Part shown: positions 1 to 64,000 of the stretch, piece after piece | How positions within the stretch are numbered: position 1 is the stretch's first letter | How the letters are laid out: each line of letters starts with the position of its first letter | Source of the DNA: an uncultured Pseudomonadales bacterium | Lineage (GTDB): Bacteria > Patescibacteriota > Microgenomatia > UBA1400 > PJMF01 | Direction: 5' to 3' | DNA length: 64,000 bases | Assembly (NCBI GenBank): GCA_964648715.1 | Contig: CAZYNM010000003.1 | Coordinates: 29,430-93,429 of the forward strand | The notes under the pieces: generated by a model | The model's input: only the letters and a program-made list of their open reading frames with translations | Database searches by the model: none | Told to the model about the DNA's origin: nothing | Position numbers and translations under genes: made by a program

Positions 1-26
1 TGTGCTGTATAATTGCACGCGTGCAT

Positions 27-103
27 GGTGGTATTAGCTCAGCTGGTTAGAGCGCCTCCCTGTGGAGGAGGAGGTCGCCGGTTCGAACCCGGTATACCAC
101 CCA
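27..103 (+). tRNA. tRNA-His (anticodon GUG), with an encoded extra 5' G(-1) that pairs with discriminator C
   Basis: Cloverleaf read by hand: acceptor GTGGTAT/ATACCAC, D-arm AGCTCAGCTGGTTAGAGC, anticodon stem CCTCC/GGAGG with loop CTGTGGA (GTG at positions 34-36), T-arm GCCGG TTCGAAC CCGG, 3' CCA. Confidence 0.85.
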
Positions 104-188
104 CACGAATTTTCCTCTGGAACTTCCGTCACCCAGTACCGGACGTTTGAACCCAAATTAGCCCACTCCTTGAGCTATAAATGATTAT

Positions 189-1049
189 ATGAATTGGATT
201 GTTGCCAGCTTATTGATGTTTTTTAGCTCAGTTGCTTTATATCTTTGTGTGCGAAGAAGTAATGCACTCAAGACTCCTCAGCAACTTAATAACTTAGCAA
301 TGTTTCTAGTACCTGTACTTGTATATATAACATTAATATTCAGAACTTCTACTAGTTTTGCACTTACACCATTCCAATACTTTCTCATCCTGATTCAGGG
401 TATTTTCTTTAGTTATCTTGGGAATTTATTTTCCCTAAAAGGAATCGAGAAGTCCCCGAACCCTGGATATAGTCTGATTATCTCTAAAAGCTATGTCGTT
501 TTTACAGCTATAGCTTCAATATTTATTTTTTCAGCTCCACTAACTTTGAAGTCAGCGCTCGCAATTCTATTTATAATTTTGTTCTCGGCTCTAATTACCA
601 TTGATAAAGAAAAAAACAAAGCTGCTTGGAACACATTGTGGTTACCTTATACGATAGGTGCATTTTTTTGTTGGGGTTTTTTGGCTTTAAGTTCTAAATA
701 TTTATTAAATGTAGGAGTCCCAATTCTTACCAGGTTAATTCTTTCAATGATGGTGACAACTATATTTATTTTTGGAGAGATAGTTTACAAAAAAGTAGAC
801 TGGAAAAAGACCTCAAAAGAGCAGCTCAAAATACTATTATTAATTGGTATTTTAGGTGCCAGTTTTAATTACTTTATGCAAGTCGGGTTTAACCTGGCTC
901 CTAATGTGGGTTTTGTAAATGCTGCAAATGCAGCCTCCATTTCATTATTGACTCTAGCGTCTGCTTTCTTTTTTAAAGATGAATTAACATTAAGAAAGAT
1001 TATTGGTATATTTGGAGTTACAGCTGGGTTGTTACTATTATTTCTTTAG
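189..1049 (+). CDS. polytopic integral membrane protein (~10 predicted TM segments; DMT/EamA-like permease fold suspected)
   Basis: 286-aa ORF that is hydrophobic throughout, with repeated ~20-aa hydrophobic stretches separated by short loops. No catalytic motifs are recognisable. Confidence 0.4.
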   Translation: MNWIVASLLMFFSSVALYLCVRRSNALKTPQQLNNLAMFLVPVLVYITLIFRTSTSFALTPFQYFLILIQGIFFSYLGNLFSLKGIEKSPNPGYSLIISKSYVVFTAIASIFIFSAPLTLKSALAILFIILFSALITIDKEKNKAAWNTLWLPYTIGAFFCWGFLALSSKYLLNVGVPILTRLILSMMVTTIFIFGEIVYKKVDWKKTSKEQLKILLLIGILGASFNYFMQVGFNLAPNVGFVNAANAASISLLTLASAFFFKDELTLRKIIGIFGVTAGLLLLFL

Positions 1050-1172
1050 TTAACTAACCCATAGCAGGTTCGAACGTCGTCCAACCACCGACCCATCAAC
1101 AACTGCCATTTATTCCCTCATTACTCCCCTTCTGTTTTTTGCTACACTGTAGTCATAACTACAGGAGTTGCC

Positions 1173-1751
1173 ATGAAAAAAAAAGTACTTGCTGTTACCG
1201 CACTGAGCTTCGTTCTTGCCGGATGTGTTCCTCTCAAGCAAAGCAGAGAAAGCACTCCGGTTCCTGCTGCACAGGATCAGTCCCTGGGGCAAACAAAAAT
1301 GGAGTTCGCTGAAGTGGCTGCAGCTATTAAACTAGGAAAAGCTGCGCGGTGTGTGATGCAGAATACGACACTGAATCAGTCCATCGAGTATGTGATCAAA
1401 GGCAAAAAAATGAGGATGCATGCATCTAGCACTACCGCAAACATGCCCGCAAGTTCAATGATATCCGACGGTGAGTTTTTATACACCTGGACTGAAAAAG
1501 ATAAAAAAGGTATGAAGATCAAAGTCCCAACACAAGAAGAAGGAAAACAAATAGCCGAAGATGCACAAAAATTGCCTGACCTTTCGCAAGAATCAGAAAA
1601 GAAACGTTATGAAAATTTGGGCTATACAATTGATTGTTCAATCGCAACGGCAGAAGATACTGAATTCATCCCACCTCCAGATGTAACATTCACTGATCTG
1701 AGTGGCATGATGGACATGGCCAAAAAAATGCCAAATAAGTCAAACAAATAG
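1173..1751 (+). CDS. predicted lipoprotein, function unknown
   Basis: N-terminus MKKKVLAVTALSFVLAGC has a lipobox (LAGC) after a signal peptide. The mature part is hydrophilic and K/E-rich. Confidence 0.5.
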   Translation: MKKKVLAVTALSFVLAGCVPLKQSRESTPVPAAQDQSLGQTKMEFAEVAAAIKLGKAARCVMQNTTLNQSIEYVIKGKKMRMHASSTTANMPASSMISDGEFLYTWTEKDKKGMKIKVPTQEEGKQIAEDAQKLPDLSQESEKKRYENLGYTIDCSIATAEDTEFIPPPDVTFTDLSGMMDMAKKMPNKSNK

Positions 1752-1757
1752 AAATAC

Positions 1758-2432
1758 TTACTCCTGCGGAGCTCCGTAGATGATGACTGTTGTACCTGGG
1801 TTCTCGTCGTCTGCTCTCACGAAGTTCGCATCTTCAAGTACTGGCCCAGTCCAATTGAAAATAGTTTCGGCATCTTCGGTCTTCATGTTGATGCAGCCGT
1901 GACTCATGGGGTGGCCAAAGTTATCGTGCCAGTAGGTGCCATGAATACCAAAGCCCTTGGCGGCAGGAACTTCAGCGTTGGCAAAAAACATAGTGTACGG
2001 AACATTGGGTAGATTGTAATAGGTGCCTAGCTGCTTATTGCCACCGGACATGTGCTTGTACCTGAACTTGCTCCAAATGGTAAAAGTACCGGTGGGAGTT
2101 CTGCCCCATTTGCCTGATGAAATAAGAAACTCATACACTTTTGTATCACCTTCAAATGCTAGCAGTCGTTGATTAGTAAGATCAACTTCGATATGTCTAT
2201 CGCTTGTTGTCGCCCCTAAAACCGGCTTGGATGGAGAGCTCAGACGTTGAGATTGAACCGGCACACCATAGTATTCACCAGCTGTGTGTGATGTGTCATA
2301 GGTGCCCGTTGGTAAAGCATCAAGCGCAAGTAATTGTTGTGAGCGAGCCGACAACACATGCGTGCGAACCACGGTTGCTGCTGCCAAAAAGACTGCAACA
2401 AAAACAAATACCAATATAAGAGATTTGTTCAT
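1758..2432 (-). CDS. L,D-transpeptidase (YkuD domain) with N-terminal signal anchor
   Basis: Catalytic signature GIHGTYWHDNFGHPMSHGCINM (His/Cys L,D-transpeptidase active site) and an N-terminal hydrophobic segment. Confidence 0.8.
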   Translation of the reverse strand: MNKSLILVFVFVAVFLAAATVVRTHVLSARSQQLLALDALPTGTYDTSHTAGEYYGVPVQSQRLSSPSKPVLGATTSDRHIEVDLTNQRLLAFEGDTKVYEFLISSGKWGRTPTGTFTIWSKFRYKHMSGGNKQLGTYYNLPNVPYTMFFANAEVPAAKGFGIHGTYWHDNFGHPMSHGCINMKTEDAETIFNWTGPVLEDANFVRADDENPGTTVIIYGAPQE

Positions 2433-2499
2433 ACACTCCAGTATGCAGTGAAAGGTGGCTGCAACACAATGAGGAAAGAGACCATGATATACTCATTTT

Positions 2500-4023
2500 A
2501 TGGTTGCCAACATCTTGTGGGGAAAAAGAATAGTTTTATTGGCAGCTTTGTCTATTTTTTTCTTTCTTCTGTTGTATGGAGTGCGAATTCAAAGTCACTC
2601 GTGGTATTTTCAAGATGAAGGTGAACATACTGTAGTGGGTTGGATGCAGTACCGATTTGGGAAAGTACTATATCTTGATTTGAGCACTAATCATCAACCG
2701 ATTCCTATTTTGGTTGGTCAATTTATTAGTGCGTTTGTTCCCTATGATACATTTTTTCAGTATATTTACAGATTGAGAGTAGTACTGTGGATGTATGCAT
2801 TTTGTTATGGCGCATTGCTTGTCTGGAGGTTCCGCATCAGAGGACTTGGTGTGTACCTCCTCACCTATAGTGCAGCTCATTATTTTTTTGGTTGGCATCT
2901 TTTGGCTGAATCGCTGGCGGTACCTCCTGTTCTTTGGATTATGTTATCGTTGCGTGAAGAGAGGCAAACAACGATCGATGCAATTTTTTTTGGTGGTGCG
3001 ATTTTTCTCATTGCCTTTTCACTACTGCCTCTGTGGCCTTTTCTCGCACTAAGCTCACTTGTGTATGCGTATAGATTTGGATGGAAGCCTTCCCAAGTGG
3101 CCGTAATTACTCTGCTGTGTGCGTCACTGATCCTTTTTTCCCAAATAGCAGTCTTTGGATGGTTCAGAGAAACGGTCTGGAATAATATCAATTATTTTAT
3201 TCCCTATGAAGCTGCTCATGACACGTTTCACTACTTGCGTTTGCTTTTCTATCCTTTTTTTAATGTGCATCTATGGTATGCAGTACCTTTGTTGATTGCA
3301 TTAATTTTTGTAGTATGGAAACATAAGAGACATCGTTCCTTTACTCTGGTGCTATGTGCTCTCTGTTTCTTGCTCAACCTTAGGACAAGTGAAATAAATG
3401 CACAATACTATGCTGGATTTCACCTTTTCCCATATGTTGCTGGTATAAGTTTTCTAAGTTTATATACTTTTGAGCTACTACGAGAATCTGCAACTGCTAG
3501 ACATATCAAATGGTATACTCTGGGACTAAGTGTGTATCTGGGGATAGTGGTCATATCCCAACTATCTTGGGTGCTGGAATCTAGATCAAGGCTACAAGAT
3601 TACTTTATTTACTATGATACTTTTCAAGCATACGGAACGGCACTAAAAGTACTCGCCCGCCCAGGAGATACATTACTTACTGGACCGGATGGCGCAGGAT
3701 ATATGAATATGGTTGCTGATCTACCCTACCCTGGGTTACAACATTTTCATTTGGAATGGGCGTACCGCGTTCCAGAATTACGAGAACGATGGCTCAAGAT
3801 GATGCAAACCAAGCCACCAACCTTCATCTATTTTAATCTAGGTAATGATGGGTATTCAAATGTCTTGCGCCCACTGCTAAAGGAAAAGTATACGGTCTTA
3901 AAGAGGAAAGATGGGACAGATACTTTGCTTTTTATGCGTACCGATGCTGTCCCACAGATCTCTGAAGAACAGTGGCAGCATTTTGAAGAACAGGCATTTG
4001 AAAGGATTCAGTTCAGATCATGA
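2500..4023 (+). CDS. GT-C fold (PMT/ArnT-like) integral membrane glycosyltransferase-like protein
   Basis: TM1 is followed by the extracytoplasmic-loop motif SWYFQDEGEH (the DE motif typical of GT39/GT83). There are ~10 TM segments and then a ~150-aa soluble C-terminal domain. Confidence 0.5.
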   Translation: MVANILWGKRIVLLAALSIFFFLLLYGVRIQSHSWYFQDEGEHTVVGWMQYRFGKVLYLDLSTNHQPIPILVGQFISAFVPYDTFFQYIYRLRVVLWMYAFCYGALLVWRFRIRGLGVYLLTYSAAHYFFGWHLLAESLAVPPVLWIMLSLREERQTTIDAIFFGGAIFLIAFSLLPLWPFLALSSLVYAYRFGWKPSQVAVITLLCASLILFSQIAVFGWFRETVWNNINYFIPYEAAHDTFHYLRLLFYPFFNVHLWYAVPLLIALIFVVWKHKRHRSFTLVLCALCFLLNLRTSEINAQYYAGFHLFPYVAGISFLSLYTFELLRESATARHIKWYTLGLSVYLGIVVISQLSWVLESRSRLQDYFIYYDTFQAYGTALKVLARPGDTLLTGPDGAGYMNMVADLPYPGLQHFHLEWAYRVPELRERWLKMMQTKPPTFIYFNLGNDGYSNVLRPLLKEKYTVLKRKDGTDTLLFMRTDAVPQISEEQWQHFEEQAFERIQFRS

Positions 4024-4685
4024 GAGAAATAAAGATTGATTCTACATGGAAAAAAATGCTGTCTAATGAATTTGACAAGCCGTATTGGCGTGAACTCACT
4101 GACTACGTACGTGCCCAGTATCAACAAGGCATGGTCTTCCCTCCTGCAAATCAGATTTTTAGAGCATTCGATCTCTGTCCATTTGACTCAGTGAAGGTCG
4201 TTATTTTGGGACAAGATCCCTACCATGGTGTGAAACAGGCGAATGGGCTGTGTTTTGCGGTTACTGATGGAGTTGCGGTACCCCCATCACTGCAAAATAT
4301 ATACAAAGAAATTCTACAAGATACTGGAGTGATCCCACTGCCTGGAGGTGATCTAACACGGTGGGCAACCCAGGGAGTGCTACTCCTTAATAGTGTACTC
4401 ACCGTAGCTGCGCACCAACCAGCTTCTCACGCAAAAAAAGGTTGGGAAGTGTTTACTGATGCTGCAATTACTGCTTTAAATGAACAGCGAGAGGGCATTG
4501 TCTATATGCTATGGGGTAAGTATGCTCAAACAAAAGGTGAACTTATCAACAGAGAAAAGAACTTGGTCCTCACTTCAGGACATCCTTCTCCCTATTCAGC
4601 ACATCTTTTTCATGGGAACCATCATTTTAGCCGCTGCAATACCTATCTATTTTCTCAGGGTAAAGACCCTATTGATTGGCAGTAA
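4020..4685 (+). CDS. ung: uracil-DNA glycosylase (family 1 UNG)
   Basis: Motifs GQDPYHG (water-activating loop), GLCFAV, LLLNSVLTV and HPSPYS are present. The start overlaps the upstream stop (ATGA). Confidence 0.9.
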   Translation: MREIKIDSTWKKMLSNEFDKPYWRELTDYVRAQYQQGMVFPPANQIFRAFDLCPFDSVKVVILGQDPYHGVKQANGLCFAVTDGVAVPPSLQNIYKEILQDTGVIPLPGGDLTRWATQGVLLLNSVLTVAAHQPASHAKKGWEVFTDAAITALNEQREGIVYMLWGKYAQTKGELINREKNLVLTSGHPSPYSAHLFHGNHHFSRCNTYLFSQGKDPIDWQ

Positions 4686-6569
4686 ATCTCTGTTGATTAC
4701 AGCACACACTAGTGTGCAAACGAGCAATGTGGCTATCCCACTCTGCACTACAACTTGTTGAAGCGCCAACAACGCATCAAGCACAATCTGAGTGACATTT
4801 CTAGGTGCATGGTAAAAGCTATAAATAGCCATACCTTGCGTGCGTTCATCAAAGCCGAGGGTGACTGGTGTTTTTTGGTCCTGTGCAGCAACTTTGACAG
4901 TAACTATGTACTCTTGATTGTGAGAAAATTCTTCAGGCGGAATATTGAAACGCAGTGTGCTTGGGTCGCCAATGTTATAGCCATTAAAGGTTTGCTCGGC
5001 AATGATTTCACCCGACTTTTTGTTCACTTGAATGCTGAAATCACTCCGGTCTATCAAGCCAGGGTTTTTCAGATAAAGCTGAATATAGTACAGACCATTG
5101 TACGTTGCCGTAAAGGACTGACTGTGTGGTAATGGCGTGGCATAAAACTTGACGTTTTGTGGAGCCTTACTTGAGCGCGGAACTGGGACAGTATGCAGCG
5201 CAATAGTTGCAACAAAAAGACCTCCCAAGATGACTATACCCAGTGCAAGCTGGAATCTTTTTGTGTTGAGCCGTGACAGCCATGAGGTCAAACTTTGAAA
5301 TAGCGGTATATTTGGTGTACTTTCAGCTGTTTGCTCTTCACTGTGGAAAAGTGTCGCAAGTGCAATAAGTGCCATGCCTGCAAGTGCAGTATGGGCGAGA
5401 TTATTTAGTTTTGTGGCATCTACTCCTGCCATAGTGAGTGCATCCCGAAGAATAGGTGCACTAACCAGATGGGGAGCGAGAGGTAAGAATATGCCAGTGG
5501 TGAGTGCGGTATCAGCAAACAATCCCACAACTCCCAACCATGCCACACAGAGGATAAGCGATGCTGCTAGGCGTGAAAAAAAATGACTGCGTGTCGGAGA
5601 TAGTACCATCCATAACGCCCAAAAAGGGACTATCCATGTATACCACTGGACATGAAAGTGACTGAAACCAAGTAAGATGAGTGAGATTACACAAATACTG
5701 AGCACTTGAAGGGAGAATGTATGTGCAGTTTGATATTTTCTCACGACGCCATACACAAGCAACATGAGTAGAACAGGAACAATGTAGACCATATCAGAAA
5801 AACCAATATCCAGAGCTGCTGTCATAAAGCGTTGGTTCATATCTGAGCCTAAGACAGCGGCACGAAAGACTGGAATATGCAGAAATGGTACAAGTGTCAG
5901 TGCAAACGTAGCCACACTACCTACAAATAAAATGACACGTTGTATAACTGATAGTTTCTTTTCAAGCGCTAATACAAACGCTAACCAGAATAACGGAAAG
6001 AGTTTGACAGAAGCAGCGGCCCCAAATATCACCATTGAAAGCCATTTATTTTTGTTAATGAGATACCAGCCGGCAAGGAAGAAAAGCAGAGCAAGAACAT
6101 CATTCTGTCCCATAATTGGAATACTGTACAGGGTAATAGGATTAAAAAGCCATAATGCTGCCGCAGTTGTAGCTTGAGAATCAGTTAGTTTTTTTTGACG
6201 AGCAAGGGCGTATATAAACCATGCAGTGAAGAGAGCCGCCACAAGTAATGGTACTTTAATTGCTAGCGAGAATCGAGATAACTTTGGTTCATATGCATCA
6301 AGATTATTTTGTGAACTCAGCCATGTATCAAAGCCTGCACCTGCAATAGGTTTAGCCATAAAGTACTGCACTTTATCAAGATAGTAGTGTAGTGGTGGAT
6401 AGTTGTACTGTGAGGCATTACCAAAATGTGCTGCCCCGTATGTCCAAATATTCCAGACTTTTCCTTGTTCAAGACCGCTCCAATACAGCACAAGCTTGTT
6501 ATCAGGATGATAGGTAAGTGGAGCCAGAAAAAAATATACACATGCTGCAAATGTAAGCAGTTTTTTCAT
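4647..6569 (-). CDS. large polytopic membrane protein, GT-C glycosyltransferase-like, with a C-terminal beta-rich soluble domain
   Basis: 640 aa with an acidic motif (YHPDNK) after TM1, more than 10 TM segments, and a hydrophilic C-terminal ~180 aa. It forms an operon with the next gene (4-nt gap). Confidence 0.45.
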   Translation of the reverse strand: MKKLLTFAACVYFFLAPLTYHPDNKLVLYWSGLEQGKVWNIWTYGAAHFGNASQYNYPPLHYYLDKVQYFMAKPIAGAGFDTWLSSQNNLDAYEPKLSRFSLAIKVPLLVAALFTAWFIYALARQKKLTDSQATTAAALWLFNPITLYSIPIMGQNDVLALLFFLAGWYLINKNKWLSMVIFGAAASVKLFPLFWLAFVLALEKKLSVIQRVILFVGSVATFALTLVPFLHIPVFRAAVLGSDMNQRFMTAALDIGFSDMVYIVPVLLMLLVYGVVRKYQTAHTFSLQVLSICVISLILLGFSHFHVQWYTWIVPFWALWMVLSPTRSHFFSRLAASLILCVAWLGVVGLFADTALTTGIFLPLAPHLVSAPILRDALTMAGVDATKLNNLAHTALAGMALIALATLFHSEEQTAESTPNIPLFQSLTSWLSRLNTKRFQLALGIVILGGLFVATIALHTVPVPRSSKAPQNVKFYATPLPHSQSFTATYNGLYYIQLYLKNPGLIDRSDFSIQVNKKSGEIIAEQTFNGYNIGDPSTLRFNIPPEEFSHNQEYIVTVKVAAQDQKTPVTLGFDERTQGMAIYSFYHAPRNVTQIVLDALLALQQVVVQSGIATLLVCTLVCAVINRDLLPINRVFTLRK

Positions 6570-6573
6570 AGGA

Positions 6574-8292
6574 CTAGTATACCCTTTTCTCGGTTTTTGT
6601 CAGTATGTGTAGCCAGTAGATAATAAGTGCCGCCGTGAGGAAAGAAAACACTGAAATATACGATGCGAGTGCACGGACTTTAGTTTGCGTATACACAACA
6701 GAAATTTGGTGTGAACCTGCCGGGACTTGATAGGTGATAAGTCCACGGTAGTTCATATCTTGAAACTCAATTGGTATCTCTGTCCCATCCACAAATACTT
6801 TCCAGCCAGGAAAGTAAAATGTATAGTCTATAAGTCGAGCCGGTTGTGCGGCATTGATAGTGTACGTACGCCGTGCATTTTTAAGTGAAGTTGGTAGGAG
6901 AATCGCTTCACCAGAAAGTACCGCAGCTTGTTGAGTTTTGGGTGGGTACTTTTCACTATTATCACTCCAGATGGTATTGAGGTTTTGTGAGTGCAAATTA
7001 CTTATAGTATGGAAATACTGAGATTCGGGAAATGCAGCGTAATTTTTGCCATAGAGCTGTGGAATACGAATGATGCAGAGTGTGCTCAGGAGTACAACAA
7101 GAAGCGTTTTCCTTGATGAAAAGAAGCGTTGAACAAGAACAGCTGTAAGAACCGCCACGGCCACCTGCACAACAATAAGGAAGCGCCAGGGGTATTGCAC
7201 CAAACTTAAACCAGGAATCAGACTATAAAGCGGTTTGCTTAACGGCAGTGTCATGTACAGTGCTACAACCGCAATGCCCCACCATATACCATGCAGTTTC
7301 TGTATTCCTGATTCTTTTTTTTGCTTTTTAAAAAACAATAAAGCTGTTGCAATCAGTAATAGCACGAGTTCTGGAATACCAACTTTTAACAAATTGCCAC
7401 GTGGCCCTGGATGAGTAAGGTAATAGTACCAGTGGGGATCAAAAAAATTTTTCCAACTTAAAAATACATCGCTTGATAAAGCTTGTGCTGGTTGTACCCC
7501 TTGGTAAAAGTACTTCATTTCAATAACTAAAGGAATGAGGTAATAGGCAGCACCTGCTATGCCAAATACTACGCCACTAGCCGTATAGACAAGTGCTTGT
7601 ATATCCTTGAATGGATACAGGCGAGCTGCTGCATAGACTGCCGCAGTCAGTCCTAAAATGAGCAGGAGCATGGGATGGCTCAGTGCGATGCATAGGGTGC
7701 CTATGCCAATCCACAGGGAACCACGAAGATATTTACCTCGCGTGATTTGATCAATTCCGTAGAGGAGAAGCGGAAAAAAACTGGCACTTAGCAGCTCAGG
7801 GAGTGCGCCACGTATGTACATATTAATAATCTTGTAAGGAAAGAATGTGGCCACTATGCTGGCTGCAAGTGCAGCATCAGTATCCACCCATGTCCGTACA
7901 TATACATACAAGATTATGCTGCCCAAAAGAATGGTAGCGGTAAGGACAAGGTTGTAGGAAGTTGTAACCGACAATCCACTCATAATGAGGAGGGCGCCAG
8001 CATAGGCAGGTAGCTGATGTGCAAATAAGGGCAGTGGCAAGCCAAACTGTGCAAAACCGTTTGACCATCGCACTGGAAATTCACCGTCTTTCAGTGCTTG
8101 CGCGAATTGCGCCATGGTAGTCATGTGAATGTGGCCGTCAAAGGTGATTGGGCGACCACTATGAAAGAACAAGTCAACGACAGTTATAAGTGATACAATG
8201 ACACTACAGATCAGAGCTGCTATGTCTTTTCGTTTCATGTCATCAGTATACACTGTTTCTATTCTGGTGAGCGGAGTGGCTCTCTGTGCCAC
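6574..8292 (-). CDS. large polytopic membrane protein, GT-C-like; paralog of the 10207-11973 product
   Basis: Shares the motif GEFPVRWSNGFAQFGLPLPLF (compare GQFPPRWAPNLSDGFGYPVFNYTYPLPY) and the C-terminal domain FPGWKVFVDG...YRGLITYQVPAGSHQISV (compare FPGWHIDIDG...YKGLLQIQVPTGSHVITV). The true start is probably the internal Met (MKRKDIAAL, ~8238). Confidence 0.5.
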   Translation of the reverse strand: MAQRATPLTRIETVYTDDMKRKDIAALICSVIVSLITVVDLFFHSGRPITFDGHIHMTTMAQFAQALKDGEFPVRWSNGFAQFGLPLPLFAHQLPAYAGALLIMSGLSVTTSYNLVLTATILLGSIILYVYVRTWVDTDAALAASIVATFFPYKIINMYIRGALPELLSASFFPLLLYGIDQITRGKYLRGSLWIGIGTLCIALSHPMLLLILGLTAAVYAAARLYPFKDIQALVYTASGVVFGIAGAAYYLIPLVIEMKYFYQGVQPAQALSSDVFLSWKNFFDPHWYYYLTHPGPRGNLLKVGIPELVLLLIATALLFFKKQKKESGIQKLHGIWWGIAVVALYMTLPLSKPLYSLIPGLSLVQYPWRFLIVVQVAVAVLTAVLVQRFFSSRKTLLVVLLSTLCIIRIPQLYGKNYAAFPESQYFHTISNLHSQNLNTIWSDNSEKYPPKTQQAAVLSGEAILLPTSLKNARRTYTINAAQPARLIDYTFYFPGWKVFVDGTEIPIEFQDMNYRGLITYQVPAGSHQISVVYTQTKVRALASYISVFSFLTAALIIYWLHILTKTEKRVY

Positions 8293-8803
8293 ACTCCTGC
8301 TGCAACCATCTGTGATAAGTTGGTGGAATCCATGGTACCGTCATACCCTTATACAACACTTTGTTGATAAGATCAGTAGCACACAGTCGCTTGATGCTCA
8401 AGAGCTTTGGCTTTTTCGTGAACGATTAAGCCCAGGAAGCATGCGGCCCAATACTGAGGCTGTGCAGATGTTTCAAACATATCGTATCGTGGCTGTTGAA
8501 CCAGTTAAAGACACCCTGCTCATGACGTTTGCAAGCAAAGCTATGACAAGCACCGATAGTCTCACAAAAAATCAACATGCATTGGATGAAATAGAGAAAA
8601 AGTTGCCGCAAGGCACGGTCATTCGTGCCAAGACTTCACAGCTTCTTCTTGCTGAGTTGCCAGATACCACTATTGTGCTGTCAGCTTTACTGCCTATCAG
8701 TGAACTGAAACGAGCAAATGGTTTTTTTGATTATCTACCGAGTGAAGAACAACAACTACAAGGGCAGGTGTGGTTGCACCAAAGTACCCTAGTAAAGGAA
8801 TGA
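8237..8803 (+). CDS. hypothetical protein with N-terminal hydrophobic segment (start uncertain)
   Basis: ORF 8198-8803 has an internal Met followed by SSVYTVSILVSGVALCATLLL (signal/TM-like). It overlaps a divergent neighbour, so the start is uncertain. Confidence 0.3.
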   Translation: MSSVYTVSILVSGVALCATLLLQPSVISWWNPWYRHTLIQHFVDKISSTQSLDAQELWLFRERLSPGSMRPNTEAVQMFQTYRIVAVEPVKDTLLMTFASKAMTSTDSLTKNQHALDEIEKKLPQGTVIRAKTSQLLLAELPDTTIVLSALLPISELKRANGFFDYLPSEEQQLQGQVWLHQSTLVKE

Positions 8804-10257
8804 TGACACTCCGGATACCGTCAAAATGGACAATGATTCTTGCTGCTCTCTGGTTGGGCTGTCTTATTGTTACCCGCTTCTATAACCTTGATCATACTGC
8901 GCGCTTTACTCAAGATGAATCAAGTGATTTGTCGCGTATGTATCAGTATTATCGTGAAAAGAGAATTACCTTAGTAGGTCCTATATCCAATGATAATGGT
9001 AAGGTTTTTAGCTCTTTGACGTACTACATGCTTATGCCGTTTGCATACGCCGGTGGCTTCACTCCTGTCAGCCCGGTCTATGGAATGGCGGTGTATGGTT
9101 GTCTAACTGCTTTGTGTATTTTGGGGATTGTGTATGAGCTTCGACGTGCGTGGCTTTACCCTGCTGCTTTGTTACTACTTATTTGGTACCCACTTTTGGA
9201 GATGAGCCGATGGGCCTGGAATCCTCATTTCGTTGCACTATGGGCAAGTCTGGGCATGTACGCCTGGCTGCAAAAAAAACGGTACCCAGTTGTGGCTCGT
9301 GCAGTAGCCGGATTGAGTTTTGGCTTGATGTTCCATCATCATTATCTTTCGGTGTTGGCAACAGGTCCATTGGTCCTCTACTTTTTGTATGCGGATCTTA
9401 AGCACAAAAAATATAGGGAAGCATCTGCGCTTTTTACAGCATATATGCTTCCTTATATGGTATTTGTCTTGTTTGATCTGCGACATCCACCAGGACTTTT
9501 CTTTGGAAGATATCTTTTGAGTGGCAACACTCCCGATGTTCAAAAGACAACAAGCGCAGCACAGTACCTGAGTAACCTTATGCGAAATTATTGGGTTATG
9601 GTTGATACGTTTGTAAAGCCATTTATATTGAAAACTTGTGTGGCCATTTTGTTACCACTGCTCATGTACTTTGATCTACGAAGTCGTAAAGTTTCACTCA
9701 ATATATGGTACCTACCTCTTTGGCTGGTAGTACTGGTGGGTGTAATACTTGTTGATTTTCAAGTGCGTTATGTTTATCCTGCGGTAGTTTTCGCCTTTGT
9801 ATGGCTCATTACCCCACGCAAGTCACTGAAAGCACAGCTCGTTGCTCTGAGTATCCTGGGCTGTATTTTTGTTGGTTCACTTTTCTCTTTTTGGAAGCAA
9901 CTCACTCGCACTGCTGTACCGCCAGATATGTACTCCTTTACAATACTTAGCACTTATATACGTGAAACCATCAAATCACAGCAAGTGAAAAATCCCAATA
10001 TAACGGTTGCAAGCAGCCCTGACTCTGCTCCTCTCGGAGAAAAATATCGTGATTACATTGGCATGGATGGTACACAATTTCGTGCCTCAAGTGAGTATGA
10101 TTTATCTGAGAATTTATTTATTATCACCACCACGCCTTACGAATCAGTGCGAGAAAAGGATAAAAGTTTTGCACTCCTTGCTTTCAAAAAGGCAAGCTTA
10201 AAGGGTTCATTTGAGGTTCCTAATTCTGAGTGGAAAGTGTATTGGATTGGGTATTAG
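8770..10257 (+). CDS. PMT/ArnT-like GT-C glycosyltransferase (GT39/GT83-like)
   Basis: N-terminus has TM1 then RFYNLDHTARFTQDESSDL (the R...DE loop-1 signature of ArnT/PMT), followed by ~11 TM segments and a soluble C-terminal domain. Confidence 0.6.
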   Translation: MVAPKYPSKGMMTLRIPSKWTMILAALWLGCLIVTRFYNLDHTARFTQDESSDLSRMYQYYREKRITLVGPISNDNGKVFSSLTYYMLMPFAYAGGFTPVSPVYGMAVYGCLTALCILGIVYELRRAWLYPAALLLLIWYPLLEMSRWAWNPHFVALWASLGMYAWLQKKRYPVVARAVAGLSFGLMFHHHYLSVLATGPLVLYFLYADLKHKKYREASALFTAYMLPYMVFVLFDLRHPPGLFFGRYLLSGNTPDVQKTTSAAQYLSNLMRNYWVMVDTFVKPFILKTCVAILLPLLMYFDLRSRKVSLNIWYLPLWLVVLVGVILVDFQVRYVYPAVVFAFVWLITPRKSLKAQLVALSILGCIFVGSLFSFWKQLTRTAVPPDMYSFTILSTYIRETIKSQQVKNPNITVASSPDSAPLGEKYRDYIGMDGTQFRASSEYDLSENLFIITTTPYESVREKDKSFALLAFKKASLKGSFEVPNSEWKVYWIGY

Positions 10258-11973
10258 GTGACGGGTTGTGTGTATTGCTACGCAACACAACCATACTAGC
10301 GCAAGCAATGTGCTCACCTCTCCCATTCTTCGTACTGGTGTTGTTCCCGTGAAAGAAACGGTTATAACGTGTGAACCAGTAGGTACTTGTATCTGGAGCA
10401 GGCCTTTGTAAGTGGAACTATAGAGACCCGGCTCAACTGTTTTACCATCTATATCTATGTGCCAACCAGGAAAAGCTAATCGCTTGTGAATAACAACTGT
10501 TGGTGACGGAAAAGTAACATGATATACCATCCGTGTCCCCGTAAGTTCCGTAAACGCGGGGTTTTCTCTAGTGATACTACTCCATGTGCTGGCTGGTGTA
10601 TTTAGTGTGGCCTCAGCCTGATAAATGATAGGATCTGACAGTGGATAACTGCGGAGCGCACCCACCGGTCTGTGTTCATCATAACTTGATCCCAGTATGA
10701 CACTCTCGTACCACTCGTAGTCATTACGGCTAAAACTACTTCGCGGGAATCCATAGGTGCTAGTTGTGACAACTACCCCAACTGCAAGTGATGCCATGAG
10801 TAGTAGCCTTAGTCTTGGTCTTGCTGGTGATGCAGTAAGAAAAAGTGCTGCAATGAAACTTAGTGCATTGAGCACCCACAGCAACCTCCAAGGAAACTGA
10901 ATAATCTGTAACAAACTACTGTGATCCCACAGTGGCTGAGATCTAAGTGTCATAAGAAAGAATGTTATAGCACCAGTAGTTGCGACAATTAGTAGGACCC
11001 ATTTTGTTTGGGCTCGCTTGCTACGTATGAGTACATACCCCACCAGAACGATGGTGCTGCAGATACTTATTCCTAGCTGAACAACGTCTTCAAAGTAAGG
11101 GCTCTTAAGGATGGTCCGGGTGATGTCAATAAATGTCCAAGCTGGTAACAGATGTCCCTTGTATTGGAGAAGTGAAGAACTTTCTTTATAGGCAATGAAG
11201 TGTACCTCACCCACTGCGGGGAAAAGATAGAAGCCGCTGAGCATCACAGCTACAAGGCAACAGTAGAACATGTATGCCGTAGCCGATACCCAATATGTTC
11301 TGGGCAGTCGCCTATCAATCACAAGAATACACAGCCAAGCTAACAACACTATTCCCAATGCTAGAAGTGATGGCACATGGGAGAGAATTGCTGCAGCTCC
11401 AATAACACCCAGAAGCGTACTGGTGAGAATGCGCATGTGAAGTAAACGATAGTATTTAATGAAGTAATAACAAGACAGAAGCGCAGCTGGAACAAGCGAA
11501 CTTAAAAAGATTTCACCAAGTGCTCCTCTCCAGTACACTTGCAAAAACGTGTAGGGATTTGCGAGGTATGCACATGCAATGAGAACTGCACACCATGTTT
11601 GAGGAACAAACTCGCGTGCGAGCTGAAATGCAGCCAGTGCCGCAAAAATACAGGCTGCAAGGACAGACAAGAGCAAACTTGCCTGAATACTCAACCCGAG
11701 CGTGTGAAGAAGGCTGCTCGTTATATATGGAAGTGGATAGGTGTAATTGAAAACAGGATACCCAAAACCGTCGCTGAGGTTTGGAGCCCATCTTGGAGGA
11801 AATTGACCTTGCTGAAGTGCAAGGTAGTAGTTTGCTGCTCGTGCCGCATGCAGTTCGTAATCATCTGACTCAAAGAGTTGACCAAGCAACAAAAAACGAA
11901 ATAAGCAAATCACAATGAGGACAACAGACACATAGGGGAAAAGCGAGCGACCTAGGGTCCAAAGGTTTTTCAT
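10207..11973 (-). CDS. large GT-C-like polytopic membrane protein with C-terminal beta-sandwich-like domain (paralog of 6574-8292)
   Basis: Has the FESDDYELH acidic motif after TM1, shares the motifs listed for 6574-8292, and overlaps the upstream gene stop by ATGA (operon). Confidence 0.5.
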   Translation of the reverse strand: MKNLWTLGRSLFPYVSVVLIVICLFRFLLLGQLFESDDYELHAARAANYYLALQQGQFPPRWAPNLSDGFGYPVFNYTYPLPYITSSLLHTLGLSIQASLLLSVLAACIFAALAAFQLAREFVPQTWCAVLIACAYLANPYTFLQVYWRGALGEIFLSSLVPAALLSCYYFIKYYRLLHMRILTSTLLGVIGAAAILSHVPSLLALGIVLLAWLCILVIDRRLPRTYWVSATAYMFYCCLVAVMLSGFYLFPAVGEVHFIAYKESSSLLQYKGHLLPAWTFIDITRTILKSPYFEDVVQLGISICSTIVLVGYVLIRSKRAQTKWVLLIVATTGAITFFLMTLRSQPLWDHSSLLQIIQFPWRLLWVLNALSFIAALFLTASPARPRLRLLLMASLAVGVVVTTSTYGFPRSSFSRNDYEWYESVILGSSYDEHRPVGALRSYPLSDPIIYQAEATLNTPASTWSSITRENPAFTELTGTRMVYHVTFPSPTVVIHKRLAFPGWHIDIDGKTVEPGLYSSTYKGLLQIQVPTGSHVITVSFTGTTPVRRMGEVSTLLALVWLCCVAIHTTRHLIPNPIHFPLRIRNLK

Positions 11974-13610
11974 GGAGTGTGTGGCGCGTACTTAAGTAGT
12001 TCATACACAGCTGTTCCATCGTCATAGGTAATGGTCTCAACAACTGCCAGCGATGAGGCAACTGCCGAGGATCGTCGGCACTCAGTCTCTGCAATATAGA
12101 GTGTAGTCTCAGAAAGTGTCCCAAAGTCACAGCTCCCATGCGTAAATGCATATTTACCTATATGAGTTTCTTCCTGCATCCTCTCTAGTGGGTGTTGTTG
12201 TAATTCAGAAAGTGGTAGCGCGCCAGCAAGTGAAAAGTATGCATACAGTGGACGCAAATCATTGACCACTCGTACGCTTTGATAGCTGGTGCTGAGGCGT
12301 ACAACAGCTTCGGCAATCTTGGTGTATGGGGTGTTCCGGTACCATGGCTGGTATACTTTTTGTTGTACTTCCAGTTGCAGTAAAAAGTAGCCTACTTGCC
12401 ACAAAATGAACGGAACAAAAACGATAGAGACCAGTGTCTGCCAACGTTGACGTGTAGAAAGAATTTTTTCCCAGCCAAGGGTGATAAAGTATGCCAATGC
12501 TAGACAGAGGGGAACAGTTCTAATAATGCTTGGTGTTTCTTGATATGTGAGTGCTGCAGGGATTGGTGCAAGAAGCGCCACTGCAAGTGCAAACAAAGCA
12601 GGGGTGTCTTTTCTTCGTGCCGCCACAAAGAGACCAATGAGTAAAAGTGGGAGCTCAAATACATACAATAATCCATGAAAAGGAATTACATATCGTTTGG
12701 GTTCTCCCCCTTTGAAGAACAAGAAATCTGGCGAAAAGTAGGAAAGGTATTCTCGTATAACACTCAAGCCATATATAGCAGGCTTGTTGTAAAAGGTCCG
12801 TATGACTGAGTGTGAAGCAAGTGGTGTTGCACTAAAGGTCTGCTCTGTAATGCGGATTTGAGGCTCTTTGTTTCCTAGTATGCCAACAGCAGCGAGTCGT
12901 GAACTGCTTTCTTGCACCAGCAAAGAAAGGACAATAATTCCAACGATACTTACTAAGTACATACTTGCTTTATGAAGCGGAAGGCGCTTTTTGAGCCACA
13001 GCCAAGCAATGCAGCTCGCAAACAACACAGGTAAAAATACTTTGGCAGAATGGTAACTATATAGGGCACCAAAAGTGAGAATAAACCACAGAAAAAAATG
13101 TAATGGACTATATTTGCGTACCAAGCTGAGAAAAAAGTAGATTGCCCATACACTCAGCGATAGTGACAATATTACTTCTTGTGTTGCTCTGCTCAACATA
13201 ATGTGCCACGGCGAGCAAGCAAGTACCGCCACAATCAACACTCCAACACGTTCTTGTCCTTCTCTTTTACAGAGAAGATAGCAGCCATACATACTTAACA
13301 GACCAAGCAACACAGCAGGTAGACGAGCAGCAGTCGGTGTAACTCCAAGTGCAAGCACAAAGGGAATCTGCAAGTATGAGTAGAGAGCTGGCTTTGGGTC
13401 GATCAGAGAATGCAGGCTTAATGGCAGAAATCGGCCATCTTCATCACGTGCCGTAGTTGCAAGTGATTGTGCATTCAGTAAAAAAGAAACCTCATCTGCA
13501 TGCATGCCTTGGGGAGTGGTTCCTAAATGAAAGAGTCGAAGAACTGCTGCAATGATAAAGAACACAGCAAGCATTAGACTTGTGCCAGAAATGCGTGGTG
13601 TCTTTTTCAT
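11970..13610 (-). CDS. ArnT/PMT-family GT-C glycosyltransferase (undecaprenyl/dolichyl-phosphate-sugar-dependent transferase-like)
   Basis: N-terminal block LAVFFIIAAVLRLFHLGTTPQGMHADEVSF is the classic GT39/GT83 loop-1 signature. It has ~12 TM segments and a soluble C-terminal domain. Confidence 0.7.
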   Translation of the reverse strand: MKKTPRISGTSLMLAVFFIIAAVLRLFHLGTTPQGMHADEVSFLLNAQSLATTARDEDGRFLPLSLHSLIDPKPALYSYLQIPFVLALGVTPTAARLPAVLLGLLSMYGCYLLCKREGQERVGVLIVAVLACSPWHIMLSRATQEVILSLSLSVWAIYFFLSLVRKYSPLHFFLWFILTFGALYSYHSAKVFLPVLFASCIAWLWLKKRLPLHKASMYLVSIVGIIVLSLLVQESSSRLAAVGILGNKEPQIRITEQTFSATPLASHSVIRTFYNKPAIYGLSVIREYLSYFSPDFLFFKGGEPKRYVIPFHGLLYVFELPLLLIGLFVAARRKDTPALFALAVALLAPIPAALTYQETPSIIRTVPLCLALAYFITLGWEKILSTRQRWQTLVSIVFVPFILWQVGYFLLQLEVQQKVYQPWYRNTPYTKIAEAVVRLSTSYQSVRVVNDLRPLYAYFSLAGALPLSELQQHPLERMQEETHIGKYAFTHGSCDFGTLSETTLYIAETECRRSSAVASSLAVVETITYDDGTAVYELLKYAPHTP

Positions 13611-13617
13611 GTACCAG

Positions 13618-13878
13618 TTACTTTGCGCGAGTTTTTCGTGCAGCTTTCTTGGCTTCTGTGACTACTTTTGCCGCAATTTTTTTTCCTGATGAAACTACCT
13701 TTTTCTTAAATTTGGTTGGGTTTTTCTTATACTCAGTTTGCAACTTCTGTGCTTTCTTTACTCCTGTCTCAGCAAGATGCACAACTTTTTTTCTGTTCTC
13801 TTCTTTGGAAAGGAACGCAGCAGCTGCTCCCAGAGCCATACCTGTAACAAGTGCAAAGAAGCTTTGTTTTTTTGCCAT
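13618..13878 (-). CDS. small lysine-rich protein with N-terminal membrane anchor, unknown function
   Basis: 86 aa with one hydrophobic segment (FALVTGMALGAAAAFL) and a K-rich tail (about one third K/R). Confidence 0.4.
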   Translation of the reverse strand: MAKKQSFFALVTGMALGAAAAFLSKEENRKKVVHLAETGVKKAQKLQTEYKKNPTKFKKKVVSSGKKIAAKVVTEAKKAARKTRAK

Positions 13879-13886
13879 AGCGTTCC

Positions 13887-15314
13887 TTATGGAATGGTTA
13901 TTACTTTGAGTGTATTCGTTCTATCAGAAACACGCCAGTGGGTCCCATGAATAATAATAACGGTTTCTCCGGTTTGTGCTATTCCAAGTTCCTTGATCTT
14001 TGCAACAATCTCGGTGTGAACTAGTTCTGGGCTAGAGAAATCAGTAAGATATGGGATGACTCCGCACACCATTGCTAACTGGTTGTATGTTTGTGCATCA
14101 TGAGTTAATGCATAAATGGTTGGTGCTTCTCTAAAACGTGCTAAGTAACGTGCTGTTCTGCCCGACTCTGTAAGACAAATCACTTTTTCTATGGATAGAG
14201 TGCTCTCATGTGTTCGCTCCTCACGGATCAATGACATTGCCGCATGAGTGACAGCAGTACTTGAATCAACATCCATCACATGTAATTCTGGCGTATGACC
14301 ATGTGTTTCTGTGTATGCTGCAATCTCTGCTTGTGTTTCCACTGCCTTGACAGGGTACTTGCCTATTGTGGTCTCTTCAGAAAGCATGACCGCATCGGTT
14401 CCGTCATATACAGCGTTTGAGACATCGGTCACTTCTGCTCTTGATGGTCTGGGAGAATCAATCATGCTCTTCAGCATCTGGGTGGCAGTGATAACTGGCT
14501 TCGCATACTGTCGTGACTTTTGAATAATAACTTTCTGCCAGTGTGCAAGCTCTTGATAGGGTACCTCTACACCCAGGTCACCGCGAGCCACCATGACCGC
14601 ATCACTTGCGCGAACAATTTCCTCTAGGTTATCAAGCGCCGCTTGATTTTCAATTTTGGCAACAATGCGGGCTGTTAGGGTACGTCGATGTAACTCATCA
14701 CGTAAAATTGCGATATCTTGTGCGTTGCGTACAAATGACAATGCCACATAATCAACGAGTTCATTAGTGGCAGCAGACAAATGTACAAGGTCTTTTTCAA
14801 TGAGTGAGGGAAGATTGATCATAACTCCAGGAGTATTGAGTGTTTTTCGCTTTTTGATGGTGAGTTTTTCGTGAACTCTGGCATAGACCCCCGTGTCATC
14901 TTTTCTCGTAATGGTGAACTCGCCTGCTCCATCCTCTATCAGGACAGTGTTCCCTGGCTGAAGGGCGTGCACGACATCCACTGGTAAGATAATTGCTTTG
15001 CCAACTTGTGATGCGCGATCCAAGTGATAGGTAAAGAGCACCTCTTCATCTGCTTCTGTTTCGAACGCATCTTGTCCGTTGGGGAGCTCTGTTCTAATTT
15101 CTGGACCTTGAAGGTCAATTAACACTGCAATTGGTTTACCTAAGCGTTGTGCAACTGCACGAACCCGCTTGATGCGCTCATGATGCCATGCTGGTTCGTT
15201 ATGTTTGGTATTGAAACGAGCAACATTCATGCCAGCATGAATAAGTGCTTCAATAGTTTCTTCAGATTCTGTGGCGGGACCGATGGTAGCTACGATTTTT
15301 GTTTTTTTTATCAT
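13887..15314 (-). CDS. pyk: pyruvate kinase
   Basis: N-terminus KIVATIGPATESEETIEALIHAGMNVARFN matches the canonical PK barrel start, and the 475-aa length fits. Confidence 0.9.
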   Translation of the reverse strand: MIKKTKIVATIGPATESEETIEALIHAGMNVARFNTKHNEPAWHHERIKRVRAVAQRLGKPIAVLIDLQGPEIRTELPNGQDAFETEADEEVLFTYHLDRASQVGKAIILPVDVVHALQPGNTVLIEDGAGEFTITRKDDTGVYARVHEKLTIKKRKTLNTPGVMINLPSLIEKDLVHLSAATNELVDYVALSFVRNAQDIAILRDELHRRTLTARIVAKIENQAALDNLEEIVRASDAVMVARGDLGVEVPYQELAHWQKVIIQKSRQYAKPVITATQMLKSMIDSPRPSRAEVTDVSNAVYDGTDAVMLSEETTIGKYPVKAVETQAEIAAYTETHGHTPELHVMDVDSSTAVTHAAMSLIREERTHESTLSIEKVICLTESGRTARYLARFREAPTIYALTHDAQTYNQLAMVCGVIPYLTDFSSPELVHTEIVAKIKELGIAQTGETVIIIHGTHWRVSDRTNTLKVITIP

Positions 15315-15433
15315 GCGGTTATTATCACCCCTTTTTGTATCTGCTACAAGAGTAGTTTCATCTTTTACTTGCCATTCTTTTTGTCTTGCAGTAGAGTGAG
15401 TGAATCACGCATGTTCACTACAGGAAAGGAACT

Positions 15434-15943
15434 ATGGATACTTCAGATACCAAACAACTCTCATCGGCAGATGATGTAGCACTTGCTGCATTGTCAGAAG
15501 CAAGTCAAGCGACTGCGCCCACGGGCACAGATGAAGCTGCTGCATCAGATTCATTGGCAGAGACTCTCACCCATTTACAAAATATTTTGGAGCGATATGC
15601 CACTGAACTTGAAACAGTAGGCAAACAAATCAAAGAAAAACGTGAGAGTATGCAGAGTATTTTTGAAAATGACTCGCAACTTTCTGAAGCACAAGAGGCA
15701 GCACAAACCGCAACAAAAAAATCAAAAGAACGAAAATCGCAACTTAACAGTAACGCTGAAGTTGTCGCAATTAAAAATCAACTTGCTGAGCTTGCTGAAC
15801 AACGCAAAGAAATTGAGGAAACAATTAGCAACCACCTGCTCAACTACTACAAAATTACCAACTCCAAGAGTTTTGATACAAGTGATGGTGATCAGTGGGA
15901 TTTTGATATAAAGGCTCGTGTGAAGCCTCGTCGTAAAGCATAA
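15434..15943 (+). CDS. hypothetical acidic coiled-coil protein
   Basis: 169 aa, E/Q/K-rich with heptad-like repeats, and no recognisable motif. Confidence 0.4.
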   Translation: MDTSDTKQLSSADDVALAALSEASQATAPTGTDEAAASDSLAETLTHLQNILERYATELETVGKQIKEKRESMQSIFENDSQLSEAQEAAQTATKKSKERKSQLNSNAEVVAIKNQLAELAEQRKEIEETISNHLLNYYKITNSKSFDTSDGDQWDFDIKARVKPRRKA

Positions 15944-15971
15944 TGCCATACACTGTATGGTAGACACAAAA

Positions 15972-15999
15972 ATACCGCTCTTTCGAGCGGTATTTTTTT
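15972..15999. terminator. bidirectional rho-independent terminator between convergent genes
   Basis: ATACCGCTC-tttc-GAGCGGTAT hairpin flanked by an A-run upstream and a T-run (TTTTTTT) downstream. Confidence 0.75.
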
Positions 16000-16027
16000 A
16001 TTTCATTCTGGACTAGGTACAGAAGGA

Positions 16028-16282
16028 TTATTGATTTAAGCGCTCCGCAATGCGCTGAAGCACTTGTGGAGAGATATTCTTCATGCGTTTCAAAGTGCGG
16101 GCACGTTTCTGCAAACGGTTATGCGCAATTTTCTTTACAGCACGAACGCGGGATGGTTTTTGGTACACAGCCCGATCTTTTGCTTTTTGCACGATATCAG
16201 TAATAGCAACTGCTTTCTTGAATCGGCGAATAAGGTCACCCACATTGCTATCTGAACCATGTGGTTTAATGACTATTGGCAT
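16028..16282 (-). CDS. rpsU: 30S ribosomal protein S21
   Basis: MPIVIK...RRFKKA...VYQKPSRVRAVKKIAHNRLQKRAR is an S21-like basic pattern (RRFK..., FYEKPS-like). The start is set to the internal Met of the ORF. Confidence 0.65.
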   Translation of the reverse strand: MPIVIKPHGSDSNVGDLIRRFKKAVAITDIVQKAKDRAVYQKPSRVRAVKKIAHNRLQKRARTLKRMKNISPQVLQRIAERLNQ

Positions 16283-16312
16283 CTCTCTCACCTCCTTTCT
16301 GTAAGACTGGTA

Positions 16313-16666
16313 TTATATATCAGTTGGAGGTTTTTGCCATCCACCTAAAATATGAACATGGATATGGTGCACCATTTGCACTTCTCGTCCCACATTCATA
16401 ACTAAGCGATAGTTATTGCCAATGCCTACCACCTCTGCCACTCTGCGTGCAGTTTGGAGGAGTACTTTATGAAAATGGCCGTTACTCATTTCCACATCTT
16501 CAAGAGTAGGGAACGGCTCTTTGGGAATAAGCAGAACGTGGACGGGTGCCTGGGGATGTATATCATCAATGGCAATGAATTCTGTATCCTCGTAACGCAC
16601 AGTTGCAGGGATCTCACCAGCAATAATTTTGCTAAAAATACTGGGAGTGTGTGCTGACTTTGCCAT
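16313..16666 (-). CDS. HIT-family nucleotide hydrolase/transferase
   Basis: Histidine-triad motif HHIHVHILGG near the C-terminus, and the ~117-aa size fits. Confidence 0.85.
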   Translation of the reverse strand: MAKSAHTPSIFSKIIAGEIPATVRYEDTEFIAIDDIHPQAPVHVLLIPKEPFPTLEDVEMSNGHFHKVLLQTARRVAEVVGIGNNYRLVMNVGREVQMVHHIHVHILGGWQKPPTDI

Positions 16667-16669
16667 AGC

Positions 16670-17545
16670 CTACTTTCTATACAGTTCTTGTACGAGAGTC
16701 ACTACTTCTTGCAAACTAAGAGTACTGGCAGTTTGATTGCGGTGTTTTTGAGAACCATTGATAAGCATTTTCCCACTGGGGTGATAATACCATGTAGCGT
16801 GAGGATCTTTTTTTTGAATAGCTTCAGACAGTGCTGCAAGCGTGACTGGGGCATCGGGTCGTAATTTAATACGAATATGCCCAAGCATTGGATCTTTTTT
16901 GATGACCAGCATATAGCCTTGCTTTTGCGCAAGCTTGATAGTGTCATCATTGCTGGTAAGTAGTGCTAGAGCCTCCCCGAAAGGTAAAGTGAATGTGGTA
17001 TCAGCTGTTTTTAATTCTTTTTCGGCAGCTACGCGTTGCCTCAGCGCCGCGTAGACCATATCCAGTGATTGGAGACCATACTGCATTTGATGATCATCAC
17101 TAAAACGGTCTGTACTCTCCCCTCCGCGCAAAATCTCGTGAAGCATAAACGTGTAGCGTTCATGACCAGACTCTGGCCAATCGATTTCACCAAAATGATC
17201 AATCTCAGTAATAAATTGGCTCATAATGCCTAAAGCACTATCATCAGCCAAATCTGGATGGAGTCGACAGACATGATCGTAGGTCAAGGAAGTTGCACAA
17301 ATGTGCTCACTTCCACGTTCTGGCTGGTGGTGATCAAACTCTCCAAGACCTGTATCAACATGCATGACAGCATGTGGTTCACAGCCTTGGGATAGAATTT
17401 CTGCGGTAGAAAGAGTAGCACCTGGATTAACAAATGCAGTTTTGGCTTCTGCATAGTGTTGTGCATCAAAACGGGTAAGCATCCACACTGCCCCGATGGC
17501 ATCAAGGTCTGGTGCATGGTGTGTGACAAGGAGTTGGTACTTCAT
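16670..17545 (-). CDS. DHH-family phosphoesterase (NrnA-like nanoRNase/pAp phosphatase)
   Basis: Motif I THHAPDLDAIGA (HxxPDxDxxG) and a downstream DHH motif (FDHHQPE). The start is set at MKYQLL (ATG at 17545). Confidence 0.65.
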   Translation of the reverse strand: MKYQLLVTHHAPDLDAIGAVWMLTRFDAQHYAEAKTAFVNPGATLSTAEILSQGCEPHAVMHVDTGLGEFDHHQPERGSEHICATSLTYDHVCRLHPDLADDSALGIMSQFITEIDHFGEIDWPESGHERYTFMLHEILRGGESTDRFSDDHQMQYGLQSLDMVYAALRQRVAAEKELKTADTTFTLPFGEALALLTSNDDTIKLAQKQGYMLVIKKDPMLGHIRIKLRPDAPVTLAALSEAIQKKDPHATWYYHPSGKMLINGSQKHRNQTASTLSLQEVVTLVQELYRK

Positions 17546-17799
17546 ATGATCTGTGCAATGATTATAGCACCAGGCAAAAAAATAACCCACCGTAACAGCC
17601 ATACAATACTTTTTTAAGGAGTGATTGTAGAAGAGTTACCGTGGGTTCCTCACCGGAATGTATGAGTACTATAGCTCTGGATACAGATATTACCCAGTAG
17701 GAAAATGTGCCGTACAATGCAGCTATAGCACCTGTCCTAGATATCCCAAATTTTTCTTATAAGATATAATATTTCTTGCACTTACTGCGTTAGTCTAGA

Positions 17800-18003
17800 T
17801 CAAAAGATATACGAAAATTGACAATGACCTTGTGTATCTGGATGTCGCTCTTGTACAACACACTTGAGCGGTGGTTTACACTGAAAACGTGGGGTGTTGG
17901 CAGCTATTCCTCCGCAAGCTTGGCCGTAACGGAAGAATTGAAACCCCACACCAGCAATGATGGCAGCTGCCGCCAGTAGATAAAAAAACACTGATGCTTT
18001 CAT
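17800..18003 (-). CDS. small secreted cysteine-containing peptide (67 aa)
   Basis: Signal-peptide-like N-terminus (MKASVFFYLLAAAAIIAGVG) followed by a ~40-aa region with four Cys. It lies 3 nt downstream of proS on the same strand. Confidence 0.35.
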   Translation of the reverse strand: MKASVFFYLLAAAAIIAGVGFQFFRYGQACGGIAANTPRFQCKPPLKCVVQERHPDTQGHCQFSYIF

Positions 18004-18006
18004 AGG

Positions 18007-19734
18007 TTAATACGTCGTAAGCCGGGCGACCACTTCGTCAAAGGCTACGAGCGTTGTGTCAGAAGTAGCGCGCTCTTTCCATTCTACCATCTCTCCTGTT
18101 TTTGCTGATATAACCAAACGAACTGGACAACCTATTAGGTCGGCATCGGCAAACTTTGCTCCAGGTGAGACGTCTCGTTCATCCCAGAGAACCTCTATGC
18201 CATTTTCTTGGAGTTGTGTATAGAGTGTTGCTGCCCGCTCTTCTCCACCTCGTAAAGAAATAAGGTGTACTGCAAATGGCGCTACCTGTTTGGGCCATAC
18301 AATACCTTTATCATCGTGGTGTTTCTCCACAATAGTGGCAAGAGTTCTTCCCAGTCCTATGCCGTAGCAGCCCATGTAGTATTTTTTTGCTTTTCCATCT
18401 TTGTCGGTGAACAAGGCATTTCTCATCAAGGTTGTGTAGTGGTATCCCAGCTGGAAAATATTACCAACTTCAATGCCACGTTTTTCTTTCAGAACGCTTG
18501 TGCCATCTGGTGTGATAAAGCCATCTTGTGCCATGGCGATATCACCTTCATAGGCATGTTTGAAGTCACGGCCGTAATTCACATTGAATGCATCAGTTGT
18601 GTCTTCTTTTTGTCCTCCAATAAAGTTCCTGACAGTCTTAAGCGAGTTATCTGCCACATAGATGACTCGGGCATCACGTTTCTTGTCTGTAGTTTTGCGG
18701 GGAGTTACAAATGTGTGCCCCCAACTATGGACGTAGCCAGTTCTGGTACCCAGTGCAGCTAAATCCTCTTCTGTCGCTTCTTCGAGCTGACCCACCATGT
18801 CTACTACATGCTCGAGCTTTGTCTTGTTGACTTCTAGATCACCTCGTATGGTTGCAATAATGATATCTCCCGCACCGTTGTGATACACCACATTTTTGAG
18901 AAAGTACTTCTTATCTTTGCCATAGTGTTTGACATTGTCATCCATGGTGCGCACCCACGTTGGCTGGTCAATAACCGTGAGGTCTGCCACCGCTTCCTCT
19001 GGATTGATGGCACTTAATTGGAACTGTGCCACGTCTTCATGTGCCACATAGGCACCATCTTCAGAAATAAAGAAGCGACCCTCGCCTTCAGGATGCTCCA
19101 CTTGGTATTCATGGCAGTACTCGCCACCAATGTACCCATTATCGGCAATGACCTTGATAGTAGATAGACCCAGCCGTTCAAAAATACGGGTATAGGTAGC
19201 TGCCATTTCATCGTAAACATTTTTGAATGTCTCAGCACTGGTATCAAATGAATAGGCATCTTTCATTACGAATTCACGAACTCGTAGTAATCCGCCGCGG
19301 GCACGCGCCTCGTCCCTGAACTTGGTGGAAAACTGATAGATATTGAGAGGTAAGTCGCGGTAGCTCATCTGGAACTTTCTCACTACATCTACAAACATTT
19401 CTTCGGCAGTGCCACCTAGCGCAAACTCTGCTTCGTGGCGGTCTTTGATTTTCATGAGCTCAAAACCTGTTGTGCTAGTACGGTTCGTTTCTTTCCACAA
19501 CTCAAGTGGATGCAGGACTGGAGTGATCATCTCTTGTCCACCTACCGCGTCCATTTCTTCTTTAATTATCTTTTTTATTTTTTCGTGAACACGCCACCCA
19601 AGCGGCAAGAAAAAGTAACGCCCAGCGGTTGATTCAGCGATAAAACCACCACGAGTGAGATATTGATAACTTGCTAGTTGTGAGCCGCTTTGCTCTCCAT
19701 ATCTGGTTTTGCCAAATAACTTTGAGTACTTCAT
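18007..19734 (-). CDS. proS: prolyl-tRNA synthetase (class II, bacterial type with insertion domain)
   Basis: Class II aaRS layout. N-terminal SQLASYQYLTRGGFIAES resembles the ProRS start (SQLL.RAG...), the 575-aa length fits, and a T-box leader lies upstream. Confidence 0.75.
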   Translation of the reverse strand: MKYSKLFGKTRYGEQSGSQLASYQYLTRGGFIAESTAGRYFFLPLGWRVHEKIKKIIKEEMDAVGGQEMITPVLHPLELWKETNRTSTTGFELMKIKDRHEAEFALGGTAEEMFVDVVRKFQMSYRDLPLNIYQFSTKFRDEARARGGLLRVREFVMKDAYSFDTSAETFKNVYDEMAATYTRIFERLGLSTIKVIADNGYIGGEYCHEYQVEHPEGEGRFFISEDGAYVAHEDVAQFQLSAINPEEAVADLTVIDQPTWVRTMDDNVKHYGKDKKYFLKNVVYHNGAGDIIIATIRGDLEVNKTKLEHVVDMVGQLEEATEEDLAALGTRTGYVHSWGHTFVTPRKTTDKKRDARVIYVADNSLKTVRNFIGGQKEDTTDAFNVNYGRDFKHAYEGDIAMAQDGFITPDGTSVLKEKRGIEVGNIFQLGYHYTTLMRNALFTDKDGKAKKYYMGCYGIGLGRTLATIVEKHHDDKGIVWPKQVAPFAVHLISLRGGEERAATLYTQLQENGIEVLWDERDVSPGAKFADADLIGCPVRLVISAKTGEMVEWKERATSDTTLVAFDEVVARLTTY

Positions 19735-20000
19735 ATGATCCTTAGGTACCTGGTCCTCCTACAAAAAAACCTCACCAACTTTCTCAGCAAGAGCTGAAAA
19801 AACTGATGAGGGTTTTTGTGGTGTACAAAAACGGTACCACCTCACTATGTTTGAATAATCACTTATTCAAACCTTAGAAACTGCACGTGCAGTTTAGAAG
19901 GAGATAACGGCTTCTTGCCGGATGTGTTAGTACCATATCTCTCTACAGACAATCATGGATGTTCACACCAGTCTCTTCTTTCAAGACTTGCAGGTAGGAA
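19735..20000 (-). promoter_or_regulatory. T-box riboswitch leader upstream of proS
   Basis: Minus-strand sequence GAGGTGGTACCG (T-box consensus AGGGTGGNACCGCG) is followed by a T-run, a hairpin and a TTTTTTT stretch just before the proS ATG. An AGAGAGA-containing stem-I-like region lies further upstream. The 5' extent is approximate. Confidence 0.55.
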
Positions 20001-20113
20001 CTGCAAGGTATGCGCTCAGCATACGACAATTGGCATCATTATACAGCTGATCTTCACTGCATACAAGCTCAGTAAAGTGATGCATTTAGGAAAGTGATAT
20101 AATTGTAAATATA

Positions 20114-21637
20114 ATGATTGGAGAAAAATTTACATCCCCACTCGATGCAGAGGCTGGTTTAGAACTGACGAAACATCATCATGAACTAGCGGCGCTGCTT
20201 ACCAAAGGTGGCGTGTACACTGTTACGGGTGATGCGCCACGGGCGGTGATATCAGCAGACAGTTCGTTCTTTCGTCAACTTTGCTTTGCAGACCTAGAAG
20301 AAGTGCGACGTACGTTTATTACCACAAAGAAAATTCCCCCTAACTCCGTGTATATTCCCAAAAACGCGCTCCTATTCTTCTCCTATACTGAAGAAACTAG
20401 CACGCTCATGTTTGCAGCAAAGCCATTCCCTCGTGAGTACGTCCATGTGTTAGCAAGTTACCTCACAAGAACGTGGGGAGTACCAGTATCCTATGACACC
20501 TGTATATCCATGATCAAGGAGGTAGCTGAGCACTACCATGCTCTACAACCACCACATATCAAGAGAAAGAGGTATGCGGGCAAGGCTGTAGAGCTTGCAG
20601 AGCGAGGTTTTGATAGACAATGGAAGAGGAATATAGACATTGTAGCCCAAGGTGGCTATACATTTTCTCGCCTACAATTTGAGGAGTACCGTGGTCTTTT
20701 CTTTGATTGTTTGTCATTATTTGCAGACAAAACAATACAGCATGCGCTTGTCTCACTGACTCCTGATACGCCTTTGGGATTATATGAAAAAAAAGGTGGA
20801 GTATTTGGACCTTCAGCGCTCAGTAAAGCAGTTGAGTATACGCCACTGATGACAGGCCCAGAATGGCAGCAACCACGTGATTTAGATGCTTTGTTTGTAT
20901 CACTTTCACAACGGTTTCAGGACACGCTTGAAAAAGCGCTGGCAGAATACACCCTTCACCTGGAAAGCACAGAAAACCAGCAGGAAGCTAGTGTGTATGA
21001 TGGCTATGCACATCTAGTCACACTAGGACAAAAAGGTGAACACGTTTCTGATCTCAGTAGAGAGACACGGACACAACTTTATTATCTTATGCGAGGTGGG
21101 TTTAATACCTGCATCGATAGCTTTATGCAGTTCTGTAGAGATTGCTTTTCTGAGATATACGCACGAGCTATGGATGCGGAAGAACAAATGCCTGGTACTT
21201 TTTTGTCTACAGTCCATGCTGAGTTACTTTCCAGCTGGCATATCCTTATGGCTGGATCCGCTTTGCATATTATGGATTTTTCCTATCTCACCGAGCGCCT
21301 CATGCCCTTCTTTGGTACACCTCGTTCAAGCTTCTATCAGGTTGATAGCACTAATGAGTACTACCTTGATCCACAATTACTACGGAATGCAAATGGCTAT
21401 CGCTTTCGTGAAGATCAGCGCAAGTACTTTCCATTTAGGACTCTTCCTAAACAAGGTTGCCCTGCTCGGCAACAGGTGAGCGGTGAGAAGTCGAGCATTG
21501 AAAAGATGATTGAGTGGATGGCTTGTGTAACTACGTATACTGTTTTTGCAGAAGTGCGCAGTAAAGCACGACAGAGTTTCGCATATCGTCGAGCGTTGGT
21601 AGCTCGCTCACTAAAAAATAAGATTACCCGTTTATAA
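20114..21637 (+). CDS. hypothetical cytoplasmic protein (507 aa), no recognisable domain
   Basis: Long uninterrupted ORF with normal composition and no TM segments or known motifs. It is the only plus-strand gene between proS and prs. Confidence 0.5.
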   Translation: MIGEKFTSPLDAEAGLELTKHHHELAALLTKGGVYTVTGDAPRAVISADSSFFRQLCFADLEEVRRTFITTKKIPPNSVYIPKNALLFFSYTEETSTLMFAAKPFPREYVHVLASYLTRTWGVPVSYDTCISMIKEVAEHYHALQPPHIKRKRYAGKAVELAERGFDRQWKRNIDIVAQGGYTFSRLQFEEYRGLFFDCLSLFADKTIQHALVSLTPDTPLGLYEKKGGVFGPSALSKAVEYTPLMTGPEWQQPRDLDALFVSLSQRFQDTLEKALAEYTLHLESTENQQEASVYDGYAHLVTLGQKGEHVSDLSRETRTQLYYLMRGGFNTCIDSFMQFCRDCFSEIYARAMDAEEQMPGTFLSTVHAELLSSWHILMAGSALHIMDFSYLTERLMPFFGTPRSSFYQVDSTNEYYLDPQLLRNANGYRFREDQRKYFPFRTLPKQGCPARQQVSGEKSSIEKMIEWMACVTTYTVFAEVRSKARQSFAYRRALVARSLKNKITRL

Positions 21638-22528
21638 CCATTCTTCAAGTTGGGTGGCAAATGCTGGACTTATATCCAGTGTTTCTAGTTTGGGCGGTAA
21701 GGTGCTGTGCGCAATTGAGTTCGTAATCTTGACCGAGTCAATACTGCACTCTTGAAGCAATGCTGGCGCGTGTGCAGTAAGCATACCGTGGGTAGCGTAA
21801 AAATGTGTCTCTGCTGCCCCATTTTGTTTGAGCAGGTCTGATGTTTCCTTGACTGTTCCTCCAGACATAATGACATCGTCAAAAAGCACTACAATTTTTC
21901 CTGTTACATCGCCATGGACTCCAACCGCAGTGACTTCACCTGTTGTGAGGTCACGGTGTTTGTCGATATTGACTAAGGGTACCTGTAACAGTTCAGCAAA
22001 CTGACGAGCTCGCTTGAGGCCACCAAAGTCGGGACTGGCTATCACACAGCGTGAGACATCAAAGTGTGCTTGGACGTGTTTGGCAAACAAGTGTACCGCA
22101 GACACATGTGCCGTTGGTGTCGAAAAGAATCCCGGGATGCTGTTACTATGCAGATCAAGAAGATAGACACGCCGCACAAAGCTGGTGGAGACCAAATTAG
22201 CAACAACCTTTGCTGCGATAGGTTCACCCGGAAGGAACACCTTATCTTGGAGTGAGTATCCCATCCACGGAATAATGACATGAATATCACGTGCTCCAAG
22301 ACGTTCGGCAGCATCTACCAGAAGCAAAAACTCCATAATGTGAGAATCAACAGGAGTGGTAAATGACTGCACCACCACCACATCTTCTCCAGCTAGCTGC
22401 TCTGTGATGCGGACACGTTTCTCACCATTCGCAAAACTACCCAACTGTGCTTCCACCAGCGGAACACGTAATCTCTCTCCCAACGCTTGAGCAAAAGCTC
22501 TGTTTGATGAACCAGCAAGTAATTTCAT
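21632..22528 (-). CDS. prs: ribose-phosphate pyrophosphokinase (PRPP synthetase)
   Basis: N-terminus MKLLAGSSNRAFAQALGERL...GEKRVRI..GEDVVVVQS, a DLHS motif, and the PRPP-binding loop DDVIMSGGT. Confidence 0.9.
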   Translation of the reverse strand: MKLLAGSSNRAFAQALGERLRVPLVEAQLGSFANGEKRVRITEQLAGEDVVVVQSFTTPVDSHIMEFLLLVDAAERLGARDIHVIIPWMGYSLQDKVFLPGEPIAAKVVANLVSTSFVRRVYLLDLHSNSIPGFFSTPTAHVSAVHLFAKHVQAHFDVSRCVIASPDFGGLKRARQFAELLQVPLVNIDKHRDLTTGEVTAVGVHGDVTGKIVVLFDDVIMSGGTVKETSDLLKQNGAAETHFYATHGMLTAHAPALLQECSIDSVKITNSIAHSTLPPKLETLDISPAFATQLEEWL

Positions 22529-22563
22529 GTCCCTATTGTAGCACGCAATTACAAAAGTCTGTG

Positions 22564-25500
22564 CTAGCTACGATGTTCAGGAGCGTTGATAAGCCCACAC
22601 TTCTTATATTTAAGGCCACTGCCACAAGGACAGGGATCGTTACGGCCAATCTTTATTTTTTCAACGCCGGGGTTTGGTTTTTTCTGCACTTGTGCGCCTT
22701 TGAGTGCTTGTGCCAGATTGCCCACGCTCCCTTTTGTGTGTGTCCCTGTGGCAGCAGCCGGCACAGAGGCATCTTGAACTTCTTTTTCTAATGATTCATT
22801 GACATCATCCTTGTGGGCAATCATCTGGATGGGTTGACGTTGCTCAAATTCTTCTTCGGCATGAATATGTGCACGGTACACACGTTTGGCTATGGTAGAT
22901 TCAATGCGGCCAATGAGCTGCTCAAACAAAGTAAAGGCTTCTTTCTTGTATTCTGACAACACAGTGCGTTTATCTCCACGAAGCCAAATACCATCTTTTA
23001 AGCTCTCCATCTCGTCCAAGTGTTCCATCCACTGTTCATCGAGAGTAGACAGTGAGACTAATCGCTCCAACAGTTGCATGGTTTGGGTGCCAAGATGCAA
23101 TGTTTTATCGGCATAGGCTTGCTCAGCAACCTCAAGAAGTTTCTCTTCTATGGCATCAGTACTTGGAAGGTCAATGATGGTTTTAACCAATGCACGTTGT
23201 GATTGTTGGTCAAATGGAATGAGGCCACACACTTCTTTTACTAACAATGTAGCCGCTTCCTGATTGCCATGCTCAGGTGCACTAAAAGCAACAATGCTTC
23301 TGATTTCATCGGCTACATAGCCTTTTATTTGTTCGCGAAGCTCAGTAGTATTGCTGGCATCGGTACTTGTACCTTGCTCAAGCAGACGACGACGACGCTT
23401 GTAAATAATTTCTCTTTGCTTATTCATGACATCGTCAAACTCCACCAGTCGCTTACGTTGATCAAAGAAAAAACCTTCTACTTTGACTTGCGCAGATTCA
23501 ATTGCTTTGCTGATCATGCCGTGCTCAATAGGCTGGTTTTCTTCTAGTTGTAAGAAATCCATCACCTTAGAAATTTGTTCTCCGCCAAAAATGCGCATGA
23601 TATCGTCATCCAGTGCGATAAAGAATTGGGATACGCCTGGATCACCTTGACGACCAGAGCGACCTCTCAACTGATTATCAATACGGCGAGACTCGTGACG
23701 TTCAGTTCCAATAATATAGAGACCACCAAGACTCACTACTTCATCATGGTTATCACGCCACTCAGCCAGTGCTTTCTTGTATTTCGCAAGTTCATAATGA
23801 GCTGGATTGATAGATGGTGGTAGCTGAAGTTCAGCTGCCAGCTTTTCTTGTGTAGCAGTGGGCTTTTTATCTTTGGCTGCAGCAGTGATGCGGAACTCTT
23901 TGAGCTCTGGCTTTGCTCCTCCCAACACGATGTCAACACCGCGACCAGCAATGTTGGTGGCAACAGTGATGGCACTTTTGCGACCAGCATCAGCAATAAT
24001 AAACGCTTCTCGTTCATGATTCTTCGCATTGAGGACTTGATGAGGAATGTGCTTACGTTTCAAAAACTCAGAAATAATTTCATTGTGTTCTATAGAACGC
24101 GTTCCAATCAGAATTGGCTGTCCAGTCGAGTGAATCTCCTCTGCCATTGCAGCAATCGCGGAGTATTTAGCAGCCGTTGTTTTATAGATCACGTCTGCTC
24201 TGTCCGCACGTTGGGTGGGAACATGGGTGGGCACCACCAGCACCTCGGTAGAATAAATGGTGTTAAACTCTTCTCGCTCGGTTGAAGCCGTACCAGTCAT
24301 ACCAGATAGCTTGAGATACAAACGGAAGTAATTCTGGATAGAGATGGTAGCAAGAGTACGTGATTCCTGTTGAATAGGTACTTGTTCTTTGGCTTCAATG
24401 GCCTGGTGGAGACCATCGGAATAACGTCGTCCAAACATGAGACGTCCGGTGTGCTCGTCCACAATGATTACCTGATTATCACGAACAATGTAATCTTTGT
24501 CACGCATGAAAATAGTCTTGGCTTTGAGTGCCGACTCAACATGATGGATAACGTCAAAGCTTTCTTCGTACAAATTACCTACCCCCAGTTTTTGCTCAAT
24601 GCGTTTCACGCCAAGATCGGTGAGTGTGACGGAGCGAGCTTTCTCGTCTACCACAAAGTCAGTACCCCTCTCCAGGGTAGTAACCATGCGAGCGTAGTCA
24701 TAGTATTTTTTGGTAGGTTCAGTGTCGGGGGCGGAAATAATGAGTGGGGTTCTGGCTTCATCAATCAAAATAGAGTCTGCTTCGTCCACAATAGCAAAAT
24801 GATGGGTGTCATGTGGTCGCTGCACCATCATGGGGAGTGCCTGCACCATGTTGTCTCTAAGGTAATCAAAGCCAAATTCATTGTTGGTGCCGTAGGTAAT
24901 ATCCGCTGCGTATGCCTCACGGCGAGTAATGGGTTCAAAGTGTTCGAGGCGTTCGTCTCCGCGCTCTTCACTATCGTGTTCAGGATTGTACTTACTTGAT
25001 TTTTCGTGAGAAATAACTGCTGTAGTGAGGCCTAAGAAGGTATAGATCTGACCCATCCAGCCAGCACCCAGTTCAGCTAAGTAGTCATTGACTGTAACCA
25101 AGTGGGCACCTTTGCCTAACAGCGCATTAAGATACAACGGTGCAGTCACCGTGAGTGTTTTACCCTCACCCGTTTTCTGCTCAGTGACAGTGCCTTTGTG
25201 CAGAGCAATGCCAGCAAGGAGCTGAACGTCAAAATGGCGCATGCCCAAAACGCGTCGAGAGACTTCACGGACAGTGGCGAAGGCTTCTGGTAACAGCTGG
25301 TCAAGGATAGCCTCCTCCGCTGTGCCTTGAGACTGGAGCTCAGCAATTATTTTTTTAAATTTTTTGGTTTGAAGGGCAAGCTTAGCATCACTAAGTTTTT
25401 TAAGTGATGGCTCAAGTGCATTTATTTCCTCAACAATTTTGCCATACTTATCAAGTGTTTTTTGATTTTCGTCAAATAACTTTGTTAGAAATTGAAACAT
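22564..25500 (-). CDS. secA: preprotein translocase ATPase SecA
   Basis: 978 aa with DEAD-like motor motifs (MRHFDVQLLAG, TGEGKT, VTVNDYLA, IVDEADSILIDEARTPLIIS) and a C-terminal zinc finger (CPCGSGLKYKKCG). Confidence 0.95.
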   Translation of the reverse strand: MFQFLTKLFDENQKTLDKYGKIVEEINALEPSLKKLSDAKLALQTKKFKKIIAELQSQGTAEEAILDQLLPEAFATVREVSRRVLGMRHFDVQLLAGIALHKGTVTEQKTGEGKTLTVTAPLYLNALLGKGAHLVTVNDYLAELGAGWMGQIYTFLGLTTAVISHEKSSKYNPEHDSEERGDERLEHFEPITRREAYAADITYGTNNEFGFDYLRDNMVQALPMMVQRPHDTHHFAIVDEADSILIDEARTPLIISAPDTEPTKKYYDYARMVTTLERGTDFVVDEKARSVTLTDLGVKRIEQKLGVGNLYEESFDVIHHVESALKAKTIFMRDKDYIVRDNQVIIVDEHTGRLMFGRRYSDGLHQAIEAKEQVPIQQESRTLATISIQNYFRLYLKLSGMTGTASTEREEFNTIYSTEVLVVPTHVPTQRADRADVIYKTTAAKYSAIAAMAEEIHSTGQPILIGTRSIEHNEIISEFLKRKHIPHQVLNAKNHEREAFIIADAGRKSAITVATNIAGRGVDIVLGGAKPELKEFRITAAAKDKKPTATQEKLAAELQLPPSINPAHYELAKYKKALAEWRDNHDEVVSLGGLYIIGTERHESRRIDNQLRGRSGRQGDPGVSQFFIALDDDIMRIFGGEQISKVMDFLQLEENQPIEHGMISKAIESAQVKVEGFFFDQRKRLVEFDDVMNKQREIIYKRRRRLLEQGTSTDASNTTELREQIKGYVADEIRSIVAFSAPEHGNQEAATLLVKEVCGLIPFDQQSQRALVKTIIDLPSTDAIEEKLLEVAEQAYADKTLHLGTQTMQLLERLVSLSTLDEQWMEHLDEMESLKDGIWLRGDKRTVLSEYKKEAFTLFEQLIGRIESTIAKRVYRAHIHAEEEFEQRQPIQMIAHKDDVNESLEKEVQDASVPAAATGTHTKGSVGNLAQALKGAQVQKKPNPGVEKIKIGRNDPCPCGSGLKYKKCGLINAPEHRS

Positions 25501-25631
25501 ACAACCTCTCCACGCCGGTTAGTTATAGCAGAACAAGGATATATTTGCCAGTACTGGGCTGAGGTGTGTAAAAAAGATTGTGATAGGTGATAAGTAAGTT
25601 GATGTGTGCTGAATGTCCGCATCGTATAACA

Positions 25632-25686
25632 AAAAATCCCAGGGGATGATAGGAATAGTACGGATACTGTTCCTCCTGGGATTTTT
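25632..25686 (-). terminator. rho-independent terminator downstream of the 25703-26893 gene
   Basis: 12-bp stem AAAAATCCCAGG/CCTGGGATTTTT with a nested inner stem AGGAA/TTCCT, and a T-run on the minus strand. Confidence 0.6.
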
Positions 25687-25702
25687 CACTTAACTTCTGA
25701 AA

Positions 25703-26893
25703 CTACAATGGATTTCCGTGATTTTGAATCAAAATATCTGATTCATCATCAGGAGCATCTGGCTCTGGAGACGCAGTGCTTGGTCCCACGGCTGTGCTGA
25801 GGGTATAGCCCACCAACATCCAGCCAGAGGCGTATGCTGACAATGCAACTAGCTCTGGGGCAGCCACCAAAATGATAATGGACACCCCAATAACGATTGC
25901 AACGAAGGTGATGATAGTCATGACTTCTTCACCCGTTGGCATCCGCACACGTGCGTGAAATGAACGGCCAGCAGGGCTTGGGGCCAGGCTATTTAGTTCA
26001 TTCTCGGTTGCGATATTCTTCGCAATTGCGAGTGGCCAAATAGAGCCAATTGGTACCCACTTGCCATTTGCCCCTGGACATTCAGCGAATGCCAGCTGCA
26101 CGTACACCGTCGCTGTTGTGTCTGTCCCCCAATTTGTGATGGTTCCCAGTGCAATCTCCCCATACGGGGTGAACCTGTCCTTCATCTGGCGGCAGTGCTC
26201 CCACAAGAAGATGGGATCTCCAGGGATTCCTGGCGAACTGTACATGACCTGACTTTGATGCACGGGCCAGCCAAAGTTTGGCCCCTTTTTTTTCATCAAC
26301 GCAGAGATCCGCATGTTACGCAGGATCTCTTCTAAACTTTGCCCCGGCGGAATGGCCATTTGGTGCGTGATGTTGGCTTTGCCAGAGTCAGTTTCATCTT
26401 GATAGGAACCAAAGGTCAATGAGCTTTTAAATGGTACGTCCACTGTCCTTGTGTAGATGTTTGATTCGTATGCCTTATACGAATCATCAGATCCATTGGT
26501 GACGAGTGAGACTGCGCCTGGCTCACTTTGGAACGTTACAATCCCACTAATGTAATTAACAGGGATTGCAATGCACTCCTGTGTGGGTGCGGCTGGCACT
26601 GTCATGGCTGCTGAACTGAGGTCGTCCGTTGGGACTTCCCAGATGCAATAGTTGCCGCCATTATTCATTGTGTACACAAAATCAAGTTTGGGAGGCTCTG
26701 TTCTCCATTCGTTCCCTACGATTGGCAGGTACAGCTGGTTGCTTGCTGAGATATTTTTCGGTTCTTCTGCTGGCGGTTCACCGGCTGCTGCAGATATGCC
26801 CACTATTGTGGGCGGTGATCTTGCCGCTGAAGGTGATTGGCCGTGGCAGGCACATTTGTCTACAAACATTGGCAACTGTGGTGGAGTTCTCAT
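25703..26893 (-). CDS. hypothetical C-terminally membrane-anchored protein (G+C-rich locus)
   Basis: 396-aa ORF with no competing ORF over most of its length, a single C-terminal TM (IITFVAIVIGVSIIILVAAP) and an acidic tail. The N-terminal region (with LYLPIVGNEW) overlaps the divergent protease ORF, so the start is uncertain (internal Mets at ~26668 and ~26605). Confidence 0.4.
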   Translation of the reverse strand: MRTPPQLPMFVDKCACHGQSPSAARSPPTIVGISAAAGEPPAEEPKNISASNQLYLPIVGNEWRTEPPKLDFVYTMNNGGNYCIWEVPTDDLSSAAMTVPAAPTQECIAIPVNYISGIVTFQSEPGAVSLVTNGSDDSYKAYESNIYTRTVDVPFKSSLTFGSYQDETDSGKANITHQMAIPPGQSLEEILRNMRISALMKKKGPNFGWPVHQSQVMYSSPGIPGDPIFLWEHCRQMKDRFTPYGEIALGTITNWGTDTTATVYVQLAFAECPGANGKWVPIGSIWPLAIAKNIATENELNSLAPSPAGRSFHARVRMPTGEEVMTIITFVAIVIGVSIIILVAAPELVALSAYASGWMLVGYTLSTAVGPSTASPEPDAPDDESDILIQNHGNPL

Positions 26894-27872
26894 CCACCGT
26901 CAATGGGTGGTCACGGCAGCACATTGCTTAGACCAAGGAGTAAGCACGGTACATGTCACGTTGGGTGAACTTGATCGTTCCACAGTCAGTGGACATGAGC
27001 AGGTATTCACCAGTACCGTGTTTAAGTACCACACCTTGTTCACCACAAGTACATATGACTACGACATTGGTCTAGTTTTTCTGTCAGAGCCAGCAACACT
27101 CAACGAATGGGTGCAAACAATTCCACTCGTTGCTGAGGATGAAGCTCACCTGGAGGATGAAGGCACCATAGCCTGGACAACAGGCTGGGGTGCTACACAA
27201 GAAGGTGGTTGGCTCGTCAACGAACTAAGAGAAGTAGACGTTCCTGTCTACAACCACGCAGATTGTCAGAACTCTTATCACGATGTGACAGAGCGGCAAA
27301 TCTGCGCAGGTTACGCTCAAGGTCTTAAAGACAGTTGTGGTGGTGACAGCGGCGGACCACTCGTGGGTCAAAATGATTCTGGAGCTTGGAAGCTCCTGGG
27401 TTTAACGAGCTACGGACGTGGCTGCGCTAGACCCAATCTGCCAGGAGTCTATACCCGCGTTTCCCAGTTTAGAGACTGGATAGGTGTCAATACCAGTGTT
27501 GTTCCTCGATTGATATCACCAATGTGGCAAGATGTGAGTATCCCTCAAAAGGTGCCGTCTCCGGTTATGTTTGAGATCACTAATACAAGCGGGTTGACTG
27601 CAAGTGTCAGTATCACCCTTGAGTTAACAAACCTGGACTTAGTAACTGGCACAACAGAACTGCAATTTTTACCTATCACTACAATGACAGAGTTCACTAC
27701 AACATATGTCTGGACTGGAGAAATCTTTGAAAGCCTGGTAACAACCCAGAAATTCTACTTGATTGATGAAAAAAATGAAGGGACTGGCAGGGTCTGTGTG
27801 TTGGAGTACTGCCTTAAGTTTACAATCGCACCTCGCTACGAAACCTATCTCCCATTAATTTCCTCGCAATAA
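26652..27872 (+). CDS. trypsin-like serine peptidase (S1 family) with ~130-aa C-terminal extension
   Basis: IVGG start of the mature domain, catalytic triad contexts WVVTAAHC (His), DIGLVFL (Asp) and GDSGGPLV (Ser), and disulfide Cys pairs. The start codon is uncertain (Met directly before PTIVGG at ~26796 is an alternative). The C-terminus ends ...TYLPLISSQ. Confidence 0.8.
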   Translation: MPPLFIVYTKSSLGGSVLHSFPTIGRYSWLLAEIFFGSSAGGSPAAADMPTIVGGDLAAEGDWPWQAHLSTNIGNCGGVLIHRQWVVTAAHCLDQGVSTVHVTLGELDRSTVSGHEQVFTSTVFKYHTLFTTSTYDYDIGLVFLSEPATLNEWVQTIPLVAEDEAHLEDEGTIAWTTGWGATQEGGWLVNELREVDVPVYNHADCQNSYHDVTERQICAGYAQGLKDSCGGDSGGPLVGQNDSGAWKLLGLTSYGRGCARPNLPGVYTRVSQFRDWIGVNTSVVPRLISPMWQDVSIPQKVPSPVMFEITNTSGLTASVSITLELTNLDLVTGTTELQFLPITTMTEFTTTYVWTGEIFESLVTTQKFYLIDEKNEGTGRVCVLEYCLKFTIAPRYETYLPLISSQ

Positions 27873-27886
27873 CTTCCCTCTGATTG

Positions 27887-27913
27887 GCTGCACCGCGCTC
27901 TGCGCGGTGCAGC
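27887..27913 (+). terminator. strong GC hairpin immediately after the protease stop (putative terminator)
   Basis: Perfect 12-bp stem GCTGCACCGCGC-tct-GCGCGGTGCAGC. The downstream tract is not T-rich, so it may be rho-dependent or structural. Confidence 0.45.
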
Positions 27914-27923
27914 TACCCTTCTC

Positions 27924-27951
27924 TTGACACGGCAAGTACCATCTTTATAAT
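27924..27951 (+). promoter_or_regulatory. consensus sigma70-type promoter for the 28020 gene
   Basis: TTGACA (27924-27929), a 16-nt spacer, then TATAAT (27946-27951). Confidence 0.55.
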
Positions 27952-28019
27952 GCACATCTCTTGCGCAGCACACTCAAATATCTTGAGTAGGTGCGCGCAA
28001 GAAAACAAAGATCGTTCAC

Positions 28020-29246
28020 ATGTTGTTTGTCTGGAAACTAAAAATGTTTCGCTTGTTTAAATCCATTAAACCCATCATGTTCACTGTCGTGTTACTGATT
28101 TTTGGCGTCTTTGCGCATGCATTCGCGCAAACTGGCCCAAACGCAAGTAATACGACCTACCTGCCGCTCGTTAGCGCGCAGGTAGAGCCCACCCCTTTAC
28201 CTTCACCAACACCAGATGGCATCAGCTTTCGACCTGCCTGGCAAGATGTTTCATCAACGGATCGTGCTGCTCCTCAAGCAGCGAATGGTCCCTGTGGAAG
28301 CGATCTCCCACAAGAAACAGAGGCAGCGGGCACAAACGGTGGTTGTCTTCTTCCCGGCAACTACCCTATCTTGAACATGGTAAAAAACAACCAGGTAACT
28401 GGTAATTTCTTGTCTGTTCAAAATGGTAGTGGAAGTGATAATCAGCAGGTCTGGAATATGGAAAACTGGTGGCAAGGTGCCCAAACTTGGGATCACCCTG
28501 ACTTTCTGCAAATCGAGAGCTGGAAATATTTGGAGAGTGGTGCCCCAAATATGGCACAAGGTACTGTCCATGTCCATGAACATGACTACCTGCCAACAGT
28601 TGCTGCAGCTGGTGTACTAGAGCTTCCTGTCGTTCCAGCGGCTCAGCAGCGTTTTGTCACAGACATGGTGGACTACCTTTCCAAGTATGTCGTGACAACA
28701 CAGTTGGAGGCCTCAGCACTGCAACCATTCTATGCGCCGGTTGTTCCATTGCTCTACAAAACCTTCAGTTTTAACTGTGGTTTAGATGCAATTGATACAT
28801 CACCAATCAGAGTAATTGGACCGACACTGCTCCCAACAGTAGCTGGAGCAAGCTTTATGGTGAAGGTCCAATTTCTAGGATACACTGATGATTTTCATTC
28901 AATGTCGTCTTGCATGGGAGAGTATCAGTATCTAAAAGTAGCAGATCTCATGTTTCGGCAAGAATTTGAGCCATTCAGGGTAGCAATGAGAGCCCAGGGA
29001 TACACAGCCTGGGAAGATGTACCCAAATGGAAGCTCCCCCAGCCCGTCCCTATCCCGCCTAACGTGGTGTATTATGCCAGTTGGGTGGCAGAAAAAGGCG
29101 GATCAACAATCTGGACAGTAGAGAAGTTTGTGGACGGCGTACTATCAACCGCCTCCACGTTCTTTATCGTGCCGGATGAAGCCTGGGAATGTTTTGTTCA
29201 AGCAACTTATAAGACCTGTAAGTTGCACAACGTTCCTAATCGATGA
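28020..29246 (+). CDS. secreted hypothetical protein (G+C-rich locus)
   Basis: Signal peptide ...VVLLIFGVFAHAFAQT, then NASNTTYLPLVSAQ and a Pro/Thr-rich linker. 408 aa. The start may be the internal Met at 28044. Confidence 0.55.
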   Translation: MLFVWKLKMFRLFKSIKPIMFTVVLLIFGVFAHAFAQTGPNASNTTYLPLVSAQVEPTPLPSPTPDGISFRPAWQDVSSTDRAAPQAANGPCGSDLPQETEAAGTNGGCLLPGNYPILNMVKNNQVTGNFLSVQNGSGSDNQQVWNMENWWQGAQTWDHPDFLQIESWKYLESGAPNMAQGTVHVHEHDYLPTVAAAGVLELPVVPAAQQRFVTDMVDYLSKYVVTTQLEASALQPFYAPVVPLLYKTFSFNCGLDAIDTSPIRVIGPTLLPTVAGASFMVKVQFLGYTDDFHSMSSCMGEYQYLKVADLMFRQEFEPFRVAMRAQGYTAWEDVPKWKLPQPVPIPPNVVYYASWVAEKGGSTIWTVEKFVDGVLSTASTFFIVPDEAWECFVQATYKTCKLHNVPNR

Positions 29247-29281
29247 CTAATCTAACTATAAACAACATGTGAGCACAAAAG

Positions 29282-29312
29282 ACCCGTCAGTTTGTATAAA
29301 ACTGACGGGTCG
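29282..29312. terminator. bidirectional terminator between convergent 28020 gene and serS
   Basis: 13-bp stem GACCCGTCAGTTT / AAACTGACGGGTC with a 5-nt loop, an A-run upstream and a T-rich tract downstream. Confidence 0.7.
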
Positions 29313-29323
29313 TACTCGTTTTA

Positions 29324-30607
29324 TTACTCGTTTGTTTCAATTACTTGCCTGTCGCCCATAAATGGCTGTAACACCTCTGGAATTCTGATGCTTCCGTCTT
29401 TCTGTTGATAGTTCTCAAGAACTGCTGCCAGAAGTCGTGGTGAGGCTGCCATAGTGTTGTTGAGCGTGTACACATACTTGAGTGTCCCATCACTTGCTTT
29501 ATAACGAATGTTCAAGCGTCGCGCCTGAAAGTCATTAAAGTAACTGGCAGAGTGTGTTTCTCGATACTTATTCTGTGAAGGGAACCAAGTCTCAATATCA
29601 TACTTTTTGCGTTGCCCTGCTCCCATGTCGCCACTACACATTCGCAAAACGTGATATGGCAGCTTGAGGTCTTGAAGCAGTGATTCTGCATACCCTACCA
29701 TCTTTTCGTGCCATTTTCTGGTTTCAGTTTCATCAGCAACGGTGTACACCACCTGTTCCACTTTGGTAAATTGATGCACACGAATTACACCCTGTGTGTC
29801 TTTTCCATATGATCCCACTTCTCTTCTAAAGCACGGTGAAATGCCCACCATCTTGATGGGTAGATCTTTTTCGGTAAGCGTCTCACCCATGCGGTATGCC
29901 GTGAGAGCAACTTCTGCTGTGCCTGCCAGGACTTGATCATCCTGTGTCTGGTAGTGATCTTCATTGCCCCAAGGGAAATAGCCAGTGCCCCACATTGCTT
30001 CTTTGTTTACTAGAACTGGTGCAGTCAGTGGTGTAAACCCATCGGCGATAAGTTTGCGCATTGCGTACATGAGCAAAGCTTGTTCAAGGAGTACCGCTTC
30101 ATTTTTGAGGAAGTATGCGCGAAACCCACCAATTGCTGTAGCTCGCTTGGTATCAATAAGATCAAGTGCTTCCATAAGCTCTTGGTGTGGTTTTGGAGTA
30201 AAGTTAAACTGAGGAATCTCACCCCAAGTGCGCTCCTCTACATTCCCAGATTCATCCCGACCAAAGGGCACATCGTCAGCTGGAATATTGGGAACTGAGT
30301 AGGCAAGTTTTTGTACCTGCTCTTCAAGCTCTTTAAGTTGAGGCTCCAAGGTTTTGAGCTGTTCTTTGATTTCTTTACCCTTAGCAACCTGCTCTGTTGT
30401 GGGCTTTTCACCTTTGCCCACCATGTTTTTTATAGTTTCAACCAGCTCATTACTTTGTTGGCGTAGCGCATCTACTTTCTGTTGGACATCTCTCCTGTTG
30501 GTATCTGCTGTCAGCAACTCATCAATGCAGTCTGTGCTGAATTGTTTATTACGTGCGCCTTGTTTTACTGCTTCCGCATTTTCACGGATAAACTTGAGAT
30601 CTAACAT
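29324..30607 (-). CDS. serS: seryl-tRNA synthetase
   Basis: MLDLKFIRENAEAVKQG...coiled-coil N-terminal arm followed by a class II catalytic core. The start is set at ATG 30607; the longer annotated ORF would read into the T-box leader. Confidence 0.9.
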   Translation of the reverse strand: MLDLKFIRENAEAVKQGARNKQFSTDCIDELLTADTNRRDVQQKVDALRQQSNELVETIKNMVGKGEKPTTEQVAKGKEIKEQLKTLEPQLKELEEQVQKLAYSVPNIPADDVPFGRDESGNVEERTWGEIPQFNFTPKPHQELMEALDLIDTKRATAIGGFRAYFLKNEAVLLEQALLMYAMRKLIADGFTPLTAPVLVNKEAMWGTGYFPWGNEDHYQTQDDQVLAGTAEVALTAYRMGETLTEKDLPIKMVGISPCFRREVGSYGKDTQGVIRVHQFTKVEQVVYTVADETETRKWHEKMVGYAESLLQDLKLPYHVLRMCSGDMGAGQRKKYDIETWFPSQNKYRETHSASYFNDFQARRLNIRYKASDGTLKYVYTLNNTMAASPRLLAAVLENYQQKDGSIRIPEVLQPFMGDRQVIETNE

Positions 30608-30880
30608 GTCTCCCTTTCGTGGTTGCTCTTGTATATGCACTAAAAAACCCTCTTGAGAGTACGGATAAACCATACTACCAAGAGGGTTTTCTGTTGTACA
30701 CAAAAAACGGTGCCACCTTTTGTACTACTTCGTTCCAGCTATTACGGGCATACCCGGTGAGGTTGTAACCCCTCACAAAGCGTGTGATTTCCCACAATCA
30801 GTGCGTGCTAGGCACCGTGTTTCGCTTTGTACCTGTATGCCCGTTAGTATACTCCCTAGCAATATGCTTTGTAAAGTTAC
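30608..30880 (-). promoter_or_regulatory. T-box riboswitch leader upstream of serS
   Basis: Minus strand carries AAAAGGTGGCACCG (T-box sequence) followed by the hairpin CCCTCTTGG...CAAGAGGG and TTTTTT, ending ~30 nt before the serS ATG. The segment is near-identical to the proS leader (GGTGG(C/T)ACCGTTTTT(T)GT..ACA.CA.AAAACCCTC). Confidence 0.6.
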
Positions 30881-31149
30881 TAGGTAAGTTTAGAAAGCCA
30901 GGAGCTAACATGGATAGCAAATAGTTGTACATCTCGACCAGCATCAAAAGCAGCATCATTTTCATCTCCACCATTTATACTAAATTCGCTTCGGTAGCGA
31001 GCTGCTGCGAGTAGCTGTAGTTTATCGGTTAGATCTTCTGGTGATAACTGCGCGGCTTGCACTATAAGTTTGGCAACTTCAGTAACCAATGGGTCAGTTA
31101 ATCTTAGATACTCACTCATTCCTCTACAGCTGTGTATTTGTTCTGGCAT
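30880..31149 (-). CDS. hypothetical small helical protein (89 aa)
   Basis: The ORF sits between a palindromic site and the serS leader and has no recognisable motif. It may not be translated. Confidence 0.3.
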   Translation of the reverse strand: MPEQIHSCRGMSEYLRLTDPLVTEVAKLIVQAAQLSPEDLTDKLQLLAAARYRSEFSINGGDENDAAFDAGRDVQLFAIHVSSWLSKLT

Positions 31150-31165
31150 GTTGGTGCCTTTCTAA

Positions 31166-31188
31166 ATCGTATGAAATTTTCATACGAT
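31166..31188. promoter_or_regulatory. perfect 11-bp inverted repeat with 1-nt spacer (operator-like palindrome)
   Basis: ATCGTATGAAA-t-TTTCATACGAT in the 78-nt gap upstream of the 89-aa ORF / serS leader region. Confidence 0.4.
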
Positions 31189-31227
31189 TGATGAAAGTCT
31201 ACACCCGTGTGTGAGCAAATGCAAGTT

Positions 31228-32274
31228 TTAAGCAAAAATCTGAGAAGGAGTATACTGGGGAAGGCCTGGCAGTGATGTGAAGAGGTGTGCGTCATCTGGG
31301 TTTGTGACACATAGTCCTTTTATAAGACCATGCTTCCACCCAAAAGTAAGGTTTCTGAGTTCATGCTCACCACGAGGTGGAAGCACAAAAAATTCAGTTT
31401 GCGTTGTCCCTCGCAGCTGCATTTCATACATGACTTGCACGAGTTCATTAGGGTAGGAAATAAGAATTTGTGTTTGCGCGCCAAGTGTGTCAAAAAAGGC
31501 TGTGATTCTTTCTTTTTTATTTGGTATGCGCTCTGTGTGCATCATGCCTTTAAAAGACTGCATCTTTCCGTGTGGAGTATGAATCACCCAGTCACGTTGT
31601 TGCATGGTGAGACTTGCTCTTAGTGCTGTCAATGTGTGTGCTGGCATGCCACTTCCCGATGTTTTTATGACTACCGGCACTCCTTTGTGGATGAACGTCT
31701 CGGCATCGGGGGAAAAGCCGTCAAGCAAGAATGGGTCGACACGTTTGACAGTGTATCCTTTTTGGCGAAGATCTCTGTATGTTTCATCATTCCACACCAT
31801 AATGGTGCTGTATGGCAGGCGCATGTTTGCCAACAGTGCGCTTTGTTTGGGGCGCACATCAGGGACATAGAGCTCAATAGGATTTTTTTGATCTGTGAGG
31901 CGTTGTGGCACACCAAGCAGCATGTGTTCTTGTACCACCTTCCAGGTGTACGGAGTGCCTGCTTGAACTTCAGGAATGTGCCGAACATGATAAAGAAAGT
32001 TAAGGTATAAAGCATAGCCAAAGAGCTTGCCTGCCCAGCTACTGCGCAGCTCTTCTCCGTGTTTGAGATACTCTGTACGCGCATGCTCACTACGGGTCAT
32101 CAGTGCGTGCCCAAAGCCTGCAACTCGTGGTAAATGATGGAGGGTAATGCTATGAAATGGACTAGTTGTTGTGCGGCGATGTGTTGCTTCCAGCGCATAC
32201 AATGATGCAGGGTTGCCATCTCCAATAGAGATGCTTGTACCAACGATTAGTTCAGGATTGGATCTTGAAGACAT
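31228..32274 (-). CDS. hypothetical protein (348 aa); possibly a GT-B-like fold, function unknown
   Basis: Long ORF translationally coupled (TAATG) to the upstream 115-aa gene. I recognise no definitive motif. Confidence 0.4.
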   Translation of the reverse strand: MSSRSNPELIVGTSISIGDGNPASLYALEATHRRTTTSPFHSITLHHLPRVAGFGHALMTRSEHARTEYLKHGEELRSSWAGKLFGYALYLNFLYHVRHIPEVQAGTPYTWKVVQEHMLLGVPQRLTDQKNPIELYVPDVRPKQSALLANMRLPYSTIMVWNDETYRDLRQKGYTVKRVDPFLLDGFSPDAETFIHKGVPVVIKTSGSGMPAHTLTALRASLTMQQRDWVIHTPHGKMQSFKGMMHTERIPNKKERITAFFDTLGAQTQILISYPNELVQVMYEMQLRGTTQTEFFVLPPRGEHELRNLTFGWKHGLIKGLCVTNPDDAHLFTSLPGLPQYTPSQIFA

Positions 32275-32621
32275 TACTCCTCAAAGGATACCGCAGGGAT
32301 CTGCGATTCTTCAAGCAGATAGTTTTCTGGCTGTGTGCGCACTGCTTCAATGAGTGTTTCCAATGGCATGAGAGCTGCTGGTGCAAGTTGCACACCTGCT
32401 TTGCCCAAGAAAGCTCGAGTTACAAGTGCATCAATTCTCTGTGCTGCGTACTCTGTCATTTCTTGAGTAACCTCTTCACCTTCAGGGATGATCTCTTGGA
32501 GTTGGGTGAGAACGTTGTGTATGGCAAGCGCGTAGAGATATGGGTACTGCTCTGCAGTAGCTTGTACAATTTCCGGCTTCATACCGGCAGCTTGCATAGC
32601 TTCGTACAGGTGAATTTTCAT
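32274..32621 (-). CDS. hypothetical acidic protein (115 aa)
   Basis: The ORF has a coupled stop/start with the downstream gene and carries no motif. Confidence 0.4.
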   Translation of the reverse strand: MKIHLYEAMQAAGMKPEIVQATAEQYPYLYALAIHNVLTQLQEIIPEGEEVTQEMTEYAAQRIDALVTRAFLGKAGVQLAPAALMPLETLIEAVRTQPENYLLEESQIPAVSFEE

Positions 32622-32656
32622 AGGTATTCTGTCTTGAATATAAATACTGTGTGTGT

Positions 32657-32734
32657 CAAAAAGTAAGTGTTAACATGGGGACGTTAACACCGGGCTGAGC
32701 AAAAAGAGCAAACCCATGTTAACACTTACTTTTT
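32657..32734. repeat. 22-bp perfect inverted repeat with ~32-nt spacer (intergenic hairpin or terminator)
   Basis: AAAAAGTAAGTGTTAACATGGG ... CCCATGTTAACACTTACTTTTT, with an additional GTTAACAC copy in the loop. It lies between two minus-strand genes. Confidence 0.6.
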
Positions 32735-32739
32735 ACTTA

Positions 32740-33321
32740 TTAGCCAATGCGCTCGAGCCCATTGGGGCCAATAGTGAAGCTCATAAAACCAGCTTCACCG
32801 TCAGACATCTGTGACATTGCTGCGCGAATGGCAGAAGCAAAGTCAAAGGATTGTGATGGTTGAGCGCTCTGGTATATTCGTGGAACCTCAAGTCCAGCAC
32901 CTTCAAGAGCTTTGCGGATGAGATATGGCATATTTGTGAGATCTTCCTGCTCTGCCATAGTGCCGAGTCCCAGGCAAAGACCAGTGATGACGATCATAGC
33001 TTGTTTTTCTTCTGCAGTTCTCACTGTTTCAGGGCGAGGTGTGCCGTCTGCGTTAAATGCCTTTAACATATGATCAAAAGCATTCCTACCACAGGTGCAG
33101 CCTGCCCATGGCACTGTTGACTGCGGGTCTAGATCATCTCCATAACCCTCTTTTCGACGCATGACCGCAGTCAATGCATCTGCTTCCATGCGTGCGATAA
33201 CGCTCTCAGCCACTTGTGGCTTCAGAAGCAAAATGGCAAGATCTTTCGCACACTGGACTGCACTCAAATCTAGAGCAATAGTGGTGGCGTTCATAGTAAA
33301 ACCTCCTGTAGGTTTGGACAA
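32740..33321 (-). CDS. hypothetical protein (193 aa)
   Basis: ORF with normal composition, a Cys-x-Cys (GCTCG) and no known motif. Confidence 0.4.
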   Translation of the reverse strand: MSKPTGGFTMNATTIALDLSAVQCAKDLAILLLKPQVAESVIARMEADALTAVMRRKEGYGDDLDPQSTVPWAGCTCGRNAFDHMLKAFNADGTPRPETVRTAEEKQAMIVITGLCLGLGTMAEQEDLTNMPYLIRKALEGAGLEVPRIYQSAQPSQSFDFASAIRAAMSQMSDGEAGFMSFTIGPNGLERIG

Positions 33322-33601
33322 ATGAAAAAGTTTTTTCAGTTTTCGAGGCAGTCGCCCCTAAACTTTCTGTCTTCCACCCTATGGAGGTGGCTGACAAAGA
33401 GTCTCCGCAACCAACATACACTATTGGCTTGGGTGACTCTTCATCAACCTTAAAAAGTAAGTTTCCCCATGTTAACGAGCTTGGTCTGTGCTATCTCGCT
33501 TGTAGATTGTACGTCTGTACAATAAGCAAAATAACACATAAGAGCACACATTATATCACTACGTATCACTTGGTCAAGTCTTATGGGATGCTCAACGCGT
33601 A

Positions 33602-35650
33602 TTACTGCTTAAAGACAGTAATGAGAAAGGTAATATGATCATCAGCTTGCTTATTGATGAGTTGCATACCATGTTCAATGTCTTCTCTACTCACATTAGC
33701 AGCAAATGCTTTATCTTTGAGCTTTTTCTTGACAGACTTTGCTTCCATGTCGGCAAAGCCGTTTGGGCGCATCAAGGATGCGGCGTGCATAAGGCCAGAT
33801 AGCTCATCACATGCAAACAAGTATTTTTCTAGCTGAGATATAGGTTCTTTACCAGTCCTGCCAGGGGCATGGGCAGCTATGGCATCTTTGAGAGTTTGCG
33901 GATATGCAGGTAGCAGCTCTGCGATTGCTTTGTTGGGATGCTCGTCTGGATACTCTTCCCAGTCTAAGTCATGCAGCAAGCCTGTCTGGTACCAGAGTTC
34001 AGTGTCTTCACCCAAGATATGTGCATAAGCTTCCATGGCTTTCGCTACCATATGGCAGTGATGCAACAGCGCAGGGTTTTTAACGTAGGTGGTGAGAAGT
34101 TTTTCTGCTTCTTCCCGAGATGGTAGCGCGGTTGAGTCTGGTGTTGTTATTTTTTGACCAACAGATGGTTGTGATTCCTGAGGGCGGGTAATTGCTTGAA
34201 CTTGGGTGAGTGGACGCAAGGTGGGAAACGCGATTACTTCTTTGATACTCCAGGTGTTAGTAAGAAACATCACAAGACGATCTATCCCAATGCCGATACC
34301 ACCAAGCGGTGGCATGCCATACTCCATTGCTTCCAAGAAGTCTTCATCCAGTGGGTGTGCCTCACTATCACCGGATCGCATACGTTTTTGTTCGTTCTCA
34401 AAGATAGCGCGCTGATCTAATGCATCAGTGATCTCGCTCCAGCCATCAGCAAGCTCTTTGCCCCCAATATATGCCTCAAAACGTTCGGCAAGCCCTGGTT
34501 TGCTGCGATGTGCTTTGGCCAGTGGGCTTACGTCACGGGGATAATCAATGATCCAGATAGGATCAATGAGGAACTGAGGAACGAGCTTGTCAAAGAGTGC
34601 GAACAGTGCTTTCCCTCTGGTGAACTCACCGATAATGTCGATATGTTTGTCTGTGAGCAGGGTGCGCAACTGTTCATCGGAGTGTGCATCAAAATCAAGC
34701 TGTGCATACTTCTCCAGTGCAGCATGCATGGTGATACGGGGCCAGAGACCACCAACATCTACGGTATGCTTGCCCACTGTCAATTGTGTGCTGCCATACA
34801 ATTTGAGAGCCAAATGCTTGATAAGGCCTTCGGTCACATCCATCATCCTGTTGTAGTCGGCATATGCTTCGTACCATTCGATCATAGTGAATTCAGGCTG
34901 ATGGGTCTGATCAATGCCTTCATTGCGGAAGTTGCGTGCTATCTCAAATATTTTTTCGTAACCCGCAACAATGAGCCGTTTGAGGTAGAGCTCTGGGGCA
35001 AGGCGGAGGTAAAAGTTGACGTCAAGCGCATTCATGTAGGTGGTAAATGGCTTTGCATTAGTGCCCCCATACAGTGGCTGGAAAATGGGTGTTTCTACCT
35101 CAATAAAGTTATGTTGATCTTGCAAGTACCGTCTGGTTTCTTTCTCGATGGTCCAGCGTGCATCAAGCACTCGTTTGGTATCTGGGTTAATAAGGATGTC
35201 TAGATAGCGTTTGCGAAACCGAACTTCTTTATCTTCTGCACTATTCCATGCTGATGGAATTGGCAGTAGTGATTTGCCCAAGAATGTCATGTGCTCTGCC
35301 TGGATGGTAACTTCACCTGTTTTTGAAGTAATAACAGGCCCTGTAACACCAACATAATCGCCTGAATCAATATATTTGAATAGCTCAAATGCTTCAGTTC
35401 CAATATTCTCTTCACGGAACATCACCTGGATACTCGCAGTACTGTCTTTGAGATCAGCAAAATTGACTTTGCCATGCAGCCGCACGGACATCATCCGTCC
35501 TGCGGTGGTAACGGTGTTCCCCAACAGCTCACGGGCTTCTGCGATGCTGTGTTTTTTATCAAATGTACATGGGTGTGCAACGACCCCGGCTGCTTCAAGG
35601 CCGCGTCTTTTTTCTAGTTTTGCTGTTTTAGTTTCATCTATTCTTGACAT
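33602..35650 (-). CDS. lysS: lysyl-tRNA synthetase (class II) fused to a C-terminal HD-domain phosphohydrolase module
   Basis: An N-terminal OB anticodon-binding region precedes the class II core (motifs FRNEG, GGIGIGIDRLVM). An extra ~180 aa carries H...HD...H...D (LLHHCHMVAKAME, GLLHDLD, AAHAPG, LFACDELSG). Confidence 0.85.
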   Translation of the reverse strand: MSRIDETKTAKLEKRRGLEAAGVVAHPCTFDKKHSIAEARELLGNTVTTAGRMMSVRLHGKVNFADLKDSTASIQVMFREENIGTEAFELFKYIDSGDYVGVTGPVITSKTGEVTIQAEHMTFLGKSLLPIPSAWNSAEDKEVRFRKRYLDILINPDTKRVLDARWTIEKETRRYLQDQHNFIEVETPIFQPLYGGTNAKPFTTYMNALDVNFYLRLAPELYLKRLIVAGYEKIFEIARNFRNEGIDQTHQPEFTMIEWYEAYADYNRMMDVTEGLIKHLALKLYGSTQLTVGKHTVDVGGLWPRITMHAALEKYAQLDFDAHSDEQLRTLLTDKHIDIIGEFTRGKALFALFDKLVPQFLIDPIWIIDYPRDVSPLAKAHRSKPGLAERFEAYIGGKELADGWSEITDALDQRAIFENEQKRMRSGDSEAHPLDEDFLEAMEYGMPPLGGIGIGIDRLVMFLTNTWSIKEVIAFPTLRPLTQVQAITRPQESQPSVGQKITTPDSTALPSREEAEKLLTTYVKNPALLHHCHMVAKAMEAYAHILGEDTELWYQTGLLHDLDWEEYPDEHPNKAIAELLPAYPQTLKDAIAAHAPGRTGKEPISQLEKYLFACDELSGLMHAASLMRPNGFADMEAKSVKKKLKDKAFAANVSREDIEHGMQLINKQADDHITFLITVFKQ

Positions 35651-35681
35651 AGTCTCTTTCCTCTAGTGTATTGTACCGTAC

Positions 35682-35709
35682 AAAAAACCCCCCCGCTACC
35701 GCGGGGGGG
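35682..35709 (-). terminator. rho-independent terminator after greA
   Basis: CCCCCCCGC-tacc-GCGGGGGGG hairpin with a T-run on the minus strand. Confidence 0.75.
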
Positions 35710-35732
35710 TGTAAGTTTCAGAATTGTGTGTG

Positions 35733-36260
35733 TTATTTAATATCTAAGATCTGATACTCCATCTCCCCGCCTGGTGCGGAAACCTTACATGCATCACCCT
35801 TCTTCTTACCCATCAGGGCTTTACCAAGGGGTGAAACACTTGAGATCTTACGATCCCCAGGAGATGCTTCAAACTCACCAACTATTGTCACCGTCATTTC
35901 TTGTTTTTTGCCACTCATGGTTTGGAGGGTCACTACTGAACCCATACCAACAGCATTGTGGCTTTTTGTTGCCTTAACCACTTTTGCTGATGAGACAATT
36001 GCCTGAATCTCGTCAATACGAGTCTGGATAAGTTGCTGCTCATCTCTGGCGCTGTGATATTCTGCGTTTTCAGCAAGATCTCCGTACTCGCGAGCCTTGG
36101 CAACGCGCTCAATAACTTCGGGCAGTTTCTTTGAAGTAAGCTCAAGCAGTTCCGCGTTAAGGTCATCAAGACCTTCCTGAGTTAACTCAGCTTGTTTTAC
36201 TTGAGGTGTCGCCAATGAATCGTCTGGAGCGACTGGTTTTGCTGCTGCTTTTTTTGGCAT
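35733..36260 (-). CDS. greA: transcription elongation factor GreA
   Basis: AREYGDLAENAEYHSARDEQQLIQTRIDEIQ (coiled-coil finger with acidic tip) plus a C-terminal FKBP-like domain. It has a 30-aa N-terminal extension. Confidence 0.8.
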   Translation of the reverse strand: MPKKAAAKPVAPDDSLATPQVKQAELTQEGLDDLNAELLELTSKKLPEVIERVAKAREYGDLAENAEYHSARDEQQLIQTRIDEIQAIVSSAKVVKATKSHNAVGMGSVVTLQTMSGKKQEMTVTIVGEFEASPGDRKISSVSPLGKALMGKKKGDACKVSAPGGEMEYQILDIK

Positions 36261-36327
36261 GCTGTAAGTATACAGAAGGATTCCATCATCGCAAGAGGAC
36301 TTTTATTTTTATTATGGGACAGTTCGC

Positions 36328-36759
36328 TTAAACGCGAGAACGCTTGCTTCGTTCGGCAATTTTGATTTCTAGCAGCGCTCTTCTGAGGGCGGCTTCTGCC
36401 ATCATTCGCTCACGTTGATCCGCACTGAGTCGTAAGGTCTCATGTGCGGCGTGTACAGCTTCCTCAGCTTTTTGTTCACTGATCTCACGTGCGTGTACCG
36501 CTGTATCAGCCATAATGGTCACTTGATTGCCTGGAGAAACAGTCATAAAACCACGCGAAACAACTATGGAATCAGAGCGATCAGAGGTAACGAACCGTAG
36601 CTCACCGGTCATTAATTTAGTGACCAATGGAATGTGTCCGGGTAATATCGTAACCTCACCTTCTGAAGTCGTTACCGTGATTTGAGTCACTTCTGTATCA
36701 AGAAGCTGTCTCTCTTGTGAGACAACGACGAGATGGAGTTTCCGCATGCTACCAGACAT
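36328..36759 (-). CDS. atpC: F1 ATP synthase epsilon subunit
   Basis: Beta-sandwich N-terminus (LHLVVVSQERQLLDTEVTQITVTTSEGEVTILPGHIPLV) plus a helical C-terminus. It is the last gene of the atp operon. Confidence 0.85.
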   Translation of the reverse strand: MSGSMRKLHLVVVSQERQLLDTEVTQITVTTSEGEVTILPGHIPLVTKLMTGELRFVTSDRSDSIVVSRGFMTVSPGNQVTIMADTAVHAREISEQKAEEAVHAAHETLRLSADQRERMMAEAALRRALLEIKIAERSKRSRV

Positions 36760-36760
36760 A

Positions 36761-38167
<1,407 letters not shown>

Positions 38168-38176
38168 TTACTGTTT

Positions 38177-39055
38177 CTAGTCCGCAAGCGAAAGTGTTGC
38201 GGTAGTAATATCCAATAGTTCGCTAGTGATACTTTCTTGACGTGATTTATTGTAAATAAGCTTGAGTTCTTTAACTAAATCTTTGGCATTCTCACTGGCA
38301 TTTTTCATAGATACCATACGTGCAGAGTGCTCACTCGCCTTACTTTCTAAGAAGGATTGATAGACATTATTTTCAATGTAATATGGAAGCAGTTCAGATA
38401 AAATGGCCTTGGCACTTGGCTCAAAAGTGAATTCTTTAGGTTGATCTAAAGCGGGGTTTTCCTCTGCATCATTAGTGAGCACATTGACTTCTGTAATAGG
38501 TAAAAGCTCAAGTTGCTTGAGTTTTTGTGACAAGGTATTAATAAAGTCCATATATACAATAGTTACACTGCGGAATGTCCTATTTGTGAAGTTCTCTACT
38601 ATCAAAGTAACTAATGGCAGTACATGGGCAAGCTGAATGTTATCAGGAAAGGCGGTAAACTGGGCGAAAACTGGCATGCCAAAGTATTGTGAGAATGCAA
38701 TGCCTTTTTTACCAACAATAATGCTCGAGCCTTCAGGGTGTTGTTTGTACCAACTCATGACTGACTTGAAGATCGTTTGATTGAGACTCCCACATAGCCC
38801 TCTATCTGTAGAGATGATGACAATCACATCTTGCCCTTCAGTATGTCGTGACAGGAGCGGATGAAGCTCTGGAGTTGTTTCGCGAGCTACTTTACGTAAA
38901 CTATCTCGTAGGGCAACAGCGAATGGCCGGGCAGCAAGCGTCTGTTCTTGTGCTTTGCGCATCTTACTTGCCGACACCATCTCCATTGCCTTTGTTATTT
39001 TGGCAATATTGGTGGCGGTAGAAATTCGTTGTTTAACTTGCCGAGCGTTGGGCAT
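38177..39055 (-). CDS. atpG: F1 ATP synthase gamma subunit
   Basis: 292 aa with a conserved N-terminus (IKQRISTATNIAKITKAMEMVSASKMRKAQ) and C-terminus. Confidence 0.9.
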   Translation of the reverse strand: MPNARQVKQRISTATNIAKITKAMEMVSASKMRKAQEQTLAARPFAVALRDSLRKVARETTPELHPLLSRHTEGQDVIVIISTDRGLCGSLNQTIFKSVMSWYKQHPEGSSIIVGKKGIAFSQYFGMPVFAQFTAFPDNIQLAHVLPLVTLIVENFTNRTFRSVTIVYMDFINTLSQKLKQLELLPITEVNVLTNDAEENPALDQPKEFTFEPSAKAILSELLPYYIENNVYQSFLESKASEHSARMVSMKNASENAKDLVKELKLIYNKSRQESITSELLDITTATLSLAD

Positions 39056-39070
39056 AGATGTGTCGTGTTG

Positions 39071-40591
39071 TTATGCTTTCACCAACTCAGTATGCAGCGA
39101 GTTGAATGTCTGTACTGCTTCGTGGAGTTGCTTTTCTGTTTCATCTGCTATTTTTTGGTCTGCCACAATTTTTTCCAGGAGTGCGGAGTGTGATTCACGC
39201 ATGTAAGTCATGTATGCTTTCTCCCATGCTTGAATGTGAGAGACCTGGACAGCGTCAAGGTAGCCTTTCACAGCGGCAAAGATGACCACGACTTGTTCTT
39301 CCATTTTAAGTGGTGTGTCCCATCCTTGCTTGAGGACACCATTAACTCGCATACCTCTGTTGAGTTGGGCTTTGGTACGTTCATCAAGGTCAGAACTGAA
39401 TTGAGCAAATGCTTCTAGCTCGCGGAACTGTGCAAGGTCCAGCTTCATGGTTCCGGCTACTTGTTTGGTAGCCTTAGTTTGAGCTGCTGAACCGACACGT
39501 GATACGGACAAACCCACATTGATAGCAGGTTTCATGCCGGCATTAAATAAGTCTGTTTCAAGGTAAATTTGACCGTCTGTAATAGAGATGACGTTGGTGG
39601 GGATGTATGCAGACACGTCATTAGCTTGTGTCTCGATTATAGGCAGTGCGGTAATAGAACCACCTCCATGATCTTCATTTAACCGACATGCGCGCTCTAA
39701 CAAGCGAGAATGCAAATAAAATACGTCACCTGGATATGCTTCACGGCCAGAGGGACGTCTTAAAAGCAATGAGATTTCTCGGTATGCCTGGGCATGCTTT
39801 GAAAGGTCGTCAAAAATGATGAGGACGTCTTTACCCTGATCCAAGAAGTATTCTGCTACTGCTTGACCTGCATACGGAGCAAGGAAGCGTTCTGCAGCAC
39901 TAGTAGATGCCGTCGCGGCCACGATAGTTGTGTACTTCATGGCTCCTCTTTCTTCAAGGATGCCGGTGATTTGGGCGAGTGATGATCGCTTCTGACCAAT
40001 ACAGACATAGACACAGATGATGTTCTGATCTGCTTGGTTAAGGATCGTACCCAATGCAATGGCAGTCTTACCTGTCCCACGGTCACCAATGATAAGTTCA
40101 CGCTGACCACGGCCAATAGGGATCATAGCATCAATTGCTTTGATACCTGTTTGCATAGGTACGGTGACTGATTTACGAGTCATAACGCCAGGTGCAATTT
40201 TTTCTAGCAACATGAACTTCTCTGGTTTGAGAGCTGGTTTGCCATCAAGAGGGCGACCAAGTGCATCAACGGTTCTTCCCAATATCTGGTCAGATACGCC
40301 TAAAGACAAAATACGGCCAGTGCGCTTAACTTGGTCACCAGCTTTAAGGTGTTGTGCGGAGCCAAGTGCCACAATACCGGTGGTGTCTGCGAGCAAGTTG
40401 AATGCAAGACCCAGTTGATTTTCTCCAAGATCGACAAGCTCACTTGCTTGTACATCCTCTAGCCCCTTTACTTGAAGCACTCCATCACCACCACTCACCA
40501 CAGTTCCTACTGATTCGGGCGTGGTCGTGATATTAGCGTTTGCAATAAGTGACTGTAGGTCAAGTTGAAAAGTGTCGGTCTTTTTTTTCAT
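39071..40591 (-). CDS. atpA: F1 ATP synthase alpha subunit
   Basis: Walker A GDRGTGKT, 506 aa. Confidence 0.95.
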   Translation of the reverse strand: MKKKTDTFQLDLQSLIANANITTTPESVGTVVSGGDGVLQVKGLEDVQASELVDLGENQLGLAFNLLADTTGIVALGSAQHLKAGDQVKRTGRILSLGVSDQILGRTVDALGRPLDGKPALKPEKFMLLEKIAPGVMTRKSVTVPMQTGIKAIDAMIPIGRGQRELIIGDRGTGKTAIALGTILNQADQNIICVYVCIGQKRSSLAQITGILEERGAMKYTTIVAATASTSAAERFLAPYAGQAVAEYFLDQGKDVLIIFDDLSKHAQAYREISLLLRRPSGREAYPGDVFYLHSRLLERACRLNEDHGGGSITALPIIETQANDVSAYIPTNVISITDGQIYLETDLFNAGMKPAINVGLSVSRVGSAAQTKATKQVAGTMKLDLAQFRELEAFAQFSSDLDERTKAQLNRGMRVNGVLKQGWDTPLKMEEQVVVIFAAVKGYLDAVQVSHIQAWEKAYMTYMRESHSALLEKIVADQKIADETEKQLHEAVQTFNSLHTELVKA

Positions 40592-40600
40592 ACAATTCTT

Positions 40601-41032
40601 TTATGTTGCTCCAAGTGCAGTTCGCACCTGCTGTAATTTGTGTTGTAGTGTCGCATCTATCTCTCGTGATCCTATGGTGAGGCGAATGCCACCTAACACC
40701 TTGACATCAACGACCTCTTTCACGGTAAATGCTGGATACCTGTGTTCTAATGCGGTAGTCAGTGCTGCAAGTTGTTTCTTAGTGAGGGGAACAGCGGTAG
40801 TTACAACTGCTTGCGGGACCTGTGATTCCAACTTGGCAAGTTTGCCAGCGATTGTTGCATCAAACTCTTGACTACCGAGTGTCAGTTTAATGCCGCCCAG
40901 AGCATTTTCATCCACAATTTCAGAAAATTCTGCTGGACCTATCTTTGATGAGATAAGTTCTTTAACTGTACTGAGTTGTTGTGCAGTTAAAGTGTGTGCA
41001 GTGGTAATAGTGATATGTGGTTTTGATGACAT
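40601..41032 (-). CDS. atpH: F1 ATP synthase delta (OSCP) subunit, atypical: two tandem copies of the C-terminal domain
   Basis: It sits in the delta position in the operon. The C-terminal signature appears twice: ALGGIKLTLGSQEFDATIAGKLAKL and VLGGIRLTIGSREIDATLQHKLQQV. At 143 aa there is no obvious N-terminal helical bundle. Confidence 0.7.
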   Translation of the reverse strand: MSSKPHITITTAHTLTAQQLSTVKELISSKIGPAEFSEIVDENALGGIKLTLGSQEFDATIAGKLAKLESQVPQAVVTTAVPLTKKQLAALTTALEHRYPAFTVKEVVDVKVLGGIRLTIGSREIDATLQHKLQQVRTALGAT

Positions 41033-41035
41033 ACG

Positions 41036-41521
41036 TTATAGTGCTTTGATAACATTCTCTAGTTCTGTGTCAATCAGTTTTTCGTGCTTTTTGGCGTCTA
41101 CAGAGGAAGCGATTACTTTTTCACTAATGGCAATTACTGACGTAACTACTTCGGCACGAATATTCTCTATCATTTGTGCCTTTTCTGTTTTCCACGCGGC
41201 CTTTAATTTTTCAACTTCTGCTTGTGCCGCTGTATGGGCTTCTGCAACCAGCTTCTCTTTGACTGCTTCAGCCTCTTTGGAAGCCTCTTTAAGAACTTGG
41301 GAAGTTTTTTTCTTGAGTTCAGTCTCTGTTTTTGCCTTGAGCTCATCTATAGCAGCTTGCTCAGCGAGTGCTTGAGCTGCAGCTTTTTGTCCTTCTTCAA
41401 TACGTTTTGCACGCTCCATGAACATTTTCATGACGGGCTTGTACAAAAGGAAGGTTAAAGCGCCTAGAACAACAGAAAAATTGACTATCTGAAACAATAT
41501 TTGTGAGATATCAATTTCCAT
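41036..41521 (-). CDS. atpF: Fo ATP synthase b subunit
   Basis: N-terminal TM (ILFQIVNFSVVLGALTFLLY) then a long charged helix, 161 aa. Confidence 0.85.
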   Translation of the reverse strand: MEIDISQILFQIVNFSVVLGALTFLLYKPVMKMFMERAKRIEEGQKAAAQALAEQAAIDELKAKTETELKKKTSQVLKEASKEAEAVKEKLVAEAHTAAQAEVEKLKAAWKTEKAQMIENIRAEVVTSVIAISEKVIASSVDAKKHEKLIDTELENVIKAL

Positions 41522-41560
41522 ACTACTCCTTGTATCGCAAGGGTTTGGTGAAACACCAAA

Positions 41561-41797
<237 letters not shown>

Positions 41798-41804
41798 CTA
41801 CTAA

Positions 41805-42722
41805 TTAATGCTCACTGTGGCCTTGTGTAGCCATGTTAAAAAATACCAGTGAGAGCATTGAAAAAACGAGTGCTTGCACGAAGCCTACAAAGACCTCGAG
41901 ACCATAAAATGGGATTGGCACACCCAAACCAGCAAGATACATTACAACTGAAATAAGAACTTCACCTGCAAACACGTTGCCGAACAGACGGAAGGCAAAT
42001 GAAATAATCTTTGCGAACTCAGAAATAAGCTCGAGAATGCCTACAAAAAACATGATGGGACTACTGAAATTAAAGTACTTACTAAAATAAGAGAGATGTA
42101 AGAACTGTACTCCAAAGAACTGCACCATGAATATAGAGATGATACCAAGGGCAATTGTTGTATTCAGATCCGCAGTTCCAGGACGGAAAATGGGAACATG
42201 TTTCTCGTGATGTTCGGTTGTATGAGATACCTCAACGGCATCTGTTGGAGCGTTAGTATGTTCTACTGCGGTCTCAGCCACGACTTCTTTCCCATGCTCA
42301 TCTACAGCAATCGTGATCTGCTTCTCTTTTACCTCAACATGCTCAACAGTTTCTTGTGTCACGGAGACTTCTTCTTTCATAACCTTCTTGATTGTACCGA
42401 CACCTGGGAGCAAACCAAGCCAGTTGTTGAGGATAATGAACAAAAAGAACGTCGCAATAAATGGAAAAAAAAGACGCGTTTTACGCATGTCACCGGTAAT
42501 CGAATGAACAAAGTTAAACAGAGACTCTACAACCCATTCTGCAAAATTTTGCAGACCTTGAGGTTTATTAGTATTTTTGAGGTTGAGTCGCACAACTACC
42601 GCAAATGCCAACAACAACGTGCTGACGATAAGACTGGTAAACATGGAGTTGGTCAAAGCAAAATCACCGATGTGTGTGATTGGTTCTGCTGCGAGTGATA
42701 CGTGCAAGCCTGTGGCTGCCAT
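41805..42722 (-). CDS. atpB: Fo ATP synthase a subunit with a ~70-aa His/Glu-rich hydrophilic insertion
   Basis: Conserved a-subunit C-terminal helices (FAFRLFGNVFAGEVL..., the essential Arg context). An inserted segment EEVSVTQETVEHVEVKEKQ...SHTTEHHEKH lies between TM segments. Confidence 0.85.
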   Translation of the reverse strand: MAATGLHVSLAAEPITHIGDFALTNSMFTSLIVSTLLLAFAVVVRLNLKNTNKPQGLQNFAEWVVESLFNFVHSITGDMRKTRLFFPFIATFFLFIILNNWLGLLPGVGTIKKVMKEEVSVTQETVEHVEVKEKQITIAVDEHGKEVVAETAVEHTNAPTDAVEVSHTTEHHEKHVPIFRPGTADLNTTIALGIISIFMVQFFGVQFLHLSYFSKYFNFSSPIMFFVGILELISEFAKIISFAFRLFGNVFAGEVLISVVMYLAGLGVPIPFYGLEVFVGFVQALVFSMLSLVFFNMATQGHSEH

Positions 42723-42835
42723 ACTGTTCTTTTTTGTAATTAATTACTACTTATTTCTACATATTCAATATGCACAATAAGAGCAAGACCAGAAAGGATT
42801 ATACTGATTCGTTGCATTTGAGCAAGAGACAAAAA

Positions 42836-44725
42836 TTACTCTGCTAAAACGATGACGATGTCGTATGTGCCTTGTGCATCTTCAGTGCTGCCTACTTTTT
42901 CTGTTTCAGTTAGCGTAAGACCAAGCGCTTTCTCAAGTTGAGAAAGGACAGCTGAGTCAGCATTTTTTTGATAAATAAGGATGCCTTCTGTGTAGGTTCC
43001 TTTGGCGTTTCCAGTGGCAACAGTCCCTAACTTGGTTGTTTCAATTTTTGCTTTAATAGTACCCGCATATCCTGATTTCTTAGTGGCATTTACAACCAAC
43101 ATCTTGAGTTGTTTCTGTTTGGAAGGTGTCGCACTTGCAGTGGCTGTCGATGGCGTAGGAGTGGGTGTTGTAGTGGGTTGTGGTGTTGGAGACGTTACAA
43201 CTTCAACTACTGGTGCTGGTGTGTTCTGATCTGGTGCTGAGAACTTGAGGAAGGCAAAACCAATGCCCACCCCAATACCCACTGTCACCAGAAATACACC
43301 AACTGCAATTAAAATCATCTTCATCATAGGCCACACCCCAGAGTTATGTCGTATAGGTGTCTTTGTAGGCACACTATTTTCGATCCGAGGTACCTCCTTA
43401 CTATCCGATTGTGCCTGAACAAACTGACGTAAGTCAATACGCTCTTCACCCACACTCACCGCAGTCTCAACTGCAGTTTCTGCAACTCGCGAAGCAGGTT
43501 TCACTTCTTGTGCCACCATTTTATCGGGAAAAGCAGGTCTTTCTTTTTCTTGTGGGAGATCAAGTTCATCCTCTTCCGCTTCTTCTATTTCTTCAAGATC
43601 TGTACTTTCTTTTTCTGTATCACTTTCTTCTAAAGTATCTACGGGATCATTCTTTTCTTCTGTCTGTATGGTAGTGGGCTCAGAAGGCTCTTCTTGCGTT
43701 TTTGCACTGGTATCAGTGCTTTTTTCTGCAGAAACGGCATCCATTTTCACCGCTGGTTTTTCTTGGACTGGTGCTGGTTGCGGCTTGGGAAGATCGCTTA
43801 CTTCATCTTCATCGTCTGAGAGAGCTGTACTTCCTGCTGTTACCAGACTTGCCGCTGCCTTTTTTTCAGCAGCAGTGGGTTTATCAAGAGGGAATACGGG
43901 GACCGGATAATCGGGTATAGACAGTGTCCTCATACTAGCCTCGATAACGCCTTGTACATAGGAAGGCATACGCTCATCTCCATCTGTGCTTGCGGCCATT
44001 TGTTGGAGAGGAACTGTTTTGTTTAAAAGTTCCTTGAGCTTCTCTTCCACGAGTGCATTACTAAAGACATAGACTGTTTGTATACTGGGCTCAGTACCTT
44101 TCAATGTTTTTATTGTTTCAGCAATACTCGCGCAATCATCGGCTAAGGCATATGAGTTTTGATCAACACCAATGTAATGTTCAGCAACATATAGATGCCC
44201 CCCCATTTGGAGTACCGTAATAGAAGGTTCCAGAGAAACTGATGATTTACTGACCCAACTCAAGGGAGAAATGCCGGCAATGACGAGGTCATATGCAGCT
44301 GCAGCGAGTTTGAGCGGTATCAGCATCTCCTTTTCTAAAGCAGCCAGCTGAACTCGGGTGATACCTCTCAACTGGTTGAGAATAACTGTCACTAGTTCAT
44401 GTGTTTGAGAAGAAATATTAATAGAGGGCAGCGTCTCAGTCTTCAAGTATTCTTTAATTTTCGTTTCACTCGTTTCTTTGACAGAAACAATAGTGTTGGT
44501 AAAGAGAAAATCAGGCAGAACAATATGGTACGTTTCGCCTTTTTCAAGTTTACTCAAGAGCTTATCGATTTTGTCTGCTATGAAGTTCTCATTTTCATCA
44601 AAAAAAGTCCCATTAATCTGTGTAAAAGAATGAATGGTAAAGTGATGCGGTCGTTTGTCTGGGAGTAGTTCCGCGACATATGCAACATCAGGGAGTATGT
44701 AGAGAAGCTTTTGAGTATCAATCAT
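42836..44725 (-). CDS. membrane protein with cytoplasmic N-terminal domain, acidic low-complexity region, single TM, Pro/Thr linker and C-terminal LytR_C-like domain
   Basis: C-terminal MLVVNATKKSGYAGTIKAKIE...GILIYQKN...YDIVIVL resembles the LytR C-terminal (LytR_C) domain. A TM segment (ILIAVGVFLVTVGIGVGIGFAF) precedes a PTPQPTTTPTPTPS linker. The start is set at the internal Met (MIDTQK); the longer ORF to 44890 overlaps the divergent neighbour. Confidence 0.5.
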   Translation of the reverse strand: MIDTQKLLYILPDVAYVAELLPDKRPHHFTIHSFTQINGTFFDENENFIADKIDKLLSKLEKGETYHIVLPDFLFTNTIVSVKETSETKIKEYLKTETLPSINISSQTHELVTVILNQLRGITRVQLAALEKEMLIPLKLAAAAYDLVIAGISPLSWVSKSSVSLEPSITVLQMGGHLYVAEHYIGVDQNSYALADDCASIAETIKTLKGTEPSIQTVYVFSNALVEEKLKELLNKTVPLQQMAASTDGDERMPSYVQGVIEASMRTLSIPDYPVPVFPLDKPTAAEKKAAASLVTAGSTALSDDEDEVSDLPKPQPAPVQEKPAVKMDAVSAEKSTDTSAKTQEEPSEPTTIQTEEKNDPVDTLEESDTEKESTDLEEIEEAEEDELDLPQEKERPAFPDKMVAQEVKPASRVAETAVETAVSVGEERIDLRQFVQAQSDSKEVPRIENSVPTKTPIRHNSGVWPMMKMILIAVGVFLVTVGIGVGIGFAFLKFSAPDQNTPAPVVEVVTSPTPQPTTTPTPTPSTATASATPSKQKQLKMLVVNATKKSGYAGTIKAKIETTKLGTVATGNAKGTYTEGILIYQKNADSAVLSQLEKALGLTLTETEKVGSTEDAQGTYDIVIVLAE

Positions 44726-44786
44726 AGAGGCAGCAAAATTATAGCATGTAGAAGACGCTCCTTGGAACAGGTATAGTGAAGTATAT

Positions 44787-45923
44787 ATGGCGCAGGAGCT
44801 AAGTCGGCGTACTTTTCTTGAACTGAGTGCACAAGTGAGTTTCGGTACTCTTATTGCTTTGGTGCGCACTGGCTTGGAAGGTGTCCGCACTGCTCACGCA
44901 CTTACAAAGCAAGAACGCTCTTATCAACCTATTGCAGAAAAAGCTCTCGAACTGCAGCAACAACCTGCTGCGCTGGAGTATGCCAGAAACTTATATGATA
45001 CGCTCCAGCTGGATACCAGTATCCCTATTGGTTGGATTGATGTTACTCCTGTGTGTCATACACTTCCCTGTTTTACCGGCACATCTGGACAAATACTTGA
45101 TATGCAGCGAAGCCAGTCTTTTAGTGATGGTTCAGTGACCACAGAAGCTGCAGAACATACAACCTGGGCGCTCCAATTTGCAGTACAAGATTGTGATAAT
45201 AGTTCATCTTTTATCAAGCCAGGGCTTTCTCAGGCAGAATGGACGAACATTATTTTAGCCATTGATGAAACTGTATCCATTGAAATGTACCCACAAATGA
45301 TTACCAAACTTGTCGATGATGGTGTGGGAGTCATTGGGAGTATGCCTACCTGGACAGAGCTGGATCATGGTGTTTCTGAGGAAACTGTTGCAGCAGTTGC
45401 AGATGCTTACGCCTATGCACAAGCACATAATGTCCTTATCATTATTCCCTCTGGAAACAGAGGAATTGACTTGGCTTCTCCCCCCGATGGAGTTAAGCGC
45501 ATACTGCATGAACTGAAACAGCAGTTCTCCAACGTCCTTTGCGCGGGTGGTGTGAGTGATGAACTTGCTATTCCTTTGTGGCAGGCCAATGGATTGCGTG
45601 GGTCTAATTATGGATTGGGTTACATTACCTGTGTCTCTCCCATCATTAATAGACACGTGCCAGCTCGTGGGCCACAAGTAGTAAGTGGGACTACGTTTGC
45701 AACGGGAGACATGGTGAGCTGCATTCAGGCCGTGCAAGCTCGTATCGGGAGAATGCCGGATGGTTCTCTCCCCGATCATAGAGTGGTAACTGCGTGCTTG
45801 ACTGAAACTACTCAATACTTGGGTAACCCAGCGTACTTTGGCAATGGGCTTCTGCAGATGCATAACGCACTTAGGGTTGCAGGTCAGGCACGGACCCTGC
45901 TCAGAAAAAGGTGGGAACACTGA
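44787..45923 (+). CDS. subtilase-like (S8-fold) protein with Tat-type signal; the catalytic Ser position appears to be Thr
   Basis: N-terminus SRRTFLELSAQVSFGTLIA (twin-arginine motif). Motif order VDDGVG (Asp), DHGVS (His), SGNRG (oxyanion Asn) and GTTFATG in place of GTSMA. Confidence 0.4.
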   Translation: MAQELSRRTFLELSAQVSFGTLIALVRTGLEGVRTAHALTKQERSYQPIAEKALELQQQPAALEYARNLYDTLQLDTSIPIGWIDVTPVCHTLPCFTGTSGQILDMQRSQSFSDGSVTTEAAEHTTWALQFAVQDCDNSSSFIKPGLSQAEWTNIILAIDETVSIEMYPQMITKLVDDGVGVIGSMPTWTELDHGVSEETVAAVADAYAYAQAHNVLIIIPSGNRGIDLASPPDGVKRILHELKQQFSNVLCAGGVSDELAIPLWQANGLRGSNYGLGYITCVSPIINRHVPARGPQVVSGTTFATGDMVSCIQAVQARIGRMPDGSLPDHRVVTACLTETTQYLGNPAYFGNGLLQMHNALRVAGQARTLLRKRWEH

Positions 45924-45945
45924 TGGGTGCACGGATTTCCAAAGG

Positions 45946-46020
45946 TGGGTCCGCCGGGATTCGAACCCGGGACGCACAGCTTAAAAGGCTGTCGCTCTAA
46001 CCGACTGAGCTACGGACCCA
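45946..46020 (-). tRNA. tRNA-Lys (anticodon UUU)
   Basis: Reverse complement TGGGTCCGTAGCTCAGTCGGTTAGAGCGACAGCCTTTTAAGCTGTGCGTCCCGGGTTCGAATCCCGGCGGACCCA. Anticodon stem ACAGC/GCTGT with loop CTTTTAA, T-loop GGTTCGAATCC, 3' CCA. Confidence 0.85.
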
Positions 46021-46095
46021 ACAGCCGGTAATTATACCAGCTCTTTTGTCTCCTCACAATTACAAAAGACTGGTATACTCTCGAGAGAGAACAGT

Positions 46096-46941
46096 ATGCC
46101 AGAATTGCCAGAAGTAGAGACCATTGCTCGCCGACTTGCCCAGGTGCTTCCTGGTAGACAGATCCTTTCTGTTCATGCACGAATGGTAAAAAGTTTTGTG
46201 GGTAATCCTGAGCAAGTAATAGGCAGCACCATCACCGGTATTACCCGAAAAGCTAAAGTGCTCACGATTTCCCTTGATACAGATGCTGTTCTGTTAGTCC
46301 ATCTCAAGATGACTGGTCAGCTTATTTATGTTGATGAAACGCATCGACTGGGTGGTGGACACCCTACTGCAGATTGGACAGCAGCACTACCCAGTGCACA
46401 CACACGCGTCACACTGGAACTTTCTGATTCTGCACATCTTTTCTTTAACGATCAACGGATCTTTGGGTGGATAAAAGTTGTTCCTAAAGCTCAGGTTACT
46501 CATGAGTTCAAAAACACCGCACCAGACATTATTGATCCTGCCATCACCGCTGAGTACTTTTATGAAAAAACCAAAACAAGAGGAATCCCCATTAAGCAAC
46601 TGTTAATGGACAATACATTCGTGGCAGGTGTAGGGAATATTTACGCCAATGATGCACTGCATTTAGCAGGTATTGCCCCAAACCGGCCTGCTCGTTCACT
46701 CACACAAGATGAAGCAGCGCGGCTGTATTCTTCTGCTAGAAATGTTATAGAGCTGGGCATTGCGCTGGGTGGTGCAACCATTGATCACTTTCGCCATGTA
46801 GATGGTTTTTCTGGTGAATATCAAAAAGAAGTGCGTGTCTATGGCAAAGAAGGCACTCCCTGTCGAATCTGTGGGACAACAATTCTTAAAACAGTGTTGG
46901 GTGGTCGAGGAACATTTTACTGTCCAGTGTGTCAACGTTAA
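46096..46941 (+). CDS. mutM: formamidopyrimidine-DNA glycosylase (Fpg/MutM)
   Basis: N-terminal PELPEVE (catalytic Pro2, Glu3) and a C-terminal zinc finger CRICGTTI...YCPVCQ. Confidence 0.9.
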   Translation: MPELPEVETIARRLAQVLPGRQILSVHARMVKSFVGNPEQVIGSTITGITRKAKVLTISLDTDAVLLVHLKMTGQLIYVDETHRLGGGHPTADWTAALPSAHTRVTLELSDSAHLFFNDQRIFGWIKVVPKAQVTHEFKNTAPDIIDPAITAEYFYEKTKTRGIPIKQLLMDNTFVAGVGNIYANDALHLAGIAPNRPARSLTQDEAARLYSSARNVIELGIALGGATIDHFRHVDGFSGEYQKEVRVYGKEGTPCRICGTTILKTVLGGRGTFYCPVCQR

Positions 46942-47867
46942 CGGAACTGCTTAAGTACCGCAGCACTCTTTGCAAGCTTTTGCTTTTCTTCCCAGTCCAG
47001 CTTGATCTCGAGTGTTTCAACAACCCCTTCTCTACCAATAATACAGGGCACACTGAGTGCTACACCCGAATGATCATAGTATTGATGCAGTGGGACTGAC
47101 ACAGGAAGAACGGTGCGCGAATCACGCAAGATTTTACTAATGATCTCAGAAACAACAGTTCCTATTCCATAAAAGGTGGCGCCTTTGGATGCGATAATTT
47201 TGTAGGCAGCTTGCTGTGCTTTTTCAAACGCATGCAGAGCTTGTTCTTCAGAAAACTTGGGCATGAGCCGGAGCGGTTGTCCCCCAACTGTGGCACTTGA
47301 GATAGCAGGAAACGACGTGTCACCATGCTCACCCAAGATGTACGCATGGATGCTGCTGGGGTTGATATGTAAAAATTCTGACAAATGAAAACGGAAACGA
47401 GCGGTATCTAATGTGGTTCCAGAACCGAAGATGCGTCCTTTGGGAAGACCTGCCACCTGATAGGCTCTATAGGTGAGAACATCAACAGGATTGCTGACAA
47501 TAAGAATGACGGCATCGGGAGCATACTTGAGGACTTCAGGGATGATGCCTTCAATAATTGCACAATTTTTTGTAGCTAGATCTAAACGAGTCTCACCAGG
47601 CTTTTGGGCTGCTCCGGCGGTGATAACCACAATATCGCTACCGGCAATATCAGCGTAATCTGACGTTGCTTTTATTTGAGCAAAGGGCAAAAAGCTCATC
47701 CCATGCTCCAAGTCAAGCTCTTCTCCAATTATCTCATCAATGCAGCGTCCCAGCAGAACAAGCTCATTAACTACACCTCGATGCAGCAGTGAATATGCTG
47801 CGGTCATACCAACTTTGCCACATCCTATGATAGAAACTTTGTTAGATTCGTGGGCAGTTTTTGACAT
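46938..47867 (-). CDS. ldh: L-lactate dehydrogenase (LDH/MDH superfamily)
   Basis: Rossmann N-terminus KVSIIGCGKVGMTAAYSL and the catalytic region GEHGDTSFP (LDH-type His loop). 309 aa. Confidence 0.8.
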   Translation of the reverse strand: MSKTAHESNKVSIIGCGKVGMTAAYSLLHRGVVNELVLLGRCIDEIIGEELDLEHGMSFLPFAQIKATSDYADIAGSDIVVITAGAAQKPGETRLDLATKNCAIIEGIIPEVLKYAPDAVILIVSNPVDVLTYRAYQVAGLPKGRIFGSGTTLDTARFRFHLSEFLHINPSSIHAYILGEHGDTSFPAISSATVGGQPLRLMPKFSEEQALHAFEKAQQAAYKIIASKGATFYGIGTVVSEIISKILRDSRTVLPVSVPLHQYYDHSGVALSVPCIIGREGVVETLEIKLDWEEKQKLAKSAAVLKQFR

Positions 47868-47889
47868 GAAAATTCCTTATACTTGGTCT

Positions 47890-48183
47890 TCACCTGTGTC
47901 CTACAAATATTCTTGATAAGAGCACACCTAATTTGCGAGGAATCGACCGAATGCCATCAAAGGGATCTGGCACAACGCCTTCAATGTTATAGTGTTCCGA
48001 CAAGAGAGCCACAACAGCGTCCGTATCAACTTTGCCTGCATGCACATGTCTATCAAGTTGAGTGAGTAATGCTTCTAATGCTTGGTCAGCACTCCTAGTT
48101 TGCGAAAGCACCTTAATGTACTCAGCATTGAGCATATGTGCTACCTGTTCAACGGTGGAGTATTCTGGTTTCTCTGGTCTCAT
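47890..48183 (-). CDS. hypothetical small protein (97 aa)
   Basis: ORF with typical composition and no known motif. Confidence 0.35.
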   Translation of the reverse strand: MRPEKPEYSTVEQVAHMLNAEYIKVLSQTRSADQALEALLTQLDRHVHAGKVDTDAVVALLSEHYNIEGVVPDPFDGIRSIPRKLGVLLSRIFVGHR

Positions 48184-48192
48184 ACTTCCATC

Positions 48193-49167
48193 CTACACTA
48201 TATGTTTACCCGAGCGTAAGAGGTGTTTTAGCTGTTCACTGATGGCCTCCACAGAGAGGCCGTAGTGATGTAAGAGCTGCTCTGATGTACCTGATTGGCC
48301 AAACTGGTCTTGGACAGCGAATGAATGAAATAAAAGCGGCCGCTTGGCTCCAGGCAAGTATCGTTGGGTCAATACTTGAGAAACAACGCTCCCCAAACCT
48401 CCCGCATATTGGTGATCCTCAAAGGTGAAAATACCCCATGTTTCGTTTGCTGCATCAAGTATACTGGCTGTATCTAGGGGTTTGATAGTGTGCATATTGA
48501 GTACCCGCACAGTTAAACCCTCAGCCATGAGTTTCTCAGCAACAGCTATCGCAGTATGAACAAGGGCCCCACAAGCAATAAAGGTAAGATCACTGCCCCA
48601 TTGGACACGCCGTGCCGTGCCAATCTGGAATGATGACTCATAGTTTATGACAGGGACGGGGTGCTTGCTGAGTCGAAGGTACGCGGGACCTGTGTGTTTG
48701 GCCAATGCAATGGTTGCGTCATGCGCTTCAGCAGCATCTGCAGGCACCACGACTGTCATGTTGGGTAGGACCTGCATCAGTGCAATATCCTCAAGGGATT
48801 GGTGCGTTGCTCCATCTTCTCCCGTTACCAAACCAGCATGACCACCTACCAGCTTAACATTGAGGTCACTATACGCAATGCTCGTACGGATCACTCCCCA
48901 AGAGTTGGCCGGATGGAAACACGCATAGCTGGCAGCAAAAGGGATTTTACCCGCCAGCGCAAAACCGGCAGCAACGCCTGCCAGGTTTTGTTCTGCAACA
49001 CCAAGATCAACAAACCGGTGAGGGAACTCCTCTGCAAAGGCACGCATTTTGACTGAATCTGTGAGATCAGCACAGAGTCCAACTACCTCTGGAAATTCTC
49101 GAGCTGCGGCAACTAAGCCTGTCCCAAATCCATCTCTAGTTGCTTGCAGCTTTTTTTCTGTGCTCAT
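48193..49167 (-). CDS. transketolase, C-terminal (pyrimidine-binding) subunit of a split transketolase
   Basis: Pyr-domain motifs (FVDLGVAEQNLAGVAAGFALAGKIPF, THQSLEDIALMQVLPNMTVVVPAD). The start is set at MSTEKK, overlapping the upstream stop (ATGA). Confidence 0.85.
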   Translation of the reverse strand: MSTEKKLQATRDGFGTGLVAAAREFPEVVGLCADLTDSVKMRAFAEEFPHRFVDLGVAEQNLAGVAAGFALAGKIPFAASYACFHPANSWGVIRTSIAYSDLNVKLVGGHAGLVTGEDGATHQSLEDIALMQVLPNMTVVVPADAAEAHDATIALAKHTGPAYLRLSKHPVPVINYESSFQIGTARRVQWGSDLTFIACGALVHTAIAVAEKLMAEGLTVRVLNMHTIKPLDTASILDAANETWGIFTFEDHQYAGGLGSVVSQVLTQRYLPGAKRPLLFHSFAVQDQFGQSGTSEQLLHHYGLSVEAISEQLKHLLRSGKHIV

Positions 49168-49985
49168 ATACCTAACTCCCGTAGTGCCTGTTCTGCTTCT
49201 AGTGCAGTGGGTGGTCTCCCGTGCCATTCCGGTTTGTTTTCCATAAAAGAAACACCTTTTCCGGGAACGGTATGACAAATAAGTGCGGTGGGCTGTGTAT
49301 TCTCCTGGTCTTGCAAAGCAGCCAAAATTTCCTCAAACGAGTGTCCGTCAACATCTATTACATTCCAGCCAAAACTGGCAATTTTTTCATTGAGTGGAGC
49401 AAGTGGCATGACGTTGTCTGTAAAACCATCAATCTGGATGTTGTTTCGATCCAGAAGGACCGTGAGATTACTCAAATGGTATTTCGCAGCATAGAGATAT
49501 GCTTCCCAGGTCTGCCCTTCCTGTTGTTCACCATCACTCATAACACAAAAAATACGATTTGGTTTGTTATCCATCTTAAAGGCTGTTGCTACTCCGCACG
49601 CTTGTGATAAACCTTGACCCAATGGGCCGCTCGTGTTTTCAATGCCAGGCAAAGAGCCAAGGTGTGGATGGCCTTGCAGTGGCGACTTGAAGGTTCTCAG
49701 TGTCATGAGTTCTTTTTGAGGAAAATACCCATGTACTGCCAGAGTTGCATACAGAACAGGACAAATATGACCATTTGAGAGAAACAAGTAGTCACGTTCA
49801 GGCCAAGTAGGATCTTGTGAGCGGTGCTTGAGAACTTTCCCATACAGGGTGGCGAAGACATCTGCCATACCCAGTGCTCCACCTGGATGACCACTGCCTG
49901 ATCGAGCAAGCATAGTAATAATGAGGCGACGAATACTACGAGCTGTTTCAGTCAGTTGCAGCTGAAGGTGTGTATCAACGGGCAT
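49164..49985 (-). CDS. transketolase, N-terminal (TPP-binding) subunit of a split transketolase
   Basis: GSGHPGGALGMADVFATLY (TPP-binding) and the GDG-like motif CVMSDGEQQEGQTWEAYLYAAKYHLSNLTVLLDRNNIQIDG. Confidence 0.85.
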   Translation of the reverse strand: MPVDTHLQLQLTETARSIRRLIITMLARSGSGHPGGALGMADVFATLYGKVLKHRSQDPTWPERDYLFLSNGHICPVLYATLAVHGYFPQKELMTLRTFKSPLQGHPHLGSLPGIENTSGPLGQGLSQACGVATAFKMDNKPNRIFCVMSDGEQQEGQTWEAYLYAAKYHLSNLTVLLDRNNIQIDGFTDNVMPLAPLNEKIASFGWNVIDVDGHSFEEILAALQDQENTQPTALICHTVPGKGVSFMENKPEWHGRPPTALEAEQALRELGI

Positions 49986-50042
49986 TGTATGTAGTGTACA
50001 GCAAAATACAGAGAGTGTGTACTAGAGATAGTCCTATAATAT

Positions 50043-50092
50043 TTGATTTCTTCGATACTTATGATATAATACATATTTATTACACATGTGAT
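50043..50092 (+). promoter_or_regulatory. promoter with extended -10 (TTGATT-16-TGaTATAAT) plus a 24-bp conserved operator-like element
   Basis: TGATATAAT at 50062-50070. The 24-mer ATACATATTTATTACACATGTGAT (50069-50092) is identical to 62003-62026 and has a palindromic core CACATGTG. Confidence 0.5.
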
Positions 50093-50300
50093 GCGATACT
50101 TCCGCCTTTTCAATGCGAAGTGGTAGGAAGACGCATCGCTCGTTAACATGATGTGAATATACCGATGGAGTCGGAACCAGAGGTTCTGGGCAGTATGCCG
50201 CCTGGGACCTTTGTTCCGATTCCATCAAGTACAAAAACAACGTGAGCAGACGTGTGCTAGTGGATAAGACTGGTCACGCCCCAGTATCGGCGTTTTTCAA

Positions 50301-52250
50301 GTGAGGAATCTCATGAATAAGTCTAGTCTCAGATATCTCTTGATCGCAGCGACTCTGGTTCTGCTGATCGCAGTTTCAACTATTGTTGCGCTTGCGCAAA
50401 CAACTCACTCAACCTTTGGCGCGAGCATGATGCCAAGAGCTTTGAGTGAGACAACGTACCAGAACGTGCTGGCCCTGAGCCGCGATGTGAAGCATATCAG
50501 CTCTACTACTGTGCATATCACCTGGAGCAACAACCAAACCGCTGATACAAGCTTCAGCCCAACTGTTGCGTCTGGAATTGAATATATGTACAAGGAAGTC
50601 CCCGCAGGCGTTACATCTGCCACTGTAACCATTGTTGAGGGCAACTACAGCGTGACATTCACGCCGGAGCTGCCCAAAAATAGTATCTTCAGCGTCAAGA
50701 CCTTCCGCAGCGGGAACGGGGTTCAATACCCGTTCCAGAATGTGTTGTATCTCTACCGAGATGTGCTGATTAAATCCAGCGTGGCGATCACCGTCGAAAC
50801 TACCGTTGGTTCACCAATCAATGAAAGTTTTAGTGACGCTACACCCAGATACCAGGCACAGGAAAAGTACGTTGTGTTACCAAATGCAGCAAACGCCATC
50901 ACTGTGACCATCACCGAAAACGGCACAGAACTTGTCTACCCGTTGACGGTTGATCCAATCATCCCAACGCCAACCCCTACCGAGACACCCGTGAGCGGTG
51001 TCTCATGTCAGTATTGGCAAGGTCGCCCAGACCTACGGGTTGGATGGATCTACGGCTACATCACAAACGGATTATCTGATGCACAAGTTGTGGCAAAATT
51101 AGGTGACACCATTGTGGGCTGTACAACTACAGAGGCTGGTGGACTGATGAAGTTCACGGCGCTGCATCGTTTATACAGCACCCAAACAGAAGGGACATAC
51201 ACCTTCTGGGTGAATGGTATTGAGTACATTTCTGAGCCTGCAGTCAGTGTTGAGTCAATGAATGGCGATAGCTATGAAATCTCGCTCTCTCCTAAAGATG
51301 AGCCAACGCCAACACTCATTGCGACACAGCCAACGAACACACCTGTACCAACACCAACTGAAGGGGCAACCGCTACGGATACCCCCGCAGCAACAGATAC
51401 CCCGGCAGCAACTCCGACAGAAGCAGCAACCGCGACCAACACTCCGCAACCTACCAACACACCGGTGAGTGATCCCACGGCTACTGCCACTGTGCCCTCA
51501 ACCGGCTGGATTGAAGTTCAGCCTGCGACGATCAGCCGCACCGTGGAGTACGTGAGTGAGACACAAGTCTTTACCTGGAAAGTGAAAAATGTCAGCGGTA
51601 AGGCCACCAGCTTTACCGCAATCATGTTGCAGCCAGTTGGACGTGGTTGCTTCAGCAGCCCTTCATTCCAGTCATCGCTTGCCGCGGGAGAAACGAAAGT
51701 TTTCTCAACCACCGTGTCGAGCACCTGCCTGGGTGAGGGTGTGCACAATCGGTCATACCAGTTCATTGAGCAGGTTCCGATCAGCGCGACGCCGCGCAAC
51801 GCAAACCTGCCCATCGTGGTCACCGTGCTGCCCAATCCTTGGGAAGTGTCAATCACGACCCCGGGGGCCATCAGCGCTACGATGCCCGCCACCTTCACCA
51901 TGACCGTGAAGAACGTTGGCGATCGTGTCCGCTTGGGCGCTGCCCAGGTGTACGTCGATGCATCGCCTTTCATGATCACGCCAACCGTGCAGATCAATTC
52001 AGGCGAAGTGCATGCGAGCCCGTTTGGCCAAAACGTCACGCGCTACCTCTGGGCTTTCGAAATTCAGCCTGGCGAAACCGCAGCCTTTACCAGCGGCGCC
52101 CCCACCAAAGACGTCACGTTGTTTACGCTGTACCCAGACACCTGGGGCTGGCAACAACCTGACCTTCAGTCTGGCGCAGCCTCTCTAGCCGTGTTCCCGC
52201 AAGGCCAAAGCGGTGTCAAGGTGATCTACCTGCCCGTTATCGTAAAGTAA
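50301..52250 (+). CDS. large secreted hypothetical protein with Thr/Pro-rich linker (G+C-rich locus)
   Basis: Signal peptide ...LLIAVSTIVALAQT. 649 aa with an internal PTPTLIATQPTNTPVPTPTEGATATDTPAATDTPAATPTEAATATNTPQPTNTP linker. The C-terminus ends ...KVIYLPVIVK. Antisense ORFs in this region are G+C artefacts. Confidence 0.6.
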   Translation: MRNLMNKSSLRYLLIAATLVLLIAVSTIVALAQTTHSTFGASMMPRALSETTYQNVLALSRDVKHISSTTVHITWSNNQTADTSFSPTVASGIEYMYKEVPAGVTSATVTIVEGNYSVTFTPELPKNSIFSVKTFRSGNGVQYPFQNVLYLYRDVLIKSSVAITVETTVGSPINESFSDATPRYQAQEKYVVLPNAANAITVTITENGTELVYPLTVDPIIPTPTPTETPVSGVSCQYWQGRPDLRVGWIYGYITNGLSDAQVVAKLGDTIVGCTTTEAGGLMKFTALHRLYSTQTEGTYTFWVNGIEYISEPAVSVESMNGDSYEISLSPKDEPTPTLIATQPTNTPVPTPTEGATATDTPAATDTPAATPTEAATATNTPQPTNTPVSDPTATATVPSTGWIEVQPATISRTVEYVSETQVFTWKVKNVSGKATSFTAIMLQPVGRGCFSSPSFQSSLAAGETKVFSTTVSSTCLGEGVHNRSYQFIEQVPISATPRNANLPIVVTVLPNPWEVSITTPGAISATMPATFTMTVKNVGDRVRLGAAQVYVDASPFMITPTVQINSGEVHASPFGQNVTRYLWAFEIQPGETAAFTSGAPTKDVTLFTLYPDTWGWQQPDLQSGAASLAVFPQGQSGVKVIYLPVIVK

Positions 52251-52406
52251 GTAAGTTCACATCATGATTGTCGACACCTCACTCTCTGCTCAGAGTGAGG
52301 TGTTTTTGTATCCAAGCGCATACTTTTTCACCTACTTGCGCCCGGGTCTCTCCAAGCACTATAGTGGAATAAGTAGATATTTTTCACCGCACGGAAAGGG
52401 TGTGCA

Positions 52407-53669
52407 ATGTTTTTGCATGCACCAAGAGTGTTCATGATCGGATGGGAGTACCCTCCACATAATAGTGGTGGGCTTGGGGTGGCATGCGAAGGCATGACCC
52501 AAGCTTTATCGGGGCAAAATGCGCAAATCTACTTTACCCTTCCCTATGCTCTCCCTCTGTCTGTTGGACACATGAAGGTTCTTGATTGCAGTGACCCAAC
52601 CTGGTTTGTAGAGGGTAAGCTAGCCCAACCTCCTTTTTTTGCCTATAGTACCGAATCACCTACTCCGGTCCGGACGTTCTCTGGTCGAGGCGTTTCGGCT
52701 ACTGTATTGGAATCGCTGCCGCAGTCAGAGTTGGAAAGCAAAGTAGAAGAATATGCCGAGCTTGTTACGGCTCGAGGAGTAAAGAATCACAGCTCTTATG
52801 ATCTTGTTCACGCACATGACTGGATGTCATTCCCTGCTGCATTGAAGCTTTCTCAAGCAGTACGCAAACCTTTTGTTGCACATATACACTCCACTGAGTT
52901 TGACCGGATCCCTGGTGGGCAAGGCAGTTCCTACATCATGGAGACCGAGTATCGAGGCATGACTGCGGCAACACGAGTGGTGGCGGTAAGTTACTACACC
53001 AAACATGTTTTGGTGAAAGAATATGGTATAGATCCAGAAAAAATAGAAGTGGTACACAATGGTATCGAACCATTGAGTGCGCGTGATCAACAAGAACTAG
53101 GCAGAGCACGGCGCACATTTGCCCCAGATCGCCCAGTCATTGTCTTCATGGGTAGGTTGACCATGCAGAAAGGTACTGAATACTTTCTTGCACTGGCTGA
53201 AGCAGTCAGTAAACAAGTGCCGGAAGCGCTCTTTATTGTGGCTGGCGATGGAGACATGTATCACCAACTACTCGTACAGAATGCGCAACGCGGTTTATCA
53301 GCTTCACTCCTTTTTAGCGGGTTTGTACGTGATGCTCAGCGAGCACAATTATTGAATAGAGCAGATGTGTTTGTGATGCCTTCACTCTCTGAGCCGTTTG
53401 GATTGGTGGCTCTTGAGGCAGCGCAGCGGAATACTCCTGTCATAGTTTCAAAGCATACTGGTGTAGCAGAAGTCCTCCCCAGTGCTATACAAGTTGATTT
53501 CTGGGATATCCACAAAATGACTACAGAATTGGTGAAGCTTATCAAAAACGATACGACTCGAGCTCGTCAAATTGAGGCACAGTTTGCCGATTTAGCAAAT
53601 ACAACATGGAACCATACTGCCGAAAAGATGAAACGGGTGTACAGTACTGCTTTTTTTGGAAGTACCTAG
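52407..53669 (+). CDS. GT-B glycosyltransferase, glycogen/alpha-glucan synthase-like (GT4/GT5)
   Basis: N-terminus FMIGWEYPPHNSGGLGVACEGMTQAL (E-x-PP...GGL pattern of archaeal-type glycogen synthases) and C-terminal EPFGLVALEA (E-x7-E motif). Confidence 0.7.
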   Translation: MFLHAPRVFMIGWEYPPHNSGGLGVACEGMTQALSGQNAQIYFTLPYALPLSVGHMKVLDCSDPTWFVEGKLAQPPFFAYSTESPTPVRTFSGRGVSATVLESLPQSELESKVEEYAELVTARGVKNHSSYDLVHAHDWMSFPAALKLSQAVRKPFVAHIHSTEFDRIPGGQGSSYIMETEYRGMTAATRVVAVSYYTKHVLVKEYGIDPEKIEVVHNGIEPLSARDQQELGRARRTFAPDRPVIVFMGRLTMQKGTEYFLALAEAVSKQVPEALFIVAGDGDMYHQLLVQNAQRGLSASLLFSGFVRDAQRAQLLNRADVFVMPSLSEPFGLVALEAAQRNTPVIVSKHTGVAEVLPSAIQVDFWDIHKMTTELVKLIKNDTTRARQIEAQFADLANTTWNHTAEKMKRVYSTAFFGST

Positions 53670-54921
53670 CATCATGCCTCAACTCTGTTTGTATTTTCAT
53701 CTCCATCAACCATGGCGTTTGCGTGAACTAACAGTGTTTGATGTTGGGCAGGGTACCGATTATTTCAAAAATCACACTGAAAACCAAAACAAGATCATTT
53801 TTCAAAAAGTTGCACACAAGTCATACATTCCCATGCTATCGCTCTTGTTGGAACTGTGTAAAAAACATCCCAGATTTAGTTGTGCATTCTCTATCACTGG
53901 CGTTTTCATTGAGCAAGCAAAGGCGTATGCCCCACAAGTTATGGATCTAATTAAAGAGCTTGTTGCAACTGGTAAAGTTGAGCTACTTGCAGAAACCTAC
54001 TATCATTCACTGGCAGCACTGTATTCGCCAAGTGAGTTTAAAGTGCAAGTGGGACGTCATATACAGTTACTTCAGAAAGAGTTTCACTATACGCCGACAG
54101 TTTTTAGAAATACTGAGCTCATATACTCCAATGCTATAGCTCAACAAGTACAGAAGCTTGGTTTTGTGGGTATGCTTACTGAAGCAGTTCCACGCTATCT
54201 TCAGGGAAGGCCCAAAACGCAGATATACTACAGTACCCCTTCTGCTTACTTACCACTCCTCTTGAAGCATGCTGAGTTATCAGATGATATTGCTTTTCGT
54301 TTTAGCGAAAAAACTTGGCAGTGGTATCCTCTCACAGCAGAACGGTACTTGGAGTGGGTTGAGGTGTATACGCAAGATGAATATGTCAATCTGTTCATGG
54401 ATTTTGAGACATTTGGAGAACATCAGTGGGAGGCATCTGGCATCTTTGCTTTTTTTGCTGCGTTTATAGAACAATTTCTTGCCAAGCCATGGAATAAATG
54501 TGTGACGCCATCACAGGCATTTATGTATGAAAAACAGAAACAGGTATATACCAAGAATATGAAGCGAAAGCCTCGAATTTTCGTACCATCAAAGGAGCAA
54601 GTGTATGACGTGCCGGATGCTATTTCTTGGGCAGATGTAGATAGAGATCTAACTGCTTGGGTAGGGAATGACTACCAAGTTGACACTCTTAAAAAAATGT
54701 ATGAACTGGTGAGCATAATGCATGCTTCAAAGGATACACAACTTGTAGAAGATTGGAGACTTTTACAAACAAGCGATCATTACTACTACATGTGTACCAA
54801 ATGGGCAGCAGATGGAGACGTGCATGCATATTTTAGCCCCTACCGCTCTCCACATGAAGCATATCGGCGGTTTTGTATTGCTTTAACAGATGTAATGGGA
54901 CGTTTGACACACACTGGTTGA
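53656..54921 (+). CDS. glycoside hydrolase family 57 enzyme (alpha-amylase / glucanotransferase / branching-enzyme family)
   Basis: N-terminus LCLYFHLHQPWRL (GH57 HQP signature) and a conserved Glu/Asp region (FMDFETFGEHQWE). Confidence 0.75.
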   Translation: MEVPSIMPQLCLYFHLHQPWRLRELTVFDVGQGTDYFKNHTENQNKIIFQKVAHKSYIPMLSLLLELCKKHPRFSCAFSITGVFIEQAKAYAPQVMDLIKELVATGKVELLAETYYHSLAALYSPSEFKVQVGRHIQLLQKEFHYTPTVFRNTELIYSNAIAQQVQKLGFVGMLTEAVPRYLQGRPKTQIYYSTPSAYLPLLLKHAELSDDIAFRFSEKTWQWYPLTAERYLEWVEVYTQDEYVNLFMDFETFGEHQWEASGIFAFFAAFIEQFLAKPWNKCVTPSQAFMYEKQKQVYTKNMKRKPRIFVPSKEQVYDVPDAISWADVDRDLTAWVGNDYQVDTLKKMYELVSIMHASKDTQLVEDWRLLQTSDHYYYMCTKWAADGDVHAYFSPYRSPHEAYRRFCIALTDVMGRLTHTG

Positions 54922-54934
54922 TTCAGGGTATACT

Positions 54935-56794
54935 GTGTGCAAGGAGTTGACTATGGAAGTGTTTGGTATTTTTTTTGCTCTCAGTATTCCACTTCTCTTT
55001 CTTGGTGGTATCGCATATGCATTATTTGTACTGTATCAACTGATTCAGCGCCGTAAAGCAGGTCTGCCTCCTCAGGATGAACCCCTGCAGTACCCACATG
55101 GCTTTAGTGCATTTATTGCTTGTGTATTGGTAGGCTTTCATGCTGGATTGTATTGGTCTGGTGCATCAAGCCGCGTGCCTGTGTTGGGTATAGCAGTATT
55201 TACCTCTGCACTCGCAGTTGGGTGGGCATGTGTGTACAGGAAGCGTACAACACCCTTTCTCATGTCACTTATAGCCATTCTCTTTTTGAGTAACTGGGGT
55301 TCTGTTGTGAGAGCGAGTGGATTAGTCCAAGGAATAAATGGCATAATTGCTGTTGTTTCAACGCTCCTCTTGTTTATTTATTTTGTCCGCAATTTTGCGT
55401 ACACAAGCTTGTTAAGCCTCATCGAGACCCTGCTATTATTGATTCCTTATGGAATTAAGCAGTTTTTTGTTGTGCTTTTCCACTCCTTCCGTTCTGCAAC
55501 AGGCAAGTCAGCCTCACACGTTGCTCAGTGGATTAAGACCCTCAGTTTAATGCTTTTTGTGTCACTCTTATTTATTGCAATACTTTCAAGCGCAGACCCA
55601 GTGTTTGCAGAAATAATTCGTACCTTTAGAGATGAATTGCTGGGCAGAGTTTTCTGGTCCATCCTCATTCTCTTTGCTGCGGCGCAAGCACTTACTAGTA
55701 AGCTCAAAGAACAGAAAAATGAACCATGGCAACTTCGGTTTTTATCAGAACGGGATATTGCAACAATGTTGATTAGTGTCCTGGTGATAGGCGGAATTTT
55801 CCTTTCTGTACAGTATACCTATCTTTTTAGCGGTTCCCGTCAGCTTCTTGTCAACCTTGGCCTCACTTTCAGTGAGTATGTTCGTAAGGGCTTTGTTGAA
55901 GTTCTTATAGCCACATTAGCCGGTGGTGTTCTGGCATACCTTGCTGCTTTAAAAATTCGCATCCTTGAACGCTCATCAATGAAAAGCATGTTGCAGCTTG
56001 GTGTGGGAACTCTGTTAGTAGAACTTGCCTTATTCCTTGTCTCTGCCCTCAAACGAGACCTATTATATGTTGATATTTATGGGTTGACGCGCACACGAAT
56101 TGTGGGAGGGCTGTTCTTGTTGTGGCTTGCTTTTTTCTTGGTTTTACTCCTCTTTTTTATGCTTCGCAAACAATTTAGTGAAGCAAAAGTTGCGGTGGGG
56201 TTATTTGTTGCAAGTTGTATCGTGTGGGCATTTATTAACGTGCTCAACGTTGATGCTTTGGTGGCGAATGCATCACCAGGGCACCATGAATATACAGATT
56301 ATTTTTATGTTGCACTGCTCTCAGAGGATGCAGGAACTGCTTGGGTACGAAATATCCCAGAACTGGAGCAGACTGTCATGCGCTTAACAGCACTGCAGGA
56401 ACTCACTCCCGTACAAAAATCCGAACTAGCTGGAGCAAAATTGGCTATTATTGCACTTCTTGAAAAGAAGGATAAACTACAGGCCGCGTATGGACCAGAA
56501 ACACGTCCAGAACGAGACATTCCAATTCAAAATAAAAACGACCGTCGTTGGCAAATGTGGAACTATGCACAGTCTAAGGCATATAAATTGTATGCCAGTG
56601 GCACAGTGTCGCAAGAAAAGTTGACAACGCTCAAAGCCAATATCGAGAAGTATCAAAAACAACGTGGAATATCACTTTTTGAGCAAGAGCAGCGCTTACT
56701 ATATGAACTAAAGTATCCCTTTGTGTCGGTAGAACTTACCTACTATCCTGAAGACTATGGGCAGTATCAAGTAACACCTCCGCAAGTAAAGTAA
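54935..56794 (+). CDS. large polytopic membrane protein with soluble C-terminal domain, unknown function
   Basis: 619 aa with ~12 hydrophobic segments then a ~170-aa hydrophilic tail. It is embedded in the glucan cluster. Confidence 0.45.
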   Translation: MCKELTMEVFGIFFALSIPLLFLGGIAYALFVLYQLIQRRKAGLPPQDEPLQYPHGFSAFIACVLVGFHAGLYWSGASSRVPVLGIAVFTSALAVGWACVYRKRTTPFLMSLIAILFLSNWGSVVRASGLVQGINGIIAVVSTLLLFIYFVRNFAYTSLLSLIETLLLLIPYGIKQFFVVLFHSFRSATGKSASHVAQWIKTLSLMLFVSLLFIAILSSADPVFAEIIRTFRDELLGRVFWSILILFAAAQALTSKLKEQKNEPWQLRFLSERDIATMLISVLVIGGIFLSVQYTYLFSGSRQLLVNLGLTFSEYVRKGFVEVLIATLAGGVLAYLAALKIRILERSSMKSMLQLGVGTLLVELALFLVSALKRDLLYVDIYGLTRTRIVGGLFLLWLAFFLVLLLFFMLRKQFSEAKVAVGLFVASCIVWAFINVLNVDALVANASPGHHEYTDYFYVALLSEDAGTAWVRNIPELEQTVMRLTALQELTPVQKSELAGAKLAIIALLEKKDKLQAAYGPETRPERDIPIQNKNDRRWQMWNYAQSKAYKLYASGTVSQEKLTTLKANIEKYQKQRGISLFEQEQRLLYELKYPFVSVELTYYPEDYGQYQVTPPQVK

Positions 56795-56797
56795 AGT

Positions 56798-58807
56798 ATG
56801 GCACGTGCACTCACTCTTGGTAATGGCAAAGTGTTGGTATGTCTAGATGAATTTGGCTTTGTTCGCGACTTTTATTTCCCCTATGTTGGTCTTGAAAATC
56901 AAGTGAGTGGTGAAAAGCATAAAATTGGAGTGTGGGTGGATGGTTCGTTCTCTTGGATTGATGATGGTTCATGGACTATCACCATAGGATATAAACCTGA
57001 AACGATGATTGGCTACCTAGTATGTAAAAAAGAAAGTTGGGGTATTACCGTAGTTATGGAAGATTGTGTCTATAACGAAGAGACGCTCTTTATGCGTCAG
57101 GTTGATGTGTATAACCATACGGAACGTGATCGTACTGTCAGACTATTCTTTCATCAGGTCTTCCATATTCAAGAAAGTAAAAAAAGAAATACCGCGTTTT
57201 TTGATCCTACTCATACAGCAGTTGTTCACTATAAAGGACGACGAGTTTTTGTAGTCAATGGAATGACTGAAGCAGGTATGCCTTTGGATCAATATACAGT
57301 AGGTGCCTATCAGTTTGAAGGTAAAGAGGGAGCATATAAAGATGCAGAAGACGGGGAGTTATCAAATAATGCTGTGGAGCATGGGTCAGTTGATTCAGTT
57401 ATTCGCTTCACCACTCTCATTGCTCCCAAAGCCAAAACACGTCTCTACTACTGGATAGCTGCCGGAAAATCACTTGAAGCAGCATTCTCACTCAATGCAT
57501 TGGTGGGCACGAAAACACCAGCAGCAATTCTTCACTCTACAGAAAGTTATTGGCACGCGTGGCTAGCCACAAAGTCATTTGATATAGCTCTGTTGTCAGA
57601 ACAAGAACAGAAGCTTTTTTATACCTCACTATTTGTTTTACGGTGTCACATGGATACTCATGGCAGTGTTATTGCTTCAGCAGATAGCGCCATGATTGAA
57701 TATGGCAAAGACGATTATGCATATATGTGGCCACGTGATGCTGCATTTATTATTGGGACACTGTGCGCTGCTGGGTTTCCTGAGGTCACCAAACCATTTT
57801 TCACTTTTTGCAAGAATGTACTGCATCCAGATGGGTACCTTCATCATCGGTTTAGACCAGATGAAAGTCTTGGCTCAACATGGCACTCTACCACTACTCA
57901 GCGTGAGTGGTTGCGTGACAAAATTTTACAACTCCCTATTCAAGAAGATGAGAGTGCCAGTGTGCTGGTAGCCTTGTGGAAGTATTATGAAGCATCCAAA
58001 GATATTGAATTTATTGAAGAGCTCTATAAGCCACTCATAGAAAAAATTGCCCAATTCCTAGTGCACTTTAGAGATACTCAGACAGGTCTTCCACTGCCCT
58101 CATATGACTTGTGGGAAGAACAATTTGGTGTGTCTACCTATACGTGTGCAGCAGTCTATGCGGGCTTACAAGCCGCAGCACGTTTTTCTGAAGTACTGGA
58201 CAAACGTAATCACATGAGAGATTACAAAAAGGCAGCAGACGAAATTAAACAAGCAGCCATAGATCACTTGTTTAGTAAGCAGCTTGATTCTTTTGTTCGT
58301 ACAGCTGTACTTTCTGATGGAAAAGTAGAACATCATGAGCAAATTGATGCGAGTAGTTTGTTTGGGTTGTGGTATTTTGGGATGTTGGAGCAAGATCATC
58401 CACTGTTTGTCAAAACGCTGCGACAGGTTCAAGTTCGGCTTCAAAATCCTGGGCCTACAGGTGGATATATACGTTACGAACGTGATCACTACTTTAAATC
58501 AAAAGATCTTTCAAACCCATGGATCATTACTACGTTATGGGAGGTGGAGCGACGATTAGTACAACCCATTGTCTCTGACAGTGATTTTTCGTACGCGGAG
58601 GACATATTCTCCTGGGTCCAAAAACATCAGTTCCAGTCTGGAGTATTAGCAGAACAGCTTGACCCCTATACGGGTGCCTCACTGTCGGCCACACCACTTG
58701 TGTGGAGTCATGCCGTATATGTTGAAGCAGTTCTTTTGTATTTGGAAAAGAAAACAGGAATGACAGCCGAGTTTCAAAAAAAAGCTCGTGCTCTCCATGA
58801 GCTATAG
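56798..58807 (+). CDS. glycoside hydrolase family 15 (glucoamylase / glucodextranase-like)
   Basis: N-terminal beta-sandwich start LGNGKVLVCLDEFGFVRDFYFPYVGLENQV is typical of prokaryotic GH15. (alpha/alpha)6 catalytic region motifs YMWPRDAAF, LWEEQFGVSTYTCAAVYAG and PLVWSHA. Confidence 0.8.
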   Translation: MARALTLGNGKVLVCLDEFGFVRDFYFPYVGLENQVSGEKHKIGVWVDGSFSWIDDGSWTITIGYKPETMIGYLVCKKESWGITVVMEDCVYNEETLFMRQVDVYNHTERDRTVRLFFHQVFHIQESKKRNTAFFDPTHTAVVHYKGRRVFVVNGMTEAGMPLDQYTVGAYQFEGKEGAYKDAEDGELSNNAVEHGSVDSVIRFTTLIAPKAKTRLYYWIAAGKSLEAAFSLNALVGTKTPAAILHSTESYWHAWLATKSFDIALLSEQEQKLFYTSLFVLRCHMDTHGSVIASADSAMIEYGKDDYAYMWPRDAAFIIGTLCAAGFPEVTKPFFTFCKNVLHPDGYLHHRFRPDESLGSTWHSTTTQREWLRDKILQLPIQEDESASVLVALWKYYEASKDIEFIEELYKPLIEKIAQFLVHFRDTQTGLPLPSYDLWEEQFGVSTYTCAAVYAGLQAAARFSEVLDKRNHMRDYKKAADEIKQAAIDHLFSKQLDSFVRTAVLSDGKVEHHEQIDASSLFGLWYFGMLEQDHPLFVKTLRQVQVRLQNPGPTGGYIRYERDHYFKSKDLSNPWIITTLWEVERRLVQPIVSDSDFSYAEDIFSWVQKHQFQSGVLAEQLDPYTGASLSATPLVWSHAVYVEAVLLYLEKKTGMTAEFQKKARALHEL

Positions 58808-58822
58808 GAGTATGCTAGAAGC

Positions 58823-59752
58823 ATGACACAACTTTATTTAGGAATTGATGGTGGGGGTACAAAAACTGATGCCATCTGTACTGATGAGCGAGGTACACAG
58901 TTTGGAATAGGAAGTTCTGGTCCAACAAACCTTACATCTACTTCCGTAGGCGCAGCTAGTTTCAATCTCAAAGAAGCGATCCGTCAGGCACTTGAACATG
59001 TACCTGCAGAACACACACTGGTATCCACTGTCATGGGACTGGCGGGTTTAGATACAGAACAAGAGTTTGAGATTGCTCATCGTACCTTTCTTGATATCGT
59101 TAGGTTGTTTGGTGGCCAGCGTCTCACCCTCATGAACGACAGTATGATTGCCCTTGCCAATGGCACCGATAATGAAAACGCGGTTATCCTTATTTCTGGT
59201 ACGGGTTCAATCTGTTTTGGTAAAAATGCTCAAGGAGAAACTGCCCGTGTGGGTGGTATGGACTTTTTATTGACAGATCAAGGCTCAGGATATGATATTG
59301 GTCGTCATGTGCTCCGTGAAGCAGTCAAGAGCTATGATGGACGACGCAGTAAAACAGTACTAGAACAACTGGTGTGTGAACACTTTAGTATCCAAAGTAT
59401 TGAACATCTTAAAAACGAAGTGTACAACCCTCCGCTTAGTAAGATTGAAGTGGCTGAAGTAGCACAGCTCTGCAGTCGTGCCTATGAAGCACAAGACCAA
59501 GCAGCTATAGATATTTTTCACTGGGTAGAAGTTGAGTTGGCACAGCTTGCCACAACAACATTACGTAAACTTCACTTAGAGAAAGTACCTACAGACCTCG
59601 TCTTATCTGGCTCTGTATTGCATATACCGCATGTTCGCGCGGCACTAGATGCAAGACTACATGAACAGTTCCCGCAATTGACGATTGTTTTTCCAGAAAA
59701 GCCACCTATGTATGGTGCTTTAAAGCTTGCGCTTAAAGAACATACGGTATAA
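58823..59752 (+). CDS. BadF/BadG/BcrA/BcrD-type ATPase family sugar kinase (N-acetylglucosamine kinase-like)
   Basis: N-terminus LYLGIDGGGTKTD (ASKHA phosphate-1 motif) and GGMDFLLTDQGSGYDIG (adenosine motif). Confidence 0.65.
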   Translation: MTQLYLGIDGGGTKTDAICTDERGTQFGIGSSGPTNLTSTSVGAASFNLKEAIRQALEHVPAEHTLVSTVMGLAGLDTEQEFEIAHRTFLDIVRLFGGQRLTLMNDSMIALANGTDNENAVILISGTGSICFGKNAQGETARVGGMDFLLTDQGSGYDIGRHVLREAVKSYDGRRSKTVLEQLVCEHFSIQSIEHLKNEVYNPPLSKIEVAEVAQLCSRAYEAQDQAAIDIFHWVEVELAQLATTTLRKLHLEKVPTDLVLSGSVLHIPHVRAALDARLHEQFPQLTIVFPEKPPMYGALKLALKEHTV

Positions 59753-59761
59753 TACATCTTC

Positions 59762-60190
59762 ATGAGACCACATACGTTTGCCACCCTGGCAGTTTTTCTA
59801 TTTTTCCTTCGTCATCCCAAAGAGCACCGCTATAATTTCTATGCGCAGATTCTTGAGAAACGCCACGGGCGAAATTATAAAGAACATGATTATGACTTTA
59901 CTGTGCTTTACCGAACTGAAGAAGTTCTTAAGTTGCGCATTGGGAGGATGTGGACCTGTGAGGTTGAGATTCGCCCAGAAAAAGTTGGCTCTGACAAATA
60001 TATAATCAAACATAATCATCGTGAGTATGTCACTGAAGAATTTGAAATTAAACATCCACGTGAGTTGTTTGGTGAGTACCGCTCCCATGAGCGTTTTACC
60101 CGCTTTCGCTCATATGATTTTACTCGTGATGCACTCGAAATGGTGTGTGACCACGATGGTACCGAATTTGAGTTACGAGTTTTACGTTAA
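59762..60190 (+). CDS. hypothetical protein (142 aa)
   Basis: ORF with normal composition. Its stop overlaps the convergent capA-like gene by 4 nt. Confidence 0.4.
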   Translation: MRPHTFATLAVFLFFLRHPKEHRYNFYAQILEKRHGRNYKEHDYDFTVLYRTEEVLKLRIGRMWTCEVEIRPEKVGSDKYIIKHNHREYVTEEFEIKHPRELFGEYRSHERFTRFRSYDFTRDALEMVCDHDGTEFELRVLR

Positions 60191-61185
60191 CGAAGTTTGG
60201 TCTGACCATTTTTTTCTAGGAGTATGGGAATTTCTGCTGCATCCACAATTTCATCGTTTGAGATGGTAAGTCCAATAAGCATGCCTTGTTGAACCGCTGG
60301 TTCAAAATACTGATCAAACACAAAATTTCCTAAAGAATAATAAATATGTCTACCGTTATAGAGCTCATGCTGTTGCACAACATGGGGATGTGAACCAATA
60401 ACTGCATCTGCACCTGCGTCAATGAATGTGTGAGCAAGCTCTTGAATCCCTGCATTGGCAGTTGGCACATATTCGGTGCCCCAGTGGGTATATACAAGCA
60501 CAATGTCTGATTGAGGACGTACCGCAGCTAAGTCTGCAAGTACTCGTGCTTCTGCATCTGTGCCAAATGCATTGTAATTTACGAATCCTATACGTATGCC
60601 ATTTTTTTCTAGAATGAGGCTGCGTTCTTGTGTGGTATCTGCTGCCGCGTTACCAAAGAACTGTACATTGGCTTCTTGTAGGTACTGTTTCGTTTGGGCA
60701 AGACCCTGGGTACCAAAGTTCAAAATATGATTGTTTCCTAGGTTCACGACATGAATAGTGTGTGTATACAGAAGTGTGGCAACAATAGGGTCAAACGTAA
60801 AAATATAGTTATGTGGTGAACCAACTGCACTACCCAAGCTTTTTGATGGTGCAGAAGTAATAGGACCTTCAAGATTGGCAATCACTAGGTCATAACTTGC
60901 CAAGACTGGTTTGAGCTCTTGGAGTATGTGGTCGGTGCCATACGTTGTTATTACTTTTCTGATGTTTCGATCAAACATCATGTCGCCGCCAAAGAGTATG
61001 GTTAGCTTACGCTCAGTGGGAATACTACTGGGTGAAGGTGTAGTCTCCATTTGTTCAGCTACTGGGGCTATCAACTGTGCACTATTTTCTTTGGAAGGCG
61101 AAAGAGTTTGTAGCGTGTAAATAAGATACACCACACCAATAAGGGAGAAAGTGAGGAATAAACTACGTCTTATCAGATCTGTCAT
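60187..61185 (-). CDS. CapA/PgsA-family metallophosphoesterase (poly-gamma-glutamate/capsule synthesis-like)
   Basis: An N-terminal TM is followed by LTILFGGDMMFDRNIR...VIANLEGPITS...VNLGNNHILNFG (calcineurin-like motifs of the CapA family). Confidence 0.7.
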   Translation of the reverse strand: MTDLIRRSLFLTFSLIGVVYLIYTLQTLSPSKENSAQLIAPVAEQMETTPSPSSIPTERKLTILFGGDMMFDRNIRKVITTYGTDHILQELKPVLASYDLVIANLEGPITSAPSKSLGSAVGSPHNYIFTFDPIVATLLYTHTIHVVNLGNNHILNFGTQGLAQTKQYLQEANVQFFGNAAADTTQERSLILEKNGIRIGFVNYNAFGTDAEARVLADLAAVRPQSDIVLVYTHWGTEYVPTANAGIQELAHTFIDAGADAVIGSHPHVVQQHELYNGRHIYYSLGNFVFDQYFEPAVQQGMLIGLTISNDEIVDAAEIPILLEKNGQTKLR

Positions 61186-62008
61186 TGGTTAAAAAATAGT
61201 GATCAATAATAGATATGATACCATTATCTTCTTGCGATGGAGCAATAATATCTGCCAGCTTCTTAAGCTCACTATGAGCATTTTCCACTGCAACTTTGAG
61301 TCCACATGCGGCCAACAATGCAAAGTCATTATAGCCATCACCAATTGCCACAACTTGTTTGGGTGACAGGTCCATGTGTTGCATCCAGACCAGTACAGCA
61401 GAGTGCTTGTTGACCCCACCCGCCATGACATCAAGTCCAAAGGATGATTTTGAAAGGATTTTTTGTACACTCACCTCATGCGCAAATGCTGTTTCTATAG
61501 TTCGACAGAGTGTATCTATCTGTGGCTCTGTGTGCTCAGATGCAACATAGAGTTTGGGGATAGGGGCAGAAAAATCACATTCTCGTATCGGGGCAATATG
61601 AGCAAATTCTTTGATACGATCTCGATCAAAACGCTCCGAAAAATAGGCCGTATCTCCTGCTTCTACAATAAATGACACATCAGCTTCAAGTAAGATGGCA
61701 GAAACTTGCTCTGCAATCTGAGGCTCCATGTATTTCTGGTAAAGATAGGTGTGTGTGGTAGGATCAATGATCTCTGCTCCTCCTCGAGTAATAATGGGAT
61801 GCTGAAGCGCTAAATCCTGTGATGCTTGTCGGATGTAACCAGCGTATGCTCTCCCAGTGGCCAAAGCAAAGATGTAGCCAGCCCCTATGAGCTCTCTAAT
61901 AGCTTGAGCGACCTCTCTGTTAACTTTCTTGTCAGAACCCACTAACGTATTGTCAAAATCAGAAACAAGGGCAGTATATAGATGACTTTCAGTTTTGTTT
62001 GTATACAT
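61163..62008 (-). CDS. HAD-superfamily hydrolase, Cof-like (subfamily IIB) sugar-phosphatase
   Basis: Motif I VSDFDNTLV, motif II LATGR, motifs III/IV K...GDGYNDFALL. Confidence 0.8.
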   Translation of the reverse strand: MYTNKTESHLYTALVSDFDNTLVGSDKKVNREVAQAIRELIGAGYIFALATGRAYAGYIRQASQDLALQHPIITRGGAEIIDPTTHTYLYQKYMEPQIAEQVSAILLEADVSFIVEAGDTAYFSERFDRDRIKEFAHIAPIRECDFSAPIPKLYVASEHTEPQIDTLCRTIETAFAHEVSVQKILSKSSFGLDVMAGGVNKHSAVLVWMQHMDLSPKQVVAIGDGYNDFALLAACGLKVAVENAHSELKKLADIIAPSQEDNGIISIIDHYFLTNDRSDKT

Positions 62009-62031
62009 ATTTATTACACATGTGATATAAT
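62003..62031 (+). promoter_or_regulatory. second copy of the 24-bp operator-like element fused to an extended -10 (TGTGaTATAAT)
   Basis: ATACATATTTATTACACATGTGAT at 62003-62026 followed by ATAAT. It overlaps the HAD gene start codon and lies ~235 nt upstream of the 62265 gene. Confidence 0.5.
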
Positions 62032-62264
62032 ATAGGCCGTATATGTGTGTTACTTGATTCTCTTTTCGAGAATCGCGTAAGTGACCCCATTATACAGTTC
62101 TTTAACAGACTGAGAAGAGAACCTCTCTGCTTTTGGGAAGAAGATGGTGGTGTATCGCAGTACACCCTCTTCTTCTTCCCATCGGCGGGGAGTCTGTACA
62201 GAAGTGGTGATGAACCATGGATGTACAGTGAAGTTCAAAATTTTCATGTAGTAAGGAGTTTCCT

Positions 62265-63380
62265 ATGAAGCGCAAATTCTTTGCGATTCCAGCGTTTGTG
62301 TTGTTTCTCATGCTTGTGACGGCCGTTACGGCTTTCGCGCAAGAAACGCCAATTACGTCAACAGTGGCAATCACAGTTGACGTGCAGAAGCCTTCCGTCG
62401 AGGTGAGATATACGCATGAGTATAGCTTTCCGGTTACCATCACGAACACCGGGGAGTTTACTGCCAGCGTCTCTGGCGAAGTTTTGCTGTACTACGCGCA
62501 CGTCACTGACATCACCACGACTGTGCCAATCACGGCCAACTATGCCTTCACGCCGACTGCTTTCCGTAGCTCGGCAGCGTTTACGCTGACCGAACCGGTA
62601 GCGCCAGGTGAGGTCGTTACTTTGACCGTCATCTGTGCCCAGGATCAAACCCCCGGACCTGTGTGGGCTGATATTGAAATCACTGCGACGCCGCTGGTGA
62701 CTGATGTTTTAGAGACCTCACTATTCAGCACAATCGCGTGGGATGCGCAAACGCCCTATGACTTTTCGCTGACCATGAACATCAGCCCTACCAACATTTT
62801 GAGCGGCGGAGCCGCAAATCTTATGGTATCGCTACAATCAAACGGCGATATCACTGAGACAAGAACAATCATTGGGCTCAAGGGGTTTGGTGTTACCGAT
62901 TACTTTTTACTTGGTGATGCAGCTGGCCCAGTGGTGCGCGTGGCGTTTCTCACTGCTGCGCAGGCTGCTGCAGAAAACGCAAAGCTTGATAAGCTCAAAG
63001 CGTCTTGGAAGGCGCGCAAGGAGCACTACATCTCCCACATGGCGGCGGCAATGATTGCACATCCAGAATTTGGTAGCATTGTGGCCTCGCAGGTTTACAC
63101 TGACCCGATTTTCGTCACCTTTGCCGAAGGGGATCCAATTATCTTTTGGAACCCTGAGGAAGCGGGCGAGTTTGTGCTATCTTTTGTGCTGATTCACGAT
63201 GGAGATGCAGACCCTGCCATCTTCGGCTCGATCACGGGGCCCTATTTCACCAATTTGCCTCCCGGCGAGTTGTGGAAGTATGAATGGGATGGGGACAATG
63301 TTATTCGCCTCCTCCCGGATCGCGATTTCAGCATTGTGGCGGCTATCCTACAAGTATTCATGCCGCTCATCCAAAAATAA
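62265..63380 (+). CDS. secreted hypothetical protein (G+C-rich locus)
   Basis: Signal peptide ...FLMLVTAVTAFAQET. 371 aa. The C-terminus ends ...QVFMPLIQK. Confidence 0.55.
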   Translation: MKRKFFAIPAFVLFLMLVTAVTAFAQETPITSTVAITVDVQKPSVEVRYTHEYSFPVTITNTGEFTASVSGEVLLYYAHVTDITTTVPITANYAFTPTAFRSSAAFTLTEPVAPGEVVTLTVICAQDQTPGPVWADIEITATPLVTDVLETSLFSTIAWDAQTPYDFSLTMNISPTNILSGGAANLMVSLQSNGDITETRTIIGLKGFGVTDYFLLGDAAGPVVRVAFLTAAQAAAENAKLDKLKASWKARKEHYISHMAAAMIAHPEFGSIVASQVYTDPIFVTFAEGDPIIFWNPEEAGEFVLSFVLIHDGDADPAIFGSITGPYFTNLPPGELWKYEWDGDNVIRLLPDRDFSIVAAILQVFMPLIQK

Positions 63381-63396
63381 ACACTAGCGCCAAAGC

Positions 63397-63450
63397 TCTT
63401 GCCTGCCCTCACACCCACGGAAAAAAGCAAGAGACTTTAATCCGTGGGTG
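63397..63450. terminator. bidirectional terminator/hairpin cluster between convergent genes
   Basis: 11-bp stem CACACCCACGG...CCGTGGGTGTG followed by the 14-bp perfect palindrome GTGCGCTAGCGCAC. Confidence 0.55.
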
Positions 63451-63495
63451 TGCGCTAGCGCACTTCTCTCTTCTCAGTCTCTTGTTTTTATTTTT

Positions 63496-64000
63496 TTATT
63501 CCACAAATTGTACATAGGCTCCATAGCCTAGTTTTTCCATATCTTTTTTGGGTATAAACTTCAGTGCTGCTGAGTTCATGCAGTAGCGCTTGCCACCTTT
63601 GTCCTGAGGACCATCATCAAATACATGCCCTAGATGACTGCCCGCTCCCGCACTCTCTACCTCAGTCCGTTCTACCCACAAGAGTTTATCCGTGACATAG
63701 TGCACATGCTCCTCGCTAAGCGGCTTGGTAAAAGATGGCCAACCAGTGCCAGAGTCATACTTATCTTTTGAAGAAAACAAAGGTTCACCACTTACTACAT
63801 CTACATAAATACCTGGCTCATGGTTGTCCCAGTATTCATTTTTAAATGCAGGCTCAGTAGCATCCTTTTGGGTAACGTCGTATTGGAGCGGTGTGAGATT
63901 TTTTTTGAGTTCAGCTTCTGGTGGCTTACTGTAGGAAGTTTGAGCACTGACTGACGGTGTTGACGTTGTGCTTACAGGATCTGGCCACTTCTTTTCTTTC
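63496..64000 (-). CDS. msrB: peptide methionine-(R)-sulfoxide reductase MsrB (partial; continues beyond the window edge)
   Basis: [28 protein letters not shown] and [11 protein letters not shown] are present. The listed ORF begins at a TTG, but the same frame stays open upstream through 64000 (translation [41 protein letters not shown] matches the MsrB N-terminal region). The protein appears to lack the zinc CxxC pairs. Confidence 0.7.

Follow-up and report, generated by a model that had tools for sequence, protein, structure and literature searches.

Terminal peptides of exported proteins in a 64-kb genome segment as apparent diverged copies of the YLP-box, a putative sorting motif

Among the described systems that come close to a short peptide at the ends of exported proteins are the tripartite signals, namely LPXTG/sortase, PEP-CTERM/exosortase, PGF-CTERM/archaeosortase, GlyGly-CTERM/rhombosortase and MYXO-CTERM/myxosortase, which require a membrane-spanning hydrophobic segment after the motif and in which a cluster of 2-5 basic residues is expected. 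Another terminal peptide is represented in NCBIfam by two models, NF050076 (NF050076.1, sort_motif_YLP) and NF053834 (NF053834.1, ultrashort_CTERM), both entitled 'YLP-box putative sorting motif', and the named sources of the proteins that end in it are Chloroflexota. No experiment or paper describing the YLP-box was found in the literature searched, and 'sorting' is the inference of the curators. The tagged genes analyzed here belong to a 64,000-nucleotide stretch of DNA (hereafter, the window) from a host that is not recognizably a member of Chloroflexota, the best named relative of its SecA protein coming from Candidatus Collierbacteria (50% identity). Judging from the sequence, the window peptide appears to be a diverged form of the YLP-box that ends in K/Q rather than R. 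For the window itself, the result is modest, as what it contains are diverged versions of a motif already familiar to curators.

The recurrence of the terminal pentapeptide, which was noticed in a preliminary description of the window, is genuine and well beyond chance. The strict motif [YF][LM]P[LIV][IV] is present in five copies in the ∼19,300 residues of the real window genes (49 gene products, 19,281 aa), compared with the expectation of 0.31, and three of these copies, in the protease, the 649-aa and the 371-aa proteins, are located 2-3 residues before the stop codon (Table 1). For the last eight residues of the 49 products, the expected number of matches is 0.003, with the probability of three or more matches being 5e-9. 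The shuffling proposed in the preliminary description supports the enrichment: none of the 20,000 per-protein shuffles reached five or more matches, and 66 of the 20,000 contained at least one C-terminal match. As a control, ORFs with a length of 120 aa or more were collected from 80 loci in other genomes; among these 3,803 ORFs, the strict motif is C-terminal in a single case. The six-frame translation of the window contains eight strict matches, five of which are those in the five flagged ORFs and three fall in non-coding frames that are only 40-76 codons long; no other real gene in the window has the motif. The limits and termini previously assigned to the ORFs were all confirmed on re-reading.

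Table 1. Tagged genes, tags and adjacent features in the window
Feature	Coordinates	Strand	Basis or remark
ORF of 396 codons with C-terminal TM segment	25703..26893	-	own terminator hairpin at 25632-25686 (inverted repeat)
Trypsin-family S1 protease ORF	26652..27872	+	Pfam PF00089, E 5e-62, 210 bits
YLPIV within minus-strand ORF (QLYLPIVGNEW)	26717..26731	-	doubtful N-terminal tag
Tag YLPLISSQ of S1 protease, C-terminal	27846..27869	+	codon-by-codon reading; stop codon 27870-27872
Terminator-like hairpin 3' of protease gene	27885..27915	+	inverted-repeat search; separates next transcription unit
Secreted protein, 408 aa (400 aa from annotated start)	28020..29246	+	signal peptide
Tag YLPLVSAQ, N-terminal	28158..28181	+	after predicted site AFA/QT; Pro/Thr-rich linker next
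Secreted protein, 649 aa	50301..52250	+	signal peptide, beta-rich domains, Pro/Thr linkers, GC3 0.58
Tag YLPVIVK, C-terminus of 649-aa protein	52227..52247	+	ends ...VIYLPVIVK before stop codon
Secreted protein, 371 aa	62265..63380	+	signal peptide; GC3 0.58
Tag FMPLIQK, C-terminus of 371-aa protein	63357..63377	+	ends ...VFMPLIQK before stop codon

The core is retained in all five window copies, with L replaced by M in one, and the trailing basic position is occupied by K in two copies and by Q in two, and is missing in the minus-strand copy. The two adjacent tags, TYLPLISSQ and TYLPLVSAQ, differ in all comparable codons, which shows selection at the peptide level rather than repetition at the DNA level. 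All three soluble proteins of the window that possess a clear signal-peptidase I type signal carry the tag; two of the five carriers, the protease and the minus-strand ORF, lack a signal peptide, and no Pfam domain shared among the window carriers was found.

The placement of the motif had not been recognized from known sorting systems, but two NCBIfam models already cover it. These models consist of only 10-11 positions, and the HMMER filters drop weak matches; whole-protein scans of the window carriers yielded nothing, and matches came only with the tails alone. Against NF050076 (curated cut-off, 15 bits), the 20-aa tail of the window protease scores 12.7 bits and the fragment containing the N-terminal tag 12.9 bits, both under the cut-off, and there was no match to the NCBIfam models for the YLPVIVK (20-25 aa) and FMPLIQK tails or the minus-strand copy. 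The tails of related proteins score 12.8-20 bits on NF050076 and NF053834 (cut-off, 10 bits), several above the cut-offs. For two homologues of the 371-aa protein, one tail reaches 20.0 and 16.6 bits, above both cut-offs (P0246), and the other passes with 12.8 bits on NF053834 (P0245); the N-terminal tag in the locus L224 also scores above both cut-offs. The window copies resemble the YLP-box in the core, hydrophobic-[Y/F]-L-P-hydrophobic-[V/I]-x-[R/K], in the extreme-terminal position and in the kinds of carriers, and differ from it in that the window proteins end in ...SSQ, ...VK and ...QK instead of ...xR and that one window copy is N-terminal.

The assignment of the protease to the trypsin family holds: the Pfam match is above the threshold and spans aa 52-277 (about nt 26805-27482), and the catalytic His, Asp and Ser (H43, D90 and S185) are invariant in an alignment of 35 sequences. 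The trypsin domain is followed by a 120-aa C-terminal extension that ends in ...ETYLPLISSQ; in the AlphaFold2 model, pLDDT is >90 for the trypsin-fold domain and <50 for the extension. The start codon is likely to be the ATG at 26796 (MPTIVGG). No signal peptide is recognizable in the window protease, unlike the 34 aligned bacterial homologues, all of which contain a signal-peptide-like leader at the N-terminus. The next gene, 28020-29246, has its own perfect sigma-70 promoter (27924-27951, 12/12), and domain scans found no known domain in its product. A search of 5.8 billion proteins returned only this protein itself, and its syntenic counterpart in the relative L082 shows 24% identity (E 1e-20), with NAVYLPIISNS at the same place. 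Past the signal peptide, the window protein reads ...AHAFAQTGPNASNTTYLPLVSAQ, the tag being positioned nine residues beyond the predicted signal-peptidase site. The 371-aa protein is predicted, in a low-confidence model, to consist of tandem Ig-like beta-sandwich domains, and all four of its distant homologues are tag-terminated in the aligned columns (DYLPMILK, IFLPLIAR, VYLPLVVR and ELLPLVAR). In both tag regions that were modeled with AlphaFold2, pLDDT is <50, so that structural support is absent.

The three G+C-rich plus-strand genes had been claimed to encode secreted proteins with almost identical signal-peptide ends. Signal peptides are indeed found in all three products (28020, 50301 and 62265), and AFAQ and ALAQ do occur, but these represent the ordinary A-x-A signal-peptidase I site and have nothing special about them. 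The sequence QLYLPIVGNEW, attributed in the preliminary description to the product of the minus-strand ORF, is present as well, but its YLPIV remains an uncertain fifth instance because the first ∼30-80 codons of this ORF overlap, on the opposite strand, the 5' region of the protease ORF, and no signal peptide precedes the motif. This ORF is absent in L082.

The G+C shift of the flagged genes is genuine and synonymous, being manifest in the third codon positions: GC3 ranges from 0.45 to 0.58 in the flagged set of five, compared with 0.38 ± 0.04 in the other 44 window genes. The shift had been taken to suggest horizontal acquisition of the whole set. The raised GC3, together with the arrangement in L001, the closest distant relative, where the SecA and SerRS genes are adjacent, without the insert, hints that the tagged loci might have been acquired horizontally. 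However, the protease block and the gene for the 371-aa protein (62265..63380, syntenic with L243 10001-10915), which make up two of the three loci, occupy the same positions in the relatives L082 and L243, so that any transfer would be old rather than recent. The syntenic tagged gene of L243 has a GC3 of 0.76, more extreme than the window copies.

Across genomes, the consensus of the tag comprises 8-10 residues, hydrophobic-[Y/F]-L-P-[L/V/M/I]-[V/I]-x-[R/K/Q], and is located at the extreme terminus of proteins exported via Sec; the pentapeptide is followed by 2-3 residues in the window proteins and by 2-8 in those of relatives. The tag terminates at least 36 bacterial S1 protease homologues, with exactly two residues past the pentapeptide in 32 of them, and in the residue logo of the 36 proteins, R/K is conserved two residues beyond it. 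Among the homologues of a choice-of-anchor Q protein, 68 of 120 contain the tag within the last 17 aa, and there is one internal copy in 90,826 aa. When metagenome DNA was scanned with the back-translated tag plus a stop codon, 42 of the 120 matches were found to end long ORFs, compared with none of the 33 obtained with a similar pattern in viral contigs (Fisher P 1e-5). The tag is conserved across homologues at 28-49% identity, and most of the complete carriers have Sec signal peptides; NCBIfam recognizes choice-of-anchor Q in six and choice-of-anchor Z in two of 38 carriers. The pentapeptide alone is not diagnostic because three cytoplasmic TetR regulators end in ...IVDDVFLPLVQR.

Pro/Thr-rich linkers adjoin the tags. 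Within the choice-of-anchor family, other proteins end in SLH domains (P0219 and P0238), LPSTG with a sortase domain (P0194) or a TM segment with a basic tail, so the tag occupies the slot that is filled in homologues by these devices. N-terminal tags were identified in the window, L082 and L224, and in all three cases the gene immediately upstream is C-terminally tagged; in P0052, one copy of the tag is lodged between two domains. No cognate enzyme or receptor came to light in 50 tagged loci, the gene neighborhoods of which contain no recurrent family, or in four larger Chloroflexota contigs. A sortase gene is present at a distance of 8 kb from a tagged gene in L240, and an exosortase gene at a distance of 7 kb in L241; both are single observations.

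The best explanation, which we consider probable, is that the peptide is the YLP-box and functions as a handle for surface retention or docking that is borne on a flexible tether, this being the most likely function among those considered. The tagged protein would be exported via Sec and lose its signal peptide, after which the tag would keep it at the cell surface by docking to, or being processed by, an envelope component. The tag cannot be a membrane-spanning tripartite signal. It is positionally fixed, is found on many unrelated types of extracellular domains and, at whichever terminus it occurs, usually lies at the distal end of a tether rich in Pro and Thr. The S1 protease would be one of the cargo proteins rather than the sorter. 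The earlier proposal of a shared sorting or attachment tag on exported proteins stands, given the non-random occurrence of the tag, and is in line with the curators' label. More tentatively, one could imagine a position-independent docking peptide that is read by an envelope receptor or ligase and provides for sortase- and exosortase-independent surface retention, common to Chloroflexota and a lineage that has been poorly sampled and is possibly Patescibacteria-like. The succession of C-tagged and N-tagged genes in the window, L082 and L224 and the tag between modules of P0052 would also be compatible with tags pairing with each other and so joining the products of neighboring genes.

Rather unlikely, in our view, is a role in a second export step that would take the protein across a dedicated route through a sheath, an S-layer or another outer layer that resembles an outer membrane, comparable to that of the T9SS C-terminal domain, instead of retention. 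The fixed terminal position on Sec-exported proteins would be compatible with such a role, as would the domain types of the carriers (choice-of-anchor Q/Z, beta-helix, PKD and CarboxypepD_reg), which use T9SS or PEP-CTERM in other phyla. However, in homologues, the place of the tag is taken by retention devices (SLH, LPXTG with sortase, TM tail) rather than by secretion domains, the tag is also used from the N-terminus on a tether, and its eight residues are far fewer than in any known folded secretion domain.

The possibility that the tag is the recognition or trimming site of the co-encoded trypsin-like protease, which would mature the cargo by cutting after Arg/Lys, appears improbable. The S1-pocket Asp (D179), which is in the position of chymotrypsin Asp189 and confers Arg/Lys specificity, is invariant in the window protease and the 34 homologues. 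Such a cut would match a trimming of the tag behind its conserved R/K, which can be followed by 0-6 variable residues, and trimming there would give uniform ends; furthermore, S1 proteases often carry the tag. This last observation cuts both ways, however: with at least 36 homologues themselves ending in the tag, the S1 proteases look like cargo. In addition, most of the sampled tagged genes lack a nearby S1 protease, the window protease has no signal peptide and may not be exported, one of the three C-terminal window tags ends in ...SSQ, and the N-terminal tags of the window and L082 have no Arg/Lys after the motif. The suggestion of a dedicated processing enzyme is not supported.

Quite improbable, too, is that the motif is no signal at all but simply the terminal beta-strand of a homologous C-terminal domain that the carriers have in common. 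One group of proteases does contain a conserved module before the tag (...NRLVVAIT..YALGAPNR..FLPMVLR), and the C-terminal parts of the window carriers are beta-rich, with 'ITNTG'-like strands, but in other proteases a low-complexity linker directly precedes the tag (TPTPTPETP...VFLPVVMQ), dozens of unrelated domains are found in this position, some carrier pairs have no further similarity, the alignment being conserved in the tag columns only, and the N-terminal tags and the inter-domain copy of P0052 do not fit. The view that a common hydrophobic pentapeptide simply recurs by chance, in favor of which the matches in non-coding frames and in TetR proteins might be invoked, can be dismissed given the C-terminal statistics, the shuffles, the ORF and viral-contig controls and the conservation of the tag among distant homologues.

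In abundant Chloroflexota, most of them uncultured (Anaerolineae, Caldilineaceae and Promineofilaceae), and in the lineage of the window, the main terminal tag on exported proteins appears to be the YLP-box. Whole-protein annotation misses it, and therefore, the surface proteomes of the tagged organisms are under-annotated. Mechanistically, the options are narrowed by the N-terminal tags, the alternation with SLH, LPXTG and TM anchors, and the nature of the carrier genes, which evolve fast, have an odd composition and occupy conserved positions; the same three features are handles for a search for the partner. If the docking-peptide reading is true, surface retention in these organisms would be independent of sortases and exosortases.

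Compared with the tripartite signals, the YLP-box shows five of the seven features listed for sorting signals (bioRxiv 10.1101/2023.06.07.544157), namely location near the C-terminus, several carriers per genome, three near-invariant residues, signal peptides and unrelated carriers, and it fills the same slot behind choice-of-anchor domains. In contrast, it has no TM helix, includes a single R/K at most and can also be N-terminal, so that intramembrane or membrane-tethered cleavage as in the tripartite systems is not possible; the exclusion of LPXTG, PEP-CTERM and GlyGly-CTERM in the preliminary description, for want of a TM segment after the motif, was correct. SLH domains replace the tag in the homologous proteins P0219 and P0238, and dockerins, like the tag, sit on linkers and can be at either end of the cargo. 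Both, however, are modules that fold and have known ligands (SLH, ∼45 aa and usually present in triplicate; dockerin, ∼60-70 aa), whereas the tag consists of 8-10 residues. PDZ domains and tail-specific proteases (Prc/CtpA and DegS) likewise involve a short C-terminal peptide on exported proteins, but they read a free, usually hydrophobic last residue, whereas the tag ends in R/K/Q/N, can be followed by 0-8 residues after the motif and also occurs at the N-terminus.

The five open reading frames (ORFs) singled out in the preliminary description for a short terminal peptide (hereafter, the tag), and the termini of their products, were confirmed as described there. Translation of the window in six frames gives eight matches to the strict pattern [YF][LM]P[LIV][IV], five in these ORFs, three in short non-coding frames and not one in any other real gene. 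For the 49 gene products of the window (19,281 residues), chance predicts 0.31 matches at any position and 0.003 in the final eight residues, with a P of about 5e-9 for three C-terminal copies, and the total of five was reached in 0 of 20,000 per-protein shuffles, the comparison suggested in the preliminary description; a control set of 3,803 ORFs, drawn from 80 loci in other genomes, contains a single ORF end with the strict motif. No comparable codon is shared between the tags of the adjacent protease and 408-amino acid (aa) protein, TYLPLISSQ and TYLPLVSAQ, so that their likeness is selected at the peptide level. Two elements of the preliminary description hold only in part: the fifth copy, in the minus-strand ORF, is present but lacks a preceding signal peptide and overlaps the start of the protease ORF on the opposite strand, and the signal peptide ends, described as nearly identical, are similar (AFAQ, ALAQ) but amount to the generic A-x-A signal-peptidase site.

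Coordinates of features in the window and in loci of other genomes (L-numbers)
Locus	Coordinates	Strand	Feature	Tag or sequence
Window	4647-13610		Run of large polytopic GT-C-type membrane proteins	
Window	25703-26893	-	396-codon ORF	QLYLPIVGNEW
Window	26652-27872	+	S1 protease	C-terminal YLPLISSQ
Window	26652-26893		Head-to-head overlap of the two preceding ORFs (~240 nt)	
Window	27885-27915		Terminator-like hairpin, 14 pairs, after the protease gene, before the 408-aa gene	
Window	27924-27951		Perfect sigma-70 consensus promoter, immediately after the hairpin, in front of the 408-aa gene	TTGACA-16-TATAAT
Window	28020-29246	+	408-aa protein	N-terminal YLPLVSAQ
Window	44787-45923		378-aa protein with a twin-arginine-like start	MAQELSRRTFLE...
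Window	50301-52250	+	649-aa protein	C-terminal YLPVIVK
Window	62265-63380	+	371-aa protein	C-terminal FMPLIQK
L082	2207-3283		Syntenic homologue of the 408-aa protein	N-terminal NAVYLPIISNS
L224	2156-2959		Unrelated N-tagged protein	AGPTQSIYLPLVIKGG
L240	1191-2318		Sortase gene	
L241	20043-22763		Exosortase (EpsH) and VIT-domain gene pair	
L243	10001-10915		Syntenic tagged gene	
L243	12935-13420		Small secreted protein, 161 aa	C-terminal ...DADIFLFLPHMRN

Whole-protein Pfam and NCBIfam scans returned no tag model on the five window proteins or on 38 tagged metagenome proteins, and this is a false negative, the models having surfaced only with isolated tails. When tails of 20-37 residues were scanned alone at a permissive E-value of up to 10, matches were obtained to NF050076.1 'sort_motif_YLP' (11 positions, cut-off of 15 bits) and NF053834.1 'ultrashort_CTERM' (10 positions, cut-off of 10 bits), which have a common NCBIfam description, 'YLP-box putative sorting motif-containing protein'. 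Tails of the Chloroflexota type have scores of 12.9-16.9 bits on these models; the tail of the window protease and the N-terminal tag of the 408-aa protein reach 12.7 and 12.9 bits, respectively, on NF050076, both just below 15, and there was no match in the tail scans for YLPVIVK, FMPLIQK or the copy in the minus-strand ORF. An exhaustive HMMER search placed the 371-aa protein in a small family with four distant members at 26-42% identity, and the tag ends all four in aligned columns, two of them scoring above the cut-off (P0246 with 20.0 and 16.6 bits, and P0245 with 12.8 bits on NF053834). Because these aligned relatives carry the tag, two of them above the cut-offs, the window tags are probably diverged, additional members of the YLP-box set that NCBI curators already model. 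No paper on the motif was found in literature searches by literal peptide, by concept or by 'YLP-box', the literal-peptide search yielding only frog temporins (FLPLI...) and unrelated matches.

The tag also ends many proteins outside the window. A homologue search with the window protease identified at least 36 bacterial S1 proteases that end in hydrophobic-[F/Y]-L-P-[V/L/M/I]-[V/I]-x-[R/K/Q/N], the named sources being Caldilineaceae and Chloroflexota MAGs; in 32 of the 36, the pentapeptide is followed by exactly two residues, and the same ending comes after a folded module or after a bare TPTPTP linker. On the same contigs, a CarboxypepD_reg protein ends in ...VYLPLIKR and a Big_5 protein in ...VFLPLVAR. 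Another group of bacterial S1 protease homologues (P0103, P0106, P0107, P0108, P0112, P0115 and P0120) shares a different conserved tail, ...AAPE[AE]R[LV]W..P....QK, which may be a second short terminal motif. In an unbiased DNA scan with the tag back-translated and a stop codon appended, none of the 33 matches in viral contigs lies at the end of a real gene, whereas among the matches listed for metagenome contigs, 42 of 120 mark the end of an ORF that is either 150-1,675 codons long or truncated at the contig edge (Fisher P 1e-5). Sec signal peptides are clear on most complete carriers from the metagenome scan, and the carriers have domains of the kinds usual in surface proteins (beta-helix/PMP, PKD, TIG, cohesin, SdrD-B, NHL, DUF11 and clostripain). 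Three of the 38 carriers are cytoplasmic TetR-family regulators (L124, L210 and L237) that end in ...IVDDVFLPLVQR, and therefore the pentapeptide is not diagnostic by itself; such look-alikes would be picked up in error by a plain regular expression for the tag.

Choice-of-anchor domains are taken, as the name implies, to precede alternative C-terminal anchors, and NCBIfam assigns 'choice-of-anchor Q' to six of the 38 carriers and 'choice-of-anchor Z' to two. Among the best 120 matches of a choice-of-anchor Q protein, the core of the tag lies within the last 17 residues in 68, and it occurs internally once in the 90,826 residues of this family. Other homologues end instead in SLH domains (P0219 and P0238), in LPSTG followed by a sortase domain (P0194) or, in five cases, in a transmembrane (TM) segment with a basic tail. 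The tag is positionally fixed and peptide-selected, terminates Sec-exported, mutually unrelated proteins, frequently at the distal tip of a Pro/Thr tether, is interchangeable with anchors in homologues and contains no TM segment. Its alternation with retention devices is the best evidence for its role. The tag would be a surface-retention handle, docking to, or processed by, an envelope component.

In three proteins, the tag is located just after the signal peptide, namely the 408-aa protein, its homologue in L082 (24% identity, E 1e-20) and the unrelated protein of L224, where it scores above both NCBIfam cut-offs and precedes a long Thr/Pro linker; the 408-aa protein retrieved only itself in a homologue search. 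Each of the three N-tagged genes immediately follows a C-tagged gene on the same strand, an arrangement that could be a sampling bias because all these loci were picked for a C-tagged gene. The protease and 408-aa genes of the window form separate transcription units, with the hairpin and the promoter between them. In a 635-aa metagenomic protease (P0052), IYLPLITTK is internal, with the C-terminal module on one side and a CAP/SCP domain on the other, which resembles the outcome of a fusion of two adjacent tagged genes.

The best named relative of the window SecA is from Candidatus Collierbacteria, at 50% identity, with many phyla following at about 46%. A split transketolase, GH57, GH15, LDH and several GT-C membrane glycosyltransferases are among the genes, a content that would, at a guess, fit an organism either similar to Patescibacteria or related to Chloroflexota; Rfam and tRNA scans detected two tRNAs only, and no taxonomic marker. 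The GT-C run comprises GT87-like, PTPS_related and PMT_2 proteins and two without a Pfam match, and is possibly envelope or protein glycosylation machinery; Pro/Thr-rich linkers adjoin the tags. The 378-aa protein has neither a Pfam match nor a YLP-box.

The G+C shift of the flagged genes is real and is seen at synonymous sites, with GC3 of 0.45-0.58 vs 0.38 +/- 0.04 elsewhere in the window (0.58 for the genes of the 649-aa and 371-aa proteins vs 0.38 for their housekeeping neighbours). The horizontal acquisition proposed from this shift is weakly supported. In L001, the locus of the nearest distant relative (SecA 64% identical), SerRS lies 27 bp from SecA, and therefore the segment at 25.5-29.3 kb counts as inserted when compared with that lineage. 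Against recent arrival, L082 has the protease and the homologue of the 408-aa protein between SecA and SerRS, and in L243 the tagged gene comes after the complete series GT-GH57-DUF4153-GH15-BadF-142aa-PGA_cap-HAD. The identity to these two relatives is 59-87% for flanking proteins, 42-49% for tagged ones and 29% for the N-tagged one; given the conserved synteny and the lower identity, the tagged genes are old residents that evolve fast, surface genes in a conserved frame. In L243, GC3 is 0.76 for the syntenic tagged gene and 0.71 for the small secreted protein, with neighbours at 0.31-0.42, and L082 has no GC3 contrast between tagged genes and neighbours. The contrast thus persists at a conserved chromosomal position in the window and in L243, and may result from repeated replacement at a fixed site or from gene-specific codon bias. 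The ending of the small secreted protein of L243 is possibly a further tag variant, with His at the fourth position.

The window protease is a genuine member of the S1 family (PF00089, E 5e-62), with the catalytic triad and the S1-pocket Asp invariant among it and the aligned homologues and a trypsin fold modelled by AlphaFold2 at pLDDT >90. The suggestion that it cuts the tag was not borne out: S1 proteases with the tag are frequent, and most of the tagged genes sampled lack a protease in their vicinity, so that it is best seen as cargo, although its predicted Arg/Lys specificity would fit trimming after the conserved R/K of the tag. A signal peptide-like N-terminal leader is present in 34 of 34 aligned bacterial homologues, the L082 orthologue having a typical one, and is missing from the window protease, whose homology to that orthologue begins at PTIVGG, the upstream part being antisense to the 396-codon ORF. 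This minus-strand ORF, which ends in a separate terminator hairpin, is missing from L082, where SecA and the protease face each other as direct neighbours. Neither of the two head-to-head ORFs has a recognizable signal peptide, their overlap leaves no room for, and contains no match to, a promoter between them, and a search for inverted repeats at 26.6-26.9 kb gave nothing convincing. The simplest reading would be that a single deletion or assembly error removed the divergent promoter region together with both 5' ends coding for signal peptides.

When the 304 ORFs of 50 tagged loci were clustered all against all, no recurrent untagged neighbour appeared as a sorting-enzyme candidate, and nothing recurrent as a tag partner emerged from four 20-kb Chloroflexota neighbourhoods. 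A sortase gene lies 8 kb from a tagged gene in L240, and the exosortase gene of L241 lies 7 kb from one, each a single sighting; these genes on Chloroflexota contigs with YLP-boxes imply that several anchoring systems exist side by side. The AlphaFold2 models of the protease and the 371-aa protein are uninformative at the tags (pLDDT <50), and a fold search with the latter model gave generic matches to tandem Ig-like adhesins only, with TM-scores of 0.2-0.3. PDZ-type C-terminal recognition was considered and rejected, as were Tyr O-glycosylation (Phe dominates at the Tyr position), isopeptide 'SpyTag-like' ligation (Arg dominates over Lys) and a lipobox (there is no Cys).

Set against Haft's criteria for small C-terminal sorting domains (bioRxiv 10.1101/2023.06.07.544157), the tag resembles these domains in its near-C-terminal position, several carriers per genome, at least three invariant signature residues, and signal peptides on otherwise unrelated carriers, but differs from them in two respects, the TM helix after the motif and the Arg cluster. 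Neither of these follows the tag, and cleavage by an intramembrane or membrane-tethered enzyme, as for sortase or exosortase substrates, is not possible. The initial judgement that it is distinct from TM-containing sorting signals is upheld.

Follow-up and report, generated by a model that had tools for sequence, protein, structure and literature searches.

The window, a 64,000-nt stretch of DNA analysed as a whole, carries on its minus strand a single uninterrupted reading frame in which a lysyl-tRNA synthetase (LysRS) is followed by a domain of the HD superfamily. The gene lies between greA, its conserved upstream neighbour, and a conserved downstream block that includes serS. The features of the locus are as follows.

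35733-36260, minus strand: greA, conserved upstream neighbour (Pfam GreA_GreB_N and GreA_GreB; the same neighbour is present in loci L001-L019 and L081-L083)
35687-35710, minus strand: hairpin resembling a terminator, between greA and the lysS-HD gene (10-bp stem with 9 G-C pairs, then a T run)
33602-35650, minus strand: whole lysS-HD fusion gene (ORF list; 682 aa, ATG start, TAA stop at 33602-33604, uninterrupted)
35285-35512, minus strand: OB-fold anticodon-binding domain of LysRS (aa 47-122; Pfam PF01336, 59.3 bits)
34211-35233, minus strand: class II (D/K/N) catalytic core of LysRS (aa 140-480; Pfam PF00152, 293.7 bits at aa 140-478)
34127-34210, minus strand: inter-domain linker, aa 481-508, LTQVQAITRPQESQPSVGQKITTPDSTA (low complexity, non-conserved, low AF2 pLDDT)
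33605-34126, minus strand: predicted HD-superfamily metallo-phosphohydrolase domain (aa 509-682; Pfam HD and NCBIfam HDIG above cut-offs; AF2)
29324-30703, minus strand: serS, member of the conserved downstream block (tblastn with the SerRS of locus L005, 68% identity, match 29357-30607)

The fusion protein consists of a class II LysRS (aa 1-480), a 28-aa linker and a 174-aa HD domain. Its synthetase half combines the OB fold with the class II core and scores 506.9 bits against the lysS equivalog TIGR00499 (cut-off 427.6) and 585.2 bits against PRK00484 (cut-off 468) in NCBIfam, which places it in the lysS family. Neither a class I LysRS nor a second LysRS copy was found within the 64-kb window, and the gene is predicted to encode the class II lysyl-tRNA synthetase of the cell and to serve in lysylation. 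The first-pass annotation of this DNA had described a LysRS core complete by about aa 500 and fused to a C-terminal HD domain, and had set the protein apart from the known LysX fusion. The core is indeed complete, but its boundary lies nearer aa 480. The fusion is borne out by Pfam and NCBIfam matches above cut-offs, by full-length orthologues and by constrained metal-ligand residues, and the separation from LysX by a score of 508 bits for NF002821 against a cut-off of 742, with only the LysRS part of that profile (positions 617-1100) matched.

The C-terminal domain matched Pfam HD (PF01966) at aa 529-618 with 25.6 bits (28.6 for the domain alone) against a gathering cut-off of 22, and NCBIfam HDIG (TIGR00277) with 29.1 bits (32.1 for the domain alone) against a cut-off of 27.6, confirming at the profile level an assignment first made from the sequence alone. 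The four motifs on which that assignment had been based were located at aa 528 (LLHHCHM), 558 (LLHDLD), 592 (AAHAPG) and 612 (FACDELSG). Taken together, profile matches and motifs go far beyond chance. The AF2 model of the domain is all-helical (pLDDT 96), so that profile score, H..HD..D ligands and fold agree on membership in the HD superfamily. Six residues, H531, H560, D561, H571, H594 and D615, are invariant across 118 fusions, while the linker varies. The conserved elements of the domain are listed below.

34058-34060, minus strand: H531, first His of H..HD..D (invariant in 118 fusions and in 80 loci, three phyla)
33956-33973, minus strand: H560-D561-L-D563-W564-E565 (HDxDWE), HD doublet and family signature (H560, D561, D563, W564 and E565 invariant family-wide)
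33935-33940, minus strand: H571-P572, extra His, candidate second-metal ligand (invariant family-wide)
33869-33871, minus strand: H594 (AHAP), His at a helix end (invariant family-wide)
33803-33808, minus strand: D615-E616 (ACDELSG), final Asp of the HD motif (invariant family-wide)
33686-33769, minus strand: basic region R628-P629 ... K642-K643-x-K645 ... R655 (at least 97% conserved among Patescibacteria, Balneolaceae and Gemmatimonadota homologues)

The resulting family signature reads H..GLLHDxDWE..HP..H..CDE..RP..KKKxK..R, and the conserved basic region within it probably binds phosphate or nucleic acid. The family comprises about 880 representatives (50% clustering, E<=1e-10), including stand-alone proteins of about 176 aa that are 70-76% identical to the HD domain of the window. 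Searching the PDB by sequence, either with the domain by itself or with a profile of 47 sequences, gave nothing above noise (retroviral Gag, E>=0.008) apart from a marginal match to PgpH. We conclude that the domain represents a distinct, uncharacterised HD family. It is presumably catalytically active, and its invariant histidines additional to the minimal H..HD..D motif would be consistent with a site for two metals.

How the two halves are joined is suggested by the full-length AF2 model, in which pLDDT falls below 50 over aa 483-505 and LysRS and HD domain are not confidently docked (whole-protein pTM 0.49); residues 185-254 of the LysRS core are also poorly modelled there. Linker length ranges from 18 to 81 aa, with a median of 31 (n=116 fusions). 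The linker is thus a flexible, disordered tether, which fits co-localisation and fixed stoichiometry of the two activities rather than a rigid composite active site.

Orthologous fusions, sought as a check on the earlier reading, proved numerous: a protein identical to that of the window is present in a public collection (P0121), and the same architecture recurs, with 100% query coverage, in no fewer than 115 further clusters at 64-83% identity. By this measure the fusion is both real and ancient. The source names seen for a few fusion proteins (NCBI, IMG, UniRef) were only "lysine--tRNA ligase" or "lysyl-tRNA synthetase", and literature searches on LysRS and on HD domains in aminoacyl-tRNA synthetases turned up no account of a LysRS-HD fusion.

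The HD family is repeatedly and specifically associated with LysRS, and this repeated tie is new here. A class II LysRS segment is present in 18 of the best 150 family representatives (50% clusters). The LysRS cores of the full-length fusions among those 18 are 32-44% identical to the window core, except for P0217 (69%), and NCBIfam confirmed the lysS assignment in all six fusions tested. No synthetase other than LysRS was fused to the HD family in the retrieved set, the partner always being a class II LysRS. Domain order and content vary: in addition to LysRS-HD we found LysRS-B3/4-HD, LysRS-NUDIX-HD (P0341), LysRS-DUF2000-HD and the reverse order, HD-LysRS (P0295), the last on a Bacteroidota-like contig. 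The B3/4 domain, which is the editing domain of PheRS, separates LysRS from HD in class I and class II contexts alike. The DUF2000 insert, presumably of PTH2-like fold, gave no PDB sequence match, and no paper on it was found. A MazG-HD protein (P0302) was also retrieved, and a MazG-like ORF occurs in locus L022. Hosts of LysRS-HD include Patescibacteria and the cultured Parafannyhessea umbonata (Atopobiaceae; WP_078687421.1).

Within the Patescibacteria the pairing extends to genes that are not fused. In all loci examined from this group, the neighbours of the HD gene or domain are greA, LysRS and serS. Sister Patescibacteria have a stand-alone HD gene that directly adjoins or overlaps the gene of a class I LysRS, in the order greA-[LysRS]-HD-serS-secA, and from this arrangement the HD gene is predicted to be translationally coupled to the class I LysRS. 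Class I and class II LysRS have thus been exchanged within one syntenic slot while the HD partner was retained, a clear example of in-situ non-orthologous displacement. A neighbour-joining tree of 161 HD domains has fused and stand-alone forms interleaved within the Patescibacteria clade, although the sequences are short and about 70% identical and the tree is without support values, so that multiple events and poor resolution are inseparable in it. Homologues from Balneolaceae and Gemmatimonadota (50-60% identity) have no LysRS linkage, and the enzyme therefore also works without LysRS. The neighbours of these stand-alone homologues gave no functional lead (DUF2752, TM2 and DUF4097 in Balneolaceae; endonuclease III in Gemmatimonadota).

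The domain had earlier been compared with YqeK-type proteins, but it is not a member of that family. YqeK (COG1713) is the HD-domain enzyme of Gram-positive bacteria that hydrolyses Ap4A and Ap4N symmetrically, Ap4A yielding 2 ADP. The window protein was not matched by the YqeK model TIGR00488 at E<=10, and the weak matches of 16 of 47 relatives (best E=2e-4) all fell below the cut-off. All 47 family members tested weakly matched positions 187-232 of PRK07152, which we take to be its YqeK part. The best PDB matches found by Foldseek are YqeK proteins (SP1746, 3ccg, 2ogi, 8wmy and 2o08; E>=0.01, TM 0.44-0.53), SP1746 having been described as YqeK (PMC13627108), and the modelled domain thus appears YqeK-like at the superfamily level only. 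Lower in the same list are MESH1, SAH and Rel; YpgQ and dNTPases are listed as well. The dinuclear site of YqeK is built from a six-ligand motif, H..HD..H..H..D, consisting of H21, H50, D51, H83, H109 and D127 in BH1327 (PMC8177086). The six invariant residues of the new family follow the same order, but their spacing past the HD doublet differs. The first His precedes the doublet by 29 residues in both, and a further His follows at +34 here (H594) and at +33 in YqeK (H83), whereas the last Asp lies 54 residues after the doublet here and 76 in YqeK (PMC8177086). As a hallmark, HD phosphatases carry a conserved Arg roughly three residues ahead of the first His (PMC8177086); in the new family position 528 is an invariant Leu, and position 529 is Leu in the window protein and Arg in only about 58% of members. 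Both domains are all-helical and of about 180 aa. Their genomic partners differ, nadD for YqeK and LysRS here, and neither clustering nor fusion with nadD was found in the Patescibacteria loci examined. Direct membership in YqeK is ruled out by the hallmark Arg being replaced by an invariant Leu and by the lack of any TIGR00488 match above cut-off.

The recurrent pairing in several bacterial lineages suggests that the HD domain clears a by-product of LysRS, in all likelihood the alarmone Ap4A. LysRS has been described as the principal source of Ap4A (PMC13627108). In the mechanism that we propose, Lys-AMP would react with nucleotides instead of tRNA, so that LysRS makes Ap4A, Ap4N and Ap3A, and the tethered HD module, as a dedicated accessory of LysRS, would hydrolyse them; source and sink of the dinucleotides would thereby be joined 1:1 in one polypeptide. 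An HD hydrolase would again be paired with a nucleotidyl-transferring enzyme, as in NadD-YqeK and in SpoT/Rel. We give slightly less than an even chance to this reading, in which the HD domain is a LysRS-tethered metallo-phosphohydrolase that removes adenylylated side products of Lys-AMP. The first-pass annotation had likewise proposed a coupling of Ap4A synthesis and turnover, and the proposal survives in part. Neither outcome that it had named as refuting, a failed match to HD models or a frameshift or join of two genes, was observed. In its favour are the Ap4A hydrolases of the YqeK family as best Foldseek matches, class II LysRS as the sole synthetase partner among the retrieved proteins, the precedent of NadD-YqeK, and the NUDIX (P0341) and MazG (P0302) partner domains, which point to a nucleotide as the likely substrate. 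Against it are the exclusion from YqeK, the merely superfamily-level structural similarity to YqeK, the coupling to class I LysRS, the Balneolaceae and Gemmatimonadota homologues that lack LysRS linkage, and the B3/4 and DUF2000 context, since these two domains between LysRS and HD in some lineages hint at tRNA chemistry. Class I LysRS requires tRNA for lysine activation and is therefore not expected to be a source of Ap4A, even though its gene and the HD gene are tightly coupled. In a broader version, the family may be a previously unrecognised, LysRS-dedicated module of quality or alarmone control, independently recruited in at least three phyla and with both LysRS classes, and often accompanied by B3/4, NUDIX or DUF2000 in a "LysRS clean-up cassette" for mis-made nucleotides (Ap4N) and mis-made or damaged tRNA(Lys). 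This version is possible, although we regard it as rather doubtful.

The main rival to a dinucleotide hydrolase is a tRNA-directed accessory, with tRNA(Lys) or Lys-tRNA and not a free nucleotide as the target of the HD domain. Such a domain might restore a 3' end damaged to a 2',3'-cyclic phosphate or 3'-phosphate, or might hold the acceptor arm as in GlyRS beta; in bacterial CCA-adding enzymes, an HD domain repairs the damaged 3' end of tRNA. This explanation draws on the fact that the link spans both LysRS classes, whose common ground is only tRNA(Lys), lysine and ATP, and that B3/4 is inserted with class I and class II enzymes alike and DUF2000 in another lineage. The Lys/Arg-rich segment is invariant, and E. 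coli GlyRS beta, through its HD domain, takes fourth place in the Foldseek list (7eiv_C, E=0.029), with 7yse_C also among the top five. Weak NCBIfam matches were further obtained to RNase Y (37 of 47 sequences), to NrtL, described as an ArgS-related anticodon-binding protein (24 of 47), and to the tRNA methyltransferase PRK12703, but these similarities to RNA families are all at superfamily level and below cut-offs. In GlyRS beta, where the domain serves recognition of the tRNA acceptor arm, the HD doublet is replaced by Ser393/Lys394 (PMC8464048), whereas here it is invariant, and a pure binding role is therefore unlikely. The NUDIX and MazG partners suggest small nucleotides as substrates, and the family stands alone, free of any synthetase link, in Balneolaceae and Gemmatimonadota. 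On balance we consider a tRNA-directed role unlikely.

Alternatively, the domain may be a housekeeping enzyme of the nucleotide pool (an NTP/dNTP pyrophosphohydrolase, nucleotidase or alarmone hydrolase), whose link to LysRS reflects mere co-expression with a constitutive translation gene, fusion being easy from overlapping genes in compact genomes. The class I LysRS and HD genes overlap by a few bases, so that one lost stop codon would fuse them; MazG and NUDIX are classic house-cleaning domains; YpgQ, dNTPases, MESH1 and SAH appear in the Foldseek list; and in two other phyla the genes next to the stand-alone homologues are unrelated. Chance fusion, however, leaves unexplained why LysRS is the sole synthetase partner found (18 of the best 150 representatives), why fusions occur in either domain order and across at least three phyla, and why the pairing persisted when the slot changed LysRS class, and we hold this explanation to be improbable.

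An artefactual union of lysS with an HD gene downstream of it, whether through a sequencing frameshift, the loss of a stop codon or chimeric assembly, has next to no probability. Related genomes do often carry a separate HD gene of about 176 aa directly after a LysRS gene, but such genes follow class I and not class II LysRS, and the recovered class II loci are all fused. Composition is unbroken at the LysRS/HD junction. More than 115 independent clusters, drawn from many samples and sources and including RefSeq proteins of a cultured species, share the fused frame, and on this ground a frameshift or join is rejected.

Should the HD family indeed be such a LysRS-dedicated control module, it would add to ApaH and YqeK a third family of bacterial Ap4A hydrolases, and LysRS-HD would be the first aminoacyl-tRNA synthetase to carry the degrading enzyme for its own alarmone. 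A synthetase with its own phosphohydrolase would make the control of Ap4A in cells without ApaH or YqeK directly testable, especially in small-genome bacteria such as Patescibacteria, and a cultured host is at hand in Parafannyhessea umbonata. The analysis also exposes an unstudied HD family and a wider pattern in which LysRS is extended by hydrolase domains (HD, B3/4, NUDIX and DUF2000).

The GlyRS beta domain is, to our knowledge, the only other HD domain within an aminoacyl-tRNA synthetase. It is an integral part of its protein, whereas that of LysRS-HD sits on a disordered tether and keeps an invariant HD doublet together with the other candidate ligands. A non-catalytic HD domain of the GlyRS beta type is ruled out for LysRS-HD by this invariant doublet and by the disordered linker that joins the domain. 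LysX, the mycobacterial LysRS-MprF, similarly joins a class II LysRS to a second enzymatic module, but LysRS-HD has no MprF or transmembrane part, and its module is a predicted soluble phosphohydrolase at the C-terminus. The long RSH proteins Rel/SpoT carry an alarmone synthetase and an HD hydrolase on one chain, and reciprocal regulation of the two is established for them. They share a design principle with LysRS-HD as proposed here, in which one chain both makes a nucleotide alarmone and breaks it down through an HD domain, but their synthetase fold is unrelated and their HD family is a different one. In a minimal genome, YqeK fused to NadD hydrolyses the erroneous dinucleotide products of NadD (PMC9426524). 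Like this NadD-YqeK of Mollicutes (PRK07152), LysRS-HD combines an adenylyl-transferring enzyme with an HD hydrolase in a reduced genome; unlike it, the partner is an aminoacyl-tRNA synthetase and the hydrolase belongs to another HD family, for which a proofreading role would be the putative counterpart.

The fusion gene lysS-HD encodes a complete class II lysyl-tRNA synthetase (LysRS) joined through a linker to a C-terminal HD domain, the covalent arrangement proposed in the first-pass annotation, and both halves are matched by Pfam and NCBIfam models:

35650 to 33602, minus strand: lysS-HD fusion gene, uninterrupted ORF with ATG start and TAA stop, 682 aa
aa 47-122: OB anticodon-binding domain (Pfam)
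aa 140-478: class II D/K/N catalytic core (Pfam)
aa 529-618: HD domain (Pfam, 25.6 bits; gathering cut-off 22)

In NCBIfam, the N-terminal 480 residues match the lysS equivalog TIGR00499 (506.9 bits against a cut-off of 427.6) and the C-terminus matches the HDIG domain model (29.1 against 27.6). The synthetase core is complete, as annotated, with its end nearer aa 480 (FPTLRP) than the aa 500 first given; a 28-residue linker and a 174-residue HD domain follow, and the four motifs originally quoted are present at aa 528, 558, 592 and 612. GC content is continuous across the LysRS/HD junction, without a break. In the full-length AlphaFold model the domains are confident and the linker falls below pLDDT 50; at an overall pTM of 0.49 the model predicts no fixed docking between LysRS and HD. 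Part of the LysRS core (aa 185-254, about window positions 34889-35098) also falls below pLDDT 50 in the full-length AF2 model, in highly conserved sequence; this probably reflects monomer modelling of an obligate dimer together with a shallow alignment, not real disorder.

The whole window protein was searched against 5.8 billion proteins, and the 120 best matches were considered. More than 115 of these have 100% query cover at 64-83% identity and lengths of 673-734 aa, and LysRS and HD Pfam domains are precomputed for nearly all of the best full-length matches. Retrieved protein P0121, on a 94-kb NCBI contig, is identical to the window protein. Orthologous fusions are thus numerous, their common frame speaks against a frameshift, and an assembly artefact is effectively excluded by the recurrence of the same full-length architecture. 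Alignment of 118 full-length fusions shows an unconserved linker and a highly constrained HD part, whose invariant residues include H531, H560-D561, D563, E565, H571-P572, H594, D615-E616, R628-P629, K642 and R655. Across 116 fusions the linker measures 18-81 aa (median 31), with A, K, T, S and P abundant. These data show that the polypeptide is a complete LysRS plus an HD domain with candidate metal ligands under strict purifying selection, and that the join is a flexible tether. Very probably, the protein is truly bifunctional, its HD module being catalytic and linked in function to LysRS.

Gene order in the window is atpG-atpD-atpC-greA, a hairpin, lysS-HD, four ORFs, serS and, later, secA:

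35687-35710, minus strand: strong terminator-like hairpin between greA and lysS-HD, 10-bp stem (9 G-C pairs) with a T run after it
33550-33577, minus strand: promoter-like site just past the fusion gene stop, near-consensus extended -10, 11/12 matches
30880-33321, minus strand: four consecutive ORFs between lysS-HD and serS (193, 115, 348 and 89 aa)
28-101, plus strand, and 45946-46019, minus strand: tRNA genes, the only Rfam matches in the window reaching the family gathering score

Because the hairpin separates it from greA and a promoter-like site lies past its stop, lysS-HD may be its own transcription unit. None of the four ORFs has a Pfam match. In related genomes serS directly follows the HD gene or comes one to a few unrelated genes later, so this block of about 2.4 kb looks like a lineage-specific insertion.

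When one genome per species was scanned with the HD profile, more than 590 loci came back, the best 80 of which were analysed. Class II LysRS is fused directly upstream of HD in 10 of these 80; in 13 other Patescibacteria loci exactly this slot holds a stand-alone HD gene, and the gene before it, about 550 aa long, is instead a class I LysRS (Pfam PF01921, 5e-80). Coordinates are within each retrieved locus:

L003-L007, L010, L012, L013, L015, L019, L022, L036 and L044: class I LysRS and stand-alone HD in the lysS-HD slot
L081 3319-5537 and L082 3362-5537: the same arrangement, further loci
L010 3195-3974 and L022 2829-3611: NIF3/DUF34 insert between class I LysRS and HD
L022 3631-3951: small MazG-like ORF, also inserted there
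L003 715-3099, L015 1595-3988 and L019 1625-3988: class I LysRS-B3/4 (about 790 aa)

Spacing between class I LysRS and HD ranges from a 4-nt overlap to a 47-nt gap in 11 of the 13 loci; the NIF3 gene intervenes in the remaining two, one of which also has the MazG-like ORF. Gene calls made independently for two large contigs give greA, class I LysRS, HD (overlapping), serS and secA. The two LysRS classes, which are unrelated, have been exchanged in situ with the HD partner kept. Some class I enzymes end in a B3/4 domain, a PheRS editing-domain fold found C-terminally on LysRS of both classes, where it would be an unexpected editing-like domain. In L082, from a Patescibacteria genome using class I LysRS, a 371-aa class II (PF00152) synthetase-like gene (1-676) lies directly upstream of EF-P, an arrangement that looks EpmA/PoxA-like.

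HMMER, run exhaustively over 1.84 billion representatives, yielded 878 HD-family representatives at E<=1e-10. Class II LysRS sequence is present in 18 of the best 150, and the full-length fusions among these have LysRS cores 32-44% identical to that of the window, except P0217 (69%). The LysRS-HD architecture is found in several deep lineages, and other layouts occur:

P0295/P0390, 715 aa, L084 6001-8148: HD-LysRS, with HD at the N-terminus
P0136 and P0222, 917-929 aa: LysRS-B3/4-HD, class II
P0341, 935 aa: LysRS-NUDIX-HD
P0250 and P0397, 833 aa: LysRS-DUF2000-HD
P0302, 310 aa: MazG-HD, one member of the HD family
P0402 (WP_078687421.1), 752 aa, L083 6001-8259: LysRS-HD of cultured Parafannyhessea umbonata (Atopobiaceae, actinobacterium)

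The P. umbonata gene lies directly downstream of greA, as in the window. The HD-LysRS contig also carries a Por_Secre_tail gene, from which we infer a Bacteroidota host. Balneolaceae and Gemmatimonadota homologues (48-61% identity) stand alone among unrelated neighbours. Several MAG record titles (L001, L008, L019, L028, L030, L044, L015, L021, L042) agree badly with the genes on the record: the typical Patescibacteria atpDC-greA-LysRS-HD-serS-secA block is present on records under the name 'uncultured Pseudomonadales' and on one under 'Vitreimonas sp.', L021 ('Candidatus Saccharibacteria') groups with Balneolaceae sequences in the HD tree, and L042, also titled as Saccharibacteria, has a gene order common to Dojkabacteria locus L059. 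These taxonomic labels are probably wrong.

The isolated HD domain models as an all-helical bundle (pLDDT 96). PDB sequence searches with the single domain and with its profile returned nothing significant, and Foldseek matches in the PDB are weak throughout (E>=0.01, TM 0.44-0.53). The Foldseek list is headed by SP1746, the YqeK of S. pneumoniae (PMC13627108), and includes four other YqeK-family structures (3ccg, 2ogi, 8wmy, 2o08), the HD domain of E. coli GlyRS beta, PgpH and YpgQ. Among 47 family members scanned against NCBIfam, all match HDIG and all match the NadD-YqeK fusion model PRK07152 (best E-value 1e-5); the window domain aligns to PRK07152 positions 187-232, taken to be its YqeK part. 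The DVU_1551 family (HD domain fused to NTP transferase) is matched by 40, RNase Y by 37, NrtL by 24 and YqeK TIGR00488 by 16 (best E-value 2e-4), and all of these matches other than HDIG are far below cut-offs. The 80 loci (Patescibacteria, Balneolaceae, Gemmatimonadota) define an invariant signature, H531 .. G-L-L-H560-D561-x-D-W-E .. P .. H571-P .. H594 .. C-D615-E .. G .. R628-P .. K642-K-x-K .. F-A .. R655 .. H672, and the site is possibly dinuclear. In YqeK the metal ligands are H21, H50, D51, H83, H109 and D127; in HD phosphatases an Arg stands about three positions ahead of the first His (PMC8177086). From these sequence and structure comparisons, we conclude that the domain represents a separate, uncharacterised HD family whose closest characterised relative is YqeK, at superfamily level only; it is not itself a YqeK-type member.

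The pairing of this family with LysRS, whether newly arisen or retained, is shown for either domain order, for three or more phyla and through a LysRS class exchange in one syntenic slot, which argues for a functional rather than accidental link. The synthetases found physically fused to this family are class II LysRS in every case, with no class I LysRS or other synthetase so fused among the 408 proteins retrieved. Class II LysRS is the Ap4A-forming enzyme. The presence of NUDIX and MazG as partner domains suggests that the substrate is a small nucleotide. By analogy, HD domains fused to nucleotidyl-transferring enzymes would usually undo or clean up their partner's transfer, NadD-YqeK being a documented case (PMC9426524), and the transfers made by LysRS are Lys-AMP formation and a side reaction that passes AMP to ATP or another NTP and yields Ap4A or Ap4N (PMC13627108). 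Together with the YqeK relatives, the partner domains, class II-only fusions and clean-up precedent favour a tethered Ap4A/Ap4N-type hydrolase, which would keep LysRS side products in check at 1:1 stoichiometry; as a whole this reading is plausible but tentative.

A tRNA-directed role is unlikely. It would suit the link to class I LysRS, which activates lysine only with tRNA bound and so is not an expected Ap4A source, as well as the inserted B3/4 and DUF2000 domains, the fold match to the HD domain of GlyRS beta and the basic patch, which is invariant; however, GlyRS beta has lost the HD doublet that is kept here (PMC8464048), and the NUDIX and MazG partners also speak against it. General nucleotide house-cleaning by an enzyme merely co-expressed with LysRS, improbable as well, accommodates the homologues unlinked to LysRS in other phyla but leaves the exclusive, repeated choice of LysRS unexplained. 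The pairing is specific and recurrent and, with the Ap4A/Ap4N hydrolase reading, bears on the question of who degrades Ap4A without ApaH and YqeK. P. umbonata, being in culture, offers a practical experimental system, and one recombinant protein from it would be enough to test LysRS-HD.

Where source names for fusion proteins were seen, in a few cases (NCBI, IMG, UniRef), they read only 'lysine--tRNA ligase' or 'lysyl-tRNA synthetase', and literature searches on LysRS and HD domains in aminoacyl-tRNA synthetases turned up no account of either a LysRS-HD fusion or this HD family. Membership tests rejected YqeK, a GlyRS-beta type HD domain and LysX (LysRS-MprF), the last in agreement with the first-pass annotation. 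As in YqeK, 29 residues separate the first His from the HD doublet, and H594 lies 34 residues past the doublet against 33 for the next His of YqeK; unlike in YqeK, the Arg position of HD phosphatases is an invariant Leu and the last Asp lies nearer the doublet. The retained doublet likewise sets the family apart from GlyRS beta. The window protein belongs both to class II LysRS and to the HD superfamily, and lysS-HD is equally viewable as an aminoacyl-tRNA synthetase with an appended domain. Like NadD-YqeK, it pairs an HD hydrolase with a nucleotidyl-transferring enzyme, and further cases in which a fused HD domain undoes or cleans up its partner's transfer include SpoT/Rel, GlnD and the CCA-adding enzyme.

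Follow-up and report, generated by a model that had tools for sequence, protein, structure and literature searches.

Operators that lie over the core promoter, such as lac O1 at the transcription start and the LexA and Fur boxes at the -35/-10, are among the closest described counterparts of the element reported here, and sites within the footprint of RNA polymerase are typical of repressors, not of activators. Like these operators, the 24-mer ATACATATTTATTACACATGTGAT is short and discrete, lies within the polymerase footprint, recurs at different promoters and shows conservation far past neutral expectation, and relatives show a clear 17-bp dyad (6-5-6) at the matching positions. It departs from them in that its own dyad is degenerate, its conserved parts are direct hexamers and two copies are present within the 64-kb stretch of DNA that was analysed as a whole (hereafter the window). 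Taken together, the comparisons presented here indicate that the 24-mer is a real, selected, promoter-embedded cis-element and most likely an operator. We assign a probability of roughly 0.45 to the reading that it serves a putative DNA-binding protein that would occlude RNA polymerase.

Exact copies of ATACATATTTATTACACATGTGAT stand at 50069-50092 (copy A) and 62003-62026 (copy B), both on the + strand. An earlier note on this DNA had listed the same two sites and none elsewhere in the window, and a mismatch scan together with shuffling bears this out: no third copy exists at up to 3 mismatches within the 64-kb window, and 0 of 100 dinucleotide shuffles contained any match, so that an exact 24-bp repeat is far beyond chance. 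The 11-mer sub-fragments of the element do not recur elsewhere in the window in a meaningful context. When both upstream regions are aligned, no similarity extends past the 24 bases and the edges are sharp. Both copies in the 64 kb are located at promoters. Searches beyond the window returned matches of a different kind. The 18-mer ATTTATTACACATGTGAT had 9 single matches among GTDB representatives, in unrelated taxa and at chance level, and AYATYTATTACACATGTRAT had 22 matches in JGI metagenome scans and 1 in viral scans, all of them unrelated and mostly AT-rich; the matching contigs had no BLAST similarity to the window. A literature search for the sequences themselves gave no match.

A consensus promoter scan places the 50-kb promoter at 50043-50070 (+ strand; TTGATT, N16, TGaTATAAT) and the 62-kb promoter at 62002-62031 (+ strand; TATACA, N18, TGaTATAAT). 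Both copies abut this extended -10, as had been noted before: TGATATAAT lies at 50062-50070, where it overlaps the first 2 nt of copy A, and at 62023-62031, where it overlaps the last 4 nt of copy B. Copy A carries TACATA at 50070-50075 and TACACA at 50081-50086, 11 bp apart and followed by TGTGAT, and the copy starts within the -10 and extends to about +16 of the predicted transcript. The -35 and spacer of the 62-kb promoter are occupied by copy B. The repressor-type positions that had been proposed, over the start at one locus and over the -35/spacer at the other, thus agree with the promoter scan and its predicted starts. At 62 kb, a 20-bp imperfect palindrome with 12-nt arms (83% complementary) is also present.

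Downstream of the copies lie two genes for secreted proteins, one at 50313-52250 (+ strand; ~645 aa, PT-rich linkers, C-terminus IYLPVIVK) and one at 62265-63380 (+ strand; 371 aa, C-terminus VFMPLIQK). Their start codons at 50313 and 62265 are 221 and 239 nt downstream of copies A and B, and their G+C content is 0.48-0.55 versus 0.42-0.45 in neighbouring stretches, which matches the description of G+C-rich secreted-protein genes ~210-240 nt downstream. Both products have Sec-type signal peptides; neither has a Pfam match, and no significant BLASTP match connects the two. A search of 5.8 billion proteins yielded essentially one close homologue of each. In exact-protein look-ups, the sole match was a 1.9-kb Logan contig that is identical to the window, and the 371-aa protein had no record, and an AlphaFold2 model of the latter from a 2-sequence alignment was unusable (pLDDT 34). 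The neighbours on the other side are divergent from the secreted-protein genes: a transketolase N-terminal subunit (49164-49985, - strand) at 50 kb and a Cof-type HAD hydrolase (61163-62008, - strand) at 62 kb. As already recognized from the sequence, copy B overlaps the start of the HAD gene. Read on the - strand, it comprises the ATG at 62008-62006, which is the sole possible HAD start codon, and 18 nt upstream of that codon. A divergent HAD promoter is predicted by the consensus scan at 62089-62116 (- strand; TTCTCA, N16, TATAAT) and transcription from it would include copy B in the HAD 5' UTR. The scanned unannotated ORFs of the window encode no DNA-binding domain, in agreement with the earlier statement that no HTH regulator is encoded there.

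Selection on the element was assessed with a relative, R, represented by a Logan contig of SRR31212439 (19,109 nt; loci L011 and L012). R is colinear with window positions 45941-63947 (18 kb) at 78% nucleotide identity and carries the homologues of both secreted proteins on one contig. Identity at 4-fold degenerate sites between the two is 0.453 (n=1231, nine orthologous genes) and thus near saturation. Copy B is identical in R at 24/24 positions and copy A, which reads ATACACATCTATTACACATGTAAT in R, at 21/24; at the 4-fold-site rate the neutral probabilities are ~6e-9 and ~2e-5, respectively. Compared with 45% at 4-fold sites, these values place both copies beyond neutral expectation and indicate purifying selection on each. 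The 50-kb promoter of R keeps the -35 and -10 hexamers, while its 16-nt spacer is identical at only 8/16 positions and has a 1-nt indel. This pattern supports the assignment of the 50-kb promoter and shows that unconstrained promoter DNA does diverge. The 62-kb promoter is 100% conserved within an invariant block of ~52 nt, and there the spacer is the 24-mer; the varying 50-kb spacer and the invariant 62-kb spacer therefore form an internal control. The 24-mer is, on this evidence, a DNA element maintained by selection within two core promoters, those of lineage-specific genes for secreted proteins.

Conservation is evidently not unique to the 24-mer, since whole promoter and leader regions are kept. 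Nowhere in the 18-kb comparison is conservation higher than in promoters and leaders (50100-50299 and 62000-62199 are 90-95% identical, against a mean of 78%), and at 62 kb the overlap with the HAD start codon and 5' UTR confounds the reading of this conservation. Intergenic promoters, leaders and terminators in general (52251-52406 and 63400-63560, for instance) share 88-96% identity in the window and R, compared with ~78% for coding DNA, and constraint on the non-coding DNA of this pair is unusually strong and dense. A strain similar to R (L045, SRR22388148) lacks copy B and its promoter. A deletion of ~193 nt in R coordinates, located at L045 2613-2633 and equivalent to window 61883-62095, lies at a 13-nt microhomology and takes out ~40 codons from the start of HAD together with the 24-mer, the -10 and hairpin 1 of the leader. 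Upstream of the deletion the contig is 97% identical to R, and the secreted-protein gene downstream is 85% identical. Either the module is dispensable in this strain or the contig is mis-assembled.

More distant relatives place the element in a wider family of promoters. The best named homologues of the GH15 protein of the window come from Candidatus Woesebacteria, Candidatus Pacebacteria and the Patescibacteria group, and the window therefore derives from a Microgenomates-type CPR bacterium. Via GH15 (74% identity), two further contigs were found, L036 (Logan SRR14271343) and L039 (JGI 3300042471), and the 24-mer is absent from both even at 7 mismatches. Between transketolase and GT4 they carry tandem genes without Pfam match, each after 400-550 nt of non-coding DNA with the block order GTCCTATAA, TTGAC(A/T)-N17-TATAAT, palindrome TACACAT-TTA-ATGTGTA, hairpin, box GCTC(A/G)TTAACA and long hairpin. 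The 50-kb region of the window aligns with this block at GTCCTATAA (50031-50039, + strand, just upstream of the -35 and also present in the cassettes of L036 and L039) and on through the -35 and -10 elements, the palindrome region, the box (50138) and hairpin 2, and in this alignment the 24-mer at 50 kb is the counterpart of the palindrome region. Two classes of cassette correspond in position to the two copies in the window. In class 1, TACACAT-TTA-ATGTGTA follows just after the -10 (4 copies), as copy A does, and in class 2 (L036_2 and L039_4), TACATA-N5-TATGTA fills the spacer of a TGtAATAAT promoter (2 copies), as copy B does. The 17-bp palindrome of these promoters can be written as TACAYA-N5-TRTGTA, a 6-5-6 dyad. 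L036 and L039 have 3-4 related sites, all of them at promoters. No divergent gene adjoins three of the cassettes (L039_2, L039_3 and L036_1), so that the motif goes with the promoters of the secreted-protein genes.

The 50-kb protein shares its N-terminal 210 aa with L039b (51% identity) and its C-terminal 250 aa with L036a (40% identity), and the secreted proteins form a mosaic paralogous family. The cassettes front fast-evolving secreted-protein genes of a Microgenomates-type CPR lineage. In three other relatives (L040, L042 and L043), transketolase directly adjoins GT4 and both secreted-protein genes and cassettes are missing. In the window, R, L036 and L039, 1-4 secreted-protein genes with cassettes are inserted at this position, and the transketolase-GT4 site is a hotspot for gain and loss of secreted-protein genes.

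To define what is conserved, 11 promoter regions were aligned on the -10, with positions counted from its first base. Two TACAYA/TRTGTA-type hexamers exactly 11 bp apart, start to start, are found in 10 of the 11 promoters; the exception, a promoter at 33.5 kb of the window, has no hexamers. They are direct repeats at +5 and +16 in the 50-kb promoters of the window and R and at -22 and -11 in their 62-kb promoters. In the L036/L039 cassettes they are inverted, with TACACA at +11 to +15 and TGTGTA at +24 to +26 in class 1 and with hexamers at -16 and -5 in class 2. The 11 regions contain 22 hexamers versus 2.1 in shuffles (maximum 9 in 2000), the regions being related and the events not independent. 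The alignment identifies the pair of TACAYA hexamers 11 bp apart as the conserved feature, and the 24-mer would be this clade's version of a hexamer-pair motif that marks the promoter-leader cassettes. The earlier note had instead given the element a palindromic core, CACATGTG, and this part of it has to be given up. CACATGTG is present in the 24-mer, but as an 8-mer it occurs in the window at chance frequency (3 found, 2.5 expected), and the substitution G22A breaks it in the 50-kb copy of R, which has CACATGTA instead; it is therefore not the conserved feature. The three substitutions of R affect the degenerate Y of one hexamer, the spacer between the hexamers and a position outside both, so that the invariant parts are the two hexamers. 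Dyad symmetry of the 24-mer is weak and not conserved and its direct hexamers are conserved, whereas the dyad of L036/L039 is a clean 6-5-6. A near-palindrome TGCATA-TTGAA-TATGTA (TGCATATTGAATATGTA, 42758-42774) lies ~30 nt past the -10 that is predicted for the ATP-synthase operon; with 1 mismatch to the 6-5-6 dyad it was considered as a further copy of the motif and rejected, because it is within chance expectation.

From these observations we infer protein binding, repression and co-regulation. A putative, probably dimeric, sequence-specific DNA-binding protein would bind the 24-mer and, positioned from the -10 to ~+16 at 50 kb or over the -35/spacer up to the -10 at 62 kb, would exclude or trap RNA polymerase. 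Both secreted-protein genes would be repressed together, and at 62 kb the bound protein would also straddle the point where the divergent HAD gene begins. Since both copies are inside the polymerase footprint, as judged from predicted starts, the protein would probably act as a repressor. The same 24 positions are identical at two loci where they have different positional roles, across a divergence that saturates neutral sites, and the two promoter classes of this clade have one derived form in common. Together with the pairing of motifs in the sister genomes, this is what would be expected of one trans-acting reader. On the other hand, direct hexamers here versus inverted ones in the sister genomes are awkward for a single protein family, the overlap of copy B with the HAD start codon and 5' UTR could explain its invariance, and copy A, being transcribed, could be under constraint as RNA. 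Further points against the operator reading are that the 64 kb contain two copies, that no DNA-binding domain came up among the scanned unannotated ORFs, that the dyad symmetry is weak, that whole promoter and leader regions are conserved along with the 24-mer and that L045 lacks copy B with its promoter. The proposal that a single regulator co-controls both loci is thus strengthened in part, by selection, by placement at promoters and by counterparts in relatives. It is weakened by the finding that both promoters belong to one promoter-leader cassette family, so that common descent or copying contributes to the identity of the copies.

This last point leads to the alternative that the 24-mer is a relic of the cassette, shared by descent or copying, with each copy kept for its own local reason and with no common factor. 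At 50 kb, the local reason would lie in the discriminator and initially transcribed region or in the 5' end of the leader, and at 62 kb in the promoter spacer and the translation-initiation region of HAD. The alignment of the 50-kb promoter with the L036/L039 cassettes from the GTCCTATAA block through hairpin 2, the mosaic family of secreted proteins, the conservation of entire intergenic regions between the window and R and the HAD start codon within copy B are all consistent with such a history, and a relic with purely local constraints is plausible. However, different local constraints should allow drift, and the two copies of the window and copy B of R are identical at 24/24 positions. Ongoing gene conversion would be a poor explanation for this: the flanks of the two copies have no similarity, and in terms of minimal RecA substrates a 24-bp tract without flanking homology supports gene conversion poorly. 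A matching motif is, moreover, kept in both promoter classes of the sister genomes. The lack of drift is thus left unexplained, as the copies are identical even though 4-fold sites are near saturation, and we consider this alternative possible but rather unlikely.

A constraint on RNA rather than on DNA has to be considered in view of the leaders of both genes, which are structured. The 50-kb leader (50093-50312, + strand) contains hairpin 1 at ~50090-50137, the box GCTCGTTAACA at 50138-50148, of which the first six bases (50138-50143) pair with GTGAGC at 50242-50247, hairpin 2 at 50166-50224 and a terminator-like hairpin with U-run at 50276-50297 that precedes the Shine-Dalgarno sequence (SD) at 50303-50307. 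The 62-kb leader (62032-62264, + strand) contains hairpin 1 at 62049-62085, in which R has a compensatory U-A to C-G change, a box-like GTTCTTTAACA at 62097-62107 and a long hairpin at 62135-62180. Compared with shuffles, the two leaders fold with z = -6.0 (50 kb) and -6.3 (62 kb). The 50-kb type was compared across four sequences from two lineages. Hairpin 2 is 99% paired in this comparison, versus 30-49% when partners are slid, and has 4 compensatory pairs and several G-U pairs that fit only the + strand, with the changes located in the distal stem. The box pairs as GCUCRU with RUGAGC (50138-43 with 50242-47) via G-U to A-U changes. At the Rfam gathering threshold only tRNAs were detected; the two window leaders gave weak microRNA-type and other chance-level matches, with scores far under the gathering cutoffs, and the L039 leaders none. 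By these criteria the ~230-nt leaders are conserved RNAs with structure, which covariation supports in one case. They may represent an undescribed cis-regulatory RNA of CPR bacteria and may be a more interesting feature than the 24-mer. Across the family, the leaders of secreted-protein genes measure ~230-400 nt and share the box GCUC(A/G)UUAACA followed by a long hairpin; further examples are located in L036 at 1830-2115 and 3890-4140 and in L039 at 1876-2059, 3450-3854, 5408-5659 and 6750-7023.

Stem-loops at the 5' end of the mRNA are known to stabilise transcripts, the ompA and aprE leaders being examples. The 24-mer could accordingly be a 5'-terminal stabilising stem-loop or a pairing partner of the leader, or it could be a site in the 5' UTR of HAD or transketolase on the - strand that is recognised by an RNA-binding protein or a small RNA. 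As in ompA and aprE, the L036/L039 palindrome starts a few nt from the predicted transcription start (~+3 to +21), where it could form a 7-9-bp hairpin at the mRNA 5' end. Copy A would be transcribed from ~50077 and pairs with 50250-50265 in the minimum-free-energy fold, copy B would lie within the HAD 5' UTR if the predicted - strand promoter is used, and the leaders themselves are clearly structured (z scores and covariation). Unlike those stem-loops, the version in the window cannot fold, as CACAUGUG is unable to make a hairpin, and copy A is predicted to pair differently in R than in the window. For copy B and the class-2 palindromes, the -10 of their own gene comes further downstream, so that those mRNAs do not contain them. 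The - strand version is countered by the three cassettes without divergent gene, in which the motif goes with the secreted-protein promoters, and by the G-U pairs of the leader hairpin, which favour the + strand. We therefore regard an element that acts at the RNA level as improbable.

If the 24-mer is an operator, its reader could in principle be a response regulator of the OmpR/PhoB family, of WalR/VicR or PhoP type, which would bind as a head-to-tail dimer to hexamers 11 bp apart. The - strand of the 24-mer has the sequence TGTAAT-N5-TGTAT(A/T), and both copies (50068-50084 and 62002-62018, - strand) match 11/12 positions of the WalR/VicR consensus TGTWAH-N5-TGTWAH (PMC4168254). The three substitutions of R are all outside the two TGTWAH hexamers. 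WalR-type regulons are rich in secreted cell-envelope proteins (PMC9210968), and secreted-protein genes lie downstream here. WalRK, however, is described as a system of Firmicutes (PMC9210968). Matches with at most 1 mismatch are not enriched in the window (7 found, 13 expected by chance), and the repeats in the sister genomes are inverted, not direct. The two-hexamer arrangement with 11-bp period is that of WalR/VicR and PhoP/PhoB sites, but the positions of the 24-mer imply repression, whereas activation from upstream of the -35 is usual for WalR/VicR-type sites. The match is a lead, not evidence, and a regulator of this type is in our view quite improbable.

Direct 24-bp repeats 11,934 bp apart that flank an 11.9-kb segment, with an 8-bp direct repeat CGATACTT on both sides of copy A, might also suggest att- or dif-like recombination sites or the ends of a mobile element, but we reject this very improbable explanation on gene content and synteny: the interval has no integrase or transposase and holds GT4, GH57, DUF4153, GH15, a BadF-type kinase, PGA_cap and HAD, the order GT4-GH57-GH15-BadF beside transketolase is kept in relatives without the element, the homologous motifs of L036/L039 are promoter parts of tandem genes, the sole viral-contig match is an unrelated AT-rich sequence, and CGATACTT, considered as a target-site duplication, lacks conservation in R and comes close to what chance predicts for the region size. 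DnaA boxes were rejected as well. Their consensus, TTATNCACA, is matched by the 24-mer at 6-7/9 positions, the class-2 palindromes have no CACA and clustering of the kind seen with DnaA boxes is missing; the arms of some L036/L039 palindromes match at 8-9/9, for example TTATACACA in L039_1 on the - strand. None of the sites of LexA, Fur, CRP/FNR, NrdR, ArgR, TyrR, CIRCE, dif and DnaA fits both copies.

Returning to the operator reading, an operator alone would be an ordinary kind of element, and its interest is modest and derives mainly from the surrounding cassette and the leader RNAs in a poorly understood phylum. CPR bacteria (Patescibacteria) have tiny genomes, few regulators and a host-associated lifestyle that depends on surface and secreted proteins, and to our knowledge their transcriptional regulation is almost unexplored. 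Conserved promoter elements and structured leaders thus offer concrete, testable handles on the control of the CPR surface proteome. Speculatively, and we think this unlikely as a whole, the promoters and leaders could constitute an undescribed cassette with two layers that controls fast-evolving secreted proteins with the C-terminal tail [YF][LM]P[LIV]I-x-[KRN]. In the first layer, the hexamer-pair operator would be read by the putative regulator. In the second, the structured ~230-nt leader would regulate in cis, in the manner of a riboswitch, an attenuator or a protein-binding RNA, with its GCUCRUUAACA box pairing RUGAGC, its long covarying hairpin and a terminator-like hairpin that precedes the SD in some copies. 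The C-terminal motif of the secreted proteins would possibly be a new sorting signal.

The motif [YF][LM]P[LIV]I-x-[KRN] is shared by the secreted proteins right before the stop codon. It is encoded in the window at 52227-52250, 63357-63380 and 27846-27872 and at the ends of genes of L036 and L039, with examples such as IYLPVIVK, VFMPLIQK, YLPLINR, FLPIINR, FMPLINR and MLPLIQK. A trypsin-like protease (26652-27872) ends in YLPLISSQ, and YLPLV and YLPIV are found near the N-termini of the ORFs 28020-29246 and 25703-26893. In contrast to sortase and exosortase signals, the motif is not followed by a transmembrane segment. It may be a lineage-specific sorting or processing signal. Small proteins with an RRM domain (PF00076) are encoded in L036 (14044-14505) and L041 (7715-8107), a few genes downstream of the GH15-BadF cluster, and may be relevant to regulation by leader RNAs; no such gene was seen in the window.

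The 33.5-kb promoter mentioned above lies within window positions 33295-33580 on the - strand (TTGACC...TGATATAAT) and has a leader of ~250 nt without the 24-mer. This leader contains an exact copy of the leader box GCTCGTTAACA at 33480-33470. The gene behind it is a 193-aa ORF without Pfam match and without signal peptide, and its terminator (32658-32734) contains a 22-nt perfect inverted repeat. A segment of the leader, CATGGGGAAACTTACTTTTTA, is 81% complementary to one arm of this terminator, and the 5' and 3' UTRs of the gene might pair.
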